From Marsupella aquatica (taxonomy: Eukaryota; Plantae; Marchantiophyta): a stretch of DNA of 64,000 nt. The position numbers and the translations under genes are program-made. Numbering within the stretch: position 1 is the stretch's first letter; each line of letters begins with the position of its first letter. The stretch spans positions 22,663,867-22,727,866 of the forward strand of contig OZ316894.1 in the NCBI GenBank assembly GCA_973895155.1. Direction: 5' to 3'. The notes beneath the pieces are model-generated. The model was not told the DNA's origin, did not search any database, and saw only the letters and a program-made list of their open reading frames with translations. Shown here piece after piece: positions 1-64,000 of the stretch.

Positions 1-3000
1 GTTAACACGAGGAAATGGTTTGAACTTGGAGAAATGGTGACTGCACACACGGTGTAAACTAGTCACATAAACGTAAAGTTAACTGCCGTAAACTAGCCTG
101 TAGACATAAGAAATATAGTTACTTGGGAAATAGTGTGGGTAATACTGATTCATGTGCACTTCAGATTTTCACTTGATTTGAATGAGTTTTACTAGCACTA
201 TTTGCAGAGAATGGCTTAGTTAGGAGGCTCTTCAAGCTTTGGGTCCTCCTCTCAAGGGGTTCAATTAGTGTATGTTTTAGGATACCATTTGTGGTTCTAA
301 GATTATTACAGTACCCATAATTTAGACTTGAATCACATTTTTATTTTATAATATAAAAGGAAACCATTAGAAGACATAATAGTCTATCCAATCTTTTCCT
401 GCCTATAATTTTATCTTCTCATGTTGTCTCTTTTGGACGTTTTATGGATGTTATACGTTGCACTACATGGAGGGCTATCACTTGAGAAAGTGGCCCTTGT
501 GTTTGGTTTCGTGAAAGAAAGTCACAAGTGCGTGCCCCAGCCAGGAGTTTTGTAAGGCAACCTAAATCACCTGTACCTATCTGATCATGCCACTTTGCCT
601 AAACTGTTGGTGTGCTGGTGCCAAAATTACCATAGAGCGACTTAATCCAATTATTCTTGAGCACTCACTAATGAATCCCTTATGGTTGTGTGAAGGGTGT
701 GAAGTACCCTTCATTCGAGTTCTAACTTGGTTGCAGGCAATTGCTTGCTAGGTGTGTCTAATTTACTACTTCTGATGCACGACTATAATTAGGGCCCCCT
801 CTCAGTGTAATACTATCTTACACCCAACATAGCTGCCCAAGACTCATAGTCCAGGCCTTCACAACAGAACAGAGGCTTTAGTTTAAAAATGCTTTGCAAT
901 TAAATAGTTATCCACTGGAAAGACAATTCATTGTCAGTCCTATTAGCTCGTCCTAAACCATTGATCATGGGACAGGTATTAAATATGTTTGTCTTCCACC
1001 CATTTTCTACATATTCTTCAGAATAAGTGTGAAACTGAGACATCTAGAATGTACCCCACTATTTGGTTATTTTCAAACATGTCAAGCCGGCGCATATATC
1101 ACATTGCCAAAGTAGAGAAGGTGCCAACAGGGGGCCAATATAACAAAGGCATTGGTGTCAACTCACATGATTGGTCAGTAAATGAATACAATTTAGGCTT
1201 ATCTTGCATTCCAATAGTTGTTTTTGAATCAACCCAATCAGCATCTTCATTCAAATAAAACTCCTGCAATAGTTTTTTGAACTGGTGACACTTATAGCGC
1301 ATGCAAGGCTTAGGTTCTTGTCCGAAAGAGATTCATATCACTGAAAGCTGGTGCACACATTATTGGTCATTTCATGCAAGAACTTTAGTTGTAGCTATAT
1401 AGGAAAGTAAGTGCCATCAAATACAACAAAGTTTCCTTGGAATCAAATACAACAAAGCTTGAAAGCAATAATGCTTACAAAGGTGTATGGCCACTCTCAA
1501 AGACCTACAATATATTTCAGCACAATGATGTCACCAAAAGTATTCATGTCAAACACTAAACCTATAATGGACTATGGGTCTCCTATGTACACCAAATCCA
1601 ATCAATCACAGAAATATCCACTCCCAGATGGGTTGGAAGGACAATGATATACAAAGCAGTGGAGTATGATCAGAATAATTTCAGCTCCTACTCAAGGGTA
1701 CAAATGGCACCTTTTACTTTTTGCAACCATTTGGTGGAATTACAACCTCTCACTTCACTATAGACTTGAGACTTTTCATATTTGCCCCATGAGGAAGATG
1801 TTGTTGAGAGGGCCCATGCACCATGATAGAAAAAAAGCTAACTTTAGTCCCTCCTCTGTCCACCCTATTTCACGTGATACCTTGTTTGTTCATACTAGCC
1901 CGAATACCCCAGTTAATACACAGGAAGAGCCCCTGTTCTCCTCATTCCCATTCTTCCTCACACTCAAGCAGAATCTAAACAACAAAATTTGCTGATATGA
2001 ATTTGAGGCCTACTGTAGGTTTCATTCTATGGAATAGATCATGAATGGTAGACTTTGATCATGAGTAATATAGCATAGATGACAGAGTAGGTCGTGGCTA
2101 CCAAGCAACATAATCTTGCAAGATCAGGCAAAATGACCTCATGAGCATGGGAAAAACTGCTGCCCTAGACAAACTCAGCTGAACATGGCTACTACTGGAG
2201 AATATGTACAATCTAACCAATTTTACTAAAAAATTGTGAATGCAAGCTACTTTCAAGGGCTAGGGTCTAGAGTTACCCTTACAAAACTGAACTAGAAAAT
2301 AAGGATTAAACTGGAATATAAATAAGGACAAAGTGAGGATGAACAAAAAACAGGGATGGGGCCAATAGAAACGAGAGATAGCATAGAATTCCTTTTTTGC
2401 AAGATTTCTTTTGGGTTTCATCTCTATTTATGTTTAAGGAATGGGTAATCAGGCTAACACTAATAATGAAGGGTCTGTTTCGCTACCGTATTGAGAATTG
2501 GCTTGTAGCAAAACCGGTTTAGACCCATGCCCATAACTTGCCTGCCAATAAAGGAAAGAAACAAGTTATATGTTAATTACAAAGCGCAAAGGGAAGCTAG
2601 AGTTGGGGTCTGCGCTTCTAGAGTGAAACCTCTAGCCCCTGACCATAGAGCCCTGCCCAAATTTATGTGCATGGAAAAAGGATGCACATGGAGAGAATGA
2701 TGTATGTTAAAATGATAATATGTATGATTGTTATTATTCATCATTTCATTGACATTCAAACAATGGGCATTGACAGAGGCTAGTTCTTCTCAAAATTTCA
2801 AGGTGTTGAATGCAAAATGGTCACAAAAGTCATCCATGTGCCAAAATCACTAGGACATGCAAAGAGATTGTTGAGTAACATACAAGTTTTGGATGGAGGG
2901 TTGCACAAAAATGCATGTTGTGGTTCTATTTTGCTGCACCTAGGATGAGCTTCCCTTGTCTTCTTCTTTTTAAGTGAACGCGATGATGTACTGATTGCAG

Positions 3001-3544
3001 TCTAAGGCATCTGCAGCAAAGTCAGAGAGGAATAGAAAAACAACCACCTACGGGCCATGACAGAAGAAAGGGAGGAAACTGCAGCACCATCTGGCCACCA
3101 GGAGGTCCCTGCAACCCCAAGATTTATCTTAGGAAATTTTCATTCTTGTGTATACTAATTTTTTTAAGCTACTAGAAATAATTTGCTTAGAGAAGGGCAG
3201 ACTATTACACTTAGACTTCAATTTGAGATTTAGAGAGGACCCCCACAGAAAAGGTTTAGAAGACAAATTGTAGGGCAAGTTTGTCTATGCATTTAACCCA
3301 TGCGTATACTGATGTAGTCTTTCAAATGTAGTTTTGTGCAACTTACATATTTAGAAACTTTCAAAAGCGAACTAGCTGTAAACATGCAACCCTCTTTGTA
3401 TATGTCAAATGCCCCCTTTGTCATCATACTTATGAGCAGTGCATCCTAACTCATGATTTGACTTTCGTTACTTAGGCCACATATGCCACAAATAATGTCT
3501 GTAAATTTCATGTATAGTTTTTAAAGCAATGAACCTATCTATAA

Positions 3545-3600
3545 ACTTGGTTAGCCAGAGATACTTGGTTAGCCAGAGATACTTGGTTAGCCAGAGATAC
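3545..3600. repeat. Tandem repeat, 18-bp unit ACTTGGTTAGCCAGAGAT x3
   Basis: Three identical units read directly from the sequence. Confidence 0.9.
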
Positions 3601-4550
3601 CTGGCATATTCTGGGGTCAAAATGACGTACCAGAAAACTATGGGCGGGAATATTGGACCTTCAAAGTTTTCAGCTGATCGAAGTTGGACGAAACTTTCCT
3701 AGAAGTTTCAAACAAACTGAAGTCAGTACATTGAAAGTTGTGATTACTTTGAGAAACCTGACCACAGTTAATTTCCAATAATTATGTACACTTTGTTTTT
3801 GCTAATCTGGTAGTCCCTAGCGTAGTACTGGAGTGATGTACTGACAGGACGGGCAGTCGAGGAAGGTGGAAGAAAGAGGTGAAAAAGACAGAGGGGGGTC
3901 CCAACGCCAACGTGTTTGAGGCGACAGGGTCCGATAATCAGGCGATGCGGACGCGGCATTGGCCAATAAGTTTCCGTCTGACCCTACCACACAAACTCTC
4001 TGCTCTCACCAGCTGGAGCCCAGCACAACTCCTGCCTGCCTGCCCTTTCTCTCCCCTCCCCTTCCCATCATCCCTTTGCCCTGCCCGCTCCTGCCATACA
4101 GCTGCCCCAGGTTTGGGTAATCACCACGTGCCCGCTGGACGAAGAAAAAACTCTCGGAGCTGCCCAGCCCAGCCAAGGACTCGCGGGTGAGTCACCATCC
4201 CTGCTGCCCGCCAAAGCTTGAAACTCAAATATTATAATATACAACGCTGCTGCCCCAAATTTCGAGTATGATGAGTTTGCCCCAAGGGAACACAAATACC
4301 TGCCCATGGGACGAAGCAAAAGCTATCAGAGCTGCCCGGCCAGGCCACGGATTCAACCCATTCGCATATCGTCCCCCAGCGAAGCCCTGCCCGAGTCCCT
4401 ACCACGGTACCACCGCTGCTGCCCCATGGTTTGAGCATGACCAATTTTCCTCGTCTGGCTCACACCTGCCCGCGGGACGAAGGAAAAGCCACCCGAGCTG
4501 CCAAAGGACTCATCCCCCCGTTCCATTCCCCGGCCCGGGTCCTACCCTTT

Positions 4551-4669
4551 CTGCTGCCCGCGAAAGCTTGAAACTCCCGGCCATCGCTGCTGCCCGGGAA
4601 AGCTTGAAACTCCCGGCCATCGCTGCTGCCCGCGAAAGCTTGAAAACACCCGGCCATCGCTGCTGCCCG
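4551..4669. repeat. GC-rich minisatellite, 36-bp unit CTGCTGCCCGCGAAAGCTTGAAACTCCCGGCCATCG x3.3, upstream of the CIP7-like gene
   Basis: Units start at 4551, 4587 and 4623, with a partial at 4660. A dispersed partial copy sits at about 4201-4226. This explains the AAARESLKLP repeat in spurious ORF 4268-4831. Confidence 0.9.
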
Positions 4670-5733
4670 GGTAATAAGCAAGCAAGCAAGCCTAAACTCG
4701 TGCCACCGCTCTGCGCGGGCAAGGCCCGCACTGGCTTGCCCGTCTGCCCGTCTGCCTGCCTGCCCGTTCGCCAGCCCGGACTGACAACGCCCCTCTCTCT
4801 CCTCTCCTCTGCTGGTCAGGTCAGGCTTTGAGCCTTTTCCCCCTTTTCGCACTACGCTGCAGCCTTTCGGATTGGAAGCAATTGTACTACTGTACCCCTC
4901 TTCTTCTCCTCTCTCCTCTCCTCTCCTCTCCTCGTTGGTTCGTTCGATCGTTCGTTGGATCGAGAGTTCTGTTCATGATTCTTCCGTCTCCTCCGTTTCT
5001 CCCCCATTCTGCTGTCCCCATCGATTTTCCTCACCTTCCCCTTCCCCTCCCTTTCGGTTCGCACCCTGTTTTGCTCATTGCATCATCGGTCGATCGATCG
5101 ATCTGGTCGTGGGTTACGTCTCGTTTGCTCCTGCCTCACTGGAATCGATTCGACGTGCTCCTCGTGACAATGTGGTGATGAAGGTGGTGTTGGTGCTGGG
5201 CGACAGAGGTGTGCCTGGATTGGGACGGTATTGATTTGGTCCCCGCACTCGAAGCTACAACACAATCAGAGCGGGGTTGGTGTTGATGTTGTTCTGTTGC
5301 TGGGTGGATTCAGCTCGATAGAATGGTGGGTGTGGTGGTGAGCAGGAGGGAATGTGAGAGGTGATGAGGAGGAAGACGGAACCGGACTTAATGGCTTGAT
5401 AGCGGCAAGCGAGGTGATTGAGGAAGAGGAAATTATAGGCTGGAGATGGAGGGCGAGGGAGATAGGGTGGCGAGGAGTAGCAGGGTGGGACGAGGAAGAG
5501 GGCGGAGAGGAGTGGAGAGGCAATGTGGAGACGTGTCTTGTGCGGGAGTGCTGATCGATGTGTACAGAGGAGCGTTGCATCGAGGGAGGATGCCGATGTA
5601 GGAAGCGTTTGCATTGGCGTTGGAGTAGCGTGGATTCCTTCGTCGTGGATGCCTTTGGTGGGGTTGCTGTGGATGGCGAATGAGTAGCAATTACTTTGTT
5701 AGATTCTGCTCTGATCTCGAGCGAGGTGCTGCA

Positions 5734-8700
5734 ATGAGGTCCGAGACGCGCCTAGATTTCGCCGTGTTTCAGCTCACACCAACACGGACACGGTACGGCA
5801 CTGGCCGCCATTCCCCTGGGATTATCAGCTCAGCTCCTGCATTGCCACCCATGTTGTTGTACTGTCAATGCTGCAGCTGTCAATTAATTGGAACTGCCGC
5901 TCCCTTCCTCTGGGTTTGACAGTTTGTTTCTCTCTCGGGGGATTGTTTTAGTTCCTGGGGATTGAGCTGGCTTTTAGCAGAGGCTAGTTCTCCACCGTGA
6001 AAGCGGATGTCATTTGCCTCCCGCATTTCCTATTTTCTATCTAACCCGTGTCTAAGAGGGAGAGGGTGATCCGTGATTTTCTGCTCCACTTAGATATATG
6101 TCCTTCGATTTGAGTTTTGCTCATTGGTGATTTTCTGGTCCACTTTGATACATGACATGATACATGATTCCGGGCTCTGTTACGTAGTCAGAACTGGCCC
6201 CCGTTTATCTTTTAAGATACGCTCTTGCTCTGCCAATCCGATAGTTGGCAGGGCAAGCTTGAGAAGAGTATGATGAGATCGTTCAGTTCGTCTGCATTTT
6301 CCATCTGCAACCTTCTAGTGGTGCCGTTCGCTCCCTTGACGGATGTCCTGAAAGTAGTTGTTCACCAAGGAAAACCGTTTACCCGACCCTGAATTAGCTT
6401 CCTTGTAAAGTCGCACTGCTATTAGCCTCAACTACCTTACTACACTTATACAGCCGGACCTGGACAGTGTTGACATTGCCCGGTTTTTATTTTAGCCTTC
6501 GGCATTGTGGTTTTTCATCTCTTTATTTGTTTCCTTTCCTTTAGTTCACGTAGGGTTATCTGACGGTTGTTGTATTCCTGCTCCAGGTGTGAGCTCCAAG
6601 TCTCAGCTGGGGGTGTGAGGGAAAAGCTTGCTTCAGGCCTGCTGAAGCCATTCCTAGCACACTTGAAGGCTGCAGAAGAGGAGATTGAGCGAGGTGGGTA
6701 CTCCATCAAGCTGGTGCCTTTCTACGCTGACTCGGACGCCAATGGAGCAGCTTGGTTCACGAAGGGGACCGTGGAAAGGTAAGCTCGCTTTCCATGAGAT
6801 AGCGATGGCCTCTGTGATGTCTATCACCGCCCCGATAAGCCGATGAACCAGACCGGCTACCATTTACCTGTGCTGTAGACAGGGCTGGACTTCAATTAAG
6901 GCCTGTCCTAGATTTCCTGATGGGTCAGAATAATGTCTCGGGGCCACATTGCTGATCACCGCACGCGGAGACGTCGCATTCAACAGAACTGGCGGTAGGG
7001 TTTAGCCGTGCTCCATCTTCAACCTTCTGGCCGTGACTTTTGTTGGGGTGCTCGTTTCGAGACAGAAACTGCTCGACGAGGGCCTTTCCGGGCCATGTTA
7101 GCCGTGATTGTCACCTTCATCTGCGGGATGGGGTCAGGAGCTCGAGTTTTCACATTGACTTCCAGTTTCGATGCGATTCCCTGCTCGTGCTGTTTGAATC
7201 GCATCGTCCATCGCACCTTCCACAACTGTGACTAAAGTGAAGATAAAGAATTCCAGCAGTTTTCGTGGAGTTGTTGAGAGTTTTACGATGGAGGAAGTAC
7301 GCGAACATTGGAAGTCGCTGGCGTTTCGTGTCATGCTCTGCTTTTCTGATTTCACCCTTTTCCCCTTAATGATGCAGGTTTGTCCGGTTTGTCAGCACCC
7401 CGGAAGTACTCGAACGTGTTAGCTCGGTGGAGGCCGAGCTTGTTCAAATCGAGGAAGCGATCAGCATCCAGGCTAACGAGGCACGGGTATGAATGACTTG
7501 ATTTTTCATCAATGTGGGTCGTAGTGAACAGATAAGAGGTTTCCTTCCCGAAGCTCCGTCTCTGCTATTGTCTCGTCCCGTGGTGTATATTTTCCGTGAC
7601 AATCGAACTTGCACATGTCTGGCTGCAGGTCGATGAACAGTACTTGCGAACTCCTTCAACTCCTCCACAAGGTGAACACGAAAGCTTCTCACACTCGTCG
7701 ATGCAAGTGATATTTTGACGTCCTTAGCAGATGTCTGAACGTTTTTTGTTGGCAATGCACTACACGCCGGATCGAGGTCGAGGTCCTGTGTGTTTGTCCT
7801 GCCGGAGATATTCTTCCAAGTTTCCACTCTGCGACGTCTTTTCTCGGAGGATCTGGAAGCCCGTCGGCAGGCGATCAGAGTGACCTCTTATGGGGTAGTC
7901 ATTGTGTAGTATTTAGCTTCAATGTGTTTGGTTGACATTGTCAGTGATGTCACCATGACCATTTTACTAGGAGCAACTTGGCTGGCAGTTCTTGATGGGT
8001 TGGTTTGTAACAACACAAAGGTGAGTTATCTCTGCGTCGAGGAGAGAGCCTCCTAATCCGAGGAAAAATCCCCCAGGGATCTGATCCTGTGCTCGCACGC
8101 CGGATTTCCGTTGGCTAGAATCGCAATTGCGTCATTTCAAGAGGATTGGGTCATCACTGAAATCGACCTGGGAGTCCTTGAATTCATGCCCTTGTTCTGA
8201 TTCTCTGCTATCAGGGGCTCTGACAGCTTTTTTGGTCTATAATTACCTTTCAACCTTAGATCCAGGGACGTCTCATTAGTGGATAATCTGTACATCCATG
8301 AAGGCCACCGAGTATGTTCTTTCGCGGAAGGTGGCATCCCAACCAGGTTGACGAGTAGCTCATCGTCCCTGAGGCCTTGCCGTAGCTCTCGAAGCTTCCT
8401 GACTGGCCTACGCCTATTCTCAGACTAGTAAACCTATTATCTTGTCAGTGGATGGCCATTCGTGACCCAACCGGGTCTTGCTTCGGGCTATTCTCTCCTT
8501 ATTTTGCTTTCAGGCATACCGGCTTTTCAAATTCACATGCGAATCGACAGTGAATTGAAACTCTCGCCACAACTATTTTTATGAAACGATTTTACCAAGA
8601 TTTCTTAGATGAAGTCTCTGGAGGAGTGATCATGACCAGCTTACTGACTGCAATTGTATTTCATTGCTTTAGCCGGGTTTGTCACATTCATTCACAGAAA

Positions 8701-11700
8701 GTTCAGGTGGCTCTAAGTTGAGGCTGTATTCGTGTGATCCATGGGAGATGACCACATTGGGTTTGAAGACACAGAATTTGACGTATGACCTCCTTTGTTG
8801 TTCTATTTTGCAGGAGGATATGTTGTGCCAGGCTTCAACTTGGAAAAGGGATTGTCTGGGAAGGTTAGTGCTGACTCAACCGGTTCCGCTGGTGTTCACT
8901 GCATTTACAATGAGCTGCATTTTCTTATGACCTTGTTTGTATCCTGATTGTGTCATACAGGCTCGACGCAACTCGATTGATGGCGCCGATGTCACTGGAG
9001 GGGATAGCTCTAAGTAAAGCTCGAATCTAATCTCCATAAACTCTGAATCAGAGGACCTAGGTTGCTAGAATTTGGATTTGGTGATGTCTTCTCTGCACGA
9101 GGTGTCGATCGGTCATCTTGTTAATTCGAGTGTTGTATAAAAAATCCCTTCAGGTGGCGGTTGCTCCGAGCAATGGATGCCCGTCGTCTTATGCTGCAAA
9201 AGGAGCAAGGGATGGCCTTCGCTCGTGCGGCTGCTGCAGGTTTTGATAGGGAGCATATGGAAGATCTGATTGCATTTGCGGACTGCTTTGGAGCATCTCG
9301 TTTGAGGTACTGCGTCCCGCTCAATTGTTGCTCGGTTGTTTTGTGGTGAAAGTGGTTCATTCGAGTCTAGCTCGAGTTCATTCGAGTCTAGCTTGAGTTC
9401 TTTCGGATTTTATTATTTTTCCATTTTCCGGTTGCTAGTACGTTGCTGTACTCTGTGTAAGCCAATCTTGGAGCTGTTGAGATGGCCGCCCAGTTTCCTT
9501 GCTGAAAATCTTTTCTGATGAGATTAAAATAAGTTCATGTCTATTTCTCTGCAAGGTTATCCTCTTGAGAACATGCGGATGAATAGAGGTGATAAGAGCT
9601 GTCGTTCTGATCTGCAGGGAGGCATGTGTGAAGTTTACTGCATTGTGCAAGAAAAGACAAGAGGCTGGAATTTGGGTAGAGGAGATGGAGCTGGCAGCTG
9701 CGGAGGCAGCTGCAATTCGTCCCGAAGGGGTAGCACATTCTGGTGCTGAGTTTGGAACTTTCATTAGAGGGAAGGATTACTCTGATGCTTGGTCCGATGT
9801 GCACAGTGAAGGTGGAGAGGAGTTCCGGGACGATGTGAGCATGCGGTCTCACAATAATTACTACCGAGAGGGAAGAGGTTTTACCGGTGATGATGATTCT
9901 AAGAGGAGGAGAAGTCTCCCGGACGACGGTCTGGCTGATGGGAATGGAGATTATGGATCAGCAGGTGGACCAGGATATCGACCCCGGAGATACAGTCAGG
10001 GTGGTGGGATGGTCCCTCCCAGCATTGATGAGTTACAGGCAACACCCTATTCACATGACATGTTGGGGAGACCGTATGTGCTGTCTCCTGGAGGTTATGC
10101 TGGAGGTAGGGTATCGATGGATGGTGTCTACCAAGGCGAGAATGTGGGTGGATATGATTACAGGGATGGGGATAGAAGCCATGGACATGGTGCACGACCA
10201 AATGTGGCAAATCAGTCCCCCAGGTATTTGGCAGGCTACCATGCGATCTCACCTTCGACAAGTCCAGGCCAAAGAATGCCGGGGGGTGGTTGGGTGCAGG
10301 GTGGAGAAGACGATCAAGGCTACGACCCTCGAGGTCATTACGGATCTGCCTATCCTGTTGGACGAAGTCCACACGGTGCTATTCCCTATGGCCTTCATAA
10401 TTCGTACGGTAATTCTGGTCCACCTCACCACGCTGGCTATCCTGACAATTCTGGTAACTTTCAGTGGAGACAAGCTGAGAATCATCCAAACTGGGCTCCA
10501 ACACATCCACAATCCCAGTACTGGCAAGGAAATGGTGGATACAATGACAATTCTGGGCAGGAAATGAGAGGCCCACAGACCAGTAATCAGTCACACGCAG
10601 ATCTTCCTCGAGGACCTGAAGGTCATTACCCAAATGGGTCTCCTGGTTATTCTCGAGACTCTCAGGGTCAACATGGCAACCAATCTCTCGATGGTGTGGT
10701 TCCTTCCAGAGCATTATCGGCACCTGCTGGTGATATTCAGAGGAGTCAGGCTGCCCTGGTGGAAGGCTATGGTGATACTCTTGTGGGAAATGGCCAGCAT
10801 GCAGAGGCCCCACCTGTACAGTTGGAATCCAGTTCGTCTGGAATTGAGCTGTCAAATGCAAGCGAGAAGCCTTCATTACAAAATATGAGTGTGGACCAGG
10901 AGGCACAGTCACCGGTCCAGTCACCAGTCGGGAAGCAATCTCTGTCACCAATGGATGCATCTAATAGGCGATTAGCACGAAGGTCCACATCACCCAGGCG
11001 AAGGTCTTCTTCCCCTCTTCGAAAGATACAGGTTGGGAGATCTGGTTCAAGGCGTTCAGGGTTGGTTGTAATCCGGAATATTAATTATATAACTAGCTCA
11101 CAAGATAAGAACAGAGAGAGGGGTAGTGACGATGATTCCGATGGGAATGAGAGTGGCGACGACGAGGAAACCAGGCAGCAGAGAAGTGATAATGTCCGCT
11201 TCAGTGTCAAGGACGCCATCAACCTTTTTGAAAAGAAAAAGCCAGACCGTGGTGAATCTGGAAGCAAGAAGTTGGGAAAGCAAGACAGGGGATCCTCAGA
11301 AAGTGGTGGTTCATCCTATAATGAGAAGCTTTCTTCCTCATTCAATGACCGAGTGAAAAGATGGAGTGGAGTAAGTGAGCAGAGTAGAGACACCACCGCG
11401 AGACAAGCTAAAGGCAGCACTCTTGTTGATGATCAGGATTCACTGTCCAGGCAGGAAAGCAGCACTATTGATCAGGAGAGGAGCTTCTCAGGTATCGACG
11501 CAGAAGAGCAGGAAGCTGAAAGTGGCCTCTCTCGTTATGTTCAAGAGGAGGTGCATCAGGAGGAGGAAGGAGAGGTCGTTGAGGAGCACATAGGCTCAAA
11601 ATTTCAAGCAATGGACTCGGATGTCTCTGTCTTACCGACAAGAGGACAGAATGGCCGCAGCGCCGGAAGGTCGTTGGCTCAGTTTGAACCAGAGCCTTTC

Positions 11701-14700
11701 CTGAAATCTCGACCCCAGAAAATGCGAAATAATGTCTCGCATGGAGAAGAAATGCTCTTGCCAGTAAGAGATGGAAAGGATGACTACAAGAATTCCAGGT
11801 CTTTTAATTCTTTTGAACAACAGGGGGCTTCTCATCAGAAAGAAAGTGGAGTGGATGATTCTTTCATTCTCCCGGAGCGTGGTGGTGCTGACAAGAAGCA
11901 GAGAGGCAGTTGGGTCGTGAATCAGGAATCAGAGTCCAAAGTTGCCGCTCCCTTCACAGAACTGCCCACGAAAGAAAGTCTCGGTGATGATTCCTTTATT
12001 GTCCCAACGAGGAGTTTGGTCCAGGGGAAAACAACAGCACGGGTGATGACCGCTGACATTCAAGAGTCAGGGGTCCGGGCAGATCAGCAGAACACAAACA
12101 ATGGGAATAAGGTTCCTGACAATTCCATCAGTTTTGCTCCTGAGGATCTGATGTACATCCCTGAGCGCAACACTGGAAGGGAGTCAGTCGGTAGACCTTG
12201 GAGCGCTGCTGATTATGATATGGAGTTCTATGCTGATGGAGTTGACGGAAAATACCAAGAGGATGAAGATCAGACTGTTGTCGGTGACAGTGATGCTCCG
12301 GCAGATCAACAAGGAAGGTTCTATGAGCAGTACAGAGAGAAGCGAGATGCGAAGTTAAGAGAAGAGCCTGGATCAAAGAGAGCGGAGAGGGAAGCAAAAC
12401 TTAAAGCTATGCAAGAAGTTTTGGAAAGGAGGAAAGCAGAAATGGCTTCCAGATCCGGAAAATCGGCTGAGAAGTACGCTTGCTCAGCTGATGCACAGCA
12501 ACGTGCTGAAAAATTGCGAGTTTTCAAGGCTGGTCTTCTTAAAGCCAAGAAGGAGAAGGTACATGTTTGAGCTGCAATTCCTGATTTTGCTGATGGATTT
12601 CTCTTTTTTGTGAACATTACTAGATACAAATTTTTCTCCTGATCGTTATTGGATGCACATCTCTTCATGGATGGATATCTGCTTTCCCTTGCTTTCTCTT
12701 TACACTAGCTTGAAGGCGTATTAGTTGTTTGGGTAATGATTTCAGGAGGAGGAAGAGAGGAAGCGTATCGATGATCTGAGGACGCAGAGAAGAGAAAGGA
12801 TTGCAGCGAGGGCAAGTCCAACAGGTTCATTGTCAGCTGCCTCTACACCACGTGCAACAAGACAAGCACCATCCACCCCTAAGTCAAATCCACTGCAGAG
12901 ACTCTCACCATCAAAGAACGCAAAAGCTGCAGCAACAGCCCGTGCCCTCATTTCGTCGTCGCCTAAAGCATCTTCTGGACGATTGAGCGCGGTTGGTGTC
13001 CCTTCCACCCAACGAGCTGTGAAGAGCGCCTCAAGTCAAGGTACACCCGACAATCCCCTCAGCCGGTCTGTCCCTTCCCTGGTGGACTTGCGGAAGGAGA
13101 ACACTAGGCCTTCTTCTGGCCGTAGCAGTTTGAATGACAAGGTTGGAGGCTCTGCACGGATTCAAACAAAAATGGTCAGTACTATGCATCGGTCGAAAAG
13201 CGCAAATGATGCAGCCCCTCTAGAAGCTAACGGAGTTGTTCACTCCCGCTCAATCTTAAGACCTACAATATCTGATGAGAAGAAGCGGCGGTCTCTGTCA
13301 GCGAGGAAAAGTATCTCCACAGCATTTGAGCTTAAGTCCGCAAGCACTGGGACAGAGAATGGCTCAACCCCTCAAAAGGTTTCCAAAGACGCCATGTCTG
13401 GAGTGGTTTCGAAGGTCAAGAAAAGTATCCTATCAACAGTAGCGCACGACGCTAAGCCTTTCCTACGAAAAGGGACTGGAATTGGGCCAGGAACCGGACC
13501 GGTTGTTCGCAAATTGAAGGCTTCTCAAGTATCAGATACTCCCCGAAGTTCAGATGAAGATGCTAAAGAGGATCCATGCTCTGGGCCTCCACAGGATTCA
13601 GTAGAATTGAATGGAGAGCAGCCCAAAGAAGAAGCTGAAGTGATGTTTGAAGAGACCGGGAAGCTTGGTGACCCAATGGAGTTAGGAATCCAGCAGGGGC
13701 AGTTGTTGATAGAAGATCGTAAAGAGGAAATACGGGATACTCGAGAAAGGGCGGACAGCACTCCTGATTCTAGATCAATACAAGAGCCTTTGTCATCTGC
13801 AACTGAATCCAGACAGGGTGTTGTCACTGAGGTAGCGCCAGACGCTCTGCAAGAGATGCATACAGGCTCACAATCAGAGAACGGTGACTTTTCCAGCGAT
13901 CCATATGCTGTCTTCCAAGGGAGTAAAGGTGGTGATATTACTAGTGAACTTTTAAATTCACCTTTGCGCACTTCGTCAGCTCCAGCCGCTGAAGCTAATT
14001 TGAATCGGCGTATGCCTTCTGCCCCTCCTACGCCTCCCTCACCAGTGGGGTCGCATTTCACAGCATTTCCCGTTTCTGTTCAGGAGGATTATAATGCTCC
14101 TCGTGCTCTAGCTTCACCCTCCCCGTCTTTAGCACCTGTGGCACCCAATATCGAGGATTACGAATTTATTTTGGCGTCTCCATCAGATACAGTTGTCCCT
14201 GAGGAACTTGGCACATCCACGGCTGCAGTCACCTCATCACCTGTAGGAAGTCCCACATCCCAAAGCTTCCCACAGCTGCAGCGCTCAGTTTCACCTAGTG
14301 CCAACAAGGCGGATGGAAATAAATCACGCAAGAAATGGGGTGGTTCTCAAAAGTCAAGTTCGTCAAATGCCCAACAGAGCTCCAAGGATGCGCCAAAGGG
14401 TTTCAAAAGACTCTTGCATTTCGGCAGAAGAAGTCGAACATCTACCCCCAGCGCAAACGAGTGGGTCTCAATTTCGACTGCTTCTGAAGGTGACGACGAC
14501 ACAGAAGAGACCAAGGTTCGTCGTAACCTATCTGGAGAGGTCCCAAGCAAGAAGGACGACCTAAACTACAAAAACTCAAGACAAAAGGCAACTGTGAATG
14601 GCAATAATAACAACTTGAGGTATATGGGTGACAGTCCTGATGCATCGTCAAGAGCTGCTGATATCGATGGTGCAACTGATCGAGGAGCTGGTAAGGGAGC

Positions 14701-15336
14701 CAATACCTTTTCTATGGCAGTAGTAGGGTTGCGACCTTTTATGCTTACTCCTCACAAGAATGTGAATGTTGATCTCTTGATCTGTCTTTTGGTATTGTCC
14801 ATTCTAAGGGTGGAGACGTGCGAGTGAAGTATTTCTATTTCACTCCTAGGATTGACTTTCCTAAGCTTCTGATGACGATAGTCTTAAGAAGTTCTACCTA
14901 TGGCAGCCATGTTATTTCGCTCAGTTGCTTTTAGTACGTGTATCGACTATCTCATCCCAACCTAGTTGCAATAACCGCATGTTTAACCCTCGATAACCCT
15001 ATTCCAGCCCCAACTGCCCACTTTAGGCCTCAAAAAGAGAAAAAATTTGGAAGTACCTTACTGAAAGGTATGGTCCATTGATATAGTCCTCGTTTCTTAT
15101 TGAACGATGAATTCAGTCTTCTTCCGAAAGTATTTATTCCTTGAAGCGACCTTGAAGACTATAGGTGAATTCCCGCTCAGGAGCTGTCATACAAAATTTC
15201 ATGGAGAGTTTTACTTAACGTGTCGTTTTTGAGACTAAGACATGTTTGATCTGTGTCATGTGTAACAGCTCCAAAGTCATCGTTTTTCTCTCTGTCATCC
15301 TTTCGGAGCAAAGCCGACTCGAAGTATCGAGCGTGA
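5734..15336 (+). CDS. COP1-interacting protein 7 (CIP7)-like large plant protein, ~1870 aa, 10 exons: 5734-5792, 6587-6778, 7378-7486, 7629-7671, 8814-8863, 8961-9013, 9154-9306, 9618-12558, 12746-14690, 15269-15336
   Basis: The N-terminus [46 protein letters not shown]...[21 protein letters not shown] matches the CIP7 family. Other family motifs: [46 protein letters not shown] and terminal [11 protein letters not shown]. All introns are GT-AG with consistent phases; the CDS totals 5613 nt. Confidence 0.85.
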
Positions 15337-18300
15337 GGTGAGCAGCTGAGTGAAACTGGGGTGGGATGTGTGAAGAGAACATCAGAGTTTCTTCTGAAGC
15401 GTACTAAAGACAGTGACTGAAGAGATGAATATGATCTTTTCAAGACAACCCTGAGTGTTCAATATTTTCAAAAGATTTGGTTTGTCCCAGCTAAGAAATT
15501 TTACTTCTGGGTGAAAGCTAATGACCTTGTCCAAGTGTCTTAGTTCGTGAAGGAAAGCTATGTGATGGCGTTTGGAATTATCGTGGTAGAACCTATGTTG
15601 CAGCGATGTAGCTAAATGTTTGACCCTGGGTTACTTTGTTCAGACAAGGAACAAGTAATGGCCATCAGAGTGATACTTGAATTTACACTTTCATGATACC
15701 ATCACAGTTGATCTTTGAATACCTCCGCACTTTGTGGTCTATTTTTAATTTGGACAGAAAATCAGGATCAAAGTCTTCTACGAGAGTGGCTTGATGGAGA
15801 TTCTTACAATTCTGATGCTTTTGGAAACAGGACGGATGAATGGCAGCCTATGGGGAAATACTGCTGTGCCTAGGGGAGGGCCATTGATCCCTCTGTTTGA
15901 AGATGATTAATCTACTCGACATATGATAAGTGGTTTTGGTTAGGAACTCACCAGAGGTTTCCTGTCCAAACCTGCCCTACAACACATTTGATGATTGTGG
16001 AGAACGCAACCAGGCAGATCATCTGGGAAACTACCCCGGCATGCAGATGTTCGTGCTTGTCTGAAGCCCATTTTTGTCTCAAGGGCATGGTCAAACAATG
16101 AAGACTCCATCCCCTGGTGGTAGCCTATGTGGCTGTGGGCAGCAAGATTGAAGTTGAAGAATCACTGCATGTGGTTAAACACGACAACCTTTGCTCGAAT
16201 GCCCTGCTGAACTCATTGCTGTTCTGTACATTGTGGCCTGCTTTCCGGACGTGTGCTTTATGCACGTCAGAGCTGGAGCCTCGCAGTTTTTGAGTTGGGT
16301 ATGTGTTGCCCATGCCCAGATTGTGATTGCATGTGCATGCTCAGGGTTGGCATCACTTGGTATTCTATCTCCTGCCACGCCCTGAAAACCGTCTGAAGGA
16401 CCTGCATAACGGGACTTTCTGGGGCGTGATTAGATCTCTTTTCTGGGACATGATTTACCTAGAGCTTAGCTGAACGCATTCCACACGTTGCCGTTAGTGT
16501 TGGGAATTGCCCTGAGGACAATTATTCAAATTCTTGGTTATTTTGAACCGTTATGGGCAATGGTCCACCAGGGAGTGTCCTGGCCAGGGATGCCAAGTGT
16601 CGGATATCCTCTTTCCTGCCGCAAACGATTCTGCAGCCAAAACCGGGCAAGTCTTCTCTCCATCTTGAATTAGATCTAAGTGGCTACGTATTTTTAGTTT
16701 GCTGATACTTGTAGAGGTTACATTTTTGTCCAAGCAATGATGGATTGTCCTTGAGAACCAGTTTGTACTATATATTATGTTTCCATTTGCAGTAGGTAGT
16801 TTCTATTGCCGCCGGTGAATGCTTATGCACGTTCAACACTACCATAGTGTTTGCGTTCAAGATGTTGGCGATCTGGTGTTCATTGTCATCGCCGCAAGCA
16901 ATCTTGTGTTATGGATCTTGCGTTTTTAGTCAACTAGTTACATGGGTGTGCAAAACGTTGAGAATCATCTGTATTACTAGGGGATGACTGCAATTCACGA
17001 GTTTTTCCTTTCCAGATTACCGTAATACAGCCGAATGCCAATCATATATGTATGACACTTATCTTGGATCCGTGTTCATATCTCCTCTGCCTTCATCCCA
17101 AATGACTGCTCGCCCATTACCAACTATTTTAATTTGTATTATCTTAAGGTAGATGCTTCTTCTCATTTCTAGTGACACCAGTTTTGTTTTTTGTGGGAAA
17201 AATTATTGTAGTGACTAAATACTAATGAGTCTAACTGGGTAGCCCAGAACGAGACATTTGCTAGACGAGAATATTGAGGTGCATGAGATTGTGGTACATT
17301 CACTGTCCATCCATTGAAACCCTATTGCCACCTTTGTCTTTGCCGCTCTTAATCAAAATTGTCCACTCAGTTGCTACTGTATCCTATCTGTATTACGTAG
17401 AAGCTTTGGCAAGTCCAATCTCATGGAAACCCTTCTAAACTAAGGTACCCTAATACCTTGAGCTTTTCACCATCAACTTTCTATTAAACTTGCAGTTCGC
17501 AATCACGCATTCTATAGATTTAAACACCATATGGCAATGAGCTAGACCTGAAATGGGCGAAAAAAGAATTACTATGGTAAGCACACATCAACAGATCAAC
17601 TGATGTTTCAATCTTATTACAGATCAACTGATGTTTTAATCTGTTCACGACCTGTAAACGCATCGTGGTCGATACAGGGGAGCATCTTCAATGATCGCGT
17701 GGAGAGCTAGTGCAATTGATTGCCTGGTGCGCACCCGTAGCGGCTTGGATACGCACACGTAGACTACAAATGAACCAACGGGAACCCCGCAAGCCCTTCG
17801 TGGTGCATGTTAAAAAGCCGCCCTGGGTACGGCAACACTTCCTGTAAAACTACTTGGCCCACCTTGGGATTTTAATGCACTGTCGAACTTGTCCCGGTAT
17901 GGGGATCTACTAGAAACAAAGCCTCACTGCAACACGAAGATCACTTGGGCGTCTAGGGACAAGGAAGCAAAAGGTAGACGTTTGGTCCTTTACTCGCATT
18001 TTTGTCTCAAAGGCTTGTAGTTGTGGACGATCGATTGAGTGCGCTAACATCCGCTTCCTGCTGTTGCTTATGGACATTTATTCGATTGCCCACATGGCCA
18101 TTCTAGGGGTGCTTGGTCATGACACATCATTGGCAAAGATCGAGAGAAGTAGCCACTTTAATTGGATAGTTCATTGTGGTAATCATTGAGTCAAATATTC
18201 GGCTTCCCTCACACCGTTGGGTTCGTGCTTGTTTAGTTGAGCTACTCGAGACTCTACTGAAGAGGGTGAACAGGACTGAAGAGGGTGAACAGGGTAGGCT

Positions 18301-20179
18301 TCCTAATCTAATGTTGGGAGGGAATGCTGCCAAGTTGAGGAAGTAAGGGCGACATACGAGGTCCAATGTTGAAGCTTCTATCAGAAAATTGAGTGTAGCG
18401 GAGTTCAGGGTTGATGCATCATCTGCTAAATCAAGTGTACAAGTTTTACATTTGGCTCGATTGCAGTTGAGACAACGAACGAGGGGACGGCCTGTGCTAA
18501 TTCCAGGAATGAGTTTGACTGCATAAGTGAATGTTGAGTTCTGTAGAGTTGCTGGAATGCAGCTGAGCACAAGCGCGAGAGACCACCTATTGGGCCAGAG
18601 GCAGAAGAAGACTGGTCGAAACAATGCTGCAAATGTTGATCCCTTCCAATCATATTGTGTTGGATGTTTCAAGACTGGATTACAATTGCAAGGTAGAATT
18701 GAGAAATCTGAGGGAATTTCACATTCGTACTTGGGTAGGAACCTTGGCATCCATGACAATTGGCAAAGGCACAACGACAGATTAGTGGCTTCTCAAGGGT
18801 AGAGGGAAAATTCGTTAGGACCACAGTCGATGAAATTGGGTGGGTAGAAAGGGAGCTTAATGCTGATTGAATTCTGCATGGAGAACACTTCATGCAGTGC
18901 ACATGGATTGAGCTAGCAGTATGATAAATAGCTTGGATGTTTGCATCACAAAACTGACTTTTACATACATTTGATATCCAGTATCAAATGGACAAGTGTT
19001 TTAGATGCTGAACTCCACATTCTATATTAGATGTGAAATCTTTGGCGTCGTCATGATTAAATGCAATCTTTTAGGCTCATATGATTGACCTACTCTAATG
19101 GGAAAGACATGAAAGAGGCATAGAAATTTATATCAACCTACCCTACCATCTAATAAGCATGACACGTCATTATTTTTGTAATGAAAGGTTTGCAGTGGGC
19201 TCCATGCAACAGTTTCAAATGCACTTTTTTGCTTCATCGGGCTCGTGTATCATGTGTGGGTCCTTCCTTGATTGTCAAGAGACGATAAGGCCCGTCAGAT
19301 CATGAGGATCTAAATATAAAGAGTATGAAATGCAACTCTGGTGAGGGGGGAATCACAACAATAATGGTCTACACGGTGAGTCTACAGGGGAATTTAAAAG
19401 TTAGCATTATTTTGAAGCCAAATATAATCCAAACCCCTTGAATTGGCCTTATTGGACAAATTTGCCTTTACGTGACGGCCGGGTCTGCCGGTCTCGCAAG
19501 GAAAATATACCGGCCCCCGACTTTGGGGTGTATGGACTGGGGCGTGGTATGTCCGCAGCCAAAAACTTTGGTCTGTGGGTGGTCCTGCTGTGGGATGGCT
19601 CTTGCCAACCCTTGTTGGGTTTCAATGGGCCATCTAACTTTTGTCAACTGCGACTGCACATTTAATTTTATTCTTAATTTTGCTCTTTAATCTTTTGGGG
19701 TTTTCCCAATTTTTCTCTCCTTTCTTCGGTCTGTTCCCTTTCGGATTTTGCATTGCCATTTGGCACTATTTGTTGTTTGGCAGTGTGATATATGTAGATT
19801 TGGGGATTACAAATCCTAGTTGGAGTCTGATGGGACCCATAAGTTTAATTCTCAAATGCTTATGTGTCAACACACCAGCACAAATGTATGGAGATGCCAA
19901 TGTTAGTTGGTTGTCATTGGGGCCCCCCCAAGTGTTGTCCTCACATGCGTGTGTCATAACCAGAGGACTACTTTAGCTTTGTAGATTGCCTGTAGAAGTG
20001 GTCTAACCAACTCTTTTTCAAAACTACTCCTCTTCATGAACTTTAACAGGCTTTTTCAGTTTGCTACTTGGTAGGGTTTTAGTTATTTTTGGGTTGTTGA
20101 AGACTCTTGGACTTTTTTGGGCATTTCGCTCTCCCTCAGGTTTTTCACATGTATTCTCCCATTTAATATTGGTTCTTGC

Positions 20180-20760
20180 CTTTGGGATCAGATCTCCCTG
20201 TTTTGTACTTTTTGTGTTGGGCAGTGTGATATATATAAAACTATGTTTTGCCAATATTTTCTCCCCTTTATTGGGTCTCTTCCCTTTCGGATCCTGGGCC
20301 CATTTGGCTTTTAGTGTGCTTTGGCAGTGTAGTGGATATAAAACTAATTTTTTCTCACATTTTTCCCGTTTGTTGGGTCTCTTGCCTTTTGGGATCCGAT
20401 GTCCCCATTACGCTTTTTATGTGCTGTGGCAATGTTATGTATATAAAACTAGATCTTCTCCGTATTTTCCCTCCTTTATTGGGTTTCTTGCCTTTGCTCT
20501 CCAGGTTTGATGCTTTTTGTTGTTGGGCAGTGTGATATACGTAAAACTAGGTTTTCCCCATATGGTCTCCCTTTATTGGGTCTCTTGCCTTGGAATCCCG
20601 TCTCCCCCTTTTGTGGCTTTCTATGCTTTGGCAGTGTGATATACTTAAAGCTAGTTTTTCCCATATTTTCTCCCCTTCATTGGGTTTCTTGCCTTTGGGA
20701 AAGAGTCTCTTGGTTCGGTGCTTTTTGTGCTTTGAGAGTGTGAATGATATATACAAGGTT
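20180..20760. repeat. Degenerate tandem array, ~103-bp unit x6 (core TTGGCAGTGTGATATATATAAAACTA...TTTTCTCCCCTTTATTGGGTCTCTTGCCTTT)
   Basis: The core recurs at about 20213, 20316, 20420, 20519, 20622 and 20726. A related copy lies at about 19700-19800 and inverted copies at about 24555-25010. Confidence 0.8.
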
Positions 20761-22497
20761 TTTTAGTTTTTTTTAAGTAAAGTTGGTGAAGAATCTTTCT
20801 ATAATATTGTGCCCAGGCGGACGTCATTTACGCAGATGGCCCCAGACAAGGGAACCACACAAAAAGTAGTCACTTTATTGAAAGATGACCTTCGTAAAAT
20901 ATTATACTAAGTTCAAAAGATTGCTCAACAACTTACATTACATAAATGCAGTTTTGGAAATTACCAAATTTTTCCCTATAGTTCCATTTGATGACATGAC
21001 ATCACGATCGTAAATAATGAGATTACAATCTATGGATACAAGAATTAAATTTTACAGTAGTCCATTTTCATTTCCCAAACACAGGACAAAAGAATGAACT
21101 GGCAGGGTAAAAGGAAGAACGATCAAGTTGTTTTTAGGGTGTGGGGCCGATGAGCTATTACCAAACAGAGATGATGGCCCTCTCCCATGTGGCCTGCCAA
21201 AATTAGTATTGTTCAAGTAGCCCAAACACCCGTGTGTACTCATCATGACATAAGTCATCAACTGAAAATTTTGATTACGATTTGTAATATAATGTGGCCT
21301 CCAAGATTAGCATGAATTAACTACTTTCTTCCCCGCGCCATGACATTGTGTTTGAGATTTTTTGGGCCCCGTGACAAAAACATGTTGGAACTCAAACCTG
21401 TTTTACATTGAGCACAAACAGTGAGAAAAATAATGAATCATCTAACAATGTCAATAGTCAAACACAAAGCCAATATTTGAAGACAAATCCCTGCAAGTAC
21501 AAAATATGAAAACACATAGTCAAAACTCTAATACACCGCCCCAGATCCACTATTCAAATAGAGTACTCCATATTGCACTATTGAAATACAAGACCATGAG
21601 GTTGTGTCACGGCAAAGATGGTAACCAAAATGCCCAATGAATAAGAAGGGCTCCTTGTACTTAGCCTATGCTTGTCCCTATTTAAAAACATAACCTAAAT
21701 GAAAAGACTTTTATTATTAGTCTACCGTGTGAGTTATAACAGGTGGATTTCAATCTCCACTTATTGTAGTATAGACTAGCAAATTAGCAATGGTTTTTGG
21801 ATCTATATTTAGGAGATGATATACTGTAAGTTTGACTTTCTCTTGGGTTCATCTTGGGTTGTTGAGATTATGATCTAAGGTTATTTGAAGTTGATTTCTA
21901 GTGTGGCCTATAATTATCTGATAACGGTTGCCGACCTCAATTTAATTTGACCATGATCATCGGGACAATCAAATTTTCACAATACATACATCTATAGGAA
22001 AGAAAATTATTGTAGGGTAGTGTTTGTGAAATTTGCAGAAAATTTAAGAATGCATGTTTTGAGAATGTCCTATGTATTTTAATGCAAAGCACTGATTTAT
22101 CAGTGTATAGTTTGTTATTAAAGTAAAATTTGATGGCACTGATCAAAATTCATGCAGTTTCCCTACAATCTGAAGGAAAAAAGGATTTAGCTTACAGATG
22201 AGCATGCACAAACCTGAGTTTTCTGTAGTGCAAACTGCAATGGGTGCTGGCAAATTTGGTAACTATTTACTCTTTAGACTAGGCCTTCCCCGGGACGTAG
22301 CCTTGCCAAAGGCAAACCACTTATCTCTTGTGTCAATGTGTGCATGCTAGCTGGTTTCTTGTGTGTGATGTCATCCCTGGAATGCACTACAAGAACAATG
22401 AGGGACAAAAAATCCTAAACCTTACCTATTGGCAAACTGAAGAGCTTGGTGGAGTTCCAATGTGAATTGCATTAGAGAGTCAAGTAAGGGAATACAC

Positions 22498-22784
22498 CTC
22501 GGGGGGTTGACTATCAAAAATCTTAGGAACCACGTGCGATCCAAAATATGTATTTTTGGCAGATTTTAACTAAATTTTTAAAAAGCATAGGAGGCAAAAG
22601 AAGGTATTATAAACTCATGTTTATAGAATATTCTTTAATATATACCCTTTATAAAGTAAAATAGGTTATTAATATTGAAAATAGAGAATATTCTTGGAAT
22701 ATTTTCTTTATAAAATAGGTCTATTTATATTAGGTTAGGATCGCACGTGGTATCCCAAAATATACACTTAGTTAATCCCCCGAG
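22498..22784. mobile_element. MITE, 287 bp, TIRs CTCGGGGG...CCCCCGAG, 8-bp TSD GAATACAC
   Basis: TSD at 22490-22497 and 22785-22792. Sub-terminal inverted motif ACCACGTGCGATCC/GGATCGCACGTGGT. AT-rich non-coding interior. Confidence 0.85.
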
Positions 22785-22859
22785 GAATACACTAGAGACC
22801 CTAATACCAACAGCTTCACCTCGACAGAAAATAATGAATTGGGATTTGTTAGACTTCCT

Positions 22860-23616
22860 CTCTTTTTTGGCATAAGATATACATTGCCATTATTTTTTGA
22901 TCCATATATCATAATGCCACTGTTTTCAATTGTGGGTTAAGAAAATTAAGTTGAGTTAGATCCTTGACATCGGATGGCTCTCATTTCACCCAGTTCCAGA
23001 CTCTAGTCTCCCTCAAGGTGACTTTGACCACATTTAGCAAGAGAGTGCCTATGGGCAAGGACAGGGCTCTTGATAGAGGCTTGGCATAGGATGGGAGGAC
23101 AGCACACACCCACCTACCCCTCGGTCAACTGATCCAACGGTGGTCAAAGTCACCTCGAAGGAGACCCATGCAGCTTCATCAAGAAATTGGGTGCAATGAC
23201 AACATTTTTTTTTGCCTCGAAAACCTAAAGCAGGCCCATCCAACAGAGGATAGACGCCCTGCTTTGGAGCATGCATTTCTATGTAGGGCAGCCACAAGGG
23301 GACAATACCCAGGGATCCGACAGGGACCCAGACCAGGAGGGAGAGAAGATTAAACCAGAACCCAAAGTGGGCAACCAGGGTTGAGGAGATAATCAATACT
23401 CCCACCACTACACCCTCCACACCCCTTATGTGTGGAGGGAGGATTGAACCTGGGACTTCTCGGTTTTAGGCTCTTCCTCTGGCCAACTGACCAAAGCCAG
23501 TTGGTTTCAATGACAACATTTGATGTGAAAGAACCAACCTAAGTTAATTTTCTTAACCCATAATCAAAAATAGTGGCACCATGATAATAAGGAAGACTAA
23601 GTGTGCCAAAAAAGAG
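22860..23616. mobile_element. Degenerate foldback/MITE-like element with long imperfect inverted repeats
   Basis: 22908-22959 (ATCATAATGCCACTGTTTTCAATTGTGGGTTAAGAAAATTAAG) is the imperfect reverse complement of 23534-23585. Outer arms TCTTTTTTGGCA / TGCCAAAAAAGA also pair. Exact ends and TSD are not resolved. Confidence 0.55.
23208..23507 (-). mobile_element. tRNA-derived SINE, ~300 bp, with 14-bp TSD
   Basis: The minus-strand head carries Pol III A-box TGGTCAGTTGG and B-box GGTTCAATCC. The A-tail appears as a T-run at 23205-23213. TSD CAATGACAACATTT at 23194-23207 and 23508-23521. Confidence 0.85.
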
Positions 23617-24339
23617 TGCAGCTCTACAGTAGTGAATCCCAGCAAATGCCCTGTTCCTGATAAGCAAAAGGGTTTTATATATTTGAGACTCCTACGTAGT
23701 AACTTTTGGAGATGCTCTAAAACAGCGCCCAGGTGAAAAGGTAAAGAAGGTGACGGAGGACGACTGTTGATTAACAGCTAATAATAATCGCTTCGTTCGA
23801 GTACAACAAACAAACCGTCCCGCTCGCGCACTTCGTTCTCGCCTGCCCCGACGCCTCCCCCACCTGGTCCACCGTTACAGGGAGGTACAGTACTACAGGG
23901 CGCACCCAAGTTCGACGACAGTACTATTTGCGTGAAGCAGTACCGCTTAACGTCACGCCCACACGCGGTGTATGAAGCTTCATAAATAATCTAGATAAAC
24001 CGCGAGCCGTGCGATGCCTCAGTCGGACGACCCAGATTTTCTTGGCCTTAGAATAATACTTTCATATTGACTTGATTGGTCGATTGAATGTTTTTGTCGC
24101 ACGACTTTTTCGGTCGCTGGCAGGCTGACAGGCGTGTCCCGGTCAGTCCGGAAAGGGGCCCACCACAACTTCCCTCTCGATTGCTGCGGTTTGAAAAAAA
24201 CCTACTCAACGGTCCAAAGCCGTCCCTAGGTCAGAAGATGCCAACTTTTTCGAGTGATCCTCGAGAAAGGAGCCTGATTTTGAATGCCACAAACAGGCGA
24301 GTCCGAGTTTCGTGTTGCGTTAGACATGAGAACCAAAAG

Positions 24340-24535
24340 TTTCGAGGTGGATCCGGGCAGCGACGGGCACGGCGCGAAAACAAAGTAAACTTTTCGCAGC
24401 TAAATATAGCGAAGTAAATTAGATACATGATAGTGCCGAAAAATTGCGAGGTGGAGCCGGGCAGCGACGGGCACGGCACGGAAAGGAAGTAAAACTCCTC
24501 GTAGTTAAAAATAGCGAACCAAATTATCTACACGA
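24340..24535. repeat. Tandem duplication, ~103-bp unit containing CCGGGCAGCGACGGGCACGGC
   Basis: Two aligned copies at about 24340-24430 and 24445-24535. A second duplication pairs about 24240-24300 with 24683-24742. Confidence 0.7.
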
Positions 24536-27086
24536 CACTGAAAACAACGGGCAGACATGATCCCACAAGGGAGCAACCCAAAATATAGGGGGCAGAGCAG
24601 GGAAATTTCAGCAGGGAAATTTCAGGTGAGACCAAAGAGCTGAATAGCCAGAAAGAGCCCAGCAAGCTCCAGGCCAGAATATGCCAACTTCTACAAGTGA
24701 TCCTTGAGAGGGAAGCTCAATTTGAATGTGACAAACAAGAGGGGATGCCGCTGCTTTAGAAACAAATTCTGAGGCTTTCTTTGGAGCTGGGTGGATGACG
24801 GGGAGAGGAAGGAATTTTTTTGCGGTCAAAAGTAAGAAACCAAATTATATATGTGACACTTCCAAATATCAAAATGCGCCCCGGGCTACACTATGCCACA
24901 GGTAATCAAACAATGGATCCAATAAAAGGAGGGGCAACAGGGGAAACTCAAGGAGAGCAAAGAGCCAAAAGGCTTGAGAGACCCCTACAAGGGCCTAACA
25001 AAACCTAATGCCTATTTCTGGTAAATTGAAGACCCTGGTACCAGTCCAGAGTGAACTGCATAGGGTGGAACATGCATTGGAAATGGACTAAAGACCCTAA
25101 AACCAGTTGTCATTACTAAATGTAATGAATGAGTGTCTCTATAATGCAAGAGACATGTTGTCAAAAGAAAGTTATAATGACCAAAACCCAAGGATAATAA
25201 CCGAAAGATAATGTCTCTGCTCAACTCAATAATAGGGGGTCTCAAATATGAGAGAGCAGAAGTGTATGGCCTGCCCGGGACATGGCCCAAACAGACGTCT
25301 GCAAAAGTGTGCGGGATTCGAAACTGAGGTTGTCACACCTCAAGACCGGGAGCGGATTGTTTCCATGACCATTTTGGTGTGAGTAAACCCAACGACTTTG
25401 CCTCTCAAGAAGCCTCACGCTGCACAAGTCACCGACTCCCTGACTTATACAAATTTCTTCCAGGTGGGCTGGTTCAAATACTCAACTTGTTTACTTGTGC
25501 AATAACTATGTGACGATGGGGCAGACCCTGGGCTCTTCCCGTTTTCTAAATGCGCGGTCTCATAATTGAGACCCCCTAATTTACCACTGAAGTTCCCTAA
25601 GGTAGATGTAGAGTAGAGAGTTTCAAGATTTTCTCCTGAGCCGGGCAGCCCCTGGCAGCGCATGGCACGGGAGCGCGGGCAGCGCTCGAGCAGAGACTTT
25701 CAAGATTTTGTCCGGAGCCGGGCAGCTACGGGCAGGCAGCCCCGGGCACGGGAGAGGGCAGACGGGCAGCGTGGAAAACGGAAAACGTGATCGTTCTAAA
25801 AATTGTAGGCGAGTAGAGTAGTAGAGCTGAGCGACAAGCAGAGCTGTAGTAGTCGAGCACAGCAAGCATTGTGGCAGAGAAAGGGAGCAAAGGAACGTGA
25901 TCAGAGCAGAGCAGTGGCGTCCCATCAATCCCCCATACAGTCAATCCTCAATCAATCCTCCGTCGGTGTGCTCTTCTCATCATTCTGCAGCACTCACCAC
26001 CGCATGGGCGGAAGTGCAGGGAAATTGGGCTGCAATTCTGGAAGAATTTGGTTCGGTGCGTTTGCGAAGGGCAGGATTATGATTGTTGCTCCTCCTTCAC
26101 CGACGACGATTTGGTGCGTTTCTGAAGGTCAGGATTGTCATCATTGCGCCCGCTTCACCGACGACGGAGTGTGTGAAGTGTTTAAAAAGAGCGGTAGGAT
26201 TGAGTGCGGGCTACATTTTGAGTTGCATTGTACAGTGGTCTTGGTTTTGTTCTCGAAGCTTTCTAAAAATCCTCTGGCCCGGGTTTTTGGGGACGAACTG
26301 ACTGAGTGACAATGACTCTTTTTGAAATGTACAGATTGGAGCAGTCATTCATTCTCCGTGCGTGCTCACTTGTTCTCGTACCGTTTGATTCGGTGCTTGC
26401 AGTGCAGGTGGAGCAGATCGTTTCGTCTCCGGGTGATGGGGAAGGAGGGAGGACGAGTGCATGAATGAGGTGGAAAGTGCGGGAGAGTAGTGTGGACCTG
26501 ATTTGGAGATCGCGTAGGACTGTTTGAGTGTAATCATCTTCGTCTGTATGGGAACTGTGCAAGATCTAGCTTTCAGCTGCGTGTGTGAAACGGCACTCGA
26601 GCTGTTCTTGAAAGATTCAGGGTCGTCTGGTGCTCAGAGCGGCAATTTCTCATCAACTTGCCTCCGAATTTTCTGCGGTGTTCCGTGATCGGGGAATTGC
26701 GCGTACGGTGGGAAGTGAAGCGAGGCGTTATGCGTGGTATGGATTGGGCACTGGCAGTGGTGTTCTCATGTCACATCTGACCACTTCATTCAGGTGACTG
26801 CCTCAGATGTTGAGCTGGATCTGCTGAGGCTTCCATCGTTTGGATGATGTTGTGGGGGTTGTTGTTCTCTAGCGTGAAGCTCTGAGATGAGGGGTCCAGG
26901 GCTGCCTGTATTGTACAACCGAGGGGACCCCAGCTCCGCTCTCTGCCGCCAAAACACCGAGTAGGGAAGGGTCGTTATTGTGGCTATCCTATAGCCAGCA
27001 GCATTGAGCACTGGACGCAGATTCTTCGATCACAAGCGTATCAGATTAGGTGGTCGCTGCTAGAGAGACCTTCGTAGGAGGCGAAA

Positions 27087-30000
27087 ATGGCCTCTTTAAC
27101 TCCAGGTGTGCTCTTGAAGCTTGTGCAACACATGAACTCCGACATCAAGGTTGCTGGAGAGTACCGCTCGGTTTTGTTACAGGTGATAAGCATAGTTCCC
27201 GCTCTTGCTGGTGGAGACCTGTGGGCCAACAAAGGATTTTACGTGAAAGTGTCAGATTCGTCCCATGCCTTGTATGTTTCTCTTGCAGAGGAGCAGGAGG
27301 AATTGATCATGAGCGATAAGTTGCAGCTTGGACAATATATTCATGTGGACAAGCTCGAGTCGGGCTCTCCCGTGCCTCTGTTGATAGGGGTGAGGCCTCT
27401 TCCCGGGAGGCACCAGTGTGTAGGGCAGCCTGAGGAAATTGTGGCTTCTTCTGTCTCTTCCGCTCAAATTGGGCGAGCTTTGTTTCCAGACTCTGGGTCA
27501 TCTGGCAATGCGACTTTGGACTCCTCTCGCACTTCTTCCAAGAGGTTTGATCCCTCTTCAGCAGAGACTGTTGCGTCCAGATTTGCCGAGAGATTCTTAG
27601 CCAGTGGATCCGAGGTGCCAATCCAGATTGCCGGTGACACTTCTCCTGTACCGTCTAAAGCTGCTGACAAGCCCAGTGGAAATGCCGCGGATGATTTCTC
27701 TTCCAAACTGAACGAGCGATTGTCAAGGAATTTAAACATCGAGAAGTCCCAGACCCCATCTTCTGATTACTCAGGAGGTGCCGAGTCCAGAGATGACACC
27801 GATGAAGTTAATTCTCGAGCGAAAGGGCGACTGGTTAAGTCCAAAGTCTTTCTGGACTGTTTCGGATCTGCCGTGCCGCGTGCTTCGCGGTCTATTCCTT
27901 CGTCTCCCCTGCCTTCCCACTCTGCACCCAGCTCTTTCGGCTCAGATAGACCATCGACACCTTCATCAGGAAGGAGTTTCTCCTCAGACAAGTCTTCGGC
28001 CAAGAAGCGTGTCATTGCATGCCCGGAAGATAGAAAGGTTCCGTATAAGGGAGAGATTGCTGCAGCGGTTTCTGTCAAGAGCAGGGCATCGTCCCCTGGT
28101 GTAAAGAGGTCCGCCAGCGTAGGCAAGACTCCTCGACTTAGTATCGGAACAGATGGAAATAAAAGGCGATCTCTTGGTGGTGTAGTGAAAGCTGGAGAGA
28201 TTATTATCCCAGGGAATCCCAAAGGCATCCGGAAAAGCTGGGAGGGCGCAGTAGCAGCCAAGGAGAGTCGTGAACGGGCGAGTTCTAGACTCATGAAACC
28301 AGAAGCAAAAACAGCTGTACGTGCCTCGGTAAGCCCATCCTTGCATTCTGGTCTGGCTATTTCTGGGACGGATGGTTCAATTGTATAACACTCGGTGATC
28401 TTTGTGAGAAGACTGTATACCCCACAAGTCACGTAGTATTCATCCATCATTCATGGTTGTCATCATTTCATTTGGTGCACTGCTTTTGTGGTTGTCGTGG
28501 TACTCGACGTGAGCTGGTCTTCTGTAGAAGTCAAGTGTGCATTCATTCTCTGGCTGTACTGTCCTGTGCATTAACGCAGGCCTGTATGAGAATCTACATT
28601 TTTTGTATGGTCTCTCCTACGTTGATGCTTTCGAGTGGGTCATTGTATGTGCAAGTCTAAAACCAGCACGAGTGACAAACTTCTAATTCCGTATGCTTCC
28701 CAACTGCTCTGCTGTTGTGGTTTCATACGCAGTTGTAGAGACTCTCTGACATTCTAGGGTTTTGATACTGATCCTTGTTGCCTTTTGTTTCGTAGGTCTC
28801 GGTCAGTAGAAGGCTAAGCGATAACAACAACGGCCCAGCGGTGCTCGTGAAATGGCAGGACAAAGTACTTGTTACTCCGCAGAAGTCTGTATCAGAGAAG
28901 TTATCACCGAAAGTATTATCACCGAAATTGCCGGCGGTGAAAACTGCAGCTGTATTGCCCTCTACTGATCCAACGAATAGTACGACCAAGTCGTTCGTTC
29001 ATCACAAAAAATGGACAGATGGCTCGGTCTCATGGGAAAAGCTTCCCGACGGTCTTTCCTCGTTAGGAAAGGTAGTTTCCTTGGAGCCCGAGTGATTTGG
29101 TGGCATCGGAAAACATCAGTAATAGAGGACTCGTGAACCTTGTCAAGCTATTGTCCTCATATAGTGTTTCCAAGTTTAATTTGTATCGCTTGTTTTGCTA
29201 GAGGTGATTCAATTATTTTTCTGTTGCTCTTCCATGGACTGATCAGTTCGGCTTGGACCATTTTATCTTGTCTTCAGGAGGCTATGCAAAGGCGGAGCGC
29301 CGCAACCCTTGCAGCCATAGAAGCATTGCAAGAAGCGTCTGCTGCGGAAAGTGTCGTTCGTGCATTGAGGTTGACTACTACAGACTTCTGTGTTGTTGGC
29401 AATGACCTTTCAATTTGCGCACATTCTACCTGCTGTCTTGTATTGCACTTTCTTGCACATCCTCGTGCCATTATTCTCAAAACAGAGTGTTTCTTGAGGG
29501 GTTGACAATTGCTGTGTATCATGCTACCTTCTTTGGATTGTTTTTATCCTAATGCAAACTCTACTGCCATTGGTGTAATTTGGTAAGGTTGTGAAGTATA
29601 TCCAGGATGCTGGCTCGATTCGCCTCAAGTATTTAGGTTGCCAAGCTTTGCAGTATTGTAGCCATTCATTCCATATCAAGCTTACATTAAGACCTGTGTG
29701 TTGCTGTGCCTTGCAGCATGTTTGCTGAGATTTCGTCAGCTGCAAAGGCAGAACACCCACAGTCCTGTGTGGAGCAATTTTTGACGTTTTATCAGACTCT
29801 CAATCAGGCAACCATAGTTGCGGATGCTCTGGCTAAAAGTAGGAGTCTGGATAAGGTTCTCGAAGGCTCTGCAGTTGTTGGACCCGGCTCCGGTGACGAG
29901 TCTAAGGATCCTTCATCAGAGAAATTGAAGGTTTCTACAGAGAAGAAGAAAAATGCTGCTCTATGGGTTGGAGCAGCCCTCGCGTCGGATTTGGGATCAT

Positions 30001-30860
30001 TTTCTCTCCACTCGAAGAGCGCCAATTCATCTAAAAGTTCACTCAAGAAGGATGCTGGCAAATTGGGAACCCAGGCTGTTCTTGTGCTTGAACCATCAAT
30101 TCGTCTTCCGGTGGAATCGCCTCCGGTGACTCCCAAGGAATTCGTATCTCAGCCGAAGAAGGTACAAATTCAGCCTGGTCCTCCTGCTTCTCCGAATAAA
30201 ATTCCTACACGGACGGCATTGTCATCTGTTTCTCAAGCTGCTATTGACAAGCGACGTTCAATTCTCATGGAGGGTGGAGATACAAGACATGCCTCACCTA
30301 TGAAAATGCTGGTGTCCAATGTGCGGAGGAGTAGTAATGGCACGCTGGTGAAAAGTCTGAATGTCGGAAGTGTTAACGTGTCCAACAATAACAATAACAC
30401 AGTGATTACCAGTGCTGTGAAGACTGCCAATAAAACTTCAGCAGAGAAGCCTAGTATTAATTATTGGGTCAGAAACAACGGGCTTCTGGAAACTGCAGAG
30501 CTTGCAAGGAAGTTGCAAGTCGAGGCTCAATCATGGTTTCTTCAGTTCATGGAAACTGCGCTTGATAGTGGATTCCAGTTGTCCACAGGGTCAGATCCTG
30601 CCAGTGGAAATTCTACACCAAAAGCACAGGTGCAACAGGACAATGGCCAAATTGCTGCTATGTTATCTCAACTCAAGAGGGTCAATGATTGGTTAGATCA
30701 AGTGGGTCCTGATGATGAAAAATTGGTGGAGACGCTTGCTCGCTTGAAGCGCAAAATCTACAACTTCTTGCTGCAGCATGTGGAATCAGCAGCGTCTGCA
30801 CTGTGTAACCAGGCCTCCATGAACTCCTCTAACACGAAAGACAGCAAGTCAGGCAGTTAA
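27087..30860 (+). CDS. DUF936 family protein (CORD/cortical microtubule disordering-like), 4 exons: 27087-28328, 28796-29071, 29278-29369, 29717-30860
   Basis: Family N-terminus [61 protein letters not shown] and C-terminus [16 protein letters not shown]...[17 protein letters not shown]. Introns are GT-AG and phase-consistent. Confidence 0.9.
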
Positions 30861-33302
30861 TCGATCCCTTTTTCTTCATATCAGATTGATTCTCTTCCAC
30901 TGTACACTACTAAATCACAGCTCAGGTTGTCATCCGTTTTGGGTCGTTGCTTAGAAACGACTAGAATAACCTGAGTTGCTTTCCTTTGGATGAAGACAGG
31001 GAGGAAACCCTCCCTACAGATTTCCCTGAACATAGCTTTTGTTAGCTGTGTCAATTTCTTCCATTGTTGAGAAGATCTGGGCCCCTTGTCGGGGTTACTT
31101 TCACAATATTGAGCCGTTTTAGTAGAAAAGGGGTTACTAGTCCGAACATGGAATTCTTTTTTTGTCGATTCGTCGATCAGCTGACGGTGGGTTCCTTTGG
31201 AGAACTTAGAAATCTGTTTCCTGTTAGGAAGATTCGAAAAAGCAAATATACCATTTGCAGCATGTATTTATCTTGGTGAAGAGTGATTTTGTCGCATCTC
31301 GTTGGTGACCCGATCTTGTTTGGCTACTGAACCTGGAATGGAGTCTCTTTTGGGTTTATTACTGATCAGAATATCCTTCCCAGTTGTATGGAGCCGTTTG
31401 GAATATTTAATCTTATGTCAGTTGCAGTAAGAAAAGAGGTTTGCACATCCATGACATATCTCCATCTCATTCTCCTGCAAGAGTGATGTAAAACCTGTAT
31501 CGTGGCAACTTCTGTGGTCCCGCCAACTGGATCCGCTTCAGCCCATCAAATGAACATCTATAGTGTCTTGCCAACTGTGGCAAAGGATACGCCGGAATGT
31601 CGCTGCAGTCAGACTTTTGATCTAAAGGTGCCACTGGTCTCAGTTGCTGATATATGAATACAGGTTTTGTAACACAATTTGGGGAGAAGACAAGTTGAAG
31701 TCGGAAGGAAATTCTCGCTAGAAGCTCAAAGTAGTTTGTGCCTGGAAATTCTCGCTCGTAGCTAGTTCCGGGAGGTTGTACCTTTCGGTAATGCTTATCG
31801 TTGAGCCATACGAAAGGGGTAACAGGGTAGGTAACACGGTAAAGTCGGCATTGGGTAGTAATTGCACTTGTAACTTGTATTCGATTGTGAAGATCGAGAG
31901 GACTACAAGATGTGGGGATGCTGCATCCATTTATCCTAGAATGTTTTGGCCCATGTGCTGGCGGGCTTGGAATTAGTCTGTGTGATCGTTAATGGATGTG
32001 CTACTGGTCGTGCTGCATTGTTTTGGCGGCTTTGAAGGTACAATTCTCACTTATTTCACTCCATGCGCTTCTTTTTGTATTGGTGATGGGGATTTCTTTA
32101 CATGCCTTTCGCAGTGATGGGGAGTTTCCTCACATGCTTCTTGGAATGACAGCCAGCTCTATGCACTGTATTATGAGTGCACAAGCGATCAACTGTGCAT
32201 TGCTCCTAAGTGCGACATCTACACTACACAATAAGTGCATGGGAAATACTTTGTGCACTTCCCCATATGTGTTGTCCTGATTCCCCATACCCCAAGCTCT
32301 CATGCTCACTGATTCAACTAGTGTTTCTGGGCATTGAGTGATATTGCCCATAAAAACAAGGGCTTTGACTTAACCCACCAATATCTATATAAAAGGAAAT
32401 GTGTCCAAGATTTCTCTCTTTTTCACATTCCTCCTCTAGAATGAGACTTTGTTACACAATTTCAGGAAAAATGTTCTGAAAATGTTCAAACCTGGTGAAT
32501 CCGGGTTTTGTCATGAACAGTCATGCTTTAAGTTTTGAGGGGGTGTTATTGCCCACATTTGGTATATACTAATGTTTCTGGGCATTGTGTGATATAATGT
32601 CCATAAAAGCAAGAGCTTTCGCTTAAGTTTTGAGGGGGTGTTATTTCTCATATTGTCTTGGAAACAGGAACTTAAAACACTTAAAGCCCTTAGGGATTAT
32701 TATTTTTACTAAGTTTAGTACAAGCACACAAGAGTCTTCCTGAAGAGGTGATCCAAATCTTGACTTGGGCATTCTTATGGAAGAATGCACTGAGAAATAC
32801 CAAGTGAAAAATCACTAAAGGCATTCAGTAATTGTAGGTGGCACTATTTTCTTATGTATGCATTGATCTATGCATGTGCACATTTAAAATACTGAAATAC
32901 ACAATTCTATTTGTAATGGAGTAAGGGTCTACCTGCACTTATGCAAACTACATTGTTGGGTGAATCTCAAATGAATTCTCTAAAATATTAGGTGACCAGA
33001 TAGCCTGTTTGCACTTTTCCACAGTTTACTATCTGCATGATTTTGTGTGGTACAACCTTTTGATACTGTAGTCCAATGAAGGAATGACTCATGTAAGGGA
33101 CCCTTCGTGACAGCGACTCCGCAGTGTGAAAGGATGGATTTGTGGAAAACAAAGTTCGTGTCACCACATGATTCGTAAGATTGACGCAAACGGTAATGCG
33201 TTTCAATTTTTAAAGAATTGGAAACCTCTGTTCCTGGGTCCTGCGCAGATTCTCTGCTACAGCACTTTTGGGGCTGCTGAAAGCTTTCATTTATAGTTTG
33301 GG

Positions 33303-33462
33303 CTTTGAAATGCATGTTCATGTATATCTTGAGTTCTGAAATGCATGTTCAAGTGCACCTATGCTTTTCATTTTTACTCCTGGTTTTGAAATGCATATTC
33401 AAGCGCACCTATGCTTTCATTCATACTTTGGCTTTTGAAATGCATGCTCCAGCGCACCTATA
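33303..33462. repeat. Degenerate short tandem repeat (TTTGAAATGCATGTTCAAGTGCACCTAT-like) x4
   Basis: The motif recurs at about 33304, 33335, 33385 and 33434. Confidence 0.65.
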
Positions 33463-34128
33463 CTTAGCAGACATGCTTGGGTTTCACCTCATAGTTTCTC
33501 TATAAGTTATTGTCCATGTCTATTGCAAGGAAGATCGAATTAAGGAGCCTTGGTTTTGAAGAAGTTTCGTGTCTAACGGGGAACGGGAGCCCGGTGTGTA
33601 TCAGCCCGGAATTTACATCATCCTGAACAGCCGGACAATCCATCCCCTCCGGACAATCCATCACCTCCTGCTCCCGCAAACCTCCTCCCTGCGTGCACGC
33701 GATCCCACTTTTCCAAAAAGCCTGATCTTCCTCAGGAACGCGTGGACTCACAAGACATTTGCCCGGCTAGACCTGAGTCGCCGTTACTGGTGCTATGATC
33801 GTTAACGCAAATCGCTAATGTTGCCCTTCCTACAGAATCCATGGCTTTCAAGTCGACTCGGTGAAATCCACGTCATAGAGGAATTTATAAAATCGCAATC
33901 CAAATTCTTCATCGAGGATTTACATTTCGTTCTGCTTTAACAACTTTTCCGGAAACACTTTCAATGGAGGTAGTGGGTACCAAACTCCACTCGGGTATTC
34001 TTGCATCGAACAAAAGAAGAGTAATCTTACGGAGGAAAGACTGGTTGTCTGCTCAAAATTCAAAAAAATAGATCCACCTGACGTGGTCATGATAATATAA
34101 GCACTTCTCGTACTCCCACAGTCCATAG

Positions 34129-34318
34129 CTGCCTCAAAATTTGAACATGCTGATAGTCGGTGCAAAATTGTTGGTCATGGTAACTGTAAGTATCTGCCTA
34201 TCTGCCTCAAAATTTGAACATGCTGACAGTCGGTGCAAATTGTTGGTCATGGTAACATTATCTGCCTCAAAATGTGAACATGCTGACAGTCGGTGCAAAT
34301 TGTCGGTCATGGTAACTG
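34129..34318. repeat. Tandem repeat, ~60-70-bp unit CTGCCTCAAAATTTGAACATGCTGACAGTCGGTGCAAATTGTTGGTCATGGTAAC x3
   Basis: Copies start at about 34129, 34202 and 34262. Confidence 0.85.
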
Positions 34319-34544
34319 GAAGACTCCCACGGACTACCTGGTCAGGACAGGTGTTGGAATCTTGACTCGCGATCATTCTTCATACATAGCTTCGGTCACC
34401 AGATTAGGAGGCTTTAAACTCCTGCTCCTTCAGTGGGAACAGTTTGAAAATTCAACATACCTTTCAATTCTTATCATTTCAAGTCACTGCTGCAAAGTTT
34501 CCTCATTGTCTTTTGATCACAGAAACCGAAAACTGCTTTTCAGC

Positions 34545-35828
34545 TCAAAGTTGGATTCCACACTTCAAATCAGCATATTCCTGACTATTTTCTTCACAAT
34601 CTGTTTCATGCCAAACAATCTTTGAGTGCTCGCTTCCGAACCCTTTGCCTTCAAGGAGACATGATCCGGAGGAATGCTTGCTTTTCCAATCCACTCCTAG
34701 ATAAAGCGCATCATTTCCTCTTACAGGAGCAAGTGGCGTGAATTTCAGATATTGTTGACGTAGCATGGAAGGAAACGAATTTGAATGCAGATCTTTCCAA
34801 GACTTGCTGTCAACGTCTTGGACATAGATGCCGAGCTGAGTAATCAAATGAAGTTTACCCTCAGCTACGAACACAGTTTCTGAATCATGCTTCTGAAATC
34901 TCTCCACTTCTCTCCAGTCATCCTTGACTGGATGATATGCCTCCAGAAACATTGCATCATGCACCGAATTAGTAGGTATACGGTATCCATCTTCATTCAG
35001 AAAAGGCTTCGCTAGGTCTTCACCGTAGTCTAGGTCAAAAACCTCTCCACCATACACCAAAAGTACCTCTCTTAGTGTAGCAACATGATGACCACATCGC
35101 AAAACTTTCACGGGCCTTGTTGGAGACCAAGTATTGGCACAGGCCCATTGTGACTTGCACCCCCAAATACATAAATCTTCCCACCTATGACACCACACCC
35201 AAACTTCAGGCGTCCCTCTTGCATGCTTGCACATTGCTGCCATTCACAGCTCCAGCTGCGGTCCTGGCTAGGACGCCCCAGCTTTTCTTCCGGCCCCACC
35301 AGGTCCAGCACGTATACTTCATTGTATACTTCCTTGAATTCATCGTCATCCTCATTTCCACACGACTCACCATATCCGGTTCCTCCTCCCAAAACGTATA
35401 TTTTGCCATCCAATGAAACACATTGGCATTCCCATGGGATTCCCCTGTTACACCCTGGAATTTGAGGCAATTCATAGCAATGTTCTTCTCTCGGGCAATA
35501 AAGGAAAATTCCCTCACAACTGAAATCTATTATTTTCGAAAGGATGACTATGGACAAGAAGCGTATCAGTCGACCAAGAGCTAACTCTGGCATCGTAGAC
35601 ACGACGACTTTGAATTGCTTTTCGCCAGGTAGGACTTACTGATGACAGGATGCAAAATGCTTTCCACGGCAGCTTTGTACATATGTGGTCCAAGGTTATA
35701 ATGTTGGGGATCCCCGGAAGAAGTTGGTCACCCTGCCCCTCCGACTTTGAATGCTTCTCACTGGTCCCTGTGCTTTCAGTAACTGTATTGCTTGCCCTAC
35801 AGTCTCCCATCCCGTCGTTGCTCATCAT
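34545..35828 (-). pseudogene. Intronless F-box/kelch-repeat protein gene with two frameshifts
   Basis: The F-box (LLPGIPNIITLDHICTKLPW...LSSVSPTWRKAI) is in ORF 35514-35828. Kelch repeats (CVSLDGKIYVLGG; WQQCASMQEGRLKFGCGVIGGKIYVFGG) are in ORF 35108-35602. Further kelch motifs (EAYHPVKDDWREV, VAEGKLHLI) are in ORF 34545-35243. The frames change without plausible introns. Confidence 0.75.
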
Positions 35829-37689
35829 ACTCTATGTCCGTGACAGAAAAAAGTACGAATTTCAAGTAGGTGTTCGCTGTGACCCCTAGATTCGAAGATA
35901 ATCCACCTTATTTACGACAACGTCGAACTATGGTGGTCTGTCTTCCCACTCCTGCCTCTCTGGCTCCTTCGCTTGGAACTGTAGGGAACTTGGAGAACCC
36001 AAGATCAATAGGTATGATCCAGGATCGCGATGGATTGGCACAGAAACATCAGTAATGGTTACGACAGGACAAGAAGCTCACGTCTATTTCATACCTCTAC
36101 ATTTGACCTGGATAGCCCTCTACATTTGACCTGGATAGCTGCTTCTAGTAGTACGCATTTGTGAAAAATGTTACTAGTCAACTGGTCCCATGGCCTCATA
36201 GGCCTGACGAGAGTACTACTTCCAGACTTCACAGGATCTGTCAAAAAACTTTGCATGAAAATGTGGGTGAATCGAGACGAGGGCTTCTTCAACAGCCTCA
36301 ATATTGACCAGTAGACGAAAAAGATTGGCCCATGAGGAGCAGAGGATGCCTCTCTGAAATCCAATGCTTGAACTACTGCCGTCCAATCCCAACTCGATCA
36401 GAGGCTTTTATCAGCTTCAACGATCAGAGTCTTTTATAGTGGCAGGTGTGGTTTAACCAGGAGCTTCAAAGTCCAAATTTGCAGTGACACTTAACTGTAA
36501 GACCGGAGATCGTTGCAAAATGGGAGGGAAGATAGTAATGTTGTGTAGCACCTCGTCCTTCCTTAGGTGAGAGAAGGGACTGTGGGCTTCTATGCTCAAA
36601 TCAATGGCCGTTATTTTTGTGCTGTTACCGTTCACAAGAAATAGTTTAACACATTAAAAGTATTTCCATCGTTGGTAATGGAATGGATCCATGCTCACAA
36701 TCTCACTCTTTTTCTATTTTCTCTTTTCGTATTAAATTCATACACAGATGAATGAAAATTCTTTAATTTTTTTTAACATACATTAAAAAAAACAGTTTTT
36801 GAAATTAAACTTGGCTTTTCTTTTTACTTTTCACTCTTTGTGGGCAGGTGCGAGCAGGCACAGGACAGCTTGGGTAGACAGGTAGGCAGGCAGGGCATGT
36901 GGGCGGATCTAAGGATGCAAAAAATTTTTTTTTTTTTTTTGTGAAGGGCCAAGATTGGCTCACACCTTTTCTCATTTTGTAAGCAAACGATCCCACCTTT
37001 TTGGCGGGATCGTTATTATTATAGTGTTTAATTTAAATTTGAGCATAAATTTTAAGAATAGCCTAAACCAATGCAATAGTTTTTATCCAACAAGGTTGTA
37101 GATGGAATCACACAACTCCACAAAATAAACATGCTATGTAGAGCTGCAAATAATATTATTGCAGCAGTTTCACACATTCATAGAATTCTATCCAGGTTGC
37201 AGACGTTCATCTGAGCATTTTTAACAATATGGATGCCATAGGTTCTTTTTCCTCAAAATATGACAAATTGATGGAGCATGTTTCTGAACATGAGTTGTGA
37301 AGCTGGTTCTAATGTTGACTCACCCTGAATTTGAGTGAAAATAATGGTTCACTCACTTTTGGGATTGACCACTTTACAAAAACTTCTTCCCTCTTACAGC
37401 CAGGAATATGATAATGTCCTTTAGAACTGCATGGTTGCCATAGCTCCATAATTATGTCTACTTCCATCATGGACTCCATCATAATAACTTAAGCCAGATC
37501 ATTAAACCCTAAACCCATGAACGAGCGAGATTTCCCGCTCAAACTACATTATGATTAGGCAGTCTCAGCCTAATCAGTCAATCTCCTGTTACAATGTCTT
37601 CCGGTTGTTGAATGTGGCAGTTTCACGTCGCTTGGTTGCTCTTGCTGCCAAGGAATTTAATGGGCGAGAGGGTTTCGAGGTTCAGCTTT

Positions 37690-38155
37690 TCAGTAGGTGA
37701 GAAATCCTTTGCCAGCCATCCTCTTCTGGGCTGGTTGAAATTTGTTGTCCTCTCTCTACTGAGCTTTTCTTTCTGCATTCGTTTCATGGTTTCGGGAGGT
37801 GCGAAAGCCTTTGCTGTAAGCCATGCTCTTCTGAAGATGTTGAAATGTTGCCCTCTCTCCGGAGTTTTTCTTTGTAATGAGAGGTTGGAAATTGAGCTTT
37901 TCTCTCTGCAGTAGTTTTCGTCGTTTCAGCAGGTACCAAATCCTTTGCTGCCAGCCGTCCTCTTTTGAACAAGTTGAAATGCTGACCTCTTTCTCTCCTT
38001 AGGCTCCTTTCCAATAAGAGGGTGGAATTCGAGCGTTTCCTTGTGCGCTAGTTTTCAACGTTTCAATCGGTTAGAAAGCCTCTGCTGCCAACATTGCGCT
38101 TCTCCTGAGGTTTTTTTATTGCAAGAGGGTGGAAATCGAACATTTCTCTCTGCTT
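37690..38155. repeat. Degenerate tandem array, ~4 units of 95-140 bp (AAATCCTTTGCTGCCAGCCGTCCTCTT...GTTGAAATG...GAGGGTGGAAAT)
   Basis: The motif recurs at about 37702, 37804, 37938 and 38075. Confidence 0.6.
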
Positions 38156-38427
38156 TAATGTTGTGGTGGAAGGATCAGTTAAGACACGTAGGGCTCCAGA
38201 CGCTTCTGTGCTGTGATTGCTTTCAATATCTCGTTTCCCAATTCGTTGCCAGCCGTCGATCAGGGGAATCCTAAACTTCGTCGGAAGGGAAAACTCCTGG
38301 GATCGAATGTGGATTATTGGGCTTATTGGTTTTTTCAGTTTAAAATACGGTACTAGAATTAAATGAATGTGCTTGAATCTGAACTTCTGCCGCCAGGTGC
38401 TTCTTGAGCGGAACCAGCTGTGTATCT

Positions 38428-39980
38428 ATGGAATCCAACAGCTCCTTCGACGTGGTATCCATCTCCTGTTTCACTCGTTGAGTCCTTTGCCTTCTCGTGA
38501 GTCACCTTAAAGTGTAGCGCTGCTCTTGGTGTCCGTTTGCTCTGTCTCAGTTCTTCTGTTAGCCTGCCTTCCTCCCTTTAAAGTTAGCGTAGAGTCTTGC
38601 TTTTGACGTGTTCTTTCACCGCATGTATGCTAATTATTTCGAAGCTATCGATCGTCTTGGACTCCAGCCGTTACTTGTAAATTACATATTTTCCTTAAGT
38701 GTTGAGGAAATTTCTATTGGGCATTTGGTTTTTCCCGTTGCACCAATTCGGTTTGAGAAAATCGATGTCGACCTCTGTTTCGTGACTTCAGGAAGATGTC
38801 CACAACTTTTTCAAGGAAGTGTGGGCCAAAGATCGCCGGGCTGAAGGTTTGCTACACCAACCCAGGCTCCGCGTGTTTGGAGTCCATGTCTGGGCATTTT
38901 ATAGATCTTCTCTTGTCCGTGTTTATCCATAACGATGTGTTTTCGAATCAGGCCATGATGGACAAGTTTGTTGTGTGAAAATTTAAATTCCGACGTTTCT
39001 GTGCAATTTTGTGCAGACGAAAGACTTAGAGAAGAGTCAGAATGGCCGCAAGAAAGCGAGATTGAGGTACCTAGATAGGACCACTCATCTTGAGCTACAA
39101 ATAGTGTCTTTGTCTCTTTAGTTTAGGATATGTGTTTGATTTTATAGAGCTGTGCTCCATTTCTGCGCATCCCAAGCAGTTGTTCCAATAACTCCATCTA
39201 GTTACCTCAATCTTGCTGTCTTGCCGCCACTCTGACTCTAGTGTCACTGGGGAGATTCACTGGGATCCTGATAGTATCTATCCAGCTTTGTAATAAGGAT
39301 TCTGCACCCAACAAAAAGCTTTCAGTGTGGAAAATCGTTTGCGTCGATTTGCTGTGCCCTAGAAAAAACAATTAGGAAAGAAATGAGTCACTTTTCGTTC
39401 CTGACTCACGATTTGTTCTACAAGTCTTCATTTTTACACTTGTTCTGTGGCATCTCAAGACTGGAATTGCACCCGAAGATGCAGCTGAGTCTTCTAAAAA
39501 GCCTCGGACGACAGGTAGATTCCAATTCTGGATCATTCACAGTGCTTTTCAAAATCTTCCTCATGAAATCTCTCTAAAATGTCAGTATTTGGATTGAAAT
39601 GGATACACGAGCATTTTGATTCGAATGTTCTGCAGAGGACGGGTCTCAAGTTTGACTCAACTGTGTTGTGGTTCGTGTAGTGAATTCAAATGCCTTGAAG
39701 GTGACCTGTGAACTGCTGAGACTTTTCGTTTCTGGTAGGAGCTCTCATGCTTGCTTATAAGCTTGTTTTTGTTTCGACCATTAAGCTGCTTCGCTAGGGC
39801 CAGCAATATCGTCTTGGTAAGATTACGATGCTTGCGTCCTGGAGTTCATGCCATTTGTTGTGCTGAATCTTGGCAGAGGCTATTCAACGAGCAGGACTTG
39901 TCACAGACATAGAAGGTTTAAGAGAAATTGACGAGAGCCACCTTTGGAGAATCCTCTCAGAACTCATGCACGACTTTTGA
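38428..39980 (+). CDS. Candidate small acidic orphan protein, 96 aa, 5 short exons: 38428-38454, 38792-38846, 39017-39066, 39460-39514, 39877-39980
   Basis: Four GT-AG introns with matching phases (0,1,0,1) give MESNSSFDVEDVHNFFKEVWAKDRRAEDERLREESEWPQESEIETGIAPEDAAESSKKPRTTEAIQRAGLVTDIEGLREIDESHLWRILSELMHDF*. No family recognised. Confidence 0.45.
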
Positions 39981-41083
39981 CAAGGGTTTATGCTGCAATG
40001 GACATCAATGAGGAGTCTGGTTATGAACTTACCTCCTTTGGGTCACTTAGTGCCCACGTTATATGTGTCTCTTGGGTTTCCTTAGACTGTGGCCGCTTCT
40101 CCTTCTCCTTCTCTTGTATGAGCATAGAGTCCTTAATTACACTTGAGAAAGAAATAGCATTTCTTCCCATATTGAGGTTTCGCTTCTTAAATGGAATGTA
40201 CTTTCTGTGGGGTTTCTCTAGACTGTGGCCCCTTTTCCTTCTCTTGTCCGGATGCTTTGCATCTCTCTTTCTTTCTTTCTATCTTTGCCATGATCGCCTT
40301 CTATGATTCCATGTTGACCATATTCTAAGCTTATTGGCAAAGCTAATTAGCTTTCTCAACCACAAAAGTGTTGGCATTGTAAAATAAAGTACTTCAAGCA
40401 AATGATAGGCGTGGAGGTCGTTTACAGAAGGTATGTTTGGAGGCATATCTTTGAAAGAAGCAATCGTTTGGAGAGATTCACTTGCAAAGCCTTTTGCTAA
40501 ACATTGAAAGTGGTCGTGTTGAATGTGTAAAAGTGCAAGAAAATTAACCTCAGCTTTTGCTTCACTATCTTGCATTGATCTTCCTACATGGAAGTCTAGT
40601 GTATTCTAGCTTATAGTCCATAGTCTGGTCTGGGTGTTTTGAATCTTTTGCATCAGATCATGTATCAGGTTGTCATTAAAAGAACGGGAAGGTAGAATAC
40701 GATGAAGGTCACTGAAATTGAACTCACTTGTTTGCATTACACCCACAACCACATTCAATGTGTTTGCATTACCCCACTCACCCTTGAGCACTTGGGGTAT
40801 ATTCCTGCAACACCATGGTGTTACTCAGGGTCAAATACGAAAAACCATAGCCACTAAAAATTCATTGTGCATTCCAAAATAAGTATTTTCATAAAGGCAT
40901 AGGAGTAAGAACTTGAATAGTGTTGATAACACCAAAATAGTTATAATTTGTTTAAAATGCACAATAAGAATATTATGAAATATTTTTTTTCTAAAATATG
41001 CATATTTTAAGTTTGTCAGGAGCTTAGTGTTATCCTAATATATACACTGAGGTAAACCCTGAGCTGCAATTGTCCTTAATTTG

Positions 41084-41264
41084 CATTAAATTAAGCACCG
41101 AGCTTCTTGGATGCTTGTCTTACCAATGGCATGCAGTAATGGATGTAGAGCAATCCCAAGGTTGGGGGGTGGCTACATTAAATTAAGCACCGAGCCTCTT
41201 GGATGTTTCCCTTACCAACGGCATGCAGTAATGCATGTAGAGCAATCCCAAGGTTGGGGGGTGG
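41084..41264. repeat. Tandem duplication, 92-bp unit x2
   Basis: CATTAAATTAAGCACCGAGC...CAATCCCAAGGTTGGGGGGTGG at 41084 and 41176. Confidence 0.85.
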
Positions 41265-42010
41265 GATGGACCCAAGGAACACACATGTTAATCACATGCA
41301 AATAAACCCCAACAGGGGAATGCACATTCATTGAACTGGGTGGTTCCTAAATTCAAGACTTTCCTAAACTTCTACCTTGCTGTGTTGTGACTCTTTAGGG
41401 TCCCATGGCCGGACTAGTTGTGTTTTGTTTTTCTTGCCCGGCCGCGGAAGCTTTGCACTATCTATTCCCTTTTTCTGGCGGCTTGCATCACTGTGTTAAA
41501 TCTACATCAAGTTGATGTGCGTCGTACACCAGAACATAAAACTTTACACTATTTATGATCGATAAACCAAATGATTTGAACCATATTTGTCTTGGTTTAT
41601 GTTCTAGTTATAACGCATAAATTTAACGCCAGCTCTTGCATCCCCTTGCTTGGTATTGATGCCTTCTCTAGCCCTCCCTCCTCTCTACTCTAAAGACAAA
41701 AGAAAAACAATGGCTTTCCCAAACTTTACCGTCCCTCTGTAAGGTTTGGTTTGTTAGATATCTCCCGTGTTCATTTCCTGCCCTCTGCTCTCTCATCAGA
41801 TTTGCCGTGTCCTTCTTAAAACCCTCGAACCCCCTCGCCACTGTAAACTTTCATGGACTCCATCAATGTCGGTCCTTCAGGTCGGCACTGCTGTGCTCGC
41901 TGCCGGAACACACCAAACCACGGTGATGAAATTCCATGATTAGGGCCGGAAGGCAGTGCCGGTGAGGCATCCGAAATCACCCACAATTCGCTCCAAATAG
42001 TCGAGCATCG

Positions 42011-45000
42011 ATGGACGAGGATGCTGCTGCAGGGGGAGGTTTGGGATTCAGTAAGCATAGAAGAGGTAAAGAGCAAGAGCCCACACTGCATCTGTATGTG
42101 GCCAATTGTGGGCCGGCGGTGGGGCTCTCATACAGTGTCATCAAGGAAGCTTTCGAATCCTTCGGGGAGGTGACAGGGATCCAAGCGGCGGGCGATTCCG
42201 GAACTCGGGTGGTCATCTCTTTCGGAAAGGTGGAGGATGCCGCTGCGGTAAAGGAGGCTTGGAGTGGCCACCCTTGTGATCGTCTTCAAGGCCGAGTGAT
42301 GTACATGCAGTACTCTGTGCCACGGTCCTTACCCATGGTAAAGTCATCAGGCTCTACAATATGTTGCTAAAAGTGGGCAATGTGGTCATTTACATGTGCT
42401 GCATGCTTGTACTACCTTAGGGATTTGTGGTTCAGGTAATCTCATTGAAGTTTTGATTTAGAATCAAGGATGATTGAATTGCTAAGAAAGTGTTCACGTG
42501 CGGTGATTGTGATACGTTTCAATGAGCAGGTTGAGGACCAGGAGCTTGCCATGACCACAGCCGCACAGCTACAAATTCCAGGGCTCGCAATCTACCCAGA
42601 CTTTGTGTCCATTGACGAGGAACAGGTGCGTAGTCCTCGTAATTTTAAATTTATCCATCTATTATACATGAATAACTTAAACCCAATTTTGGAACTGGAT
42701 AAGCACACATTGGCTAGTATATGGTCAGGGTGAAGATGCGCTTCTATGTTCTCCTGAGAGTACCTTACCCAACACGAAGTTTAACAAGGTGCTTACAATA
42801 TAGCTCGTAGTCTTTGAAATGAGAAAGAAGCTAATAAAGCATTTATTTCTATTTTTACGTGGATTGCTAGTGAGGGTACATCGAAATCCAGTTTCAAGTT
42901 CTACTCTAGTCGACATTACTAGATCGATAACTATATTTAGATGGGCGACTATATTTAGTCGCCCTGACCTAAATATTGAAGAGTAGCTCAATATATTGAA
43001 TTTGGGAACGCTCTGAGTGCTAGAGAAGAATTTATTAGAATTTTTGTGGTGTCCTCGATTACGTGAATACTGTGCGAAACCTCAATTCATAATTCTGGAG
43101 GCATAAATATCCGTTCTGCCTCAGAATGGCTTTGCTGTTCCAGCTGTTTGTCTGTCTACCTGGTGTAGAAACAAAGATGTGCCTTGTGTTTATGCCTATT
43201 TGAATCTGACTACTGTTCATGTAATCTCTTCCAAAACTTAAGAACAAGCCACAGGTCACGTCCTAAAACGACAATCAGGATGCTTCATTTCTAGGTTAGG
43301 TGGGAATGCTACAGCAAGGAGATTCAATCCGCTAATGTGAGTGATTCTCCTGTAGATCAATTGTCCTAATGTTTGTGAGATCACCAGGAGCTGCTGGCAG
43401 CTGTAGATCTGTTGCCTTGGCAGAATCTTGCCAAAAGAAGAGTGCAGCATTACGGGTACGAGTTTTTGTACAAGGTTCAAATTCCCTCTTTTCACAGGGT
43501 GTGCTGGTTTTCATCAAATTTCTGGGTTTTCTTGGCGCTGGTTTGCTCCATTTAGTCGCTACAGATAAATTACTTTCTATTTCCATATTGCTTGGATGGT
43601 CCAGTAGCGAATCTGGAAATTTTGGCAAGATGATTTCGTTTCAGAAATATTTAGGAGATGGTATACTCAGTTAAGGTTTGTCCGTGCTGCAGTCAAGGAA
43701 TGTGGACCTCTCACAGAAATTGGGAAACTTGCCAACCTTTGTGGGGAAAGTAGTAGAAAACATTTGCTCACTTACTGAGCTGACTCAGGCAAATGAGTTA
43801 TCTGTACCTCTGGATCAGCTTACGGTATGTGCACATCATCTTCATTAGCTTTCAAAGCTCTGGATGCCACTTGTTTATCTTTAACATGTGCGGAAAGTTC
43901 CTTAGATTAAGCCTAGTCCCCTTAAGAATATATCTGGTGTTAATAGTTTTGCGGATTTATAGTCGTGATTTTAGTGTTGATGAATTTCTATCATGCGCAA
44001 GGAAACTACTGTAGTGCCTCTTTTTGTCTGAGTTTCCTAGAACCATTGCCATCAAGTGTCAGCCAATAATAAACACGAACGGTAATCAATGTCTGTTTGC
44101 AAGAGAATTTTCTTATGCAAACGTCTTTGTTCATTTGTGAGTTCGGAGCATAAGCATTTAGGTAAGGGTGATGAGCATTTTCCGCCAGCTGGTGTTCCTC
44201 GTATCTCAGAAGACCGAGAATGTTTAGTTCACTCATTGCTCATGCTAGCTTGTATGTGGGGGTCTCAAGCAGGTGAATGAGTATCCGAGGGGTGTTGGTT
44301 TGTCACCTCACATAGATACCCACTCTGCGTTTGAAGGCTCCATTATATCATTGTCACTTGCTGGACCATGTGTAATGGAGTTCAGAAGGTATCCGAGTTC
44401 TGATAGTCCTGGAGAAAGTTCCGGGTGTGAAGCTGCTGAAAGCTCTTCTGTAAGCAGTGCATTTGAAAAGTCACCAAATGGAACTTCCAAGAAAGTGATG
44501 GAACGGAAAAAGATTTTCTTACCTCAAAGGTCTCTTCTGATATTGTCCGATGAAGCCCGATATTCGTGGCATCACTACATCCCCCATCACAAGGTACCAC
44601 TCTTTAGGAAGTTAGCATTAAGAGAACATACAAGAGTAATCTTCGGTCTTGCTGTCACAAATTTGTCGTCTGTGTTGGACTTGAGTTGTGCCGGTGATTC
44701 ATGATTCACTGCATCTAGTGTTATCTGCCCAGAATTTGTGATGTCAACTTGTTTGATTAGTTCTGTAGTCTGTATCCGGCGACTGTCTCTAATACTCCCT
44801 TCCCTGATTATGACGAATTCTGCCTTCAGGTTGATCAGCTCATTAATGAGACTGTACCCAGAGGCTCTAGGAGAGTTTCATTCACCTTCCGTAAGGTAAC
44901 ACTTAATTGTTGGAGCGATTCTTTAAATAGCTGGAGTATTGAATTTTGCTACGTCTGTTCTGTCATTACTAATTTACCTATAACCCAACTATATCACTGA

Positions 45001-46573
45001 AGTGTTGTTGATTTTTCCTCAGGTGCGTTCTGGACCTTGCCAGTGCAGCTTTGTGAAAGATTGTGACTCCCAGAATTCAGTCCTGTCAGGTTCTCCATTT
45101 CTATCAAATGCAGAGAAGACAGAATGCTCAGACTTAGACAGCTTGGGTGCAGATACCATAGCAGGTCAGGCTCAGGGGGACGTGGGAACAAATTCAGCTG
45201 AACAGGAAAGCCATTCGGATGAGTGGCACCATGAACTTGAACGAGCTGGAACCAAAGTCATAGAGCAACTTGTCTCCTGCCATTTAGACGATTCAAATCC
45301 TTCGGAAAGTATCTTTGAGGATGCTGCCAAACCAATTTCGCTTTCAGCTCCGGACATAGAGAAACTATATGTGCACAAGGTTTATGATGCTATTGCTCCA
45401 CATTTCAGTGCCACAAGGTTTGCGAAGTGGCCAAAGGTTGCATTATTTCTGGATTCCCTGGCTCCTGGCTCCTTAGTTGCTGATTCTGGATGTGGCAACG
45501 GAAAATATCTTGGCTACAATCCAAACTGCGTCTTCATTGGTTGTGACATAAGTCCGCCCCTTGTGGCCATTTGTTCGAGAAAGGGTCACGAGGCTCTTGT
45601 CGCGGATGCTTTAAATCTACCTTATAGGACTGGATTTTATGATGCAGCAATTTCTATTGCGGTGTTGCATCATCTCAGTAACGAACACCGGAGGGTAAGG
45701 GCCATAGAGGAGCTTCTGAGAGTGGTTTGTTCTGGAGGCACGGTTTTAATTACCGTTTGGGCAAGGGAACAGGAGGATAAAAATCTAGCCAAGAAATGGA
45801 CTCCTCTGTCTGACAAGTATGTGGAGGAATGGGTCAAAGATGAAGACCTTACAAATGGCAGGAGGCAGGACCTCTCATTCTCCCTGGACAGAATTCAGGA
45901 AGGGGACGGATGTATAGATTGCAGTATGGGCGATAGACAAGGATCGGGGAATGGATTTGACACTGAGAAGGGAGTCCAAGGAGTAGGCTTAAGGAGTCCA
46001 GCTGACACAAGGAAGCAGCAAGGCTACGAACAAGGTCGGCGTTTGAGTCCTCTTGCATTTTCATGGTCTAGGTTCGCTCTCATTAATTCTCGAGCCCACC
46101 TGGCACATCTCCACGGTATACTTAAACTTTCAGGAGACAGACAGTGAACGTTTCGAGGTATTCTCTGGTAAGGTTTCTGATTATGTCAATGGTGGATGGC
46201 AGGAGACGAAACAGGAAAAGCCATCGAAGAGCAACAAGAGTACTTTGTTCCTTGGCATTTGCCATATCATCGAGCTGAGGCAAATGGTGCATCAGCCGCC
46301 GTAGCCACTGGATTGGCACGAAAAGATGAGAAGAAGGGAACGTTGGTCTATAATCGTTATTACCACATGTTTGCAGAAGGGGAGCTTGAGAGGTATGTGT
46401 CTCTTGTGGGATTCAGTGTGGTTCAGTAAACTGCGGCAAAAAGAATTAGTAGTCGCTCCCGTTGTTAACTTGCGCTTATTTCTCGCAGACTAGCAACAGG
46501 AGTTTCGGGAGCCGAGATCATAGACCGATTCTATGATAAATCCAACTGGTGTATCGTTCTGCAAAAACTTTGA
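42011..46573 (+). CDS. ALKBH8: tRNA wobble-uridine modifying enzyme ALKBH8 (RRM + 2OG-Fe(II) AlkB + Zn finger + Trm9-type SAM methyltransferase), ~771 aa, 9 exons: 42011-42337, 42530-42625, 43388-43474, 43693-43824, 44273-44593, 44830-44895, 45023-46034, 46203-46392, 46489-46573
   Basis: RRM LYVANCGPAVG. AlkB motifs KRRVQHYGYEF, DQLTVNEYPRGVGLSPHIDTHSAF, RYSWHHYI and RRVSFTFR. Zn finger CQCSFVKDCDSQ. Trm9 motifs EKLYVHKVYDAIAPHFSATR, DSGCGNGKY, ISIAVLHHLS, YNRYYHMF and YDKSNWCIVLQK. Phases are consistent; the CDS totals 2316 nt. Confidence 0.9.
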
Positions 46574-47610
46574 TATACTGTCAAGGTGCAATGTAAGGAT
46601 CGATCTTTTTCCTGGTCCTTACTCTCATACTTGTTAAGTTGGTGAATCTTGTATGCTCTCAGCAAATTTGGCAGTTAAAGTCTTACATGTCTAGATTTCA
46701 CGTCTTTTTCTAGAGGGAATGACTTTCTAGCATAAGGGCCCATGTTGTGGTAAATTCATTTAAGGATCCACTGTCCAACACATGGGGATCGAAGAATTTG
46801 CATGTAGTCACAAGTTAGGGTGTCAATGGTCGATGAAGTTGTTACAGCAGAGCGATGTTGGAATCAAATCCAAGGATTTGGAGATGTGGGACAACCTGAT
46901 GCATCTAAATTCACTCTTGAACTTGGTGCACAGTCATAAAAACTTTACTGTATGATAATGGGGCAAGTTAGCAACTCAAATGCGCTCCTTAGACATATTA
47001 GTTAAAATGAATCTCAAAGTGAGTTTAGTTGACAAGAGGAAAACTACTAGTATTGTGTTCCCATTATCCTGTCTACAGAACCATGTACATTCAATGCACA
47101 GCCTGCAGTCCCCGGTGATCAAAGGGACTGAAATGAGAAGATTTATGAACATATGCACACCAAACTCCTGAACTCCCGAACCCAATCAATCGAACTGCAA
47201 TAACTTTAAATAATTTGCAAGAAACTGCGTAACAACTCATAATCTGAAACAAAATTCATTTCGCACTTGAGCCCAATATCTTGCAAACTATCTTATAGCT
47301 TAACCCTATCCGAATGAACTCAGAAGAAGACCTGCATGAATTAATACGAAATTACGAAGGAAAAGGGCGAGCGGGGCGGCCCATAGTCTAGTAATTGAAA
47401 GAGAAAACGAGGCACCTTCCGTCCGCCTGCTCTGCTGGACTTGGACGTCATGCTGTAGCACCGATCTGAAGACTGAGCCGTTCGATCAAATAAGTTGAAT
47501 ACCATACTGAATAGGTGCTGCTCCTCTTTGGTAGCGTGCTGACCGAAATCGCATCATGGTAAATTTCAACATGAAACCGGTCTTATGAAGAAAACAGAAA
47601 GCACGTGTTG

Positions 47611-47800
47611 TTGCAAGTGAAAGTCTTCGGGGCGCTTCATGGTCCCTTTGTCGATTCCCTTCGATTTCGCAGACAAAGGATGGTTACTACCCTAAAACCG
47701 TATGCCATCTGACCTTTCGGAAGACTAGCCCGGACAACCCATTCTTTGAACGTGAATAGAGGGTATGAATAGAGGGTAGTACAATAAAAATATCTTCAAA
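47611..47800. repeat. Dispersed direct repeat, ~170-190 bp; second copy at 49383-49554
   Basis: TTGCAAGT..AAAGTCT..GGGCGCTTC.TGGTCCCT.TGTCGATTCCCTT.GATTTCGCAGAC...ACAATAAAAATATC is present twice. Similarity of the second copy ends where the copia LTR starts. Confidence 0.8.
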
Positions 47801-48049
47801 ATGTATATTTTTTCTATGCATATCTTTGTTTCTATGCACGAATGGTTATGGTGGGGGCATAGGACCCATTTTTTTTAATAATAGAAACAATGACAAAAAG
47901 TATGTATGATTATCATTTGATATATATCATGTCAAGTGTTTTCCATTTGCATGATGAGCCATGGACTTACCTTCTAGAGTCTAGAGTCTTCATTCTAGAA
48001 GCCTAGGCTACAACTCTAGCTTATAGATGACGCTTTATAAATAAGATTC

Positions 48050-48420
48050 CTTTCACCTAGTCAACACCAACTAGCTACCATATCATCAGTGTCAACTTAC
48101 AGGTGATGGGATCCAGTGCTCCTGATTTTGGAAGACAAGAAAGTAAAGGCTCCTTGCCCTCATTTTCACCTGGTCAGCACCAAATGGCTTCCATAGCTCC
48201 AGTACAACAGTATATCATCAGTCTTCTTACAAGTGATGGGACCCAATGCTCCAAATCTTTAAAAAAAATGAAAAGAAAGGCTCCCTTGTTCCCAATTTCA
48301 CCTGGTGAGCACCAAATGGCTCCCATAGCTCCTATATATCAGTATATCATCAATCTAGTTACAAGTGATGGGATCCTATGCTCCATATTTTCCAAAACAA
48401 GTAAAGAAAGCTCCTTGTTA
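48050..48420. repeat. Degenerate tandem array, ~110-130-bp unit x3
   Basis: TTTCACCT.GT.A.CACCAA...TATCATCA.T...TTACA.GTGATGGGA.CC..TGCTCC recurs at about 48051, 48163 and 48296. Confidence 0.75.
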
Positions 48421-49554
48421 CTCTTTTCAGGCCTTCGTTGCCTGCTTGTCCAGCTGGCATGCCTCACCCACAATGATGCTCTCACCCTGTAACCGCCTGG
48501 ACCTCGACTCCTGTTACATCTACACTTGTGCTTCTTGCGCTTGTCAGAATTGTCCTGGAAATATATTTGGTCTAGAGTAATGATTGAGAGAGTAATGAAT
48601 TTTTAAAGATTAGTCCATAGCTGGTCTAGTTTTCATGAAGAATTCAAAGAGTAATGATTTTTTAAAGATTAGTCCATAGCTCACTGTTTGCACTTTGCAC
48701 ATCCAAAAGTTTCATGCACAGCAAACTTTGACATTCAGCATCTTGATATCCAATGGAATCTGATGCTTAGATTCCTTAGTAACCACTCAGAAACACCTTG
48801 CTAATGAGCCTAATATAGTTCAATTTCATTGAGAGTTGAGAGATCTGAAAATTTCCAAAGATGGCCATGGTTTATGCAAGTTGCACACAATTTCATGGTC
48901 ATGGTTTGCGCAAAGTAGAGTACTTAAACTATAGATAAAAAACAAGATGTCTAAAGTGCAACAACCACAGTAATAATTAGCAATTTTGGGGAGAGGCAAT
49001 GAATGTTAGCAACCATGACCATCCAAAGAATATGGATAGCAGTGAGATAGATTTACCTTTTTTTACTATGTCACTCCCAAAATTGAACAAAACTATTAAG
49101 TTGCATCTGCAACTATTTAATTACTACATTGCCCACTTGCAAGGAATCAGATGGCCATAAGTCACTAAGGACAGGATTAATCTATTAGGGCAGCTTAGTA
49201 CTGAAATATTTGTACATTTAAAATACTGTGTACACCTTGGCATAAGGCATATTGGACTCCAGGGGGTGTCAGAGGGAGTGGTTTTACTCCCTCCCCTGGC
49301 CCATGGAACCCAGCTGTTAGGTGCAAGCAGGAGGAAGAAACCTCAGCCCATGTTTCCAAATGCCTTTCCAATTTTTTCTCCTTTGCAAGTAAAGTCTCCT
49401 GGGCGCTTCGTGGTCCCTATGTCGATTCCCTTTGATTTCGCAGACGAAGGATGTTACTTGCTGAAAACCATATGCCATCCGACCTTTCGGAGGACTAGCC
49501 CCGACTACCCTTCTTTGAACATGAATAGAGGGAGGACAATAAAAATATCACCAA

Positions 49555-49668
49555 TGTTAGACTCTACCCGACTTTACCCGTTGACTGGACCAGTCGGTCA
49601 CCCGACACAACTATATGTACATGCCATTCAAGACTCTATACACGGTTATTGGCATTTACATTCCTACA
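49555..49668 (+). repeat. Putative 5' LTR (114 bp) of the copia element
   Basis: TG...CA ends. It starts where similarity of the flanking 49383 repeat stops and is followed directly by CGTTATCAGCAC. The 3' LTR is outside the window, so it is unconfirmed. Confidence 0.6.
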
Positions 49669-50981
49669 CGTTATCAGCACCAAGCTCTTCACCAGCAAAT
49701 GTTTTTTTGAGGAGAAGGCCAGGATTGAATTGAATGTTGAAGAATTGAATCGAACGTGGATAGCTCTCACATAGAATCGGGCGAGGAATGATAAGGACCG
49801 AAGGGCTGAAATATCAAATCAAAATTACACGATAATTGTAGGCAGATTTCAAAGGAGAGAGAAGGAAACTCAAAGAAAAGGAAATCAAAAGGCCATACGA
49901 AGCAGCAAAGGATTCGGACTTATTCGAAGCAGAATGGCAGCAATAAGTCAATTCACTGATTGAAAGAAAGAGCGACTAGAAAGCAGAAGAAACTACATAA
50001 GAAGATCAAAGAGATTGACCCGAGGGTACAATTAAAAGAAGAAAACACCTCGAGGCGAAATGGAATCGCACAGATTGATCCTACAGTGAAGCCGAAGAGA
50101 GAAACAAAAAGAAAATTGAACATAGGAAGCGAAGGAAAATGAAAGCATACAAAAATGAGAACATCAGCAATTGATCAGGAGAAGAGGAAATTGAACCCCC
50201 TATTACACAGCGCGATCGACAGCAGAAATGAGTGGAATCGAAAAGAGGGAAAACGATCAAGTCAGATGGAAGAAGACATTGTGAAACGAGAAGAAAGAGC
50301 GAGTAGAAATCTAAATTTGAAGTCAAAAACTGCTGATGCTGTCACAACTTACTTTCGAAAATGATTGAGATGAGAATTCATGCCTGAGCATAGAACCGTT
50401 GACGAGAAGAGCAGGATGTGGATTGGGGGGGATCCAATTCAACACGAAGCGAAGGTGAAGTCGTGAGGCGCGCGCGGAGCACCTCCCCAAGAAGAAAAAC
50501 CGAAAAAAAAATGCAACAAAACAGCGAAAACATGGCAAGTCCAAAACCCTCTTTAAGTGCACAATCCGTCAAAGCAATTTCCGCATACAAAGAAAACTGT
50601 GCAATTAACCATCTAAGTGCAAATAACCGCAAAACCTCCATAACTGCACACCGTAACAAAGAAAACTTAACTTTACAAAACCGCATATGCACTTAACCAG
50701 GGCACGAGTAAATAATCACCCATAACTGCACAAATTGCAAAACTCCATTACTGCACAATTCAACAAAGGAAAGAGCAAATACAAAGGAAACTTTGCAGTT
50801 AACCAAATAATAAAGTAAACATAAATCCTAAGTGCAAACCCTAAAATTGAATTCCAGATTTGCACGCTCTCTGCACCCAGTCCCACTTTGCATGCCGCAT
50901 AAATGTGCTTTGTCAATTTTTACTATACTTACTAGAACATAAGCCCCAATCACCATTAAAAGGAACCTAGCCACCACCCCG

Positions 50982-53900
50982 ATGGCCAACCTGGAGAAAT
51001 TGACTTTCCCAGCTTTAGAAATCGATGATAACAATTACCTCGAGTGGTCCATGAACCTAAAGGAGAACCTGACCTCCTTAACCCTACTCCTCACTATAGG
51101 GATCGCTCAACCCATACTAGCTGGCGAACCTCAACCAGACCCGTTAACCAAAGCCAATGAATCCAAGGCCCTAGTATTTCTTAGACGCCATATCCATAGG
51201 TTCTTGCAAAGACAATACATGCATCTCTCAACCCCTCGCAAACTATGGACAGCGCTTCAGACCCAATTCGACCACCAAAAATTGGTCGAACTATCTAGAG
51301 CCAGGCAAGAATGGCTAAACCTACGGGTCCAGGATTTTACATCCATTTTAACCTAAAATAGTGAGCTATTCAAAATCACTTCAACCCTTACACTCTGTGG
51401 CGAGCCAGTCGCCGACAAGGACTTGCTAGAAAAGACCTTGTCCACGTTTCACTCTTCGAACGTGTTACTATCAACTCAGTACCGGAACATGAAGTTTGGG
51501 CAATACTCAGAGCTCATCGCCCACCTCCTAGTAACAGAAAGAAACCAAGAGCTTCTTTTAGTTAACTCTAGAAAATGCCCTACAGGTACACTAACCCCAG
51601 GACCACAGAGTGAAACCCATAATATAGAAAACGTTGAACCCTCCACATCAAGGCAGGGTATTAAGCGCATCAGGAATGACAACCAGAGAAACACCCCCTG
51701 TTAATGCCAATACCAATGCCCACAACTTAATTTCCAACTGCCCCTTAGAGGACGCGGCGAACGCGGAGGACGCGGCGGTGGAAGAACATATAACCACAAC
51801 CGAATAAATGATTGGTCACAATCCCGACAACAATGGGAACGCCCAAAATACCACAAATACGGCATGACAAACCACCTAGCAAGAAACTGTAGAATCCCGC
51901 AACACCTTTTGAGACCTATATCAACAGTCCCTCAAGGATGGACAAACCTCTAGGGCACCACCCCGTGAGACCCACGGGGCGTTTATGGAGTCCAGCGACC
52001 TATTTCAAGACTTTTCAGATACACCTGTGTAACCCGAGGCATATTTAGTGGCGGGCAGATCCACAACCCCAGACTTAAATAGCCCTAGCACATGCATTAT
52101 AGATAGTACGACTACGCATACTATCCTCCGGGATAGACTCCTTTTCTACAAGATAACACCCTCACGTAGATCACTGACCACTATCAATGGTCCTAGCCAA
52201 ATAGAAGAGGGCTTCGGCCCAGCTTCTATTAGACTCCCGTAGGGTACATAAATCTACATAGAATCTGCTAGCTTTGCCCCGAATGCAACCCGTAATCTCC
52301 TCAGTTTTAGAGATATACGAGCAAATGGACTCCACGTCCAGACAGGTGATACAAGAGACCAGGAAGTACTCCACTTGGTTGAAAATACCCCTACGGGGAA
52401 AATCATTAAAGAAACTCTTTTCTCGTACCCATGCGGGTTTTACATAACTCAAATTGAATGTTTGCATAACAATGCACAATCAAGTGAATTGCCCACGCTC
52501 TAGCATGCACGCCTCGGCCACCCCGGTCAATCCATGCTAAGCAAAATTATTAAGAATTCACGAGGCATTCCAACCAATATATGCCACATTCCAGCTAGCA
52601 CTCCATGCATTGCATGCTCACGCGACAAACTAATAACAAGGCCCACGACATCAAAATTGCCAACCAAGATACCAAAATTCTTGGACATCATACATGCGGA
52701 TGTTTGCGGGCCAATTAACCCACCGAGCGGACCATTCCGCTACTTTATGGTACTGATCGACACATCAACCAAATGGTCAAATGTGACCCTGCTTTCAACG
52801 AGGAACATGGTTATGCCTCGCATCTTGGCGCAAATCTTGCGCATGAAGGCACAATTTCCCGATCACCCCATTAAGACACTAAGGGTGGACAATGCAGGGG
52901 AATTCATATCTAAAACATTTGACGACTTCTGTACATCACTAGGTATCAATGTACAATATCCTATACCCCACGTGCATTTTCAAAATGGATTAGCTGAAGC
53001 TGTCATTAAACGCCTTCAGCTAATTGCAGGCCCACTACTAATGCAGTCGAAACTCCCCGTCTCAACATGGGGACATGCCATATTACAGGCTAACTCATTA
53101 ATTCAATACCACCCATCAGCTTTCAATACTTATAGTCCATACCAAATTGCTAACGGTATCAAACCCGATCTATCCCATCTTTGTTCATTTGGATGTCAAG
53201 TAATGGTCCCCATTACTCCACCCAAACGAACCAAGATGGGACCCCAACGACAGTTGGGGATATATATCGGATTCGACTCACCGTCCGTCATCAGATATAT
53301 GGAGCCTACAACGGGCGATGTTTTTAAAGCCAGATTTTTAGATTGTCATTTTGATGAACATGTTTATCCACCATCAATAACCCCTGAACACCCACAACCA
53401 CCTTTGGAGTGGGAGAGACATTTGCCATTTTGGCAAGACCTTAGAACCAATCAGGGGGAGAAAGAAGTTCAGCGAATTTTTCAACTCCACAAGATTGTGG
53501 AAGAACTTCCCGACGCTTTTGTCGATACATCACAAGTTACCCGCTCACATATTCCAGCTGCGAGAGCATCCGTTCGTATTGAATTATCAAGTGAACCAGC
53601 AAGTACACCCCAACCTTGTGCCAAACGTGGCAGACCCTTGGGATCAAAAGATAAACAACCCAGAAGGCGTGGTTCATCTATCCCTTCTTCACCTGATGTC
53701 GATCATACTGACTCTACAACTCATGAAGAGATCTCTATCCACTACGCACACACAGGTGCTATGTGGGATAGAAATACTACTTCAATAGACGATACTTTTG
53801 CATTAATGGTGGCAACCCATATCAATGATGATACACCTGAACCACTCTCCATCTTAGAATGCCAAAACAGATCAGATTGGCCTGAATGGCAAAAAGCTAT

Positions 53901-54366
53901 CAACGGAGAATTAGATTCCCTACTAAGCAGACACACTTTTGGCCCAGTTGAGCCAACATCGCAAGATGTACACCTCATTGGCTACAAGTGGACCTTCGTC
54001 CGCAAAAGAAATGATAAAGGCCAGGTTGTACGCTACAAAACACGTATGGTAGGGAAAGGATTTACCTAACAACAGGGAATTCATTACGATGAAACTTACT
54101 CACCGGTTATGGATAGCACAACATTCCGATACCTTATCGGATTTGCCATTTTCCATAAACTTCAGATGCAACAACTGGATGTTGCGACCGCATACCTATA
54201 TGGAACTTTAGACACTTGTCTATACATGCGATCACCTCCCGAGTTGGAGCAACATCGCCGAGCTTTAGCTCAAGGCGCTACATTGCATATTCCATATTTA
54301 CATAAGATTATAAAACCAATTACCTCAAATTACATCTCATGTGTCATCTACACATGTAACTCATAA
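50982..54366 (+). pseudogene. Copia gag-pol polyprotein, disrupted
   Basis: ORF fragments 50982-51356, 51423-51704, 52048-52242, 52534-54069 and 54109-54366 are separated by stops and frameshifts. Confidence 0.85.
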
Positions 54367-54370
54367 CAAT

Positions 54371-54699
54371 TGTCACACCATTCTGAGTAGTGTAGTAGTA
54401 TATCGTGCTATTAGAGTATGTAGTTTGGTATGAGTGCTATTGGAGCCGATAAGGTTCTGTCAGGTTTGTGTGAGAGGGTACTTCTCACTTGTGAGGCATT
54501 GAAAGGTCATCTTTCAATGTTGAGCCTTGGAGAGAGAGGAGCTTGAGTGTGGCTATGGTGGCTGTGAGCTCCGCTTGTGTAACGTGGATTCCTTGAGTAG
54601 TGCAAGGTGCGTTGGCTTGACATACGTGTGTGATCGGATCGGTGCGGGATCGATGGGGTATTGTTGACCGAGATCGTTGTGCCGATTGTATGGAGATTA
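54371..54699 (+). repeat. Terminal repeat B, copy 1 (329 bp); copy 2 at 63498-63826
   Basis: Same length and near-identical; I found one mismatch (CTTGTGTAAC vs CTTGTATAAC). Confidence 0.95.
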
Positions 54700-54710
54700 C
54701 ATTGAAAGAT
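54700..54710 (+). promoter_or_regulatory. Putative self-priming primer-binding site CATTGAAAGAT
   Basis: Lies immediately after repeat B and is the exact reverse complement of ATCTTTCAATG at 54509-54519 inside B. There is no TGG tRNA-type PBS. Confidence 0.65.
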
Positions 54711-54970
54711 CACATTCGAAATCTGTTGTACGGACTGTGCGGACAGAAGTTCGATTGATTGAGTTGTCGACGGTTCGTGGTAGCTCGGATCGTGTGTTGT
54801 TATCGAACAGATCGTTGGTATCTTGACCTGTATCGTTGTTGTCCGATCGGCCTGCTTCCCGATCGATGTACAGATCTGTGATTGGTGATAGGTTTTGAGT
54901 TGGAGGTCGATTGATGATTCGTGGAGGAAAGCGAATGTTGAGTAGATGTTGGACAGTGGAAGTCGATCCG

Positions 54971-55060
54971 TGAGGCTTCAGATCCGATTGCCGGCTACTG
55001 TGAGGCTTCAGATCTGATTATCGGCTACTATGGGGCTTCAGATCTGATTGCCGGCTATTG
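54971..55060. repeat. 30-bp tandem repeat x3 in the gypsy leader
   Basis: TGAGGCTTCAGATCCGATTGCCGGCTACTG-like units at 54971, 55001 and 55031. Confidence 0.85.
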
Positions 55061-55287
55061 TTGGACGATGTTGGCAAGGCGCAGGTGAAGCGACGGCTCT
55101 TTTCCTGAAGGAACGGAGCTGCCAATGCCCCGTGCGACGGTATCATCATTTCAGTGAAAGAAACGAGGGTCAAAGGTGTTGAATCAAGCTGCTGCCAGTT
55201 CTGTGGAAGGGCTGCGTTTTTCATGAAGGAAATCGACAGTTTTCGGGAGCTTTTCGTGAAGGAAGTAGTCATTTTTGGGGTCAGGTG

Positions 55288-55512
55288 CACGAGGTCACCC
55301 ATCCCGAAAGTGCTCGCGCGAGGCGACGCGTGAGGTCACCCATCCCGAAAGTGCTCCCAACCGCGAGCGCGAAGTCACCCATCGCGAGCGCAGGCAGGCG
55401 CGAGGTCGAGGTCACCCATCCCGGGGCTATTCCGGGCCGTGAGCGCGAGGGGAGGCACAAGGTCGAGCGCGAGGAGGTCACCCATCCCGGGGCTATTCCC
55501 AGCCGCGAGCGC
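55288..55512. repeat. CpG-rich repeat cluster (GAGGTCACCCATCCCG x5) in the gypsy leader
   Basis: The motif recurs at about 55291, 55332, 55371, 55408 and 55474. Confidence 0.8.
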
Positions 55513-58500
55513 TTAACTGGAAAGTTCTCATCCCACCTTGTGTACACACAAGCTTTGACAACTTGTTGTTTAGATTCAAGTGCCAGGGGGCTTTATACAC
55601 TTCCCAATTTATTTAGAGGCCTATTCTAGGCCAAATCAGATGCTGTTTTAGGGTTTTTGATACTTCTGAGTCCATCTAGACTCACAGATTGAACCAATTT
55701 TGCCTTGGTTCTCATCTACAACATTGGAGTGCCATTGTGAAGCCTATTATGAAGGCTCTTCCTTGAACCTTATGCACATTGTCATATTGATTTGCATTTG
55801 CTTTTGTGTGGAGAGTTGAATGGTATCCATTCTTGTTTCTGGATCCTCTTCACACATGTTTCCTGTTTATGCGCCATGTTAGTTTCATGTGGGCGCTTGA
55901 TTCCATAGGAGTGATCCGGGTTTGCAACTAGACATTCTAGTGTGCTGTGTATTTCTCTCTTGGTGATGTTGGAGTGATGCCCAACACACCATGGTGAGTG
56001 CTTGTGGTGCTGACAGGGATAGATTGCCCTTAGGGTTAGCACATAGATTAGGTTAGGGTTGGTCACCATGGATTCTTCTGGTGCTGCTGGATTACCCGAT
56101 GGACGACGGACCGGTTTCACTCGGAGTGGGGCACAGTTTCGGCCAGCGGCATTGGTAGCAGTTAGCAGTGCAGCTTCAGACAGTGATTCTGATGAGGACT
56201 CAATGACCAGTTCTCCTCATCATCAGGTGGTTGCACCTTTGTTGTGGGATATGGACGAGATGTACGGGGCTACAAAGGGCCCACAATGATACTCTGGTGC
56301 AGTTGGCACAATTGATCTGGATGACTTCATCCAGGAGTTTGATACGTGGTGCGATATGCAGACATTGCGTAACGTCACGTTGTTTACCCCTTTCATGGCA
56401 TGGAAGGGATTATTCCAGCATTTGGAGGGGCCACCCATGGATGACTACCATGAGTTTCGGAAGGCTCATTTGGTTGAGATTGAGGCATGGAGGCAACATT
56501 GGTCGCCTAATTATGTGTCCATCACCTATGGCACTAGTGCGGCTGCCCAACCCATTGCCACAGCTGCTGCTTCTTCTAGCAGCACTAGCCAAAGTGGCAC
56601 ACCATCCACCAGCAGCACTCCAGCAGCATCCACCACTACTCTTACCGGTGTGATTGTGACAGGAACTGGAGTTGCGCCAGCATTTAATCCTGTGGTGGAA
56701 TTCTTTGAGGTACTGAAGCAGAACTATCAGGGTGTGAGAACTGATAAGTTGAAGGGTCTTCAAGAGTTCCAACGCAAGACTGGAGAGAGCCTACGTGAGG
56801 CATACACACGTATGCGCAGATTGATCACTGTCACCAAGGGAGTGACAGAGGCTCAGGCAGTCCAGTTTTGGTATGCAATTCTGGACAGAGAATTGCGACG
56901 CAGAGTGAGAGATGTCACTCTGCTTAGGGATGCAGATCCCACATTAGCAATTGTTTTCACCCTTTCTGAGCGCATTGAGCTCAATATGGTGAATGAGAAG
57001 GTGGTGACTTCCGGATTTGCCAAGGAAGCACCAAAGGCTGCATCTACATCCACACCACAGCCTACTGCACGGAAGAGCCAGAGGGAGAAGCCTACTGCAC
57101 GAGAGTCTACCAGCCAGAGACCTGTGCCCTCATATGCTGGACAGCAGTCAGGATGTTGGACCTGTGGTGGGGATCATGCACAGAGATATTGTCCAGATCA
57201 TAGAGGATCAGGGGGAGTATCAGCGCCTGATCAGCGACAGTGTGATCATTGTGGAGCTCCTGGACACACCAAGGATAGGTGTTTTTCACTCCACCCTGAG
57301 TTACGGAGAGGAGGATCCCGTACACATGATCAGGGAAGAGGAGGTAGAGGTGGTGGACGTGGTCGTGGCATGCCACATGCAGGGAGACAGGGAGGTGACG
57401 CTGCCCCTGCTATAACCATAGATCCAAAAGATGCTAAGATTGCTCAATTGGAGCAACAACTAGCTGCCATGGCTAGTTCCCAGGTGAGACCTAATTCTGG
57501 TGATGGGGCATCTACATCCTATGGACCTTCCACATCCCATGGTCCTTCCACATCTTATGGAGCTGATGGAGACCTTGCCACCATGGGATTCATGTGTGGC
57601 ACTGCACATATTGATGCATCAGCAACTTTGACACGTGGGGCAGCCAAAGCTCTTGAGCCCCGAGGAGCAGTAGTGGAGTTAGATCCACAAAGGGGGGATG
57701 CACGTCGGCAGACAAAGCTTCCTCAGTCTTTTACATTGTCAAAGACAGTTCAGACTGCCTCTATGAACCCGGTTCGGACAAACCCTGATGTGGGTAAGTT
57801 GGCAGAATCAGGTAGTGATGCAGCAGGGATGACATGTACCTTGCTGGGGGCGGCTACTGCCATAGTACGCACCCCATTATTTTCAGCGATAGACATGCTG
57901 AACTTGGGAGTTGGTCCTGCAGAAGTGTTCAGATTGGCAGCTACACTCTGTGAGGACACTCCAGTGGTTGCTTCCCATGCAGAAGCAACTTGTAGTGTTG
58001 ATGCAGTGAAGACCATGCCACCTACTGTTACTAGTGAGACATGGCATGCAGCAGCAGCGAGGTTGGTGGATTTACCAGCACGCCCTGCATTTGAGAGGAC
58101 TAGGTTTAAACCTAGTGTTGTGTCATTGGATAATCGGAGTGGTATCTTCCGATTAGTTGGGCCTTCTGGAGCAGTATACTAGCCAGAGAGAGTGTTACTG
58201 GATACTGGTGCTCAGCCCTTGATGTTGGGGAAGTCTGCCATACGTGGATTGGGATTGCATCCAGAGGATTTGGAGGATTGTCCCTTTCCCATTCAGACTT
58301 CATTGGGGGGACCTACACCTACACAGCATATCACCAGGAGACCACTTGATTTGAGGATTCAGGAAGGTCATACCACAGATAGCTCACAGATACAGGCGCG
58401 AGCTATTCTGACTAAGGCAGAGTCATATGATGTGTTGGTGAGATGTACAGTGCTCTACCCCATGGGATTTATTCTTGATTTTTGGGAGGAATCAGTGTCA

Positions 58501-58908
58501 TATAGACCTGATTGGCAGTCAGGAGATGCTCGATTGAGAAAATTGCCAGTGAGATTTAGTGGACCTGCGGGAGGCCCTAAATCCACACCATTGTCTTTGG
58601 CAGCATTCAGTGGTGTAATTGCTAGACTTGATGATTTGATTGAGGGTAATGCGCATGCAGCCGATGTTCCACCATTGGAGGAGTCTCATGAGGAGCACAT
58701 CATGCGAGGATTACCTGTTGGCAGTGTTGTGCCACCAGTGTGGGGCATTGCACAGGCCTTGCCACAGGCAGCAGCACGATTGGTACATGATGCATGGCGT
58801 CATGCTTTTACACCACAGTCAGGAGCAGAGCAGTCTCTTGCAGATGGACCTGTGACTCTTTCACCATTGGATACCACTCCTATTGCTTGGCAGTATCCAC
58901 CGGAGGGT

Positions 58909-59866
58909 ATTTGTTTGTTGGATCTTTTTGGTGGGATTAGCACTGGATTGGCTGCTGTTCTTCAGGCAGGAAATTATGTGCGTCGTTATTTGTATGTGGA
59001 GACAGATGAGACAACACGGAGGGTCTCATTGCAACATGTGGCTATGTTGGTGGATAGATATCCACAGTTGCTGCCAGTGGATGCTGTTCATGGTTATCAG
59101 CATGCACTACCTGCTGATATTTCATTGCTGGGGGCGGATCATCTGCATCGTGTTGGCCCCATTGATTTGGTGATTGCTGGTTGGCCATGTCAGGGCCAAT
59201 CTAGAGCTGGCGTTGGGCATGGACTTCATGATCCACGCTCTGCATTGTTTTGGGAGATGTTACGGGTTTAGGGTTTAGGGTTTAGGGTTTAGGGTCCAGC
59301 TACATCAGACATAGTCTCCAGCATACATTTTGGAGAATGTGCCATTGTTAGGTGATGATCGTAGTCGGATTGTTGCTAGTGTTCACCAAGTGAGGTCTTG
59401 GATTGGACCTGCTGTGTTATTGGATGCTGCACGTGTGGGTTCTCGTGCACATCGTCCACGCTTGTGGTGGACTAATTTGATCCCATGTGAGGTGCTGAAG
59501 CGCGCATTTGACAGCATTCCACGCTCACCAGCCTTAGTGGTGGATGATATTTTGGATCCAGGGCGTCGTGCACTGGGTGTGACCCAACCTGATAGACCTC
59601 CATTGGCAATGGTCAATGCAGTTGGGTGCCCACGTTGTGCATTACCCACTCTTGTAAGCCACTCTGCTTCATATGCATTCAGAGCAGGTGGCCCTGGACT
59701 TGTATGGGACACAGCTCTCCAGCAGTTAGTGGAGCCTACTGCTGATGAGAGAGAGCGTGCTATGGGATTTTTGACTGGCACCACTGCAGTTGCCTCTATG
59801 TCAGAGGGTTTGCGGCGCCAGGTTCTTGGTCAAGCAATGGATTTGAATTGTTTGACTTGGATTATC
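58909..59866 (+). other. DNA (cytosine-5)-methyltransferase domain embedded in the gypsy polyprotein
   Basis: C5-MTase motifs in canonical order: I LDLFGGISTG, II YVETD, III ADIS, IV AGWPCQG (catalytic PC), VI ENV, VIII AHRPRLWW, IX ERERAMGF, X RQVLGQAM. Confidence 0.9.
59264..59295 (+). repeat. Interstitial telomeric repeat (GGGTTTA)4.5
   Basis: Four perfect Arabidopsis-type units plus GGGT inside the MTase coding region. Confidence 0.95.
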
Positions 59867-62800
59867 AGCTTGGGAGTAGCTGGACAGTTGCGGATGCGCT
59901 CTGCCGGAATTACTGATTGTCCCTTGGTGAGCTTGCGGTCCACTGAGACAGTATTGACCACAGCTGGGGGCGAGCAGACAATCCATGGACCTATGACAGG
60001 ATTGGCGGCTGGACAGATTGTTGAGCAGGAAGGGACTGCTCAATCTACTGCTAAATAGCAATCATCGGCTATCTCTTCTACCCTACAAAGAGATATTAGG
60101 GATTTGGTGGAGAGTTGGGAACCACAGCTTGGCCCTAAGTTAACAGGGGAGGAGAGACGTCGCATGCATCGATTCGTGAAGAGTTATTGGAATTGTTTTG
60201 CATTCAGCATGAAGGATTTGGGGACATTGAAGGGCCCTGGTATTCAGATTGAATTGGCTAGTGATGCGCCAATCTTTCGTAGGCCATACCGTTATAGTGA
60301 CATGGAGAGAGCTCTGATTCAAAGCAGAACTCAAGATTTGTTGGAGGCTGGATTGGTGGAGATTTCATATGGGGAGTATGCATCTGCCACAGTGATGCCA
60401 GCCAAGAAGGATGTGCATGGCAATTATACAGATAGGCGCATGTGTGGTGATTACAGACCTATTAATCGCCAGACAAAATCTGATCGATATGCCATGCCCA
60501 CACCTGAGGAGATCTTTGATGTTGTGGGGCATGCAAAGGTTTTCAGTTCATTGGATCTGAGGGCAGGATACCATCAGCTTCCAATTAGGCATGCTGACAG
60601 GTCCAAGACAGCATTCTGGGGGATTGATTCTTATGGCAAAGATCGTTTGTATCAATGGTTATTCTTACCATTTGGGTTGAAGAATGCACCAGCTGAGTTC
60701 CAGAGAGTCATGGATCGAATCCTTGCAGGTTTGGATTTTGTCAGATGTTATATTGATGATATTTTGGTCTATTCTTCTATTGTGGAAGAACATCAGCAGC
60801 ACTTGCAGACTGTGTTGGAGAGATTGAGAGCACATGGGTTGAAGCTCCATCCTAGCAAGTGTAAGTTCTTCCAAGACCAGATTGAGTATTTGGGCCACAC
60901 CATATACCCAGGGGGATTGGGTGTACAGCAGACTAAAGTGGAGGCCATTACACAGATTCCTTGTCCTACTGATGTGAGTAGAGTTCGTGCATTCTTGGGA
61001 TTGGCGAGCTACTACAGGAGGTATGTTAAAGGATTTAGCCAACTTGCTAAACCTTTGACCATACTCACTAAGTTGGATCAGGAATGGATTTGGGGTAATG
61101 ACCAGGAGCATGCCTTTAAGGAGTTGAAGCAAAGGTTGGCATCATCCCCTATTTTGAGAAGACCCATTTCAGGCAGACCATTTCAGCTACACACTGATTG
61201 GAGTGGAGTAGGACTTGGAGCAGTGCTGACTCAGAAGGATGATGAGGGGAATGAGTTTGTTGTGGCTTATGCCAGTAGATCAAACAATTCAGCAGAGGCT
61301 AAGTATAGCTCTTATGAGGGAGAGTGTTTGGCAGTAGTGTGGGCTGTTGCACACTTTCGTTGCTACTTGTTTGGTAACCCCTTCACCTTGATCACTGATC
61401 ATCAGCCTCTTAAGTGGTTAATGGAGTCTGACAAGCTTACAGGGAAGCTTGCACGATGGGCATTGTTGTTACAGGAGTATGATTTCCAGGTGGTGCATAG
61501 GCCTGGAAAAGTGAACTTGGATGCAGATGGATTAAGCCGCAATCCATGTACCAGTCAGCAGGATGAGATTGGAGCCAGATGGCATGATGAGTCAGATAGG
61601 GAGATGGTGCCAAGATGGCATGCATCTGCCTTTCTTTGTTGGGTGTCAGCATACAGTGGATCTGTGGACTCTACCTCATTGGATGGAGTGGATGATGAGT
61701 CTTCAGATGTGGATGTTGGTGAAGTAACTTCTGGACAACAAGATATTCACAATGATGTGAGAGTGTTGGAATATTTGCGCAATAGTTCTATTGTTGGCAG
61801 TGTTGATGCCAAGGAACGTGACAGGGTTCTACAGAGAGCCAAGAGGTTTTGATGGGAGGGAAACCATCTTTTGAGAGTACTGCATGATGGTAGGATGTTG
61901 GTGGTACCAAAACCATCACAACGAGTACATTTGGTGCGACATGCGCACGAGGAGTTGGGTCACTTTGGTGTGAAGCGCACTTACAACTTGCTGCAGACAC
62001 AGTATTGGTGGCGTGGTATGCACACTCATGTCCAGCAGTTGATAGCTAAGTGTGTGGTATGTGACAGAGTGAGAGAATTATTTAATGCTCCCACTCCCCA
62101 GTTGCACCCGTTACCGATCATGGGTTTGGGATATCGTTGGAGTTTGGATTTTGCTGGTCCATTACCTCTTACCCAACGTCATAATCGGTATGTTTTGGTC
62201 ATGGTGGAGCACTTCTCTAAGTGGATTGAGCTAGTGGCGTTGCCAGATAAAGCCAGTGGAGGAGTTGCTGCTACATTTTTGGATCGTGTACTCAGTCATT
62301 TTGGAGCACCAGCTGAGGTGTTGACTGATCAAGGAACTGAGTTCCGTGGAGAGTTTGAGAGTTTGTGTGAACAAGCTCTGATTGATCATCGCACTACCTC
62401 TCGTGATCATCCTGAGGCAGATGGATTAGCTAAGAGAGTTATGCAAACTGTGAAGAGAGGATTGCGTAAGTATGGCTTGCAGGTTGGTCATCTAGGAGAT
62501 TGGGATCTCCAGCTACCTTGGTTAGCTATGGGCTACTGTTTCAGTCGGCAAGCATCACTTGCATCCTTCTCACCCTACTTTTTGCTCTATGGTAGAGAGC
62601 CAGATTTGCCAGCAGCTATTCGTCGTCATGCTGCACCAGTTGTGAACTTGGATGATCCTGATGTTTGGGTCAAGGTGTGTTCAGAGAGAGCACGGGTATT
62701 TCAGAGAGTGATGCCCATGGCTTTTGACAACCTTGCCATTGCCCAACATCGTGATACTTTGAGGTATGCCACTATTCGTGGAGGAGGTTACCGTGCAAGC

Positions 62801-63043
62801 ATTCGACGATTTCATCCTGGTGATTATGTTTATTTGCAGCAGACAGCACCCACGACACTTGATGTGACCGCAGGCCGAACAATCTTACGTGTGCATGAAG
62901 TGTTGCCTTCTGGTGTCCTGATGTTGGAGGGACGCGATGGTATGGTTTGGAAGGATCATGTGCGTAACTGTGCACCATGTCACCTTCCCAACATTGATGG
63001 TACAGTAGATCCAAGCTTGGCACATGTTTGTGCTGGCTTGAAA

Positions 63044-63181
63044 TGTATGTTGTATGGATCTGCTCAGGGAGCAGCTACTATGTTGATTTGTGATAAGTGT
63101 TCTAGAGGATGGCACATGTCATGTTTGACACCACCATTGCAGGTGATTCCTAGTGGATCATGGTTGTGTCCTCAGTGTCGG
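63044..63181 (+). other. PHD finger at the integrase C-terminus
   Basis: C-ML-(Y)...LICDKCSRGWHMSCLTPPLQVIPSGSWLCPQC is a C4HC3 pattern whose second Cys has become Tyr (TAT). Confidence 0.85.
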
Positions 63182-63348
63182 TGAAGCCGACTAGTTATCA
63201 TTTGTGTTCTCTTGGCAGATATGGATTGCAGGTAGGTGATCGATGGGGCTCACTTGCACCCGGCCTCCTGATCTTCACACCTAAAAAGGTGTATATCAAC
63301 CTTGTAGAACTCATGGCTAGCTAGAGTTAGGGGACCTTACTCCCAGCT

Positions 63349-63358
63349 AGGGGGGCGA
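63349..63358 (+). promoter_or_regulatory. Polypurine tract AGGGGGGCGA
   Basis: G-run immediately upstream of repeat A copy 1. Confidence 0.7.
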
Positions 63359-63495
63359 TTGTGGGTTTTGGACATGTGTGAACATGAGTTCCACTTGTAT
63401 TCCATTCTCTTGTATTTGTGATGTGGCAGTGTGACTATGTCTGGATGTATGTGACAAGCGATGTATGTTGTGTAGCGATATGTATGCGCACGACA
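63359..63495 (+). repeat. Terminal repeat A, copy 1 (137 bp); copy 2 at 63827-63963
   Basis: Same length; I found two mismatches. Copy 1 joins B copy 2 through GC, forming the palindrome GACAGCTGTC. Confidence 0.95.
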
Positions 63496-64000
63496 GCTGT
63501 CACACCATTCTGAGTAGTGTAGTAGTATATCGTGCTATTAGAGTATGTAGTTTGGTATGAGTGCTATTGGAGCCGATAAGGTTCTGTCAGGTTTGTGTGA
63601 GAGGGTACTTCTCACTTGTGAGGCATTGAAAGGTCATCTTTCAATGTTGAGCCTTGGAGAGAGAGGAGCTTGAGTGTGGCTATGGTGGCTGTGAGCTCCG
63701 CTTGTATAACGTGGATTCCTTGAGTAGTGCAAGGTGCGTTGGCTTGACATACGTGTGTGATCGGATCGGTGCGGGATCGATGGGGTATTGTTGACCGAGA
63801 TCGTTGTGCCGATTGTATGGAGATTATTGTGGGTTTTGGACATGTGTGGACATGAGTTCCACTTGTATTCCATTCTCTTGTATTTGTGATGTGGCAGTGT
63901 GACTATGTCTGGATGTATGTGACAAGCGATGTATGTTGTGTAGCGATATGTATGCACACGACACAATGACACCCCTGTGTCAGCCGTACGGAATACTCTC

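Follow-up and report, generated by a model that had tools for sequence, protein, structure and literature searches.

The window analysed here is a 64,000-nt stretch of Marsupella aquatica contig OZ316894.1 (assembly GCA_973895155.1). It holds a Gypsy-type retroelement at 54371-63963 whose parts, as read from the assembled contig, follow the order B-internal-A-GC-B-A (Table 1). The element starts with TGTC and finishes with GACA, and the central GC that stands between A1 and B3 is missing from both ends. The two B copies differ at 1 of 329 sites and the two A copies at 2 of 137, with no further copy of A or B found within the window. The first-pass annotation of this DNA had described the same layout, ends and CAAT duplication, and both the coordinates and the repeat comparison agree with it. 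The B-A junction that it placed at 63826/63827 is a real join, here given a refined form. An A base at 54699, 63358 and 63826 is common to both neighboring segments, so the repeat unit is best read as ATTGTGGG...GGAGATT and the join as GGAGATT/ATTGTGGG.

Table 1 Features of the element in the window (alternative limits reflect the shared A base).
Feature	Position	Strand	Remarks
Target-site duplication, left copy	54367-54370	+	CAAT, 4 bp
B5, left terminal repeat	54371-54698 (54699 incl. shared A)	+	opens with left integrase half-site TGTC
Hairpin in B	54495-54521	+	11-bp stem, 5-nt loop; 3' arm is the predicted self-primer
Predicted self-primer	54509-54520	+	ATCTTTCAATGT; putative transcript 5' end
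Predicted primer-binding site	54699-54710	+	ACATTGAAAGAT; complementary to mid-B, no initial TGG
gag-like frame	56290-58182	+	CCHC-like motifs; conserved in relatives
Aspartic protease-like region and N-terminal part of DNMT3-like C5 cytosine methyltransferase	58183-59271	+	
C-terminal part of methyltransferase region	59315-60058	+	different frame in window copy
Reverse transcriptase and RNase H	60059-61852	+	Ty3/Gypsy type
Integrase	61853-63184	+	H2C2 zinc finger, rve core, C-terminal PHD finger
Polypurine tract (PPT, G run)	63349-63357	+	adjoins A1
A1, 5' part of U3	63358-63495 (63359 without shared A)	+	ends in CACGACA
Palindrome inside repeat	63492-63501	.	GACAGCTGTC; putative integrase site; central GC absent from insertion ends
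GC between A1 and B3	63496-63497		
B3, second B copy	63498-63825 (63826 incl. shared A)	+	
A2, second A copy	63826-63963 (63827 without shared A)	+	joined to B3 end; brings right integrase half-site GACA
Target-site duplication, right copy	63964-63967	+	CAAT, 4 bp

From the window alone, a 5-bp duplication (ACAAT) would also be possible; it fits only the window and relative L037 and was rejected. Among eight two-ended elements, window included, 4 bp fits exactly in five and 5 bp in two, and the duplications of the relatives thus settle the length at 4 bp. A reading of TGTGGG...GATTACA as ordinary TG...CA ends was likewise rejected, as these bases are not conserved among relatives.

Coding region

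The gag-like frame has a weak Pfam match to Retrotrans_gag (E 0.051), and the frame that follows matches PF00145 (E 1.3e-6) and PF13650 (E 0.006). The best solved relatives of the methyltransferase region are DNMT3A structures, at weak E-values (3e-4), and homologs occur in Marchantia and Calypogeia. Its C-terminal part has no Pfam match of its own and comes after the N-terminal part in relatives. For the reverse transcriptase and RNase H, the top solved relatives are Ty3 4OL8 and 7Q5B (E 2e-76). In an RT tree built with FastTree, whose rows did not include KnitGypsy-Dnmt3 itself, Tf1 or Tcn1, the window RT belongs to a clade of 100 rows (SH-like 99) that also contains a PHD-bearing protein of Klebsormidium nitens and all 28 rows marked by PF00145. 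The third catalytic position of the integrase is substituted in the window copy, and by alignment the acidic residue is kept in 19 of 21 relatives. None of the 21 frames of at least 100 aa inside the element has a Pfam match to a tyrosine recombinase, in keeping with the DDE-type integrase named in the first-pass annotation. With three in-frame stops, one frameshift and one catalytic substitution, the window copy is inactive.

Recurrence of the layout in relatives

Relatives were taken from metagenome contigs, and 85 sequences were examined. Relatives in all span liverworts, Sphagnum and algae; a search of a viral contig set found no relative, and the genome behind L081 yielded nothing beyond two contigs already in the set. 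The A-GC-B-A right side is present in 21 of the 85 sequences, with 13 further distinct right flanks (14 with the window), and the layout is spread over at least four sequence families. All three complete long forms carry a 4-bp duplication, including L004 (AAGG/AAGG) and L062 (CATA/CATA). An ordinary A+B repeat, which the annotation had set against its own reading if found at both ends, was seen at none of nine left ends. This recurrence supports the annotation's suggestion that B-internal-A-GC-B-A could be the normal form of the family; the layout is not a one-off.

Right ends with A only are commoner than A-B-A (22 vs 14 distinct flanks). Of five complete short B-internal-A forms, two have an exact 4-bp duplication and one has a duplication with one mismatch. 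The proposal that short forms are older than long ones was not upheld: median tips were 0.059 vs 0.046 (p 0.25), in a low-power comparison of 6 and 12 copies that included one chimera. None of nine left ends shows the mirror product, B-A-B-internal-A, an absence with P about 0.012 if the mirror were as common as the long form. Two sequences, L027 and L028, end in an inverted B copy cut at the same half-site, so internal sites do serve as ends. One relative, L020, proved to be a chimera whose parts the assembly had joined through A, which shows that contigs from short reads can be misleading. Two solo B-A candidates were rejected; the one upstream of L023 has no duplication, and L034 represents an element's 3' end.

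Integrase site and primer site

Exact copies of GACAGCTGTC occur 13 times in 765,603 nt, all 240-1150 nt after integrase, where simple arithmetic with uniform composition predicts about 0.7 in all. A polypurine G run precedes A in all 14 representatives, and in each of them the palindrome lies 56-176 bp after that run. This spacing is kept even at about 50% integrase identity, and the palindrome arms co-vary. In distant relatives L044, L052, L083 and L084, a palindrome of 16-20 bp with different arms can be seen, but not the insertion ends themselves. Across 48 loci, the right end closes with CACGACA in 29, CATGACA in 12, CACAACA in 4 and another seven-base sequence in 3. From these sequence patterns we infer that the integrase site sits inside U3 and not at the ends of the reverse-transcription unit. 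The element ends correspond to the halves of the internal palindrome minus GC, and A-GC-B is the unit that PPT and primer site enclose, both as first annotated.

B5 probably represents the 3' part of the reverse-transcription unit, with distal U3 and its promoter, R and U5. The PPT and primer site appear to bound A-GC-B as the repeat unit, so reverse transcription should give A-GC-B repeats without an integrase site at the ends. The 12-nt ATCTTTCAATGT is an exact complement of the sequence after B5, a match reached by 0 of 200 shuffles, with pairing probabilities of 0.57-0.83 for the first eight pairs and below 0.1 for the last four. The same hairpin is found in B3 at 63622-63648, where its fold is -14.5 kcal/mol. 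Across nine left ends, the self-priming match beat at least 99 of 100 shuffles at six and failed this control at three (14, 16 and 13 of 100 shuffles). No such match was found in L084, and L083 has only a 12-nt match, taken without a shuffle control. Primer and site differ between families yet remain complementary, for example in L081 vs L011. A tRNA-type primer site, judged by a TGG start, was rejected, as TGG follows B at none of the eight B/primer junctions listed. The sequence after B is a predicted Tf1-like self-priming site, complementary to mid-B and co-varying between families. The L004 and L071 families have TATA-like boxes about 31 nt upstream; no such box was found at the expected position in the B of the window.

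Proposed mechanism and alternatives

The most probable reading, to which we assign a probability of about 0.55, is that this Gypsy-type element has the halves of an internal palindrome as its ends, and that its integrase likely cuts after the DNA ends have been joined, most likely in a circle. Transcription would run from mid-B5 into B3, and the first 12-14 bases of the RNA would anneal to the site behind B5 to prime the minus strand as in Tf1, a step suggested by the co-varying complementarity. With PPT and primer site as its limits, standard reverse transcription would then give a linear copy, [A-GC-B]-internal-[A-GC-B], with no integrase site at its ends. In every cycle a new junction would form between the B end and the A start, and the integrase would nick each strand of GACA-GC-TGTC after CA to give 2-base 5' overhangs that resemble processed retroviral ends. 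The end product is as observed, an insertion TGTC...GACA with GC missing and a 4-bp duplication. Only B-internal-A-GC-B-A keeps B at both transcript ends and would replicate; B-internal-A copies would be dead ends. There is some precedent for such cutting. Foamy-virus integrase cuts a palindromic circle junction and leaves a 2-base 5' overhang (PMC1180852), and HIV-1 2-LTR circles can be linearized and integrated (PMC4372172). Within the L004 family, five of seven B-A joins are precise; of the other two, the first contains a single additional base and the second a 17-nt insertion plus two PPT bases. The L071 join has two extra bases that match the primer site. Such differences may have arisen by later mutation of old copies. 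The internal cut and the fresh B-A join are both well supported as inferences.

A circle would hold two identical palindromes, so B-A-B-internal-A is also expected, and a free circle does not explain the absence of this mirror product without later loss. That absence is accounted for if the integrase cuts first and joining comes later. Here the 5' repeat becomes double-stranded first, and the integrase would cut its palindrome in a linear copy, then hold and insert both pieces, leaving the free B end and A start as a chromosomal break. Host end-joining would give B-internal-A-GC-B-A and annealing of A to A would give B-internal-A, with no need for a free circle. The many short forms (22 distinct flanks), the similar ages of short and long copies and the scars at B-A joins would all follow, and L027 and L028 suggest internal cutting on a non-circular copy. 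Although this fits the data about as well as a free 2-LTR circle, most joins are precise, as expected from ligation of fresh blunt ends; the age test rests on those 6 and 12 copies, chimera included; and two-piece integration, for which we know of no precedent, is required. We regard cutting before joining as somewhat unlikely.

The B-A junction might instead be inherited, with a transcript from B5 to A2 and a reverse transcriptase that templates on the internal A-GC-B to rebuild the terminal junction, as in PAT and Ngaro, so that the circle arises by template jumps and a DDE integrase takes the place of the recombinase. The repeat order equals that of A1-B1-A2-B2 elements as described in PMC4157794, the internal A-GC-B is exactly element end plus GC plus element start, and the five identical joins among seven in the L004 family fit such copying. 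However, a primer site right after B5 and a PPT right before A1 imply standard strand transfers, which leave A2 uncopied, and the variable joins carry PPT or primer-site bases; this templating is distinctly improbable. Still far less credible is the view that an ordinary LTR element underwent a single rearrangement or autointegration, or was misassembled. The window locus is known from the assembly, and relative L020 is a chimera, but 13 other distinct flanks in at least four families have 4-bp duplications at the same ends, no left end of nine has an ordinary repeat, and the same layout is stated for Klebsormidium in a figure legend (PMC5890265). As an explanation of the layout it is already refuted.

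Comparison with known retroelements

Like canonical Ty3/Gypsy elements (Metaviridae), the window element has the gag-PR-RT-RH-IN order, a Ty3-like RT, a DDE-type integrase with zinc finger, a PPT, TG...CA insertion ends and a 4-bp duplication. Unlike them, it is inserted with ends that differ from those of the reverse-transcription unit, its two termini are different sequences (B and A), and the putative integrase site lies inside U3, at 56-176 bp across the 14 representatives. Identical flanking LTRs with integrase sites at the outer ends are lacking, with A at 0 of 9 left ends. The element is thus Ty3/Gypsy by its proteins and not by its ends. Tf1 and Tcn1 have ordinary LTRs and are chromoviruses, whereas the window element has split repeats and a PHD finger, not a chromodomain, after its integrase. 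What Tf1/Sushi and Tcn1 elements do share is a primer site whose complement lies within the repeat, at the predicted 5' end of the RNA (PMC7175516, PMC6317226), and the predicted self-primer is 12-14 nt in the window family vs 11 in Tf1 as described there.

The annotation had likened the layout to the split direct repeats of PAT, TOC1 and Ngaro, and split repeats are indeed present. PAT, TOC, Kangaroo, Ngaro and VIPER share the A1-B1-A2-B2 order, with an internal junction that copies the joined ends, as described in PMC4157794. In contrast to PAT, TOC and Ngaro, the window element has a DDE-type integrase, a PPT and a primer site and no detected tyrosine recombinase, and its family has 4-bp duplications at unrelated targets. 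Foamy virus shows the staggered palindrome cut after CA, with loss of two central bases, that is predicted here (PMC1180852). In foamy virus and HIV-1, the palindrome forms where the two LTRs meet, and opening it again yields the usual linear DNA (PMC1180852, PMC4372172). The window element instead encodes its palindrome within the repeat, and its join is not where the cut would fall.

The annotation's claim that no DDE-integrase family was known with this layout does not hold. The Fig. 4c legend of de Mendoza et al. 2018 (PMC5890265) describes KnitGypsy-Dnmt3 of Klebsormidium nitens as having DIRS-type repeats and Gypsy domains. Like the window element, it has a DNMT3-like domain in Pol and, by its description, an A-coding-B-A-B repeat order. 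The accessible text of that paper mentions neither a palindrome nor a target duplication, primer site or mechanism, and regards the element as a K. nitens acquisition, whereas relatives are found here in liverworts, Sphagnum and algae. Our literature search, which left Repbase, most subscription papers and supplementary figures outside, found the family named only there and in one line of bioRxiv 10.64898/2026.05.21.726589, as far as these sources were accessible; no published mechanism for the layout was found in the open literature. The layout has therefore been noted once, without a mechanism, and is not wholly unknown.

Implications

In liverworts, mosses and green algae, search tools that rely on paired LTRs would likely overlook such elements or call only part of them. 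The family shows one way for split direct repeats to come about with no tyrosine recombinase involved. Retrovirology has long asked whether 2-LTR circles lead nowhere or act as genuine precursors of integration. Here is a natural family in which end-joining looks obligatory and the integrase should cut an encoded internal palindrome, and both claims are directly testable. We would give even odds that in a whole green-lineage PHD/DNMT3 Gypsy clade the integrase site shifted from the ends of the cDNA into U3, which made end joining obligatory and produced, by convergence on the PAT/Ngaro layout, a DDE-integrase element that transposes via a circle. If true, the very step that elsewhere among retroelements yields dead-end 2-LTR circles would be required for replication in this one.

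Element anatomy and coding content

The layout B-internal-A-GC-B-A, where A and B are two parts of a split terminal repeat, had been proposed in the first-pass annotation, and it holds here. The element was placed after a decayed Ty1/copia integrase-reverse transcriptase (RT) frame (52504-54069). The wider decayed Ty1/copia region (52504-54280) is broken by the element, its RT stopping shortly before the insertion site. A small inverted repeat in the right flank (63968-63981, GACAC-CCCT-GTGTC) is like the element's own GACA...TGTC site and may be chance.

Features of the window, in window coordinates
Feature	Position	Remark
Element	54371-63963	between two CAAT copies
B copies	start 54371 and 63498	1 difference in 329
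A copies	start 63359 and 63827	2 differences in 137
GC between first A and second B	63496-63497	
Palindrome GACAGCTGTC	63492-63501	
In-frame stops	58180-58182, 60056-60058, 61850-61852	
DUF936/DUF6857 protein gene	27078-30860	plant gene
Kelch-repeat frame	35108-35635	plant gene
Class I methyltransferase	44984-46147	plant gene

In the internal region lie a gag-like frame, a region resembling a protease, a C5 methyltransferase domain, RT-RNase H and an integrase, the last with H2C2, rve and PHD domains. The nearest solved structures are Ty3 for the RT and, as a weak match, DNMT3A for the methyltransferase. The window copy is dead: besides its stops, its reading frame shifts between 59271 and 59315, and the third catalytic residue of integrase, acidic in 19/21 relatives, is substituted. 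CpG observed/expected is 0.26-0.36 across the coding region (56001-62000) versus 0.89 at 54001-56000, which fits prolonged loss through methylation in the family.

The named relatives belong to Calypogeia, Marchantia, Riccia, Sphagnum, Klebsormidium, Closterium, Tetraselmis, Haematococcus and Pleodorina. The RT tree (FastTree, midpoint root) has 124 rows: 119 of the 121 made up of protein-search rows and the window (two dropped for short alignments), plus five loci. The window adjoins Marchantia (82% identity) within a 100-row clade (SH-like 99) holding all 28 PF00145-marked rows. A liverwort is the likely host.

Elsewhere in the window, frames 9583-12570 and 12740-14827 (995 and 695 aa) have no Pfam match, and the former has only weak plant-protein look-alikes in the atlas (scores 0.78-0.82). 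Degenerate tandem arrays lie at 19674-20751, 33285-33463, 34126-34316 and 48092-48410, with units of about 104, 50, 60-73 and 132 bp.

Recurrence of the layout and palindrome

The layout is not a one-off arrangement, the earlier alternative: it recurs in relatives at distinct flanks. Relatives were found by integrase alignment, and right ends were counted in 80 metagenome loci, four genome-bin loci and the window. Among these 85 (metagenome loci being the best 80 of 499), the right end is A-B-A, the long form, in 21 (14 distinct right flanks including the window), A alone in 25 (22 flanks), A-B-other in 6 and a deleted B-A in 2; 2 contigs run out within A or just past it, 8 have no match to the A references and 21 are too short. 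No right flank common to the long and short classes was found. Both ends are present in eight elements: each of the three long forms is flanked by an exact duplication of 4 bp (CAAT, AAGG, CATA), and the five short B-internal-A forms have an exact duplication (2), one mismatch (1) or none (2). All nine left ends start at B, with TGTC in seven and one-base variants in locus L029 and the minus-strand element of L038. Neither A nor A-B was found upstream of B in any of the nine, one of which has only 48 nt of flank.

Several loci have peculiarities of their own. L020 is an assembly chimera joined through A. At L061 (1805-1929), one copy ends inside B of another family copy in opposite orientation (nested insertion or autointegration), and L038 (3213-14630) holds two convergent clade elements within about 11 kb. 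L081-L084 are eukaryotic retrotransposon contigs in bins labelled cyanobacterium, mollicute and Halorubrum, which are likely contaminated. In the L081 contig (1-9285), which has a terminal repeat of 127 bp, A-GC-B occurs just once, with the primer site behind it; a collapsed assembly of a multicopy element is likelier here than a 1-LTR circle.

At the sequence level the palindrome is conserved. Exact GACAGCTGTC occurs 13 times in 765,603 nt, always 240-1150 nt after integrase. Of 27 A/B junctions, eight are exact in register, three were set in the wrong register by the script, and the others carry mostly C-to-T or G-to-A changes. In 14/14 representatives, chosen for showing the motif, a G run precedes it by 56-176 bp. 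At four loci with integrases 46-52% identical (L044, L052, L083, L084) the motif is part of a longer perfect palindrome of 16-20 bp whose arms differ. Between the main families, B cannot be aligned, and A aligns weakly or near its end only.

Priming and the B/A join

There is no TGG after B. Directly behind the left B stand 12 bases, the putative primer site, that exactly complement 54509-54520 in B (0/200 shuffles reach this), and 6/9 left ends beat at least 99/100 shuffles by pairing score; 3/9 did not. Counted without a shuffle control, exact pairs span 13-16 nt in L081, L011, L044 and L052 and 12 nt in L083, and none was found in L084. Primer and primer site change together between families. 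Two families have TATA-like boxes some 31 nt upstream, and none is at the expected place in the window B. This matches, by sequence, Tf1-type self-priming, in which 11 bases at the start of the transcript anneal to the primer site (PMC7175516); self-priming is also predicted for Tcn1 and TAR (PMC6317226).

Because the primer site and the polypurine tract (PPT) before the first A bound it, the reverse-transcribed unit would be A-GC-B, with the palindrome in U3. The promoter would be carried by the left B. Tf1-like priming is predicted to leave the terminal A uncopied from RNA, so the B/A join would have to be made anew.

Most of the 15 distinct B/A joins listed are precise. In the L004 family 2/7 joins are imprecise: L017 gains a single base, and L002 gains 17 nt, in part a copy of neighbouring B, together with two bases of the PPT. 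Outside that family, L071 has two extra bases that, judged from L075, match the first two of the primer site. Such variants resemble scars of end-joining but may be damage of later date. L027 and L028 are the same insertion assembled twice; the order there is A-GC-B-primer site-inverted B, and the element stops at the half-site of the inverted B. In this fold-back end (L027 3360-3880) the inverted stretch is the first 180 bp of B, which ends in GACA ahead of host flank. This layout suggests use of primer complementarity together with internal-site cutting.

A candidate integration route

We propose that integrase would nick after CA on both strands of GACA-GC-TGTC, leaving 2-base 5' overhangs and losing GC. 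Foamy-virus integrase cuts its own circle junction in such a way, with overhang and central-base loss (PMC1180852), and reopening followed by integration is possible for HIV-1 circles (PMC4372172). The probable explanation (about 0.85) is that the cut is internal and the join fresh. In reviews, split direct repeats count as a hallmark of tyrosine-recombinase elements (PMC4157794, PMC8557442). None of 21 frames of at least 100 aa inside the element matched a tyrosine recombinase family.

As to order, we lean slightly towards joining before cutting. A free circle with two identical sites should, however, also yield the mirror product B-A-B-internal-A, seen at 0/9 left ends (P about 0.012 if it were as common as the long form), unless B-B recombination or assembly collapse removed it. 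Cutting the linear copy first, with later repair of the break, would account for the asymmetry and the short forms, and we consider it unlikely though a real contender. Further possible sources of short forms are 1-LTR circles, two-site cuts, A-A recombination at a later time and assembly error. PAT-like templating seems improbable.

In PMC5890265, the Fig. 4c legend assigns DIRS-type repeats with Gypsy domains to KnitGypsy-Dnmt3. Nothing on its ends or mechanism appeared in the portion of that paper examined or in a word search of its three text supplements, and the family name was found only there and in a 2026 preprint. No description of the internal site, duplication or priming was found in the literature, Repbase and subscription journals lying outside the search. 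The feature is real and family-wide. The layout is already in print and the intermediate of the integration route is one that we infer; the anatomy suggests an unusual, testable route of integration.

What the first reader, a model, noticed from the sequence alone, without database searches (positions are those of the whole stretch)
58909..59866. Retrotransposon-encoded DNA cytosine methyltransferase in a land-plant genome
Seen: a full set of C5-MTase motifs (FGG, E, PCQ, ENV, RxR, motifs IX and X) lies between protease and RT within the polyprotein, so it is an integral domain rather than a passenger fragment. Established: DNMT-carrying retrotransposons were reported in Symbiodinium and the charophyte Klebsormidium (de Mendoza et al. 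2018); I am not aware of them being characterised in embryophytes. Inference: a particle-packaged DNMT3-like enzyme may methylate new cDNA or circles, or the insertion site. This copy is inactivated, but its near-identical repeats imply recent family activity.
Basis: partly seen in the sequence, partly recalled or inferred. Interest (0 to 1): 0.9.

Follow-up and report, generated by a model that had tools for sequence, protein, structure and literature searches.

The report
Methyltransferase-carrying retrotransposon in land plants
A decayed jumping gene in a seed-free land plant carries its own DNMT3-type DNA methyltransferase, a design described from an alga and found here also in liverworts and peat mosses; the enzyme ends the Gag-protease reading frame ahead of a likely leaky stop and likely methylates the element's own new DNA copies.

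Summary
Confirmed and extended. 58909-59866 is a DNMT3-type C5 methyltransferase (Pfam PF00145; DNMT3A is the best sequence and fold match of intact homologs). It sits between protease and RT of a 9.6-kb Ty3/Gypsy element (54371-63963; TG..CA ends, 4-bp target duplication, PHD finger on the integrase). The ends are split direct repeats (A..BAB), as reported for Klebsormidium KnitGypsy-Dnmt3. The domain is integral: same order in related loci, dN/dS about 0.15, RT and DNMT trees share their main split. Named relatives occur in Marchantia, Calypogeia and Sphagnum, and a second architecture in Scenedesmus. Correction: the domain is not in an open frame with RT. It ends a Gag-protease-DNMT frame at a conserved in-frame stop in a tobamovirus-type readthrough context (UAG-CAA-UCA here). 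Also found: a self-priming signature and a GACA-GC-TGTC junction that suggests integration from a joined-ends intermediate. This copy is dead (four premature stops, a telomere-repeat insertion with frameshift). Activity and target are inferred; the Klebsormidium enzyme was inactive in yeast. I saw no land-plant report in ten literature searches. New variant of a known kind, testable in Marchantia.

The parts
54367..54370 (+). left copy of 4-bp target-site duplication (CAAT)
   Evidence: sequence; empty-site joints in 4 of 4 runs laid
54371..54699 (+). split direct repeat A1; the element starts TGTC
   Evidence: 328/329 identical to A2
54509..54519 (+). predicted self-primer arm (likely 5' end of the transcript)
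   Evidence: perfect 11-nt complement of 54700-54710; 0 of 1220 control positions; complementarity kept with a different sequence in related loci
54700..54710 (+). predicted primer-binding site directly after A1
56068..58179 (+). gag with two zinc-knuckle-like motifs; premature stop at 56287
   Evidence: no Pfam hit in the window, weak Retrotrans_gag hit in Marchantia homolog P0278
58183..58560 (+). aspartic protease (DTG), after a premature stop at 58180
   Evidence: PF13650 E 0.006, below cut-off; 57% identical to Marchantia P0006
58909..59866 (+). DNMT3-type C5 cytosine methyltransferase domain, broken in this copy
59267..59294 (+). (TTTAGGG)4 telomere-repeat tract inside the DNMT; shifts the frame
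   Evidence: spacing 49 vs 33 nt
60056..60064 (+). conserved in-frame stop with CARYYA context (TAG CAA TCA); end of Gag-PR-DNMT frame, likely readthrough site
   Evidence: motif from PMC3542737
60131..61480 (+). reverse transcriptase and RNase H, same frame as the DNMT C-half
   Evidence: PF00078 E 5e-34, PF17917 E 5e-38
61913..62710 (+). DDE integrase (H2C2 + rve), after a premature stop at 61850; the third catalytic position is also altered in this copy
63041..63184 (+). C-terminal PHD finger, one zinc ligand substituted in this copy
   Evidence: PF00628 E 1e-8; best PDB matches CHD4, DPF3, KMT2D, ATXR5, PHF21A
63349..63358 (+). polypurine tract just before B1
   Evidence: sequence; near-identical in related loci
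63358..63495 (+). repeat B1
   Evidence: 136/138 identical to B2
63492..63501 (.). palindromic B1/A2 junction GACA-GC-TGTC: the element's two termini joined by 2 nt
   Evidence: same pattern in 7 loci
63498..63826 (+). repeat A2
63826..63963 (+). repeat B2; the element ends GACA
   Evidence: diverse flanks follow the B end in run contigs
63964..63967 (+). right copy of target-site duplication (CAAT)
50943..54366 (+). Ty1/Copia element into which the Gypsy element inserted (continues after 63967)
   Evidence: rve, RVT_2, SH3 hits; empty-site joints

Best explanation
This is a decayed copy of a split-direct-repeat Ty3/Gypsy retrotransposon that carries a DNMT3-type cytosine methyltransferase at the end of its Gag-protease reading frame, ahead of a conserved stop that is likely read through into RT-RNase H-integrase-PHD, and the enzyme likely methylates CG in the element's own new cDNA. 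Shown: domain order, motifs, fold of an intact homolog, purifying selection, repeat layout, 4-bp target duplication, conserved stop. Inferred: (1) one RNA starting near 54509 would prime its own reverse transcription; (2) most ribosomes would stop at 60056, so the DNMT would be made at Gag levels, in excess over RT and integrase, and be packaged with Gag; (3) the cDNA ends would be joined, and integrase would cut the GACA-GC-TGTC junction to insert A..BAB; (4) the DNMT would pre-mark the cDNA so that it resembles host DNA, or is silenced in CG at once, while the PHD finger would steer integration by reading histone H3 tails.
For: PF00145 hit. Intact natural homologs: best solved relative DNMT3A E 4e-11, ahead of DNMT3B, DRM (1e-6) and HaeIII (5e-5) (P0001); model pLDDT 90.9 (P0002), top fold match DNMT3A E 3.5e-18. 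Catalytic Cys kept in 40 of 42 aligned homologs, motif VI Glu in 41 of 42, motif VIII Arg in 40 and 38 of 42. dN/dS window vs loci 0.16 (44 loci) and 0.14 (53) for the DNMT halves, 0.07 RT, 0.14 RNase H. RT downstream in 62 of 69 loci with room, protease upstream in 42 of 57. RT and DNMT trees split the same 17 vs 40 of 57 rows, support 99 each. Stop at the equivalent place in 45 of 50 loci, CARYY next in 42, against 9 of 717 decay stops; Marchantia, Calypogeia and Sphagnum proteins end at about that place. CpG o/e across codon borders 0.16 in this element vs 0.84 in the adjacent Copia and 0.59 in host exons, with CHG not depleted (1.11). Related SymbioDIRS-Dnmt3 enzymes methylate CG de novo in yeast (PMC5890265).
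Against: No activity, expression or packaging data for this family. KnitGypsy-Dnmt3 gave no methylation in yeast, called inconclusive by the authors. 42 of the 45 loci with the stop are one Sphagnum-like subfamily, so there are about three independent DNA lineages; that subfamily has CAA-CCC then ATG, and only 1 of 50 loci plus the window has the full CARYYA. L063 and L066 and several distant proteins lack the stop. CpG depletion is not specific: 5 unrelated Gypsy pieces in the loci gave 0.19. dS to the window is near saturation; among loci dN/dS is 0.38-0.48 for DNMT (RT 0.40). The local self-priming duplex is not in the minimum-energy fold of 54509-54730. A simple two-LTR circle would also give ABA..B insertions, and none was seen.
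Confidence: 0.55

Rival explanations
1. The enzyme acts in the nucleus on chromatin, at the new insertion, at the element's own promoter or at target DNA, brought there with integrase and the PHD finger, rather than on free cDNA in the particle.
For: The PHD resembles CHD4, DPF3, PHF21A and UHRF1 fingers, recalled as readers of H3 tails unmethylated at K4, like the ADD domain that guides DNMT3A (recalled). In the second architecture the DNMT lies between RNase H and integrase.
Against: In this lineage the DNMT is on the Gag side of the stop and the PHD on the other side, so most DNMT molecules would not be tied to integrase.
Confidence: 0.18
2. The domain is kept for a non-catalytic or non-DNA role, such as binding or modifying the genomic RNA or cDNA, or acting as a decoy for host silencing proteins.
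For: No activity for KnitGypsy-Dnmt3 in yeast; RNA targets were proposed for SymbioLINE-Dnmt (PMC5890265).
Against: All catalytic and SAM-binding motifs are near-invariant in 42 homologs and the fold matches DNA-acting DNMT3A/B. Human DNMT3B also failed in that yeast assay.
Confidence: 0.13
3. Rival on expression only: RT-RNase H-integrase is made by re-initiation, an internal promoter or splicing, not by readthrough.
For: The Sphagnum-like subfamily has an ATG 7 nt after the stop and a CAA-CCC context. Some Marchantia and Sphagnum gene models join DNMT to RT across a predicted intron (P0003, P0004, P0012, P0060).
Against: In the window the first Met comes 36 codons after the stop, downstream of the conserved WEPxxGPKL block. 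The stop is in frame with RT and followed by CAA-YY in three lineages.
Confidence: 0.25
4. A host DNMT3 fragment was captured recently and drifts neutrally.
For: This copy is broken; one contig in one run skips the whole DNMT (joint 58684 to 60007).
Against: 71-76% identity to Marchantia and Calypogeia domains against 57-67% for protease and 35-42% for the linker; dN/dS about 0.15; 866 clusters at 50% identity match the C-half; RT and DNMT trees agree.
Confidence: 0.02

Closest known systems
KnitGypsy-Dnmt3 of Klebsormidium nitens (de Mendoza et al. 2018, PMC5890265)
   Same: Gypsy domain set with DDE integrase, unrearranged DNMT3-like domain, DIRS-like repeat layout (Fig. 4c legend), purifying selection. 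Klebsormidium protein KFL_000540020 is a homolog (39%).
   Different: Host is an embryophyte. The window's DNMT groups with Marchantia, Calypogeia and Sphagnum (22 rows, SH-aLRT 100), apart from Klebsormidium. The paper places the DNMT in the Pol ORF with RT; here a conserved stop separates it from RT. PHD, readthrough context, self-priming and the palindromic junction did not appear in the text I read ('PHD' 0 hits); the figure itself was not seen.
SymbioDIRS-Dnmt3 (dinoflagellate DIRS elements)
   Same: DNMT3-type domain inside a retroelement with split repeats; shown to methylate CG de novo in yeast.
   Different: Uses a tyrosine recombinase; an independent capture. This element has a DDE integrase, TG..CA ends and a 4-bp target duplication.
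EpiLTRs and DAM-LTRs (bioRxiv 10.64898/2026.05.21.726589)
   Same: Ty3/Gypsy elements carrying DNA methyltransferases plus a chromatin reader.
   Different: Those carry an adenine methylase, a chromodomain and a DNMT4-sister domain and are reported absent from streptophytes. Here: DNMT3-type and PHD.
Host plant DNMT3 (PpDNMT3a/b; Yaari et al. 2019, PMC6453930)
   Same: Unrearranged DNMT3-type catalytic domain; de novo CG and CHH methylation shown for the host enzymes.
   Different: Host genes, not retroelement domains; not among the named hits. Their branching relative to the retro-domain was not tested.
Tf1/Sushi-Tcn1 self-priming Gypsy elements (Neumann et al. 2019, PMC6317226)
   Same: Primer site complementary to a stretch of the element's own 5' repeat instead of a tRNA.
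   Different: Those have ordinary LTRs and chromodomains; 'methyltransferase', 'PHD' and 'Marchantia' have 0 hits in that survey's main text.

Membership tests
Gypsy-DNMT3 (KnitGypsy-Dnmt3 kind) | Gypsy domain order protease-RT-RNase H-DDE integrase | tested here: met
Gypsy-DNMT3 (KnitGypsy-Dnmt3 kind) | Intronless, unrearranged DNMT3-like domain with catalytic motifs | tested here: met
   motifs I-X in linear order; DNMT3A best by sequence and fold for intact homologs
Gypsy-DNMT3 (KnitGypsy-Dnmt3 kind) | DIRS-like split direct repeats A..BAB | tested here: met
   window, L056, L059, L053
Gypsy-DNMT3 (KnitGypsy-Dnmt3 kind) | DNMT domain under purifying selection | tested here: met
   dN/dS 0.14-0.16 window vs loci, near dS saturation; among loci equal to RT
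Gypsy-DNMT3 (KnitGypsy-Dnmt3 kind) | DNMT in the same open frame as RT and RNase H, as the paper states | tested here: not met
   same frame but a conserved stop intervenes in 45 of 50 loci and the window. Klebsormidium-cluster proteins P0091 and P0271 also end 12 residues after the DNMT, so the split may hold there too
Gypsy-DNMT3 (KnitGypsy-Dnmt3 kind) | Descent from the same capture as the Klebsormidium domain | tested here: inconclusive
   homologous and same position, but the trees hold no host DNMT3 outgroup
DNMT3 family | Groups with animal and plant DNMT3 in a phylogeny | not tested
   no host DNMT3, DRM or bacterial sequences were in my trees; assignment rests
DNMT3 family | De novo cytosine methylation activity | not testable with these tools
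   needs an assay
DRM | Circularly permuted motifs | tested here: not met
   motifs run I to X
DIRS/Ngaro tyrosine-recombinase elements | Tyrosine recombinase instead of DDE integrase | tested here: not met
   rve and H2C2 hits, no recombinase hit; 4-bp duplications at three sites
Troyka | CG..CG ends, 3-bp target duplication, animals only (PMC12440569) | tested here: not met
   TG..CA ends and 4 bp
Chromovirus | Chromodomain after integrase | tested here: not met
   PHD instead; no chromodomain hit. No reference RT set was available to place the lineage

The most novel reading that the evidence does not exclude
An old lineage of Gypsy elements, spread from chlorophytes to liverworts and mosses, makes a DNMT3 at capsid-protein levels by placing it before a leaky stop, primes its own reverse transcription, joins its cDNA ends and inserts by cutting an internal CA-NN-TG junction with a DDE integrase, and methylates that joined intermediate. 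It would be a self-methylating, circle-integrating retrotransposon with many gene models in the Marchantia reference genome, and a so far uncounted source of de novo methylation in land plants.
Probability: 0.3. Interest if true: 0.85.

Novelty: new variant of a known kind. Interest (0 to 1): 0.66.

Why it matters
The 2018 paper left open what retrotransposon DNMTs do, and its streptophyte example lay in an alga whose enzyme was inactive in yeast. The same kind of element is shown here in land plants. One Marchantia polymorpha cluster alone has 18 members, several with long open Gag-protease-DNMT frames annotated as hypothetical genes. Marchantia has methylomes and methyltransferase mutants, so the question becomes directly testable. 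These copies may also matter when counting DNMTs or reading residual methylation in bryophyte mutants. The stop context, self-priming signature and joined-ends junction give concrete predictions for how a DDE-integrase element replicates with DIRS-like repeats. A homolog in Scenedesmus suggests the capture is older, or has moved further, than the Klebsormidium lineage.

Tried and rejected
No whole genome is held, so intact copies in the host could not be counted. Viral contigs: 6 pattern matches, 0 relatives. No RNA holder listed among 20 runs. Whether the host's other copies keep the stop at 60056 and lack the telomere tract was not read from sequencing runs and stays open; it is inferred from P0001 and P0233 (86-89% identical, open across the tract, ending at the same residue). 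Run depth over the element is high but is no copy number. No tRNA genes in the window. Gag and protease dN/dS could not be computed (no ungapped alignments), integrase dS was saturated, only L001-L064 were used, and the script failed after printing these values. The careful DNMT tree did not finish; the quick tree was used. Host lineage is unresolved: the DUF936 gene falls in an open fork with mosses, Selaginella and seed plants, with no named liverwort or hornwort in the set. Troyka, DRM, DIRS and chromovirus were rejected (see membership). CpG depletion is kept as weak evidence only. Earlier scan findings: none by sequence or words. Literature searches that gave no land-plant report.

Full report
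Observation. The window holds, on the + strand, gag (56068), protease (58183), the methyltransferase (58909-59866), RT and RNase H (60131-61480), integrase and a PHD finger ending at 63184. The methyltransferase motifs I, II, IV, VI, VIII, IX and X are present in linear order. The N-half passes the PF00145 cut-off; the C-half alone has no Pfam hit. The copy is dead: premature stops at 56287, 58180, 59312 and 61850, and four telomere repeats at 59267-59294. The two halves are 49 nt apart here and 33 nt apart in 57 of 57 measurable loci.

What the enzyme is. A search with the C-half among proteins of 334-2000 residues found 112 relatives among 5704 candidates; a search of 50% cluster representatives found 866 at E up to 0.001 and 465 up to 1e-10. 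For the closest intact homolog (P0001, 86-89% identical) the best solved relatives are DNMT3A (E 4e-11), then DNMT3C and DNMT3B, a DRM-type plant enzyme (1e-6) and HaeIII (5e-5). A model of another intact homolog, P0002, has pLDDT 90.9, and its listed fold matches are all DNMT3A, B or C. In 42 aligned homologs the catalytic Cys is kept in 40 and the motif VI Glu in 41. No tree with host DNMT3 or DRM was built, so the family call rests on these matches.

Integral, not a passenger. A metagenome scan gave 144 relatives, of which the best 80 were kept as loci. RT follows the DNMT in 62 of 69 loci with room, protease precedes it in 42 of 57, a PHD follows in 27 of 34, and 17 of 80 show all of these. 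The loci were found with the DNMT, so they cannot count DNMT-less relatives. dN/dS between window and loci is 0.16 (44 loci) and 0.14 (53) for the two halves, 0.07 for RT (26), 0.14 for RNase H (32) and 0.28 for PHD (17), with dS near saturation; among loci, where decay inflates it, DNMT 0.38-0.48 and RT 0.40. Identity to Marchantia Mp4g09160 is 76 and 71% in the DNMT, 57% in protease and 41% in the linker. RT and DNMT trees of the same 57 rows both split the 17 with DNMT before RT from the 40 with DNMT after RNase H.

Hosts. Named DNMT relatives are Marchantia polymorpha, Calypogeia fissa, three Sphagnum species, Klebsormidium nitens and Closterium, and Scenedesmus for the second architecture. 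The integrase-PHD part adds Riccia and Haematococcus; no vascular plant is named among the best 120 of 281 hits. The window's DNMT lies in a 22-row clade with the liverwort and moss proteins (SH-aLRT 100, quick tree of 88 rows), apart from Klebsormidium. One Marchantia cluster has 18 members. The window's own host is a land plant whose DUF936 gene has Sphagnum (43%) and Adiantum (42%) as best named hits and does not group with seed plants or mosses in a tree. I read it as seed-free, lineage unresolved.

The stop after the DNMT. The frame ends at TAG 60056, followed by CAA TCA, and RT continues in the same frame. P0001 ends at the same residue. Of 50 loci in which both the DNMT end and the RT start could be placed, 45 have TAG or TAA at the equivalent position and 42 continue CARYY; 9 of 717 other in-frame stops do. 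The five misses are L044, L052, L063, L066 and L080. UAG-CAR-YYA is the tobamovirus readthrough consensus and also works with UAA (PMC3542737, passage). Limits: 42 of the 45 are one subfamily (91% identical to a Sphagnum jensenii protein that ends at this stop) with CAA-CCC-ATG; the full hexamer occurs in the window and in L069 only. Many long homologs are Gag-protease-DNMT proteins without RT, including those of Marchantia, Calypogeia and the Klebsormidium cluster; others run on into RT with no stop. Readthrough is my inference (about 70%). It would give the DNMT at Gag levels.

Ends. Repeats run A1 (54371-54699), B1 (63358-63495), A2 (63498-63826), B2 (63826-63963). The element starts TGTC, ends GACA and is flanked by CAAT twice; contigs of 4 of 4 runs laid join the two flanks without it. 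Two more sites show 4-bp duplications (L056/L059, L053). B1 and A2 meet in the palindrome GACA-GC-TGTC, with GACA-NN-TGTC or a decayed form in 7 loci. Fifteen 5' copies of A at 13 distinct flanks are never preceded by B. The 11 bases after A1 perfectly complement 54509-54519 (0 of 1220 controls), and the Sphagnum-like subfamily keeps 8-12 nt of complementarity at the homologous place with a different sequence in 5 of 14 loci tested, at another place in 3 and none in 6. The duplex is not in the minimum-energy fold. A polypurine tract precedes B1. Standard reverse transcription from these two primers would give BA..BA. The A2/B2 junction equals the A end at the primer site joined to the B start at the polypurine tract. 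I infer that the ends are joined and that integrase cuts the internal palindrome, which would leave CA ends with 2-nt overhangs; cleavage of joined ends by IS3-family and retroviral enzymes is recalled, not checked. This model does not explain why ABA..B forms are absent; a linear cDNA whose ends are templated on the B1/A2 junction is the alternative.

Function. CG methylation of the element's own cDNA is my best reading. Related dinoflagellate enzymes methylate CG de novo, and this element is strongly CpG-poor (o/e 0.16) but not CHG-poor (1.11), unlike the Copia it sits in (0.84, 0.71). Against it, the Klebsormidium enzyme was inactive in yeast, and five unrelated Gypsy pieces in the loci are as CpG-poor (0.19). 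The PHD matches CHD4, DPF3, PHF21A and UHRF1 fingers; that these read H3 tails without K4 trimethylation is recalled.

Literature seen. PMC5890265: abstract, passages, parts 2-4 of 7 of the body, and term searches in three supplements; the main supplementary PDF was too large and Fig. 4c was seen only as a legend. It reports Gypsy elements with Dnmt3 and DIRS-like repeats in K. nitens; 'embryophyt' and 'PHD' have 0 hits in the main text. PMC12344493: passages and one supplement. Both say 'streptophytes' for these elements, citing or matching the 2018 work; their trees, which I could not see, may hold land-plant copies. PMC12440569: parts 1-3 of 5. PMC3542737, PMC6317226, 10.1101/363937, PMC6453930, PMC11982613: passages. 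Ten searches showed no description in land plants and no readthrough or self-priming report for this family. Subscription journals and Repbase were not searchable.

Verdict. The feature is real and belongs to the Gypsy-DNMT3 kind, so it is not categorically new. The land-plant and chlorophyte range, the conserved stop after the DNMT, and the priming and junction signals are additions I did not find in print. New variant of a known kind; interest 0.66.

Noticed in passing
window 59267-59294: Four perfect plant telomere repeats sit inside the DNMT with a net gain of 16 bases over homologs, as would follow telomerase-aided repair of a break (inference).
   Followed up: partly
window 41966-46429 (+): An ALKBH8-like RRM and 2OG-Fe(II) oxygenase region is followed directly by a Trm9-type methyltransferase region on the same strand. 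It may be one fused gene as in animals, whereas Arabidopsis has two genes (recalled). Not tested.
   Followed up: no
P0363/P0446 (Scenedesmus sp. PABB004) and unnamed proteins: A second architecture, RT-RNase H-DNMT-integrase-PHD in one open frame: 23 of the 80 long proteins listed show it whole. It forms its own clade in both RT and DNMT trees.
   Followed up: partly
P0107 (Closterium sp. NIES-54): Gene model with Copia domains followed by a protease and part of this DNMT; probably a nested insertion, possibly a Copia-DNMT.
   Followed up: no
P0024, P0526: Members of this plant or algal retroelement family are labelled as bacterial proteins (Obscuribacterales MAG, uncultured Leptolyngbya); likely contamination.
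   Followed up: no
L057, L060, L061, L078, L079: Head-to-head inverted arrangement with two partial DNMT copies facing each other.
   Followed up: no
L053 about 10830-10860: Aberrant A2/B2 junction with a duplicated piece of A and extra bases from the polypurine-tract side, resembling an imperfect end-joining product.
   Followed up: partly
window 54371-63963: Only 3 differences in 467 repeat bases, yet at least four premature stops, a frameshift and altered catalytic positions. The copy may have been mobilised in trans when already defective, or its repeats homogenised.
   Followed up: no
window 50943-54366 and 63968-64000: Target is a Ty1/Copia element, Bianca-like by recalled motifs, present at high depth in the runs; CpG o/e 0.84 against 0.16 for the Gypsy element.
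   Followed up: partly
window 20138-20756; 22907-22976 with 23517-23586; 55291-55514: A 104-bp tandem array, a 70-bp inverted pair 540 bp apart (MITE-like), and GC-rich 41-bp repeats in the element's leader.
   Followed up: no
window 9583-14827, 27078-30860 (+), 34545-35635 (-): Host genes: two long neighbouring ORFs of one unidentified gene, a DUF936 gene and a kelch-repeat gene.
   Followed up: partly
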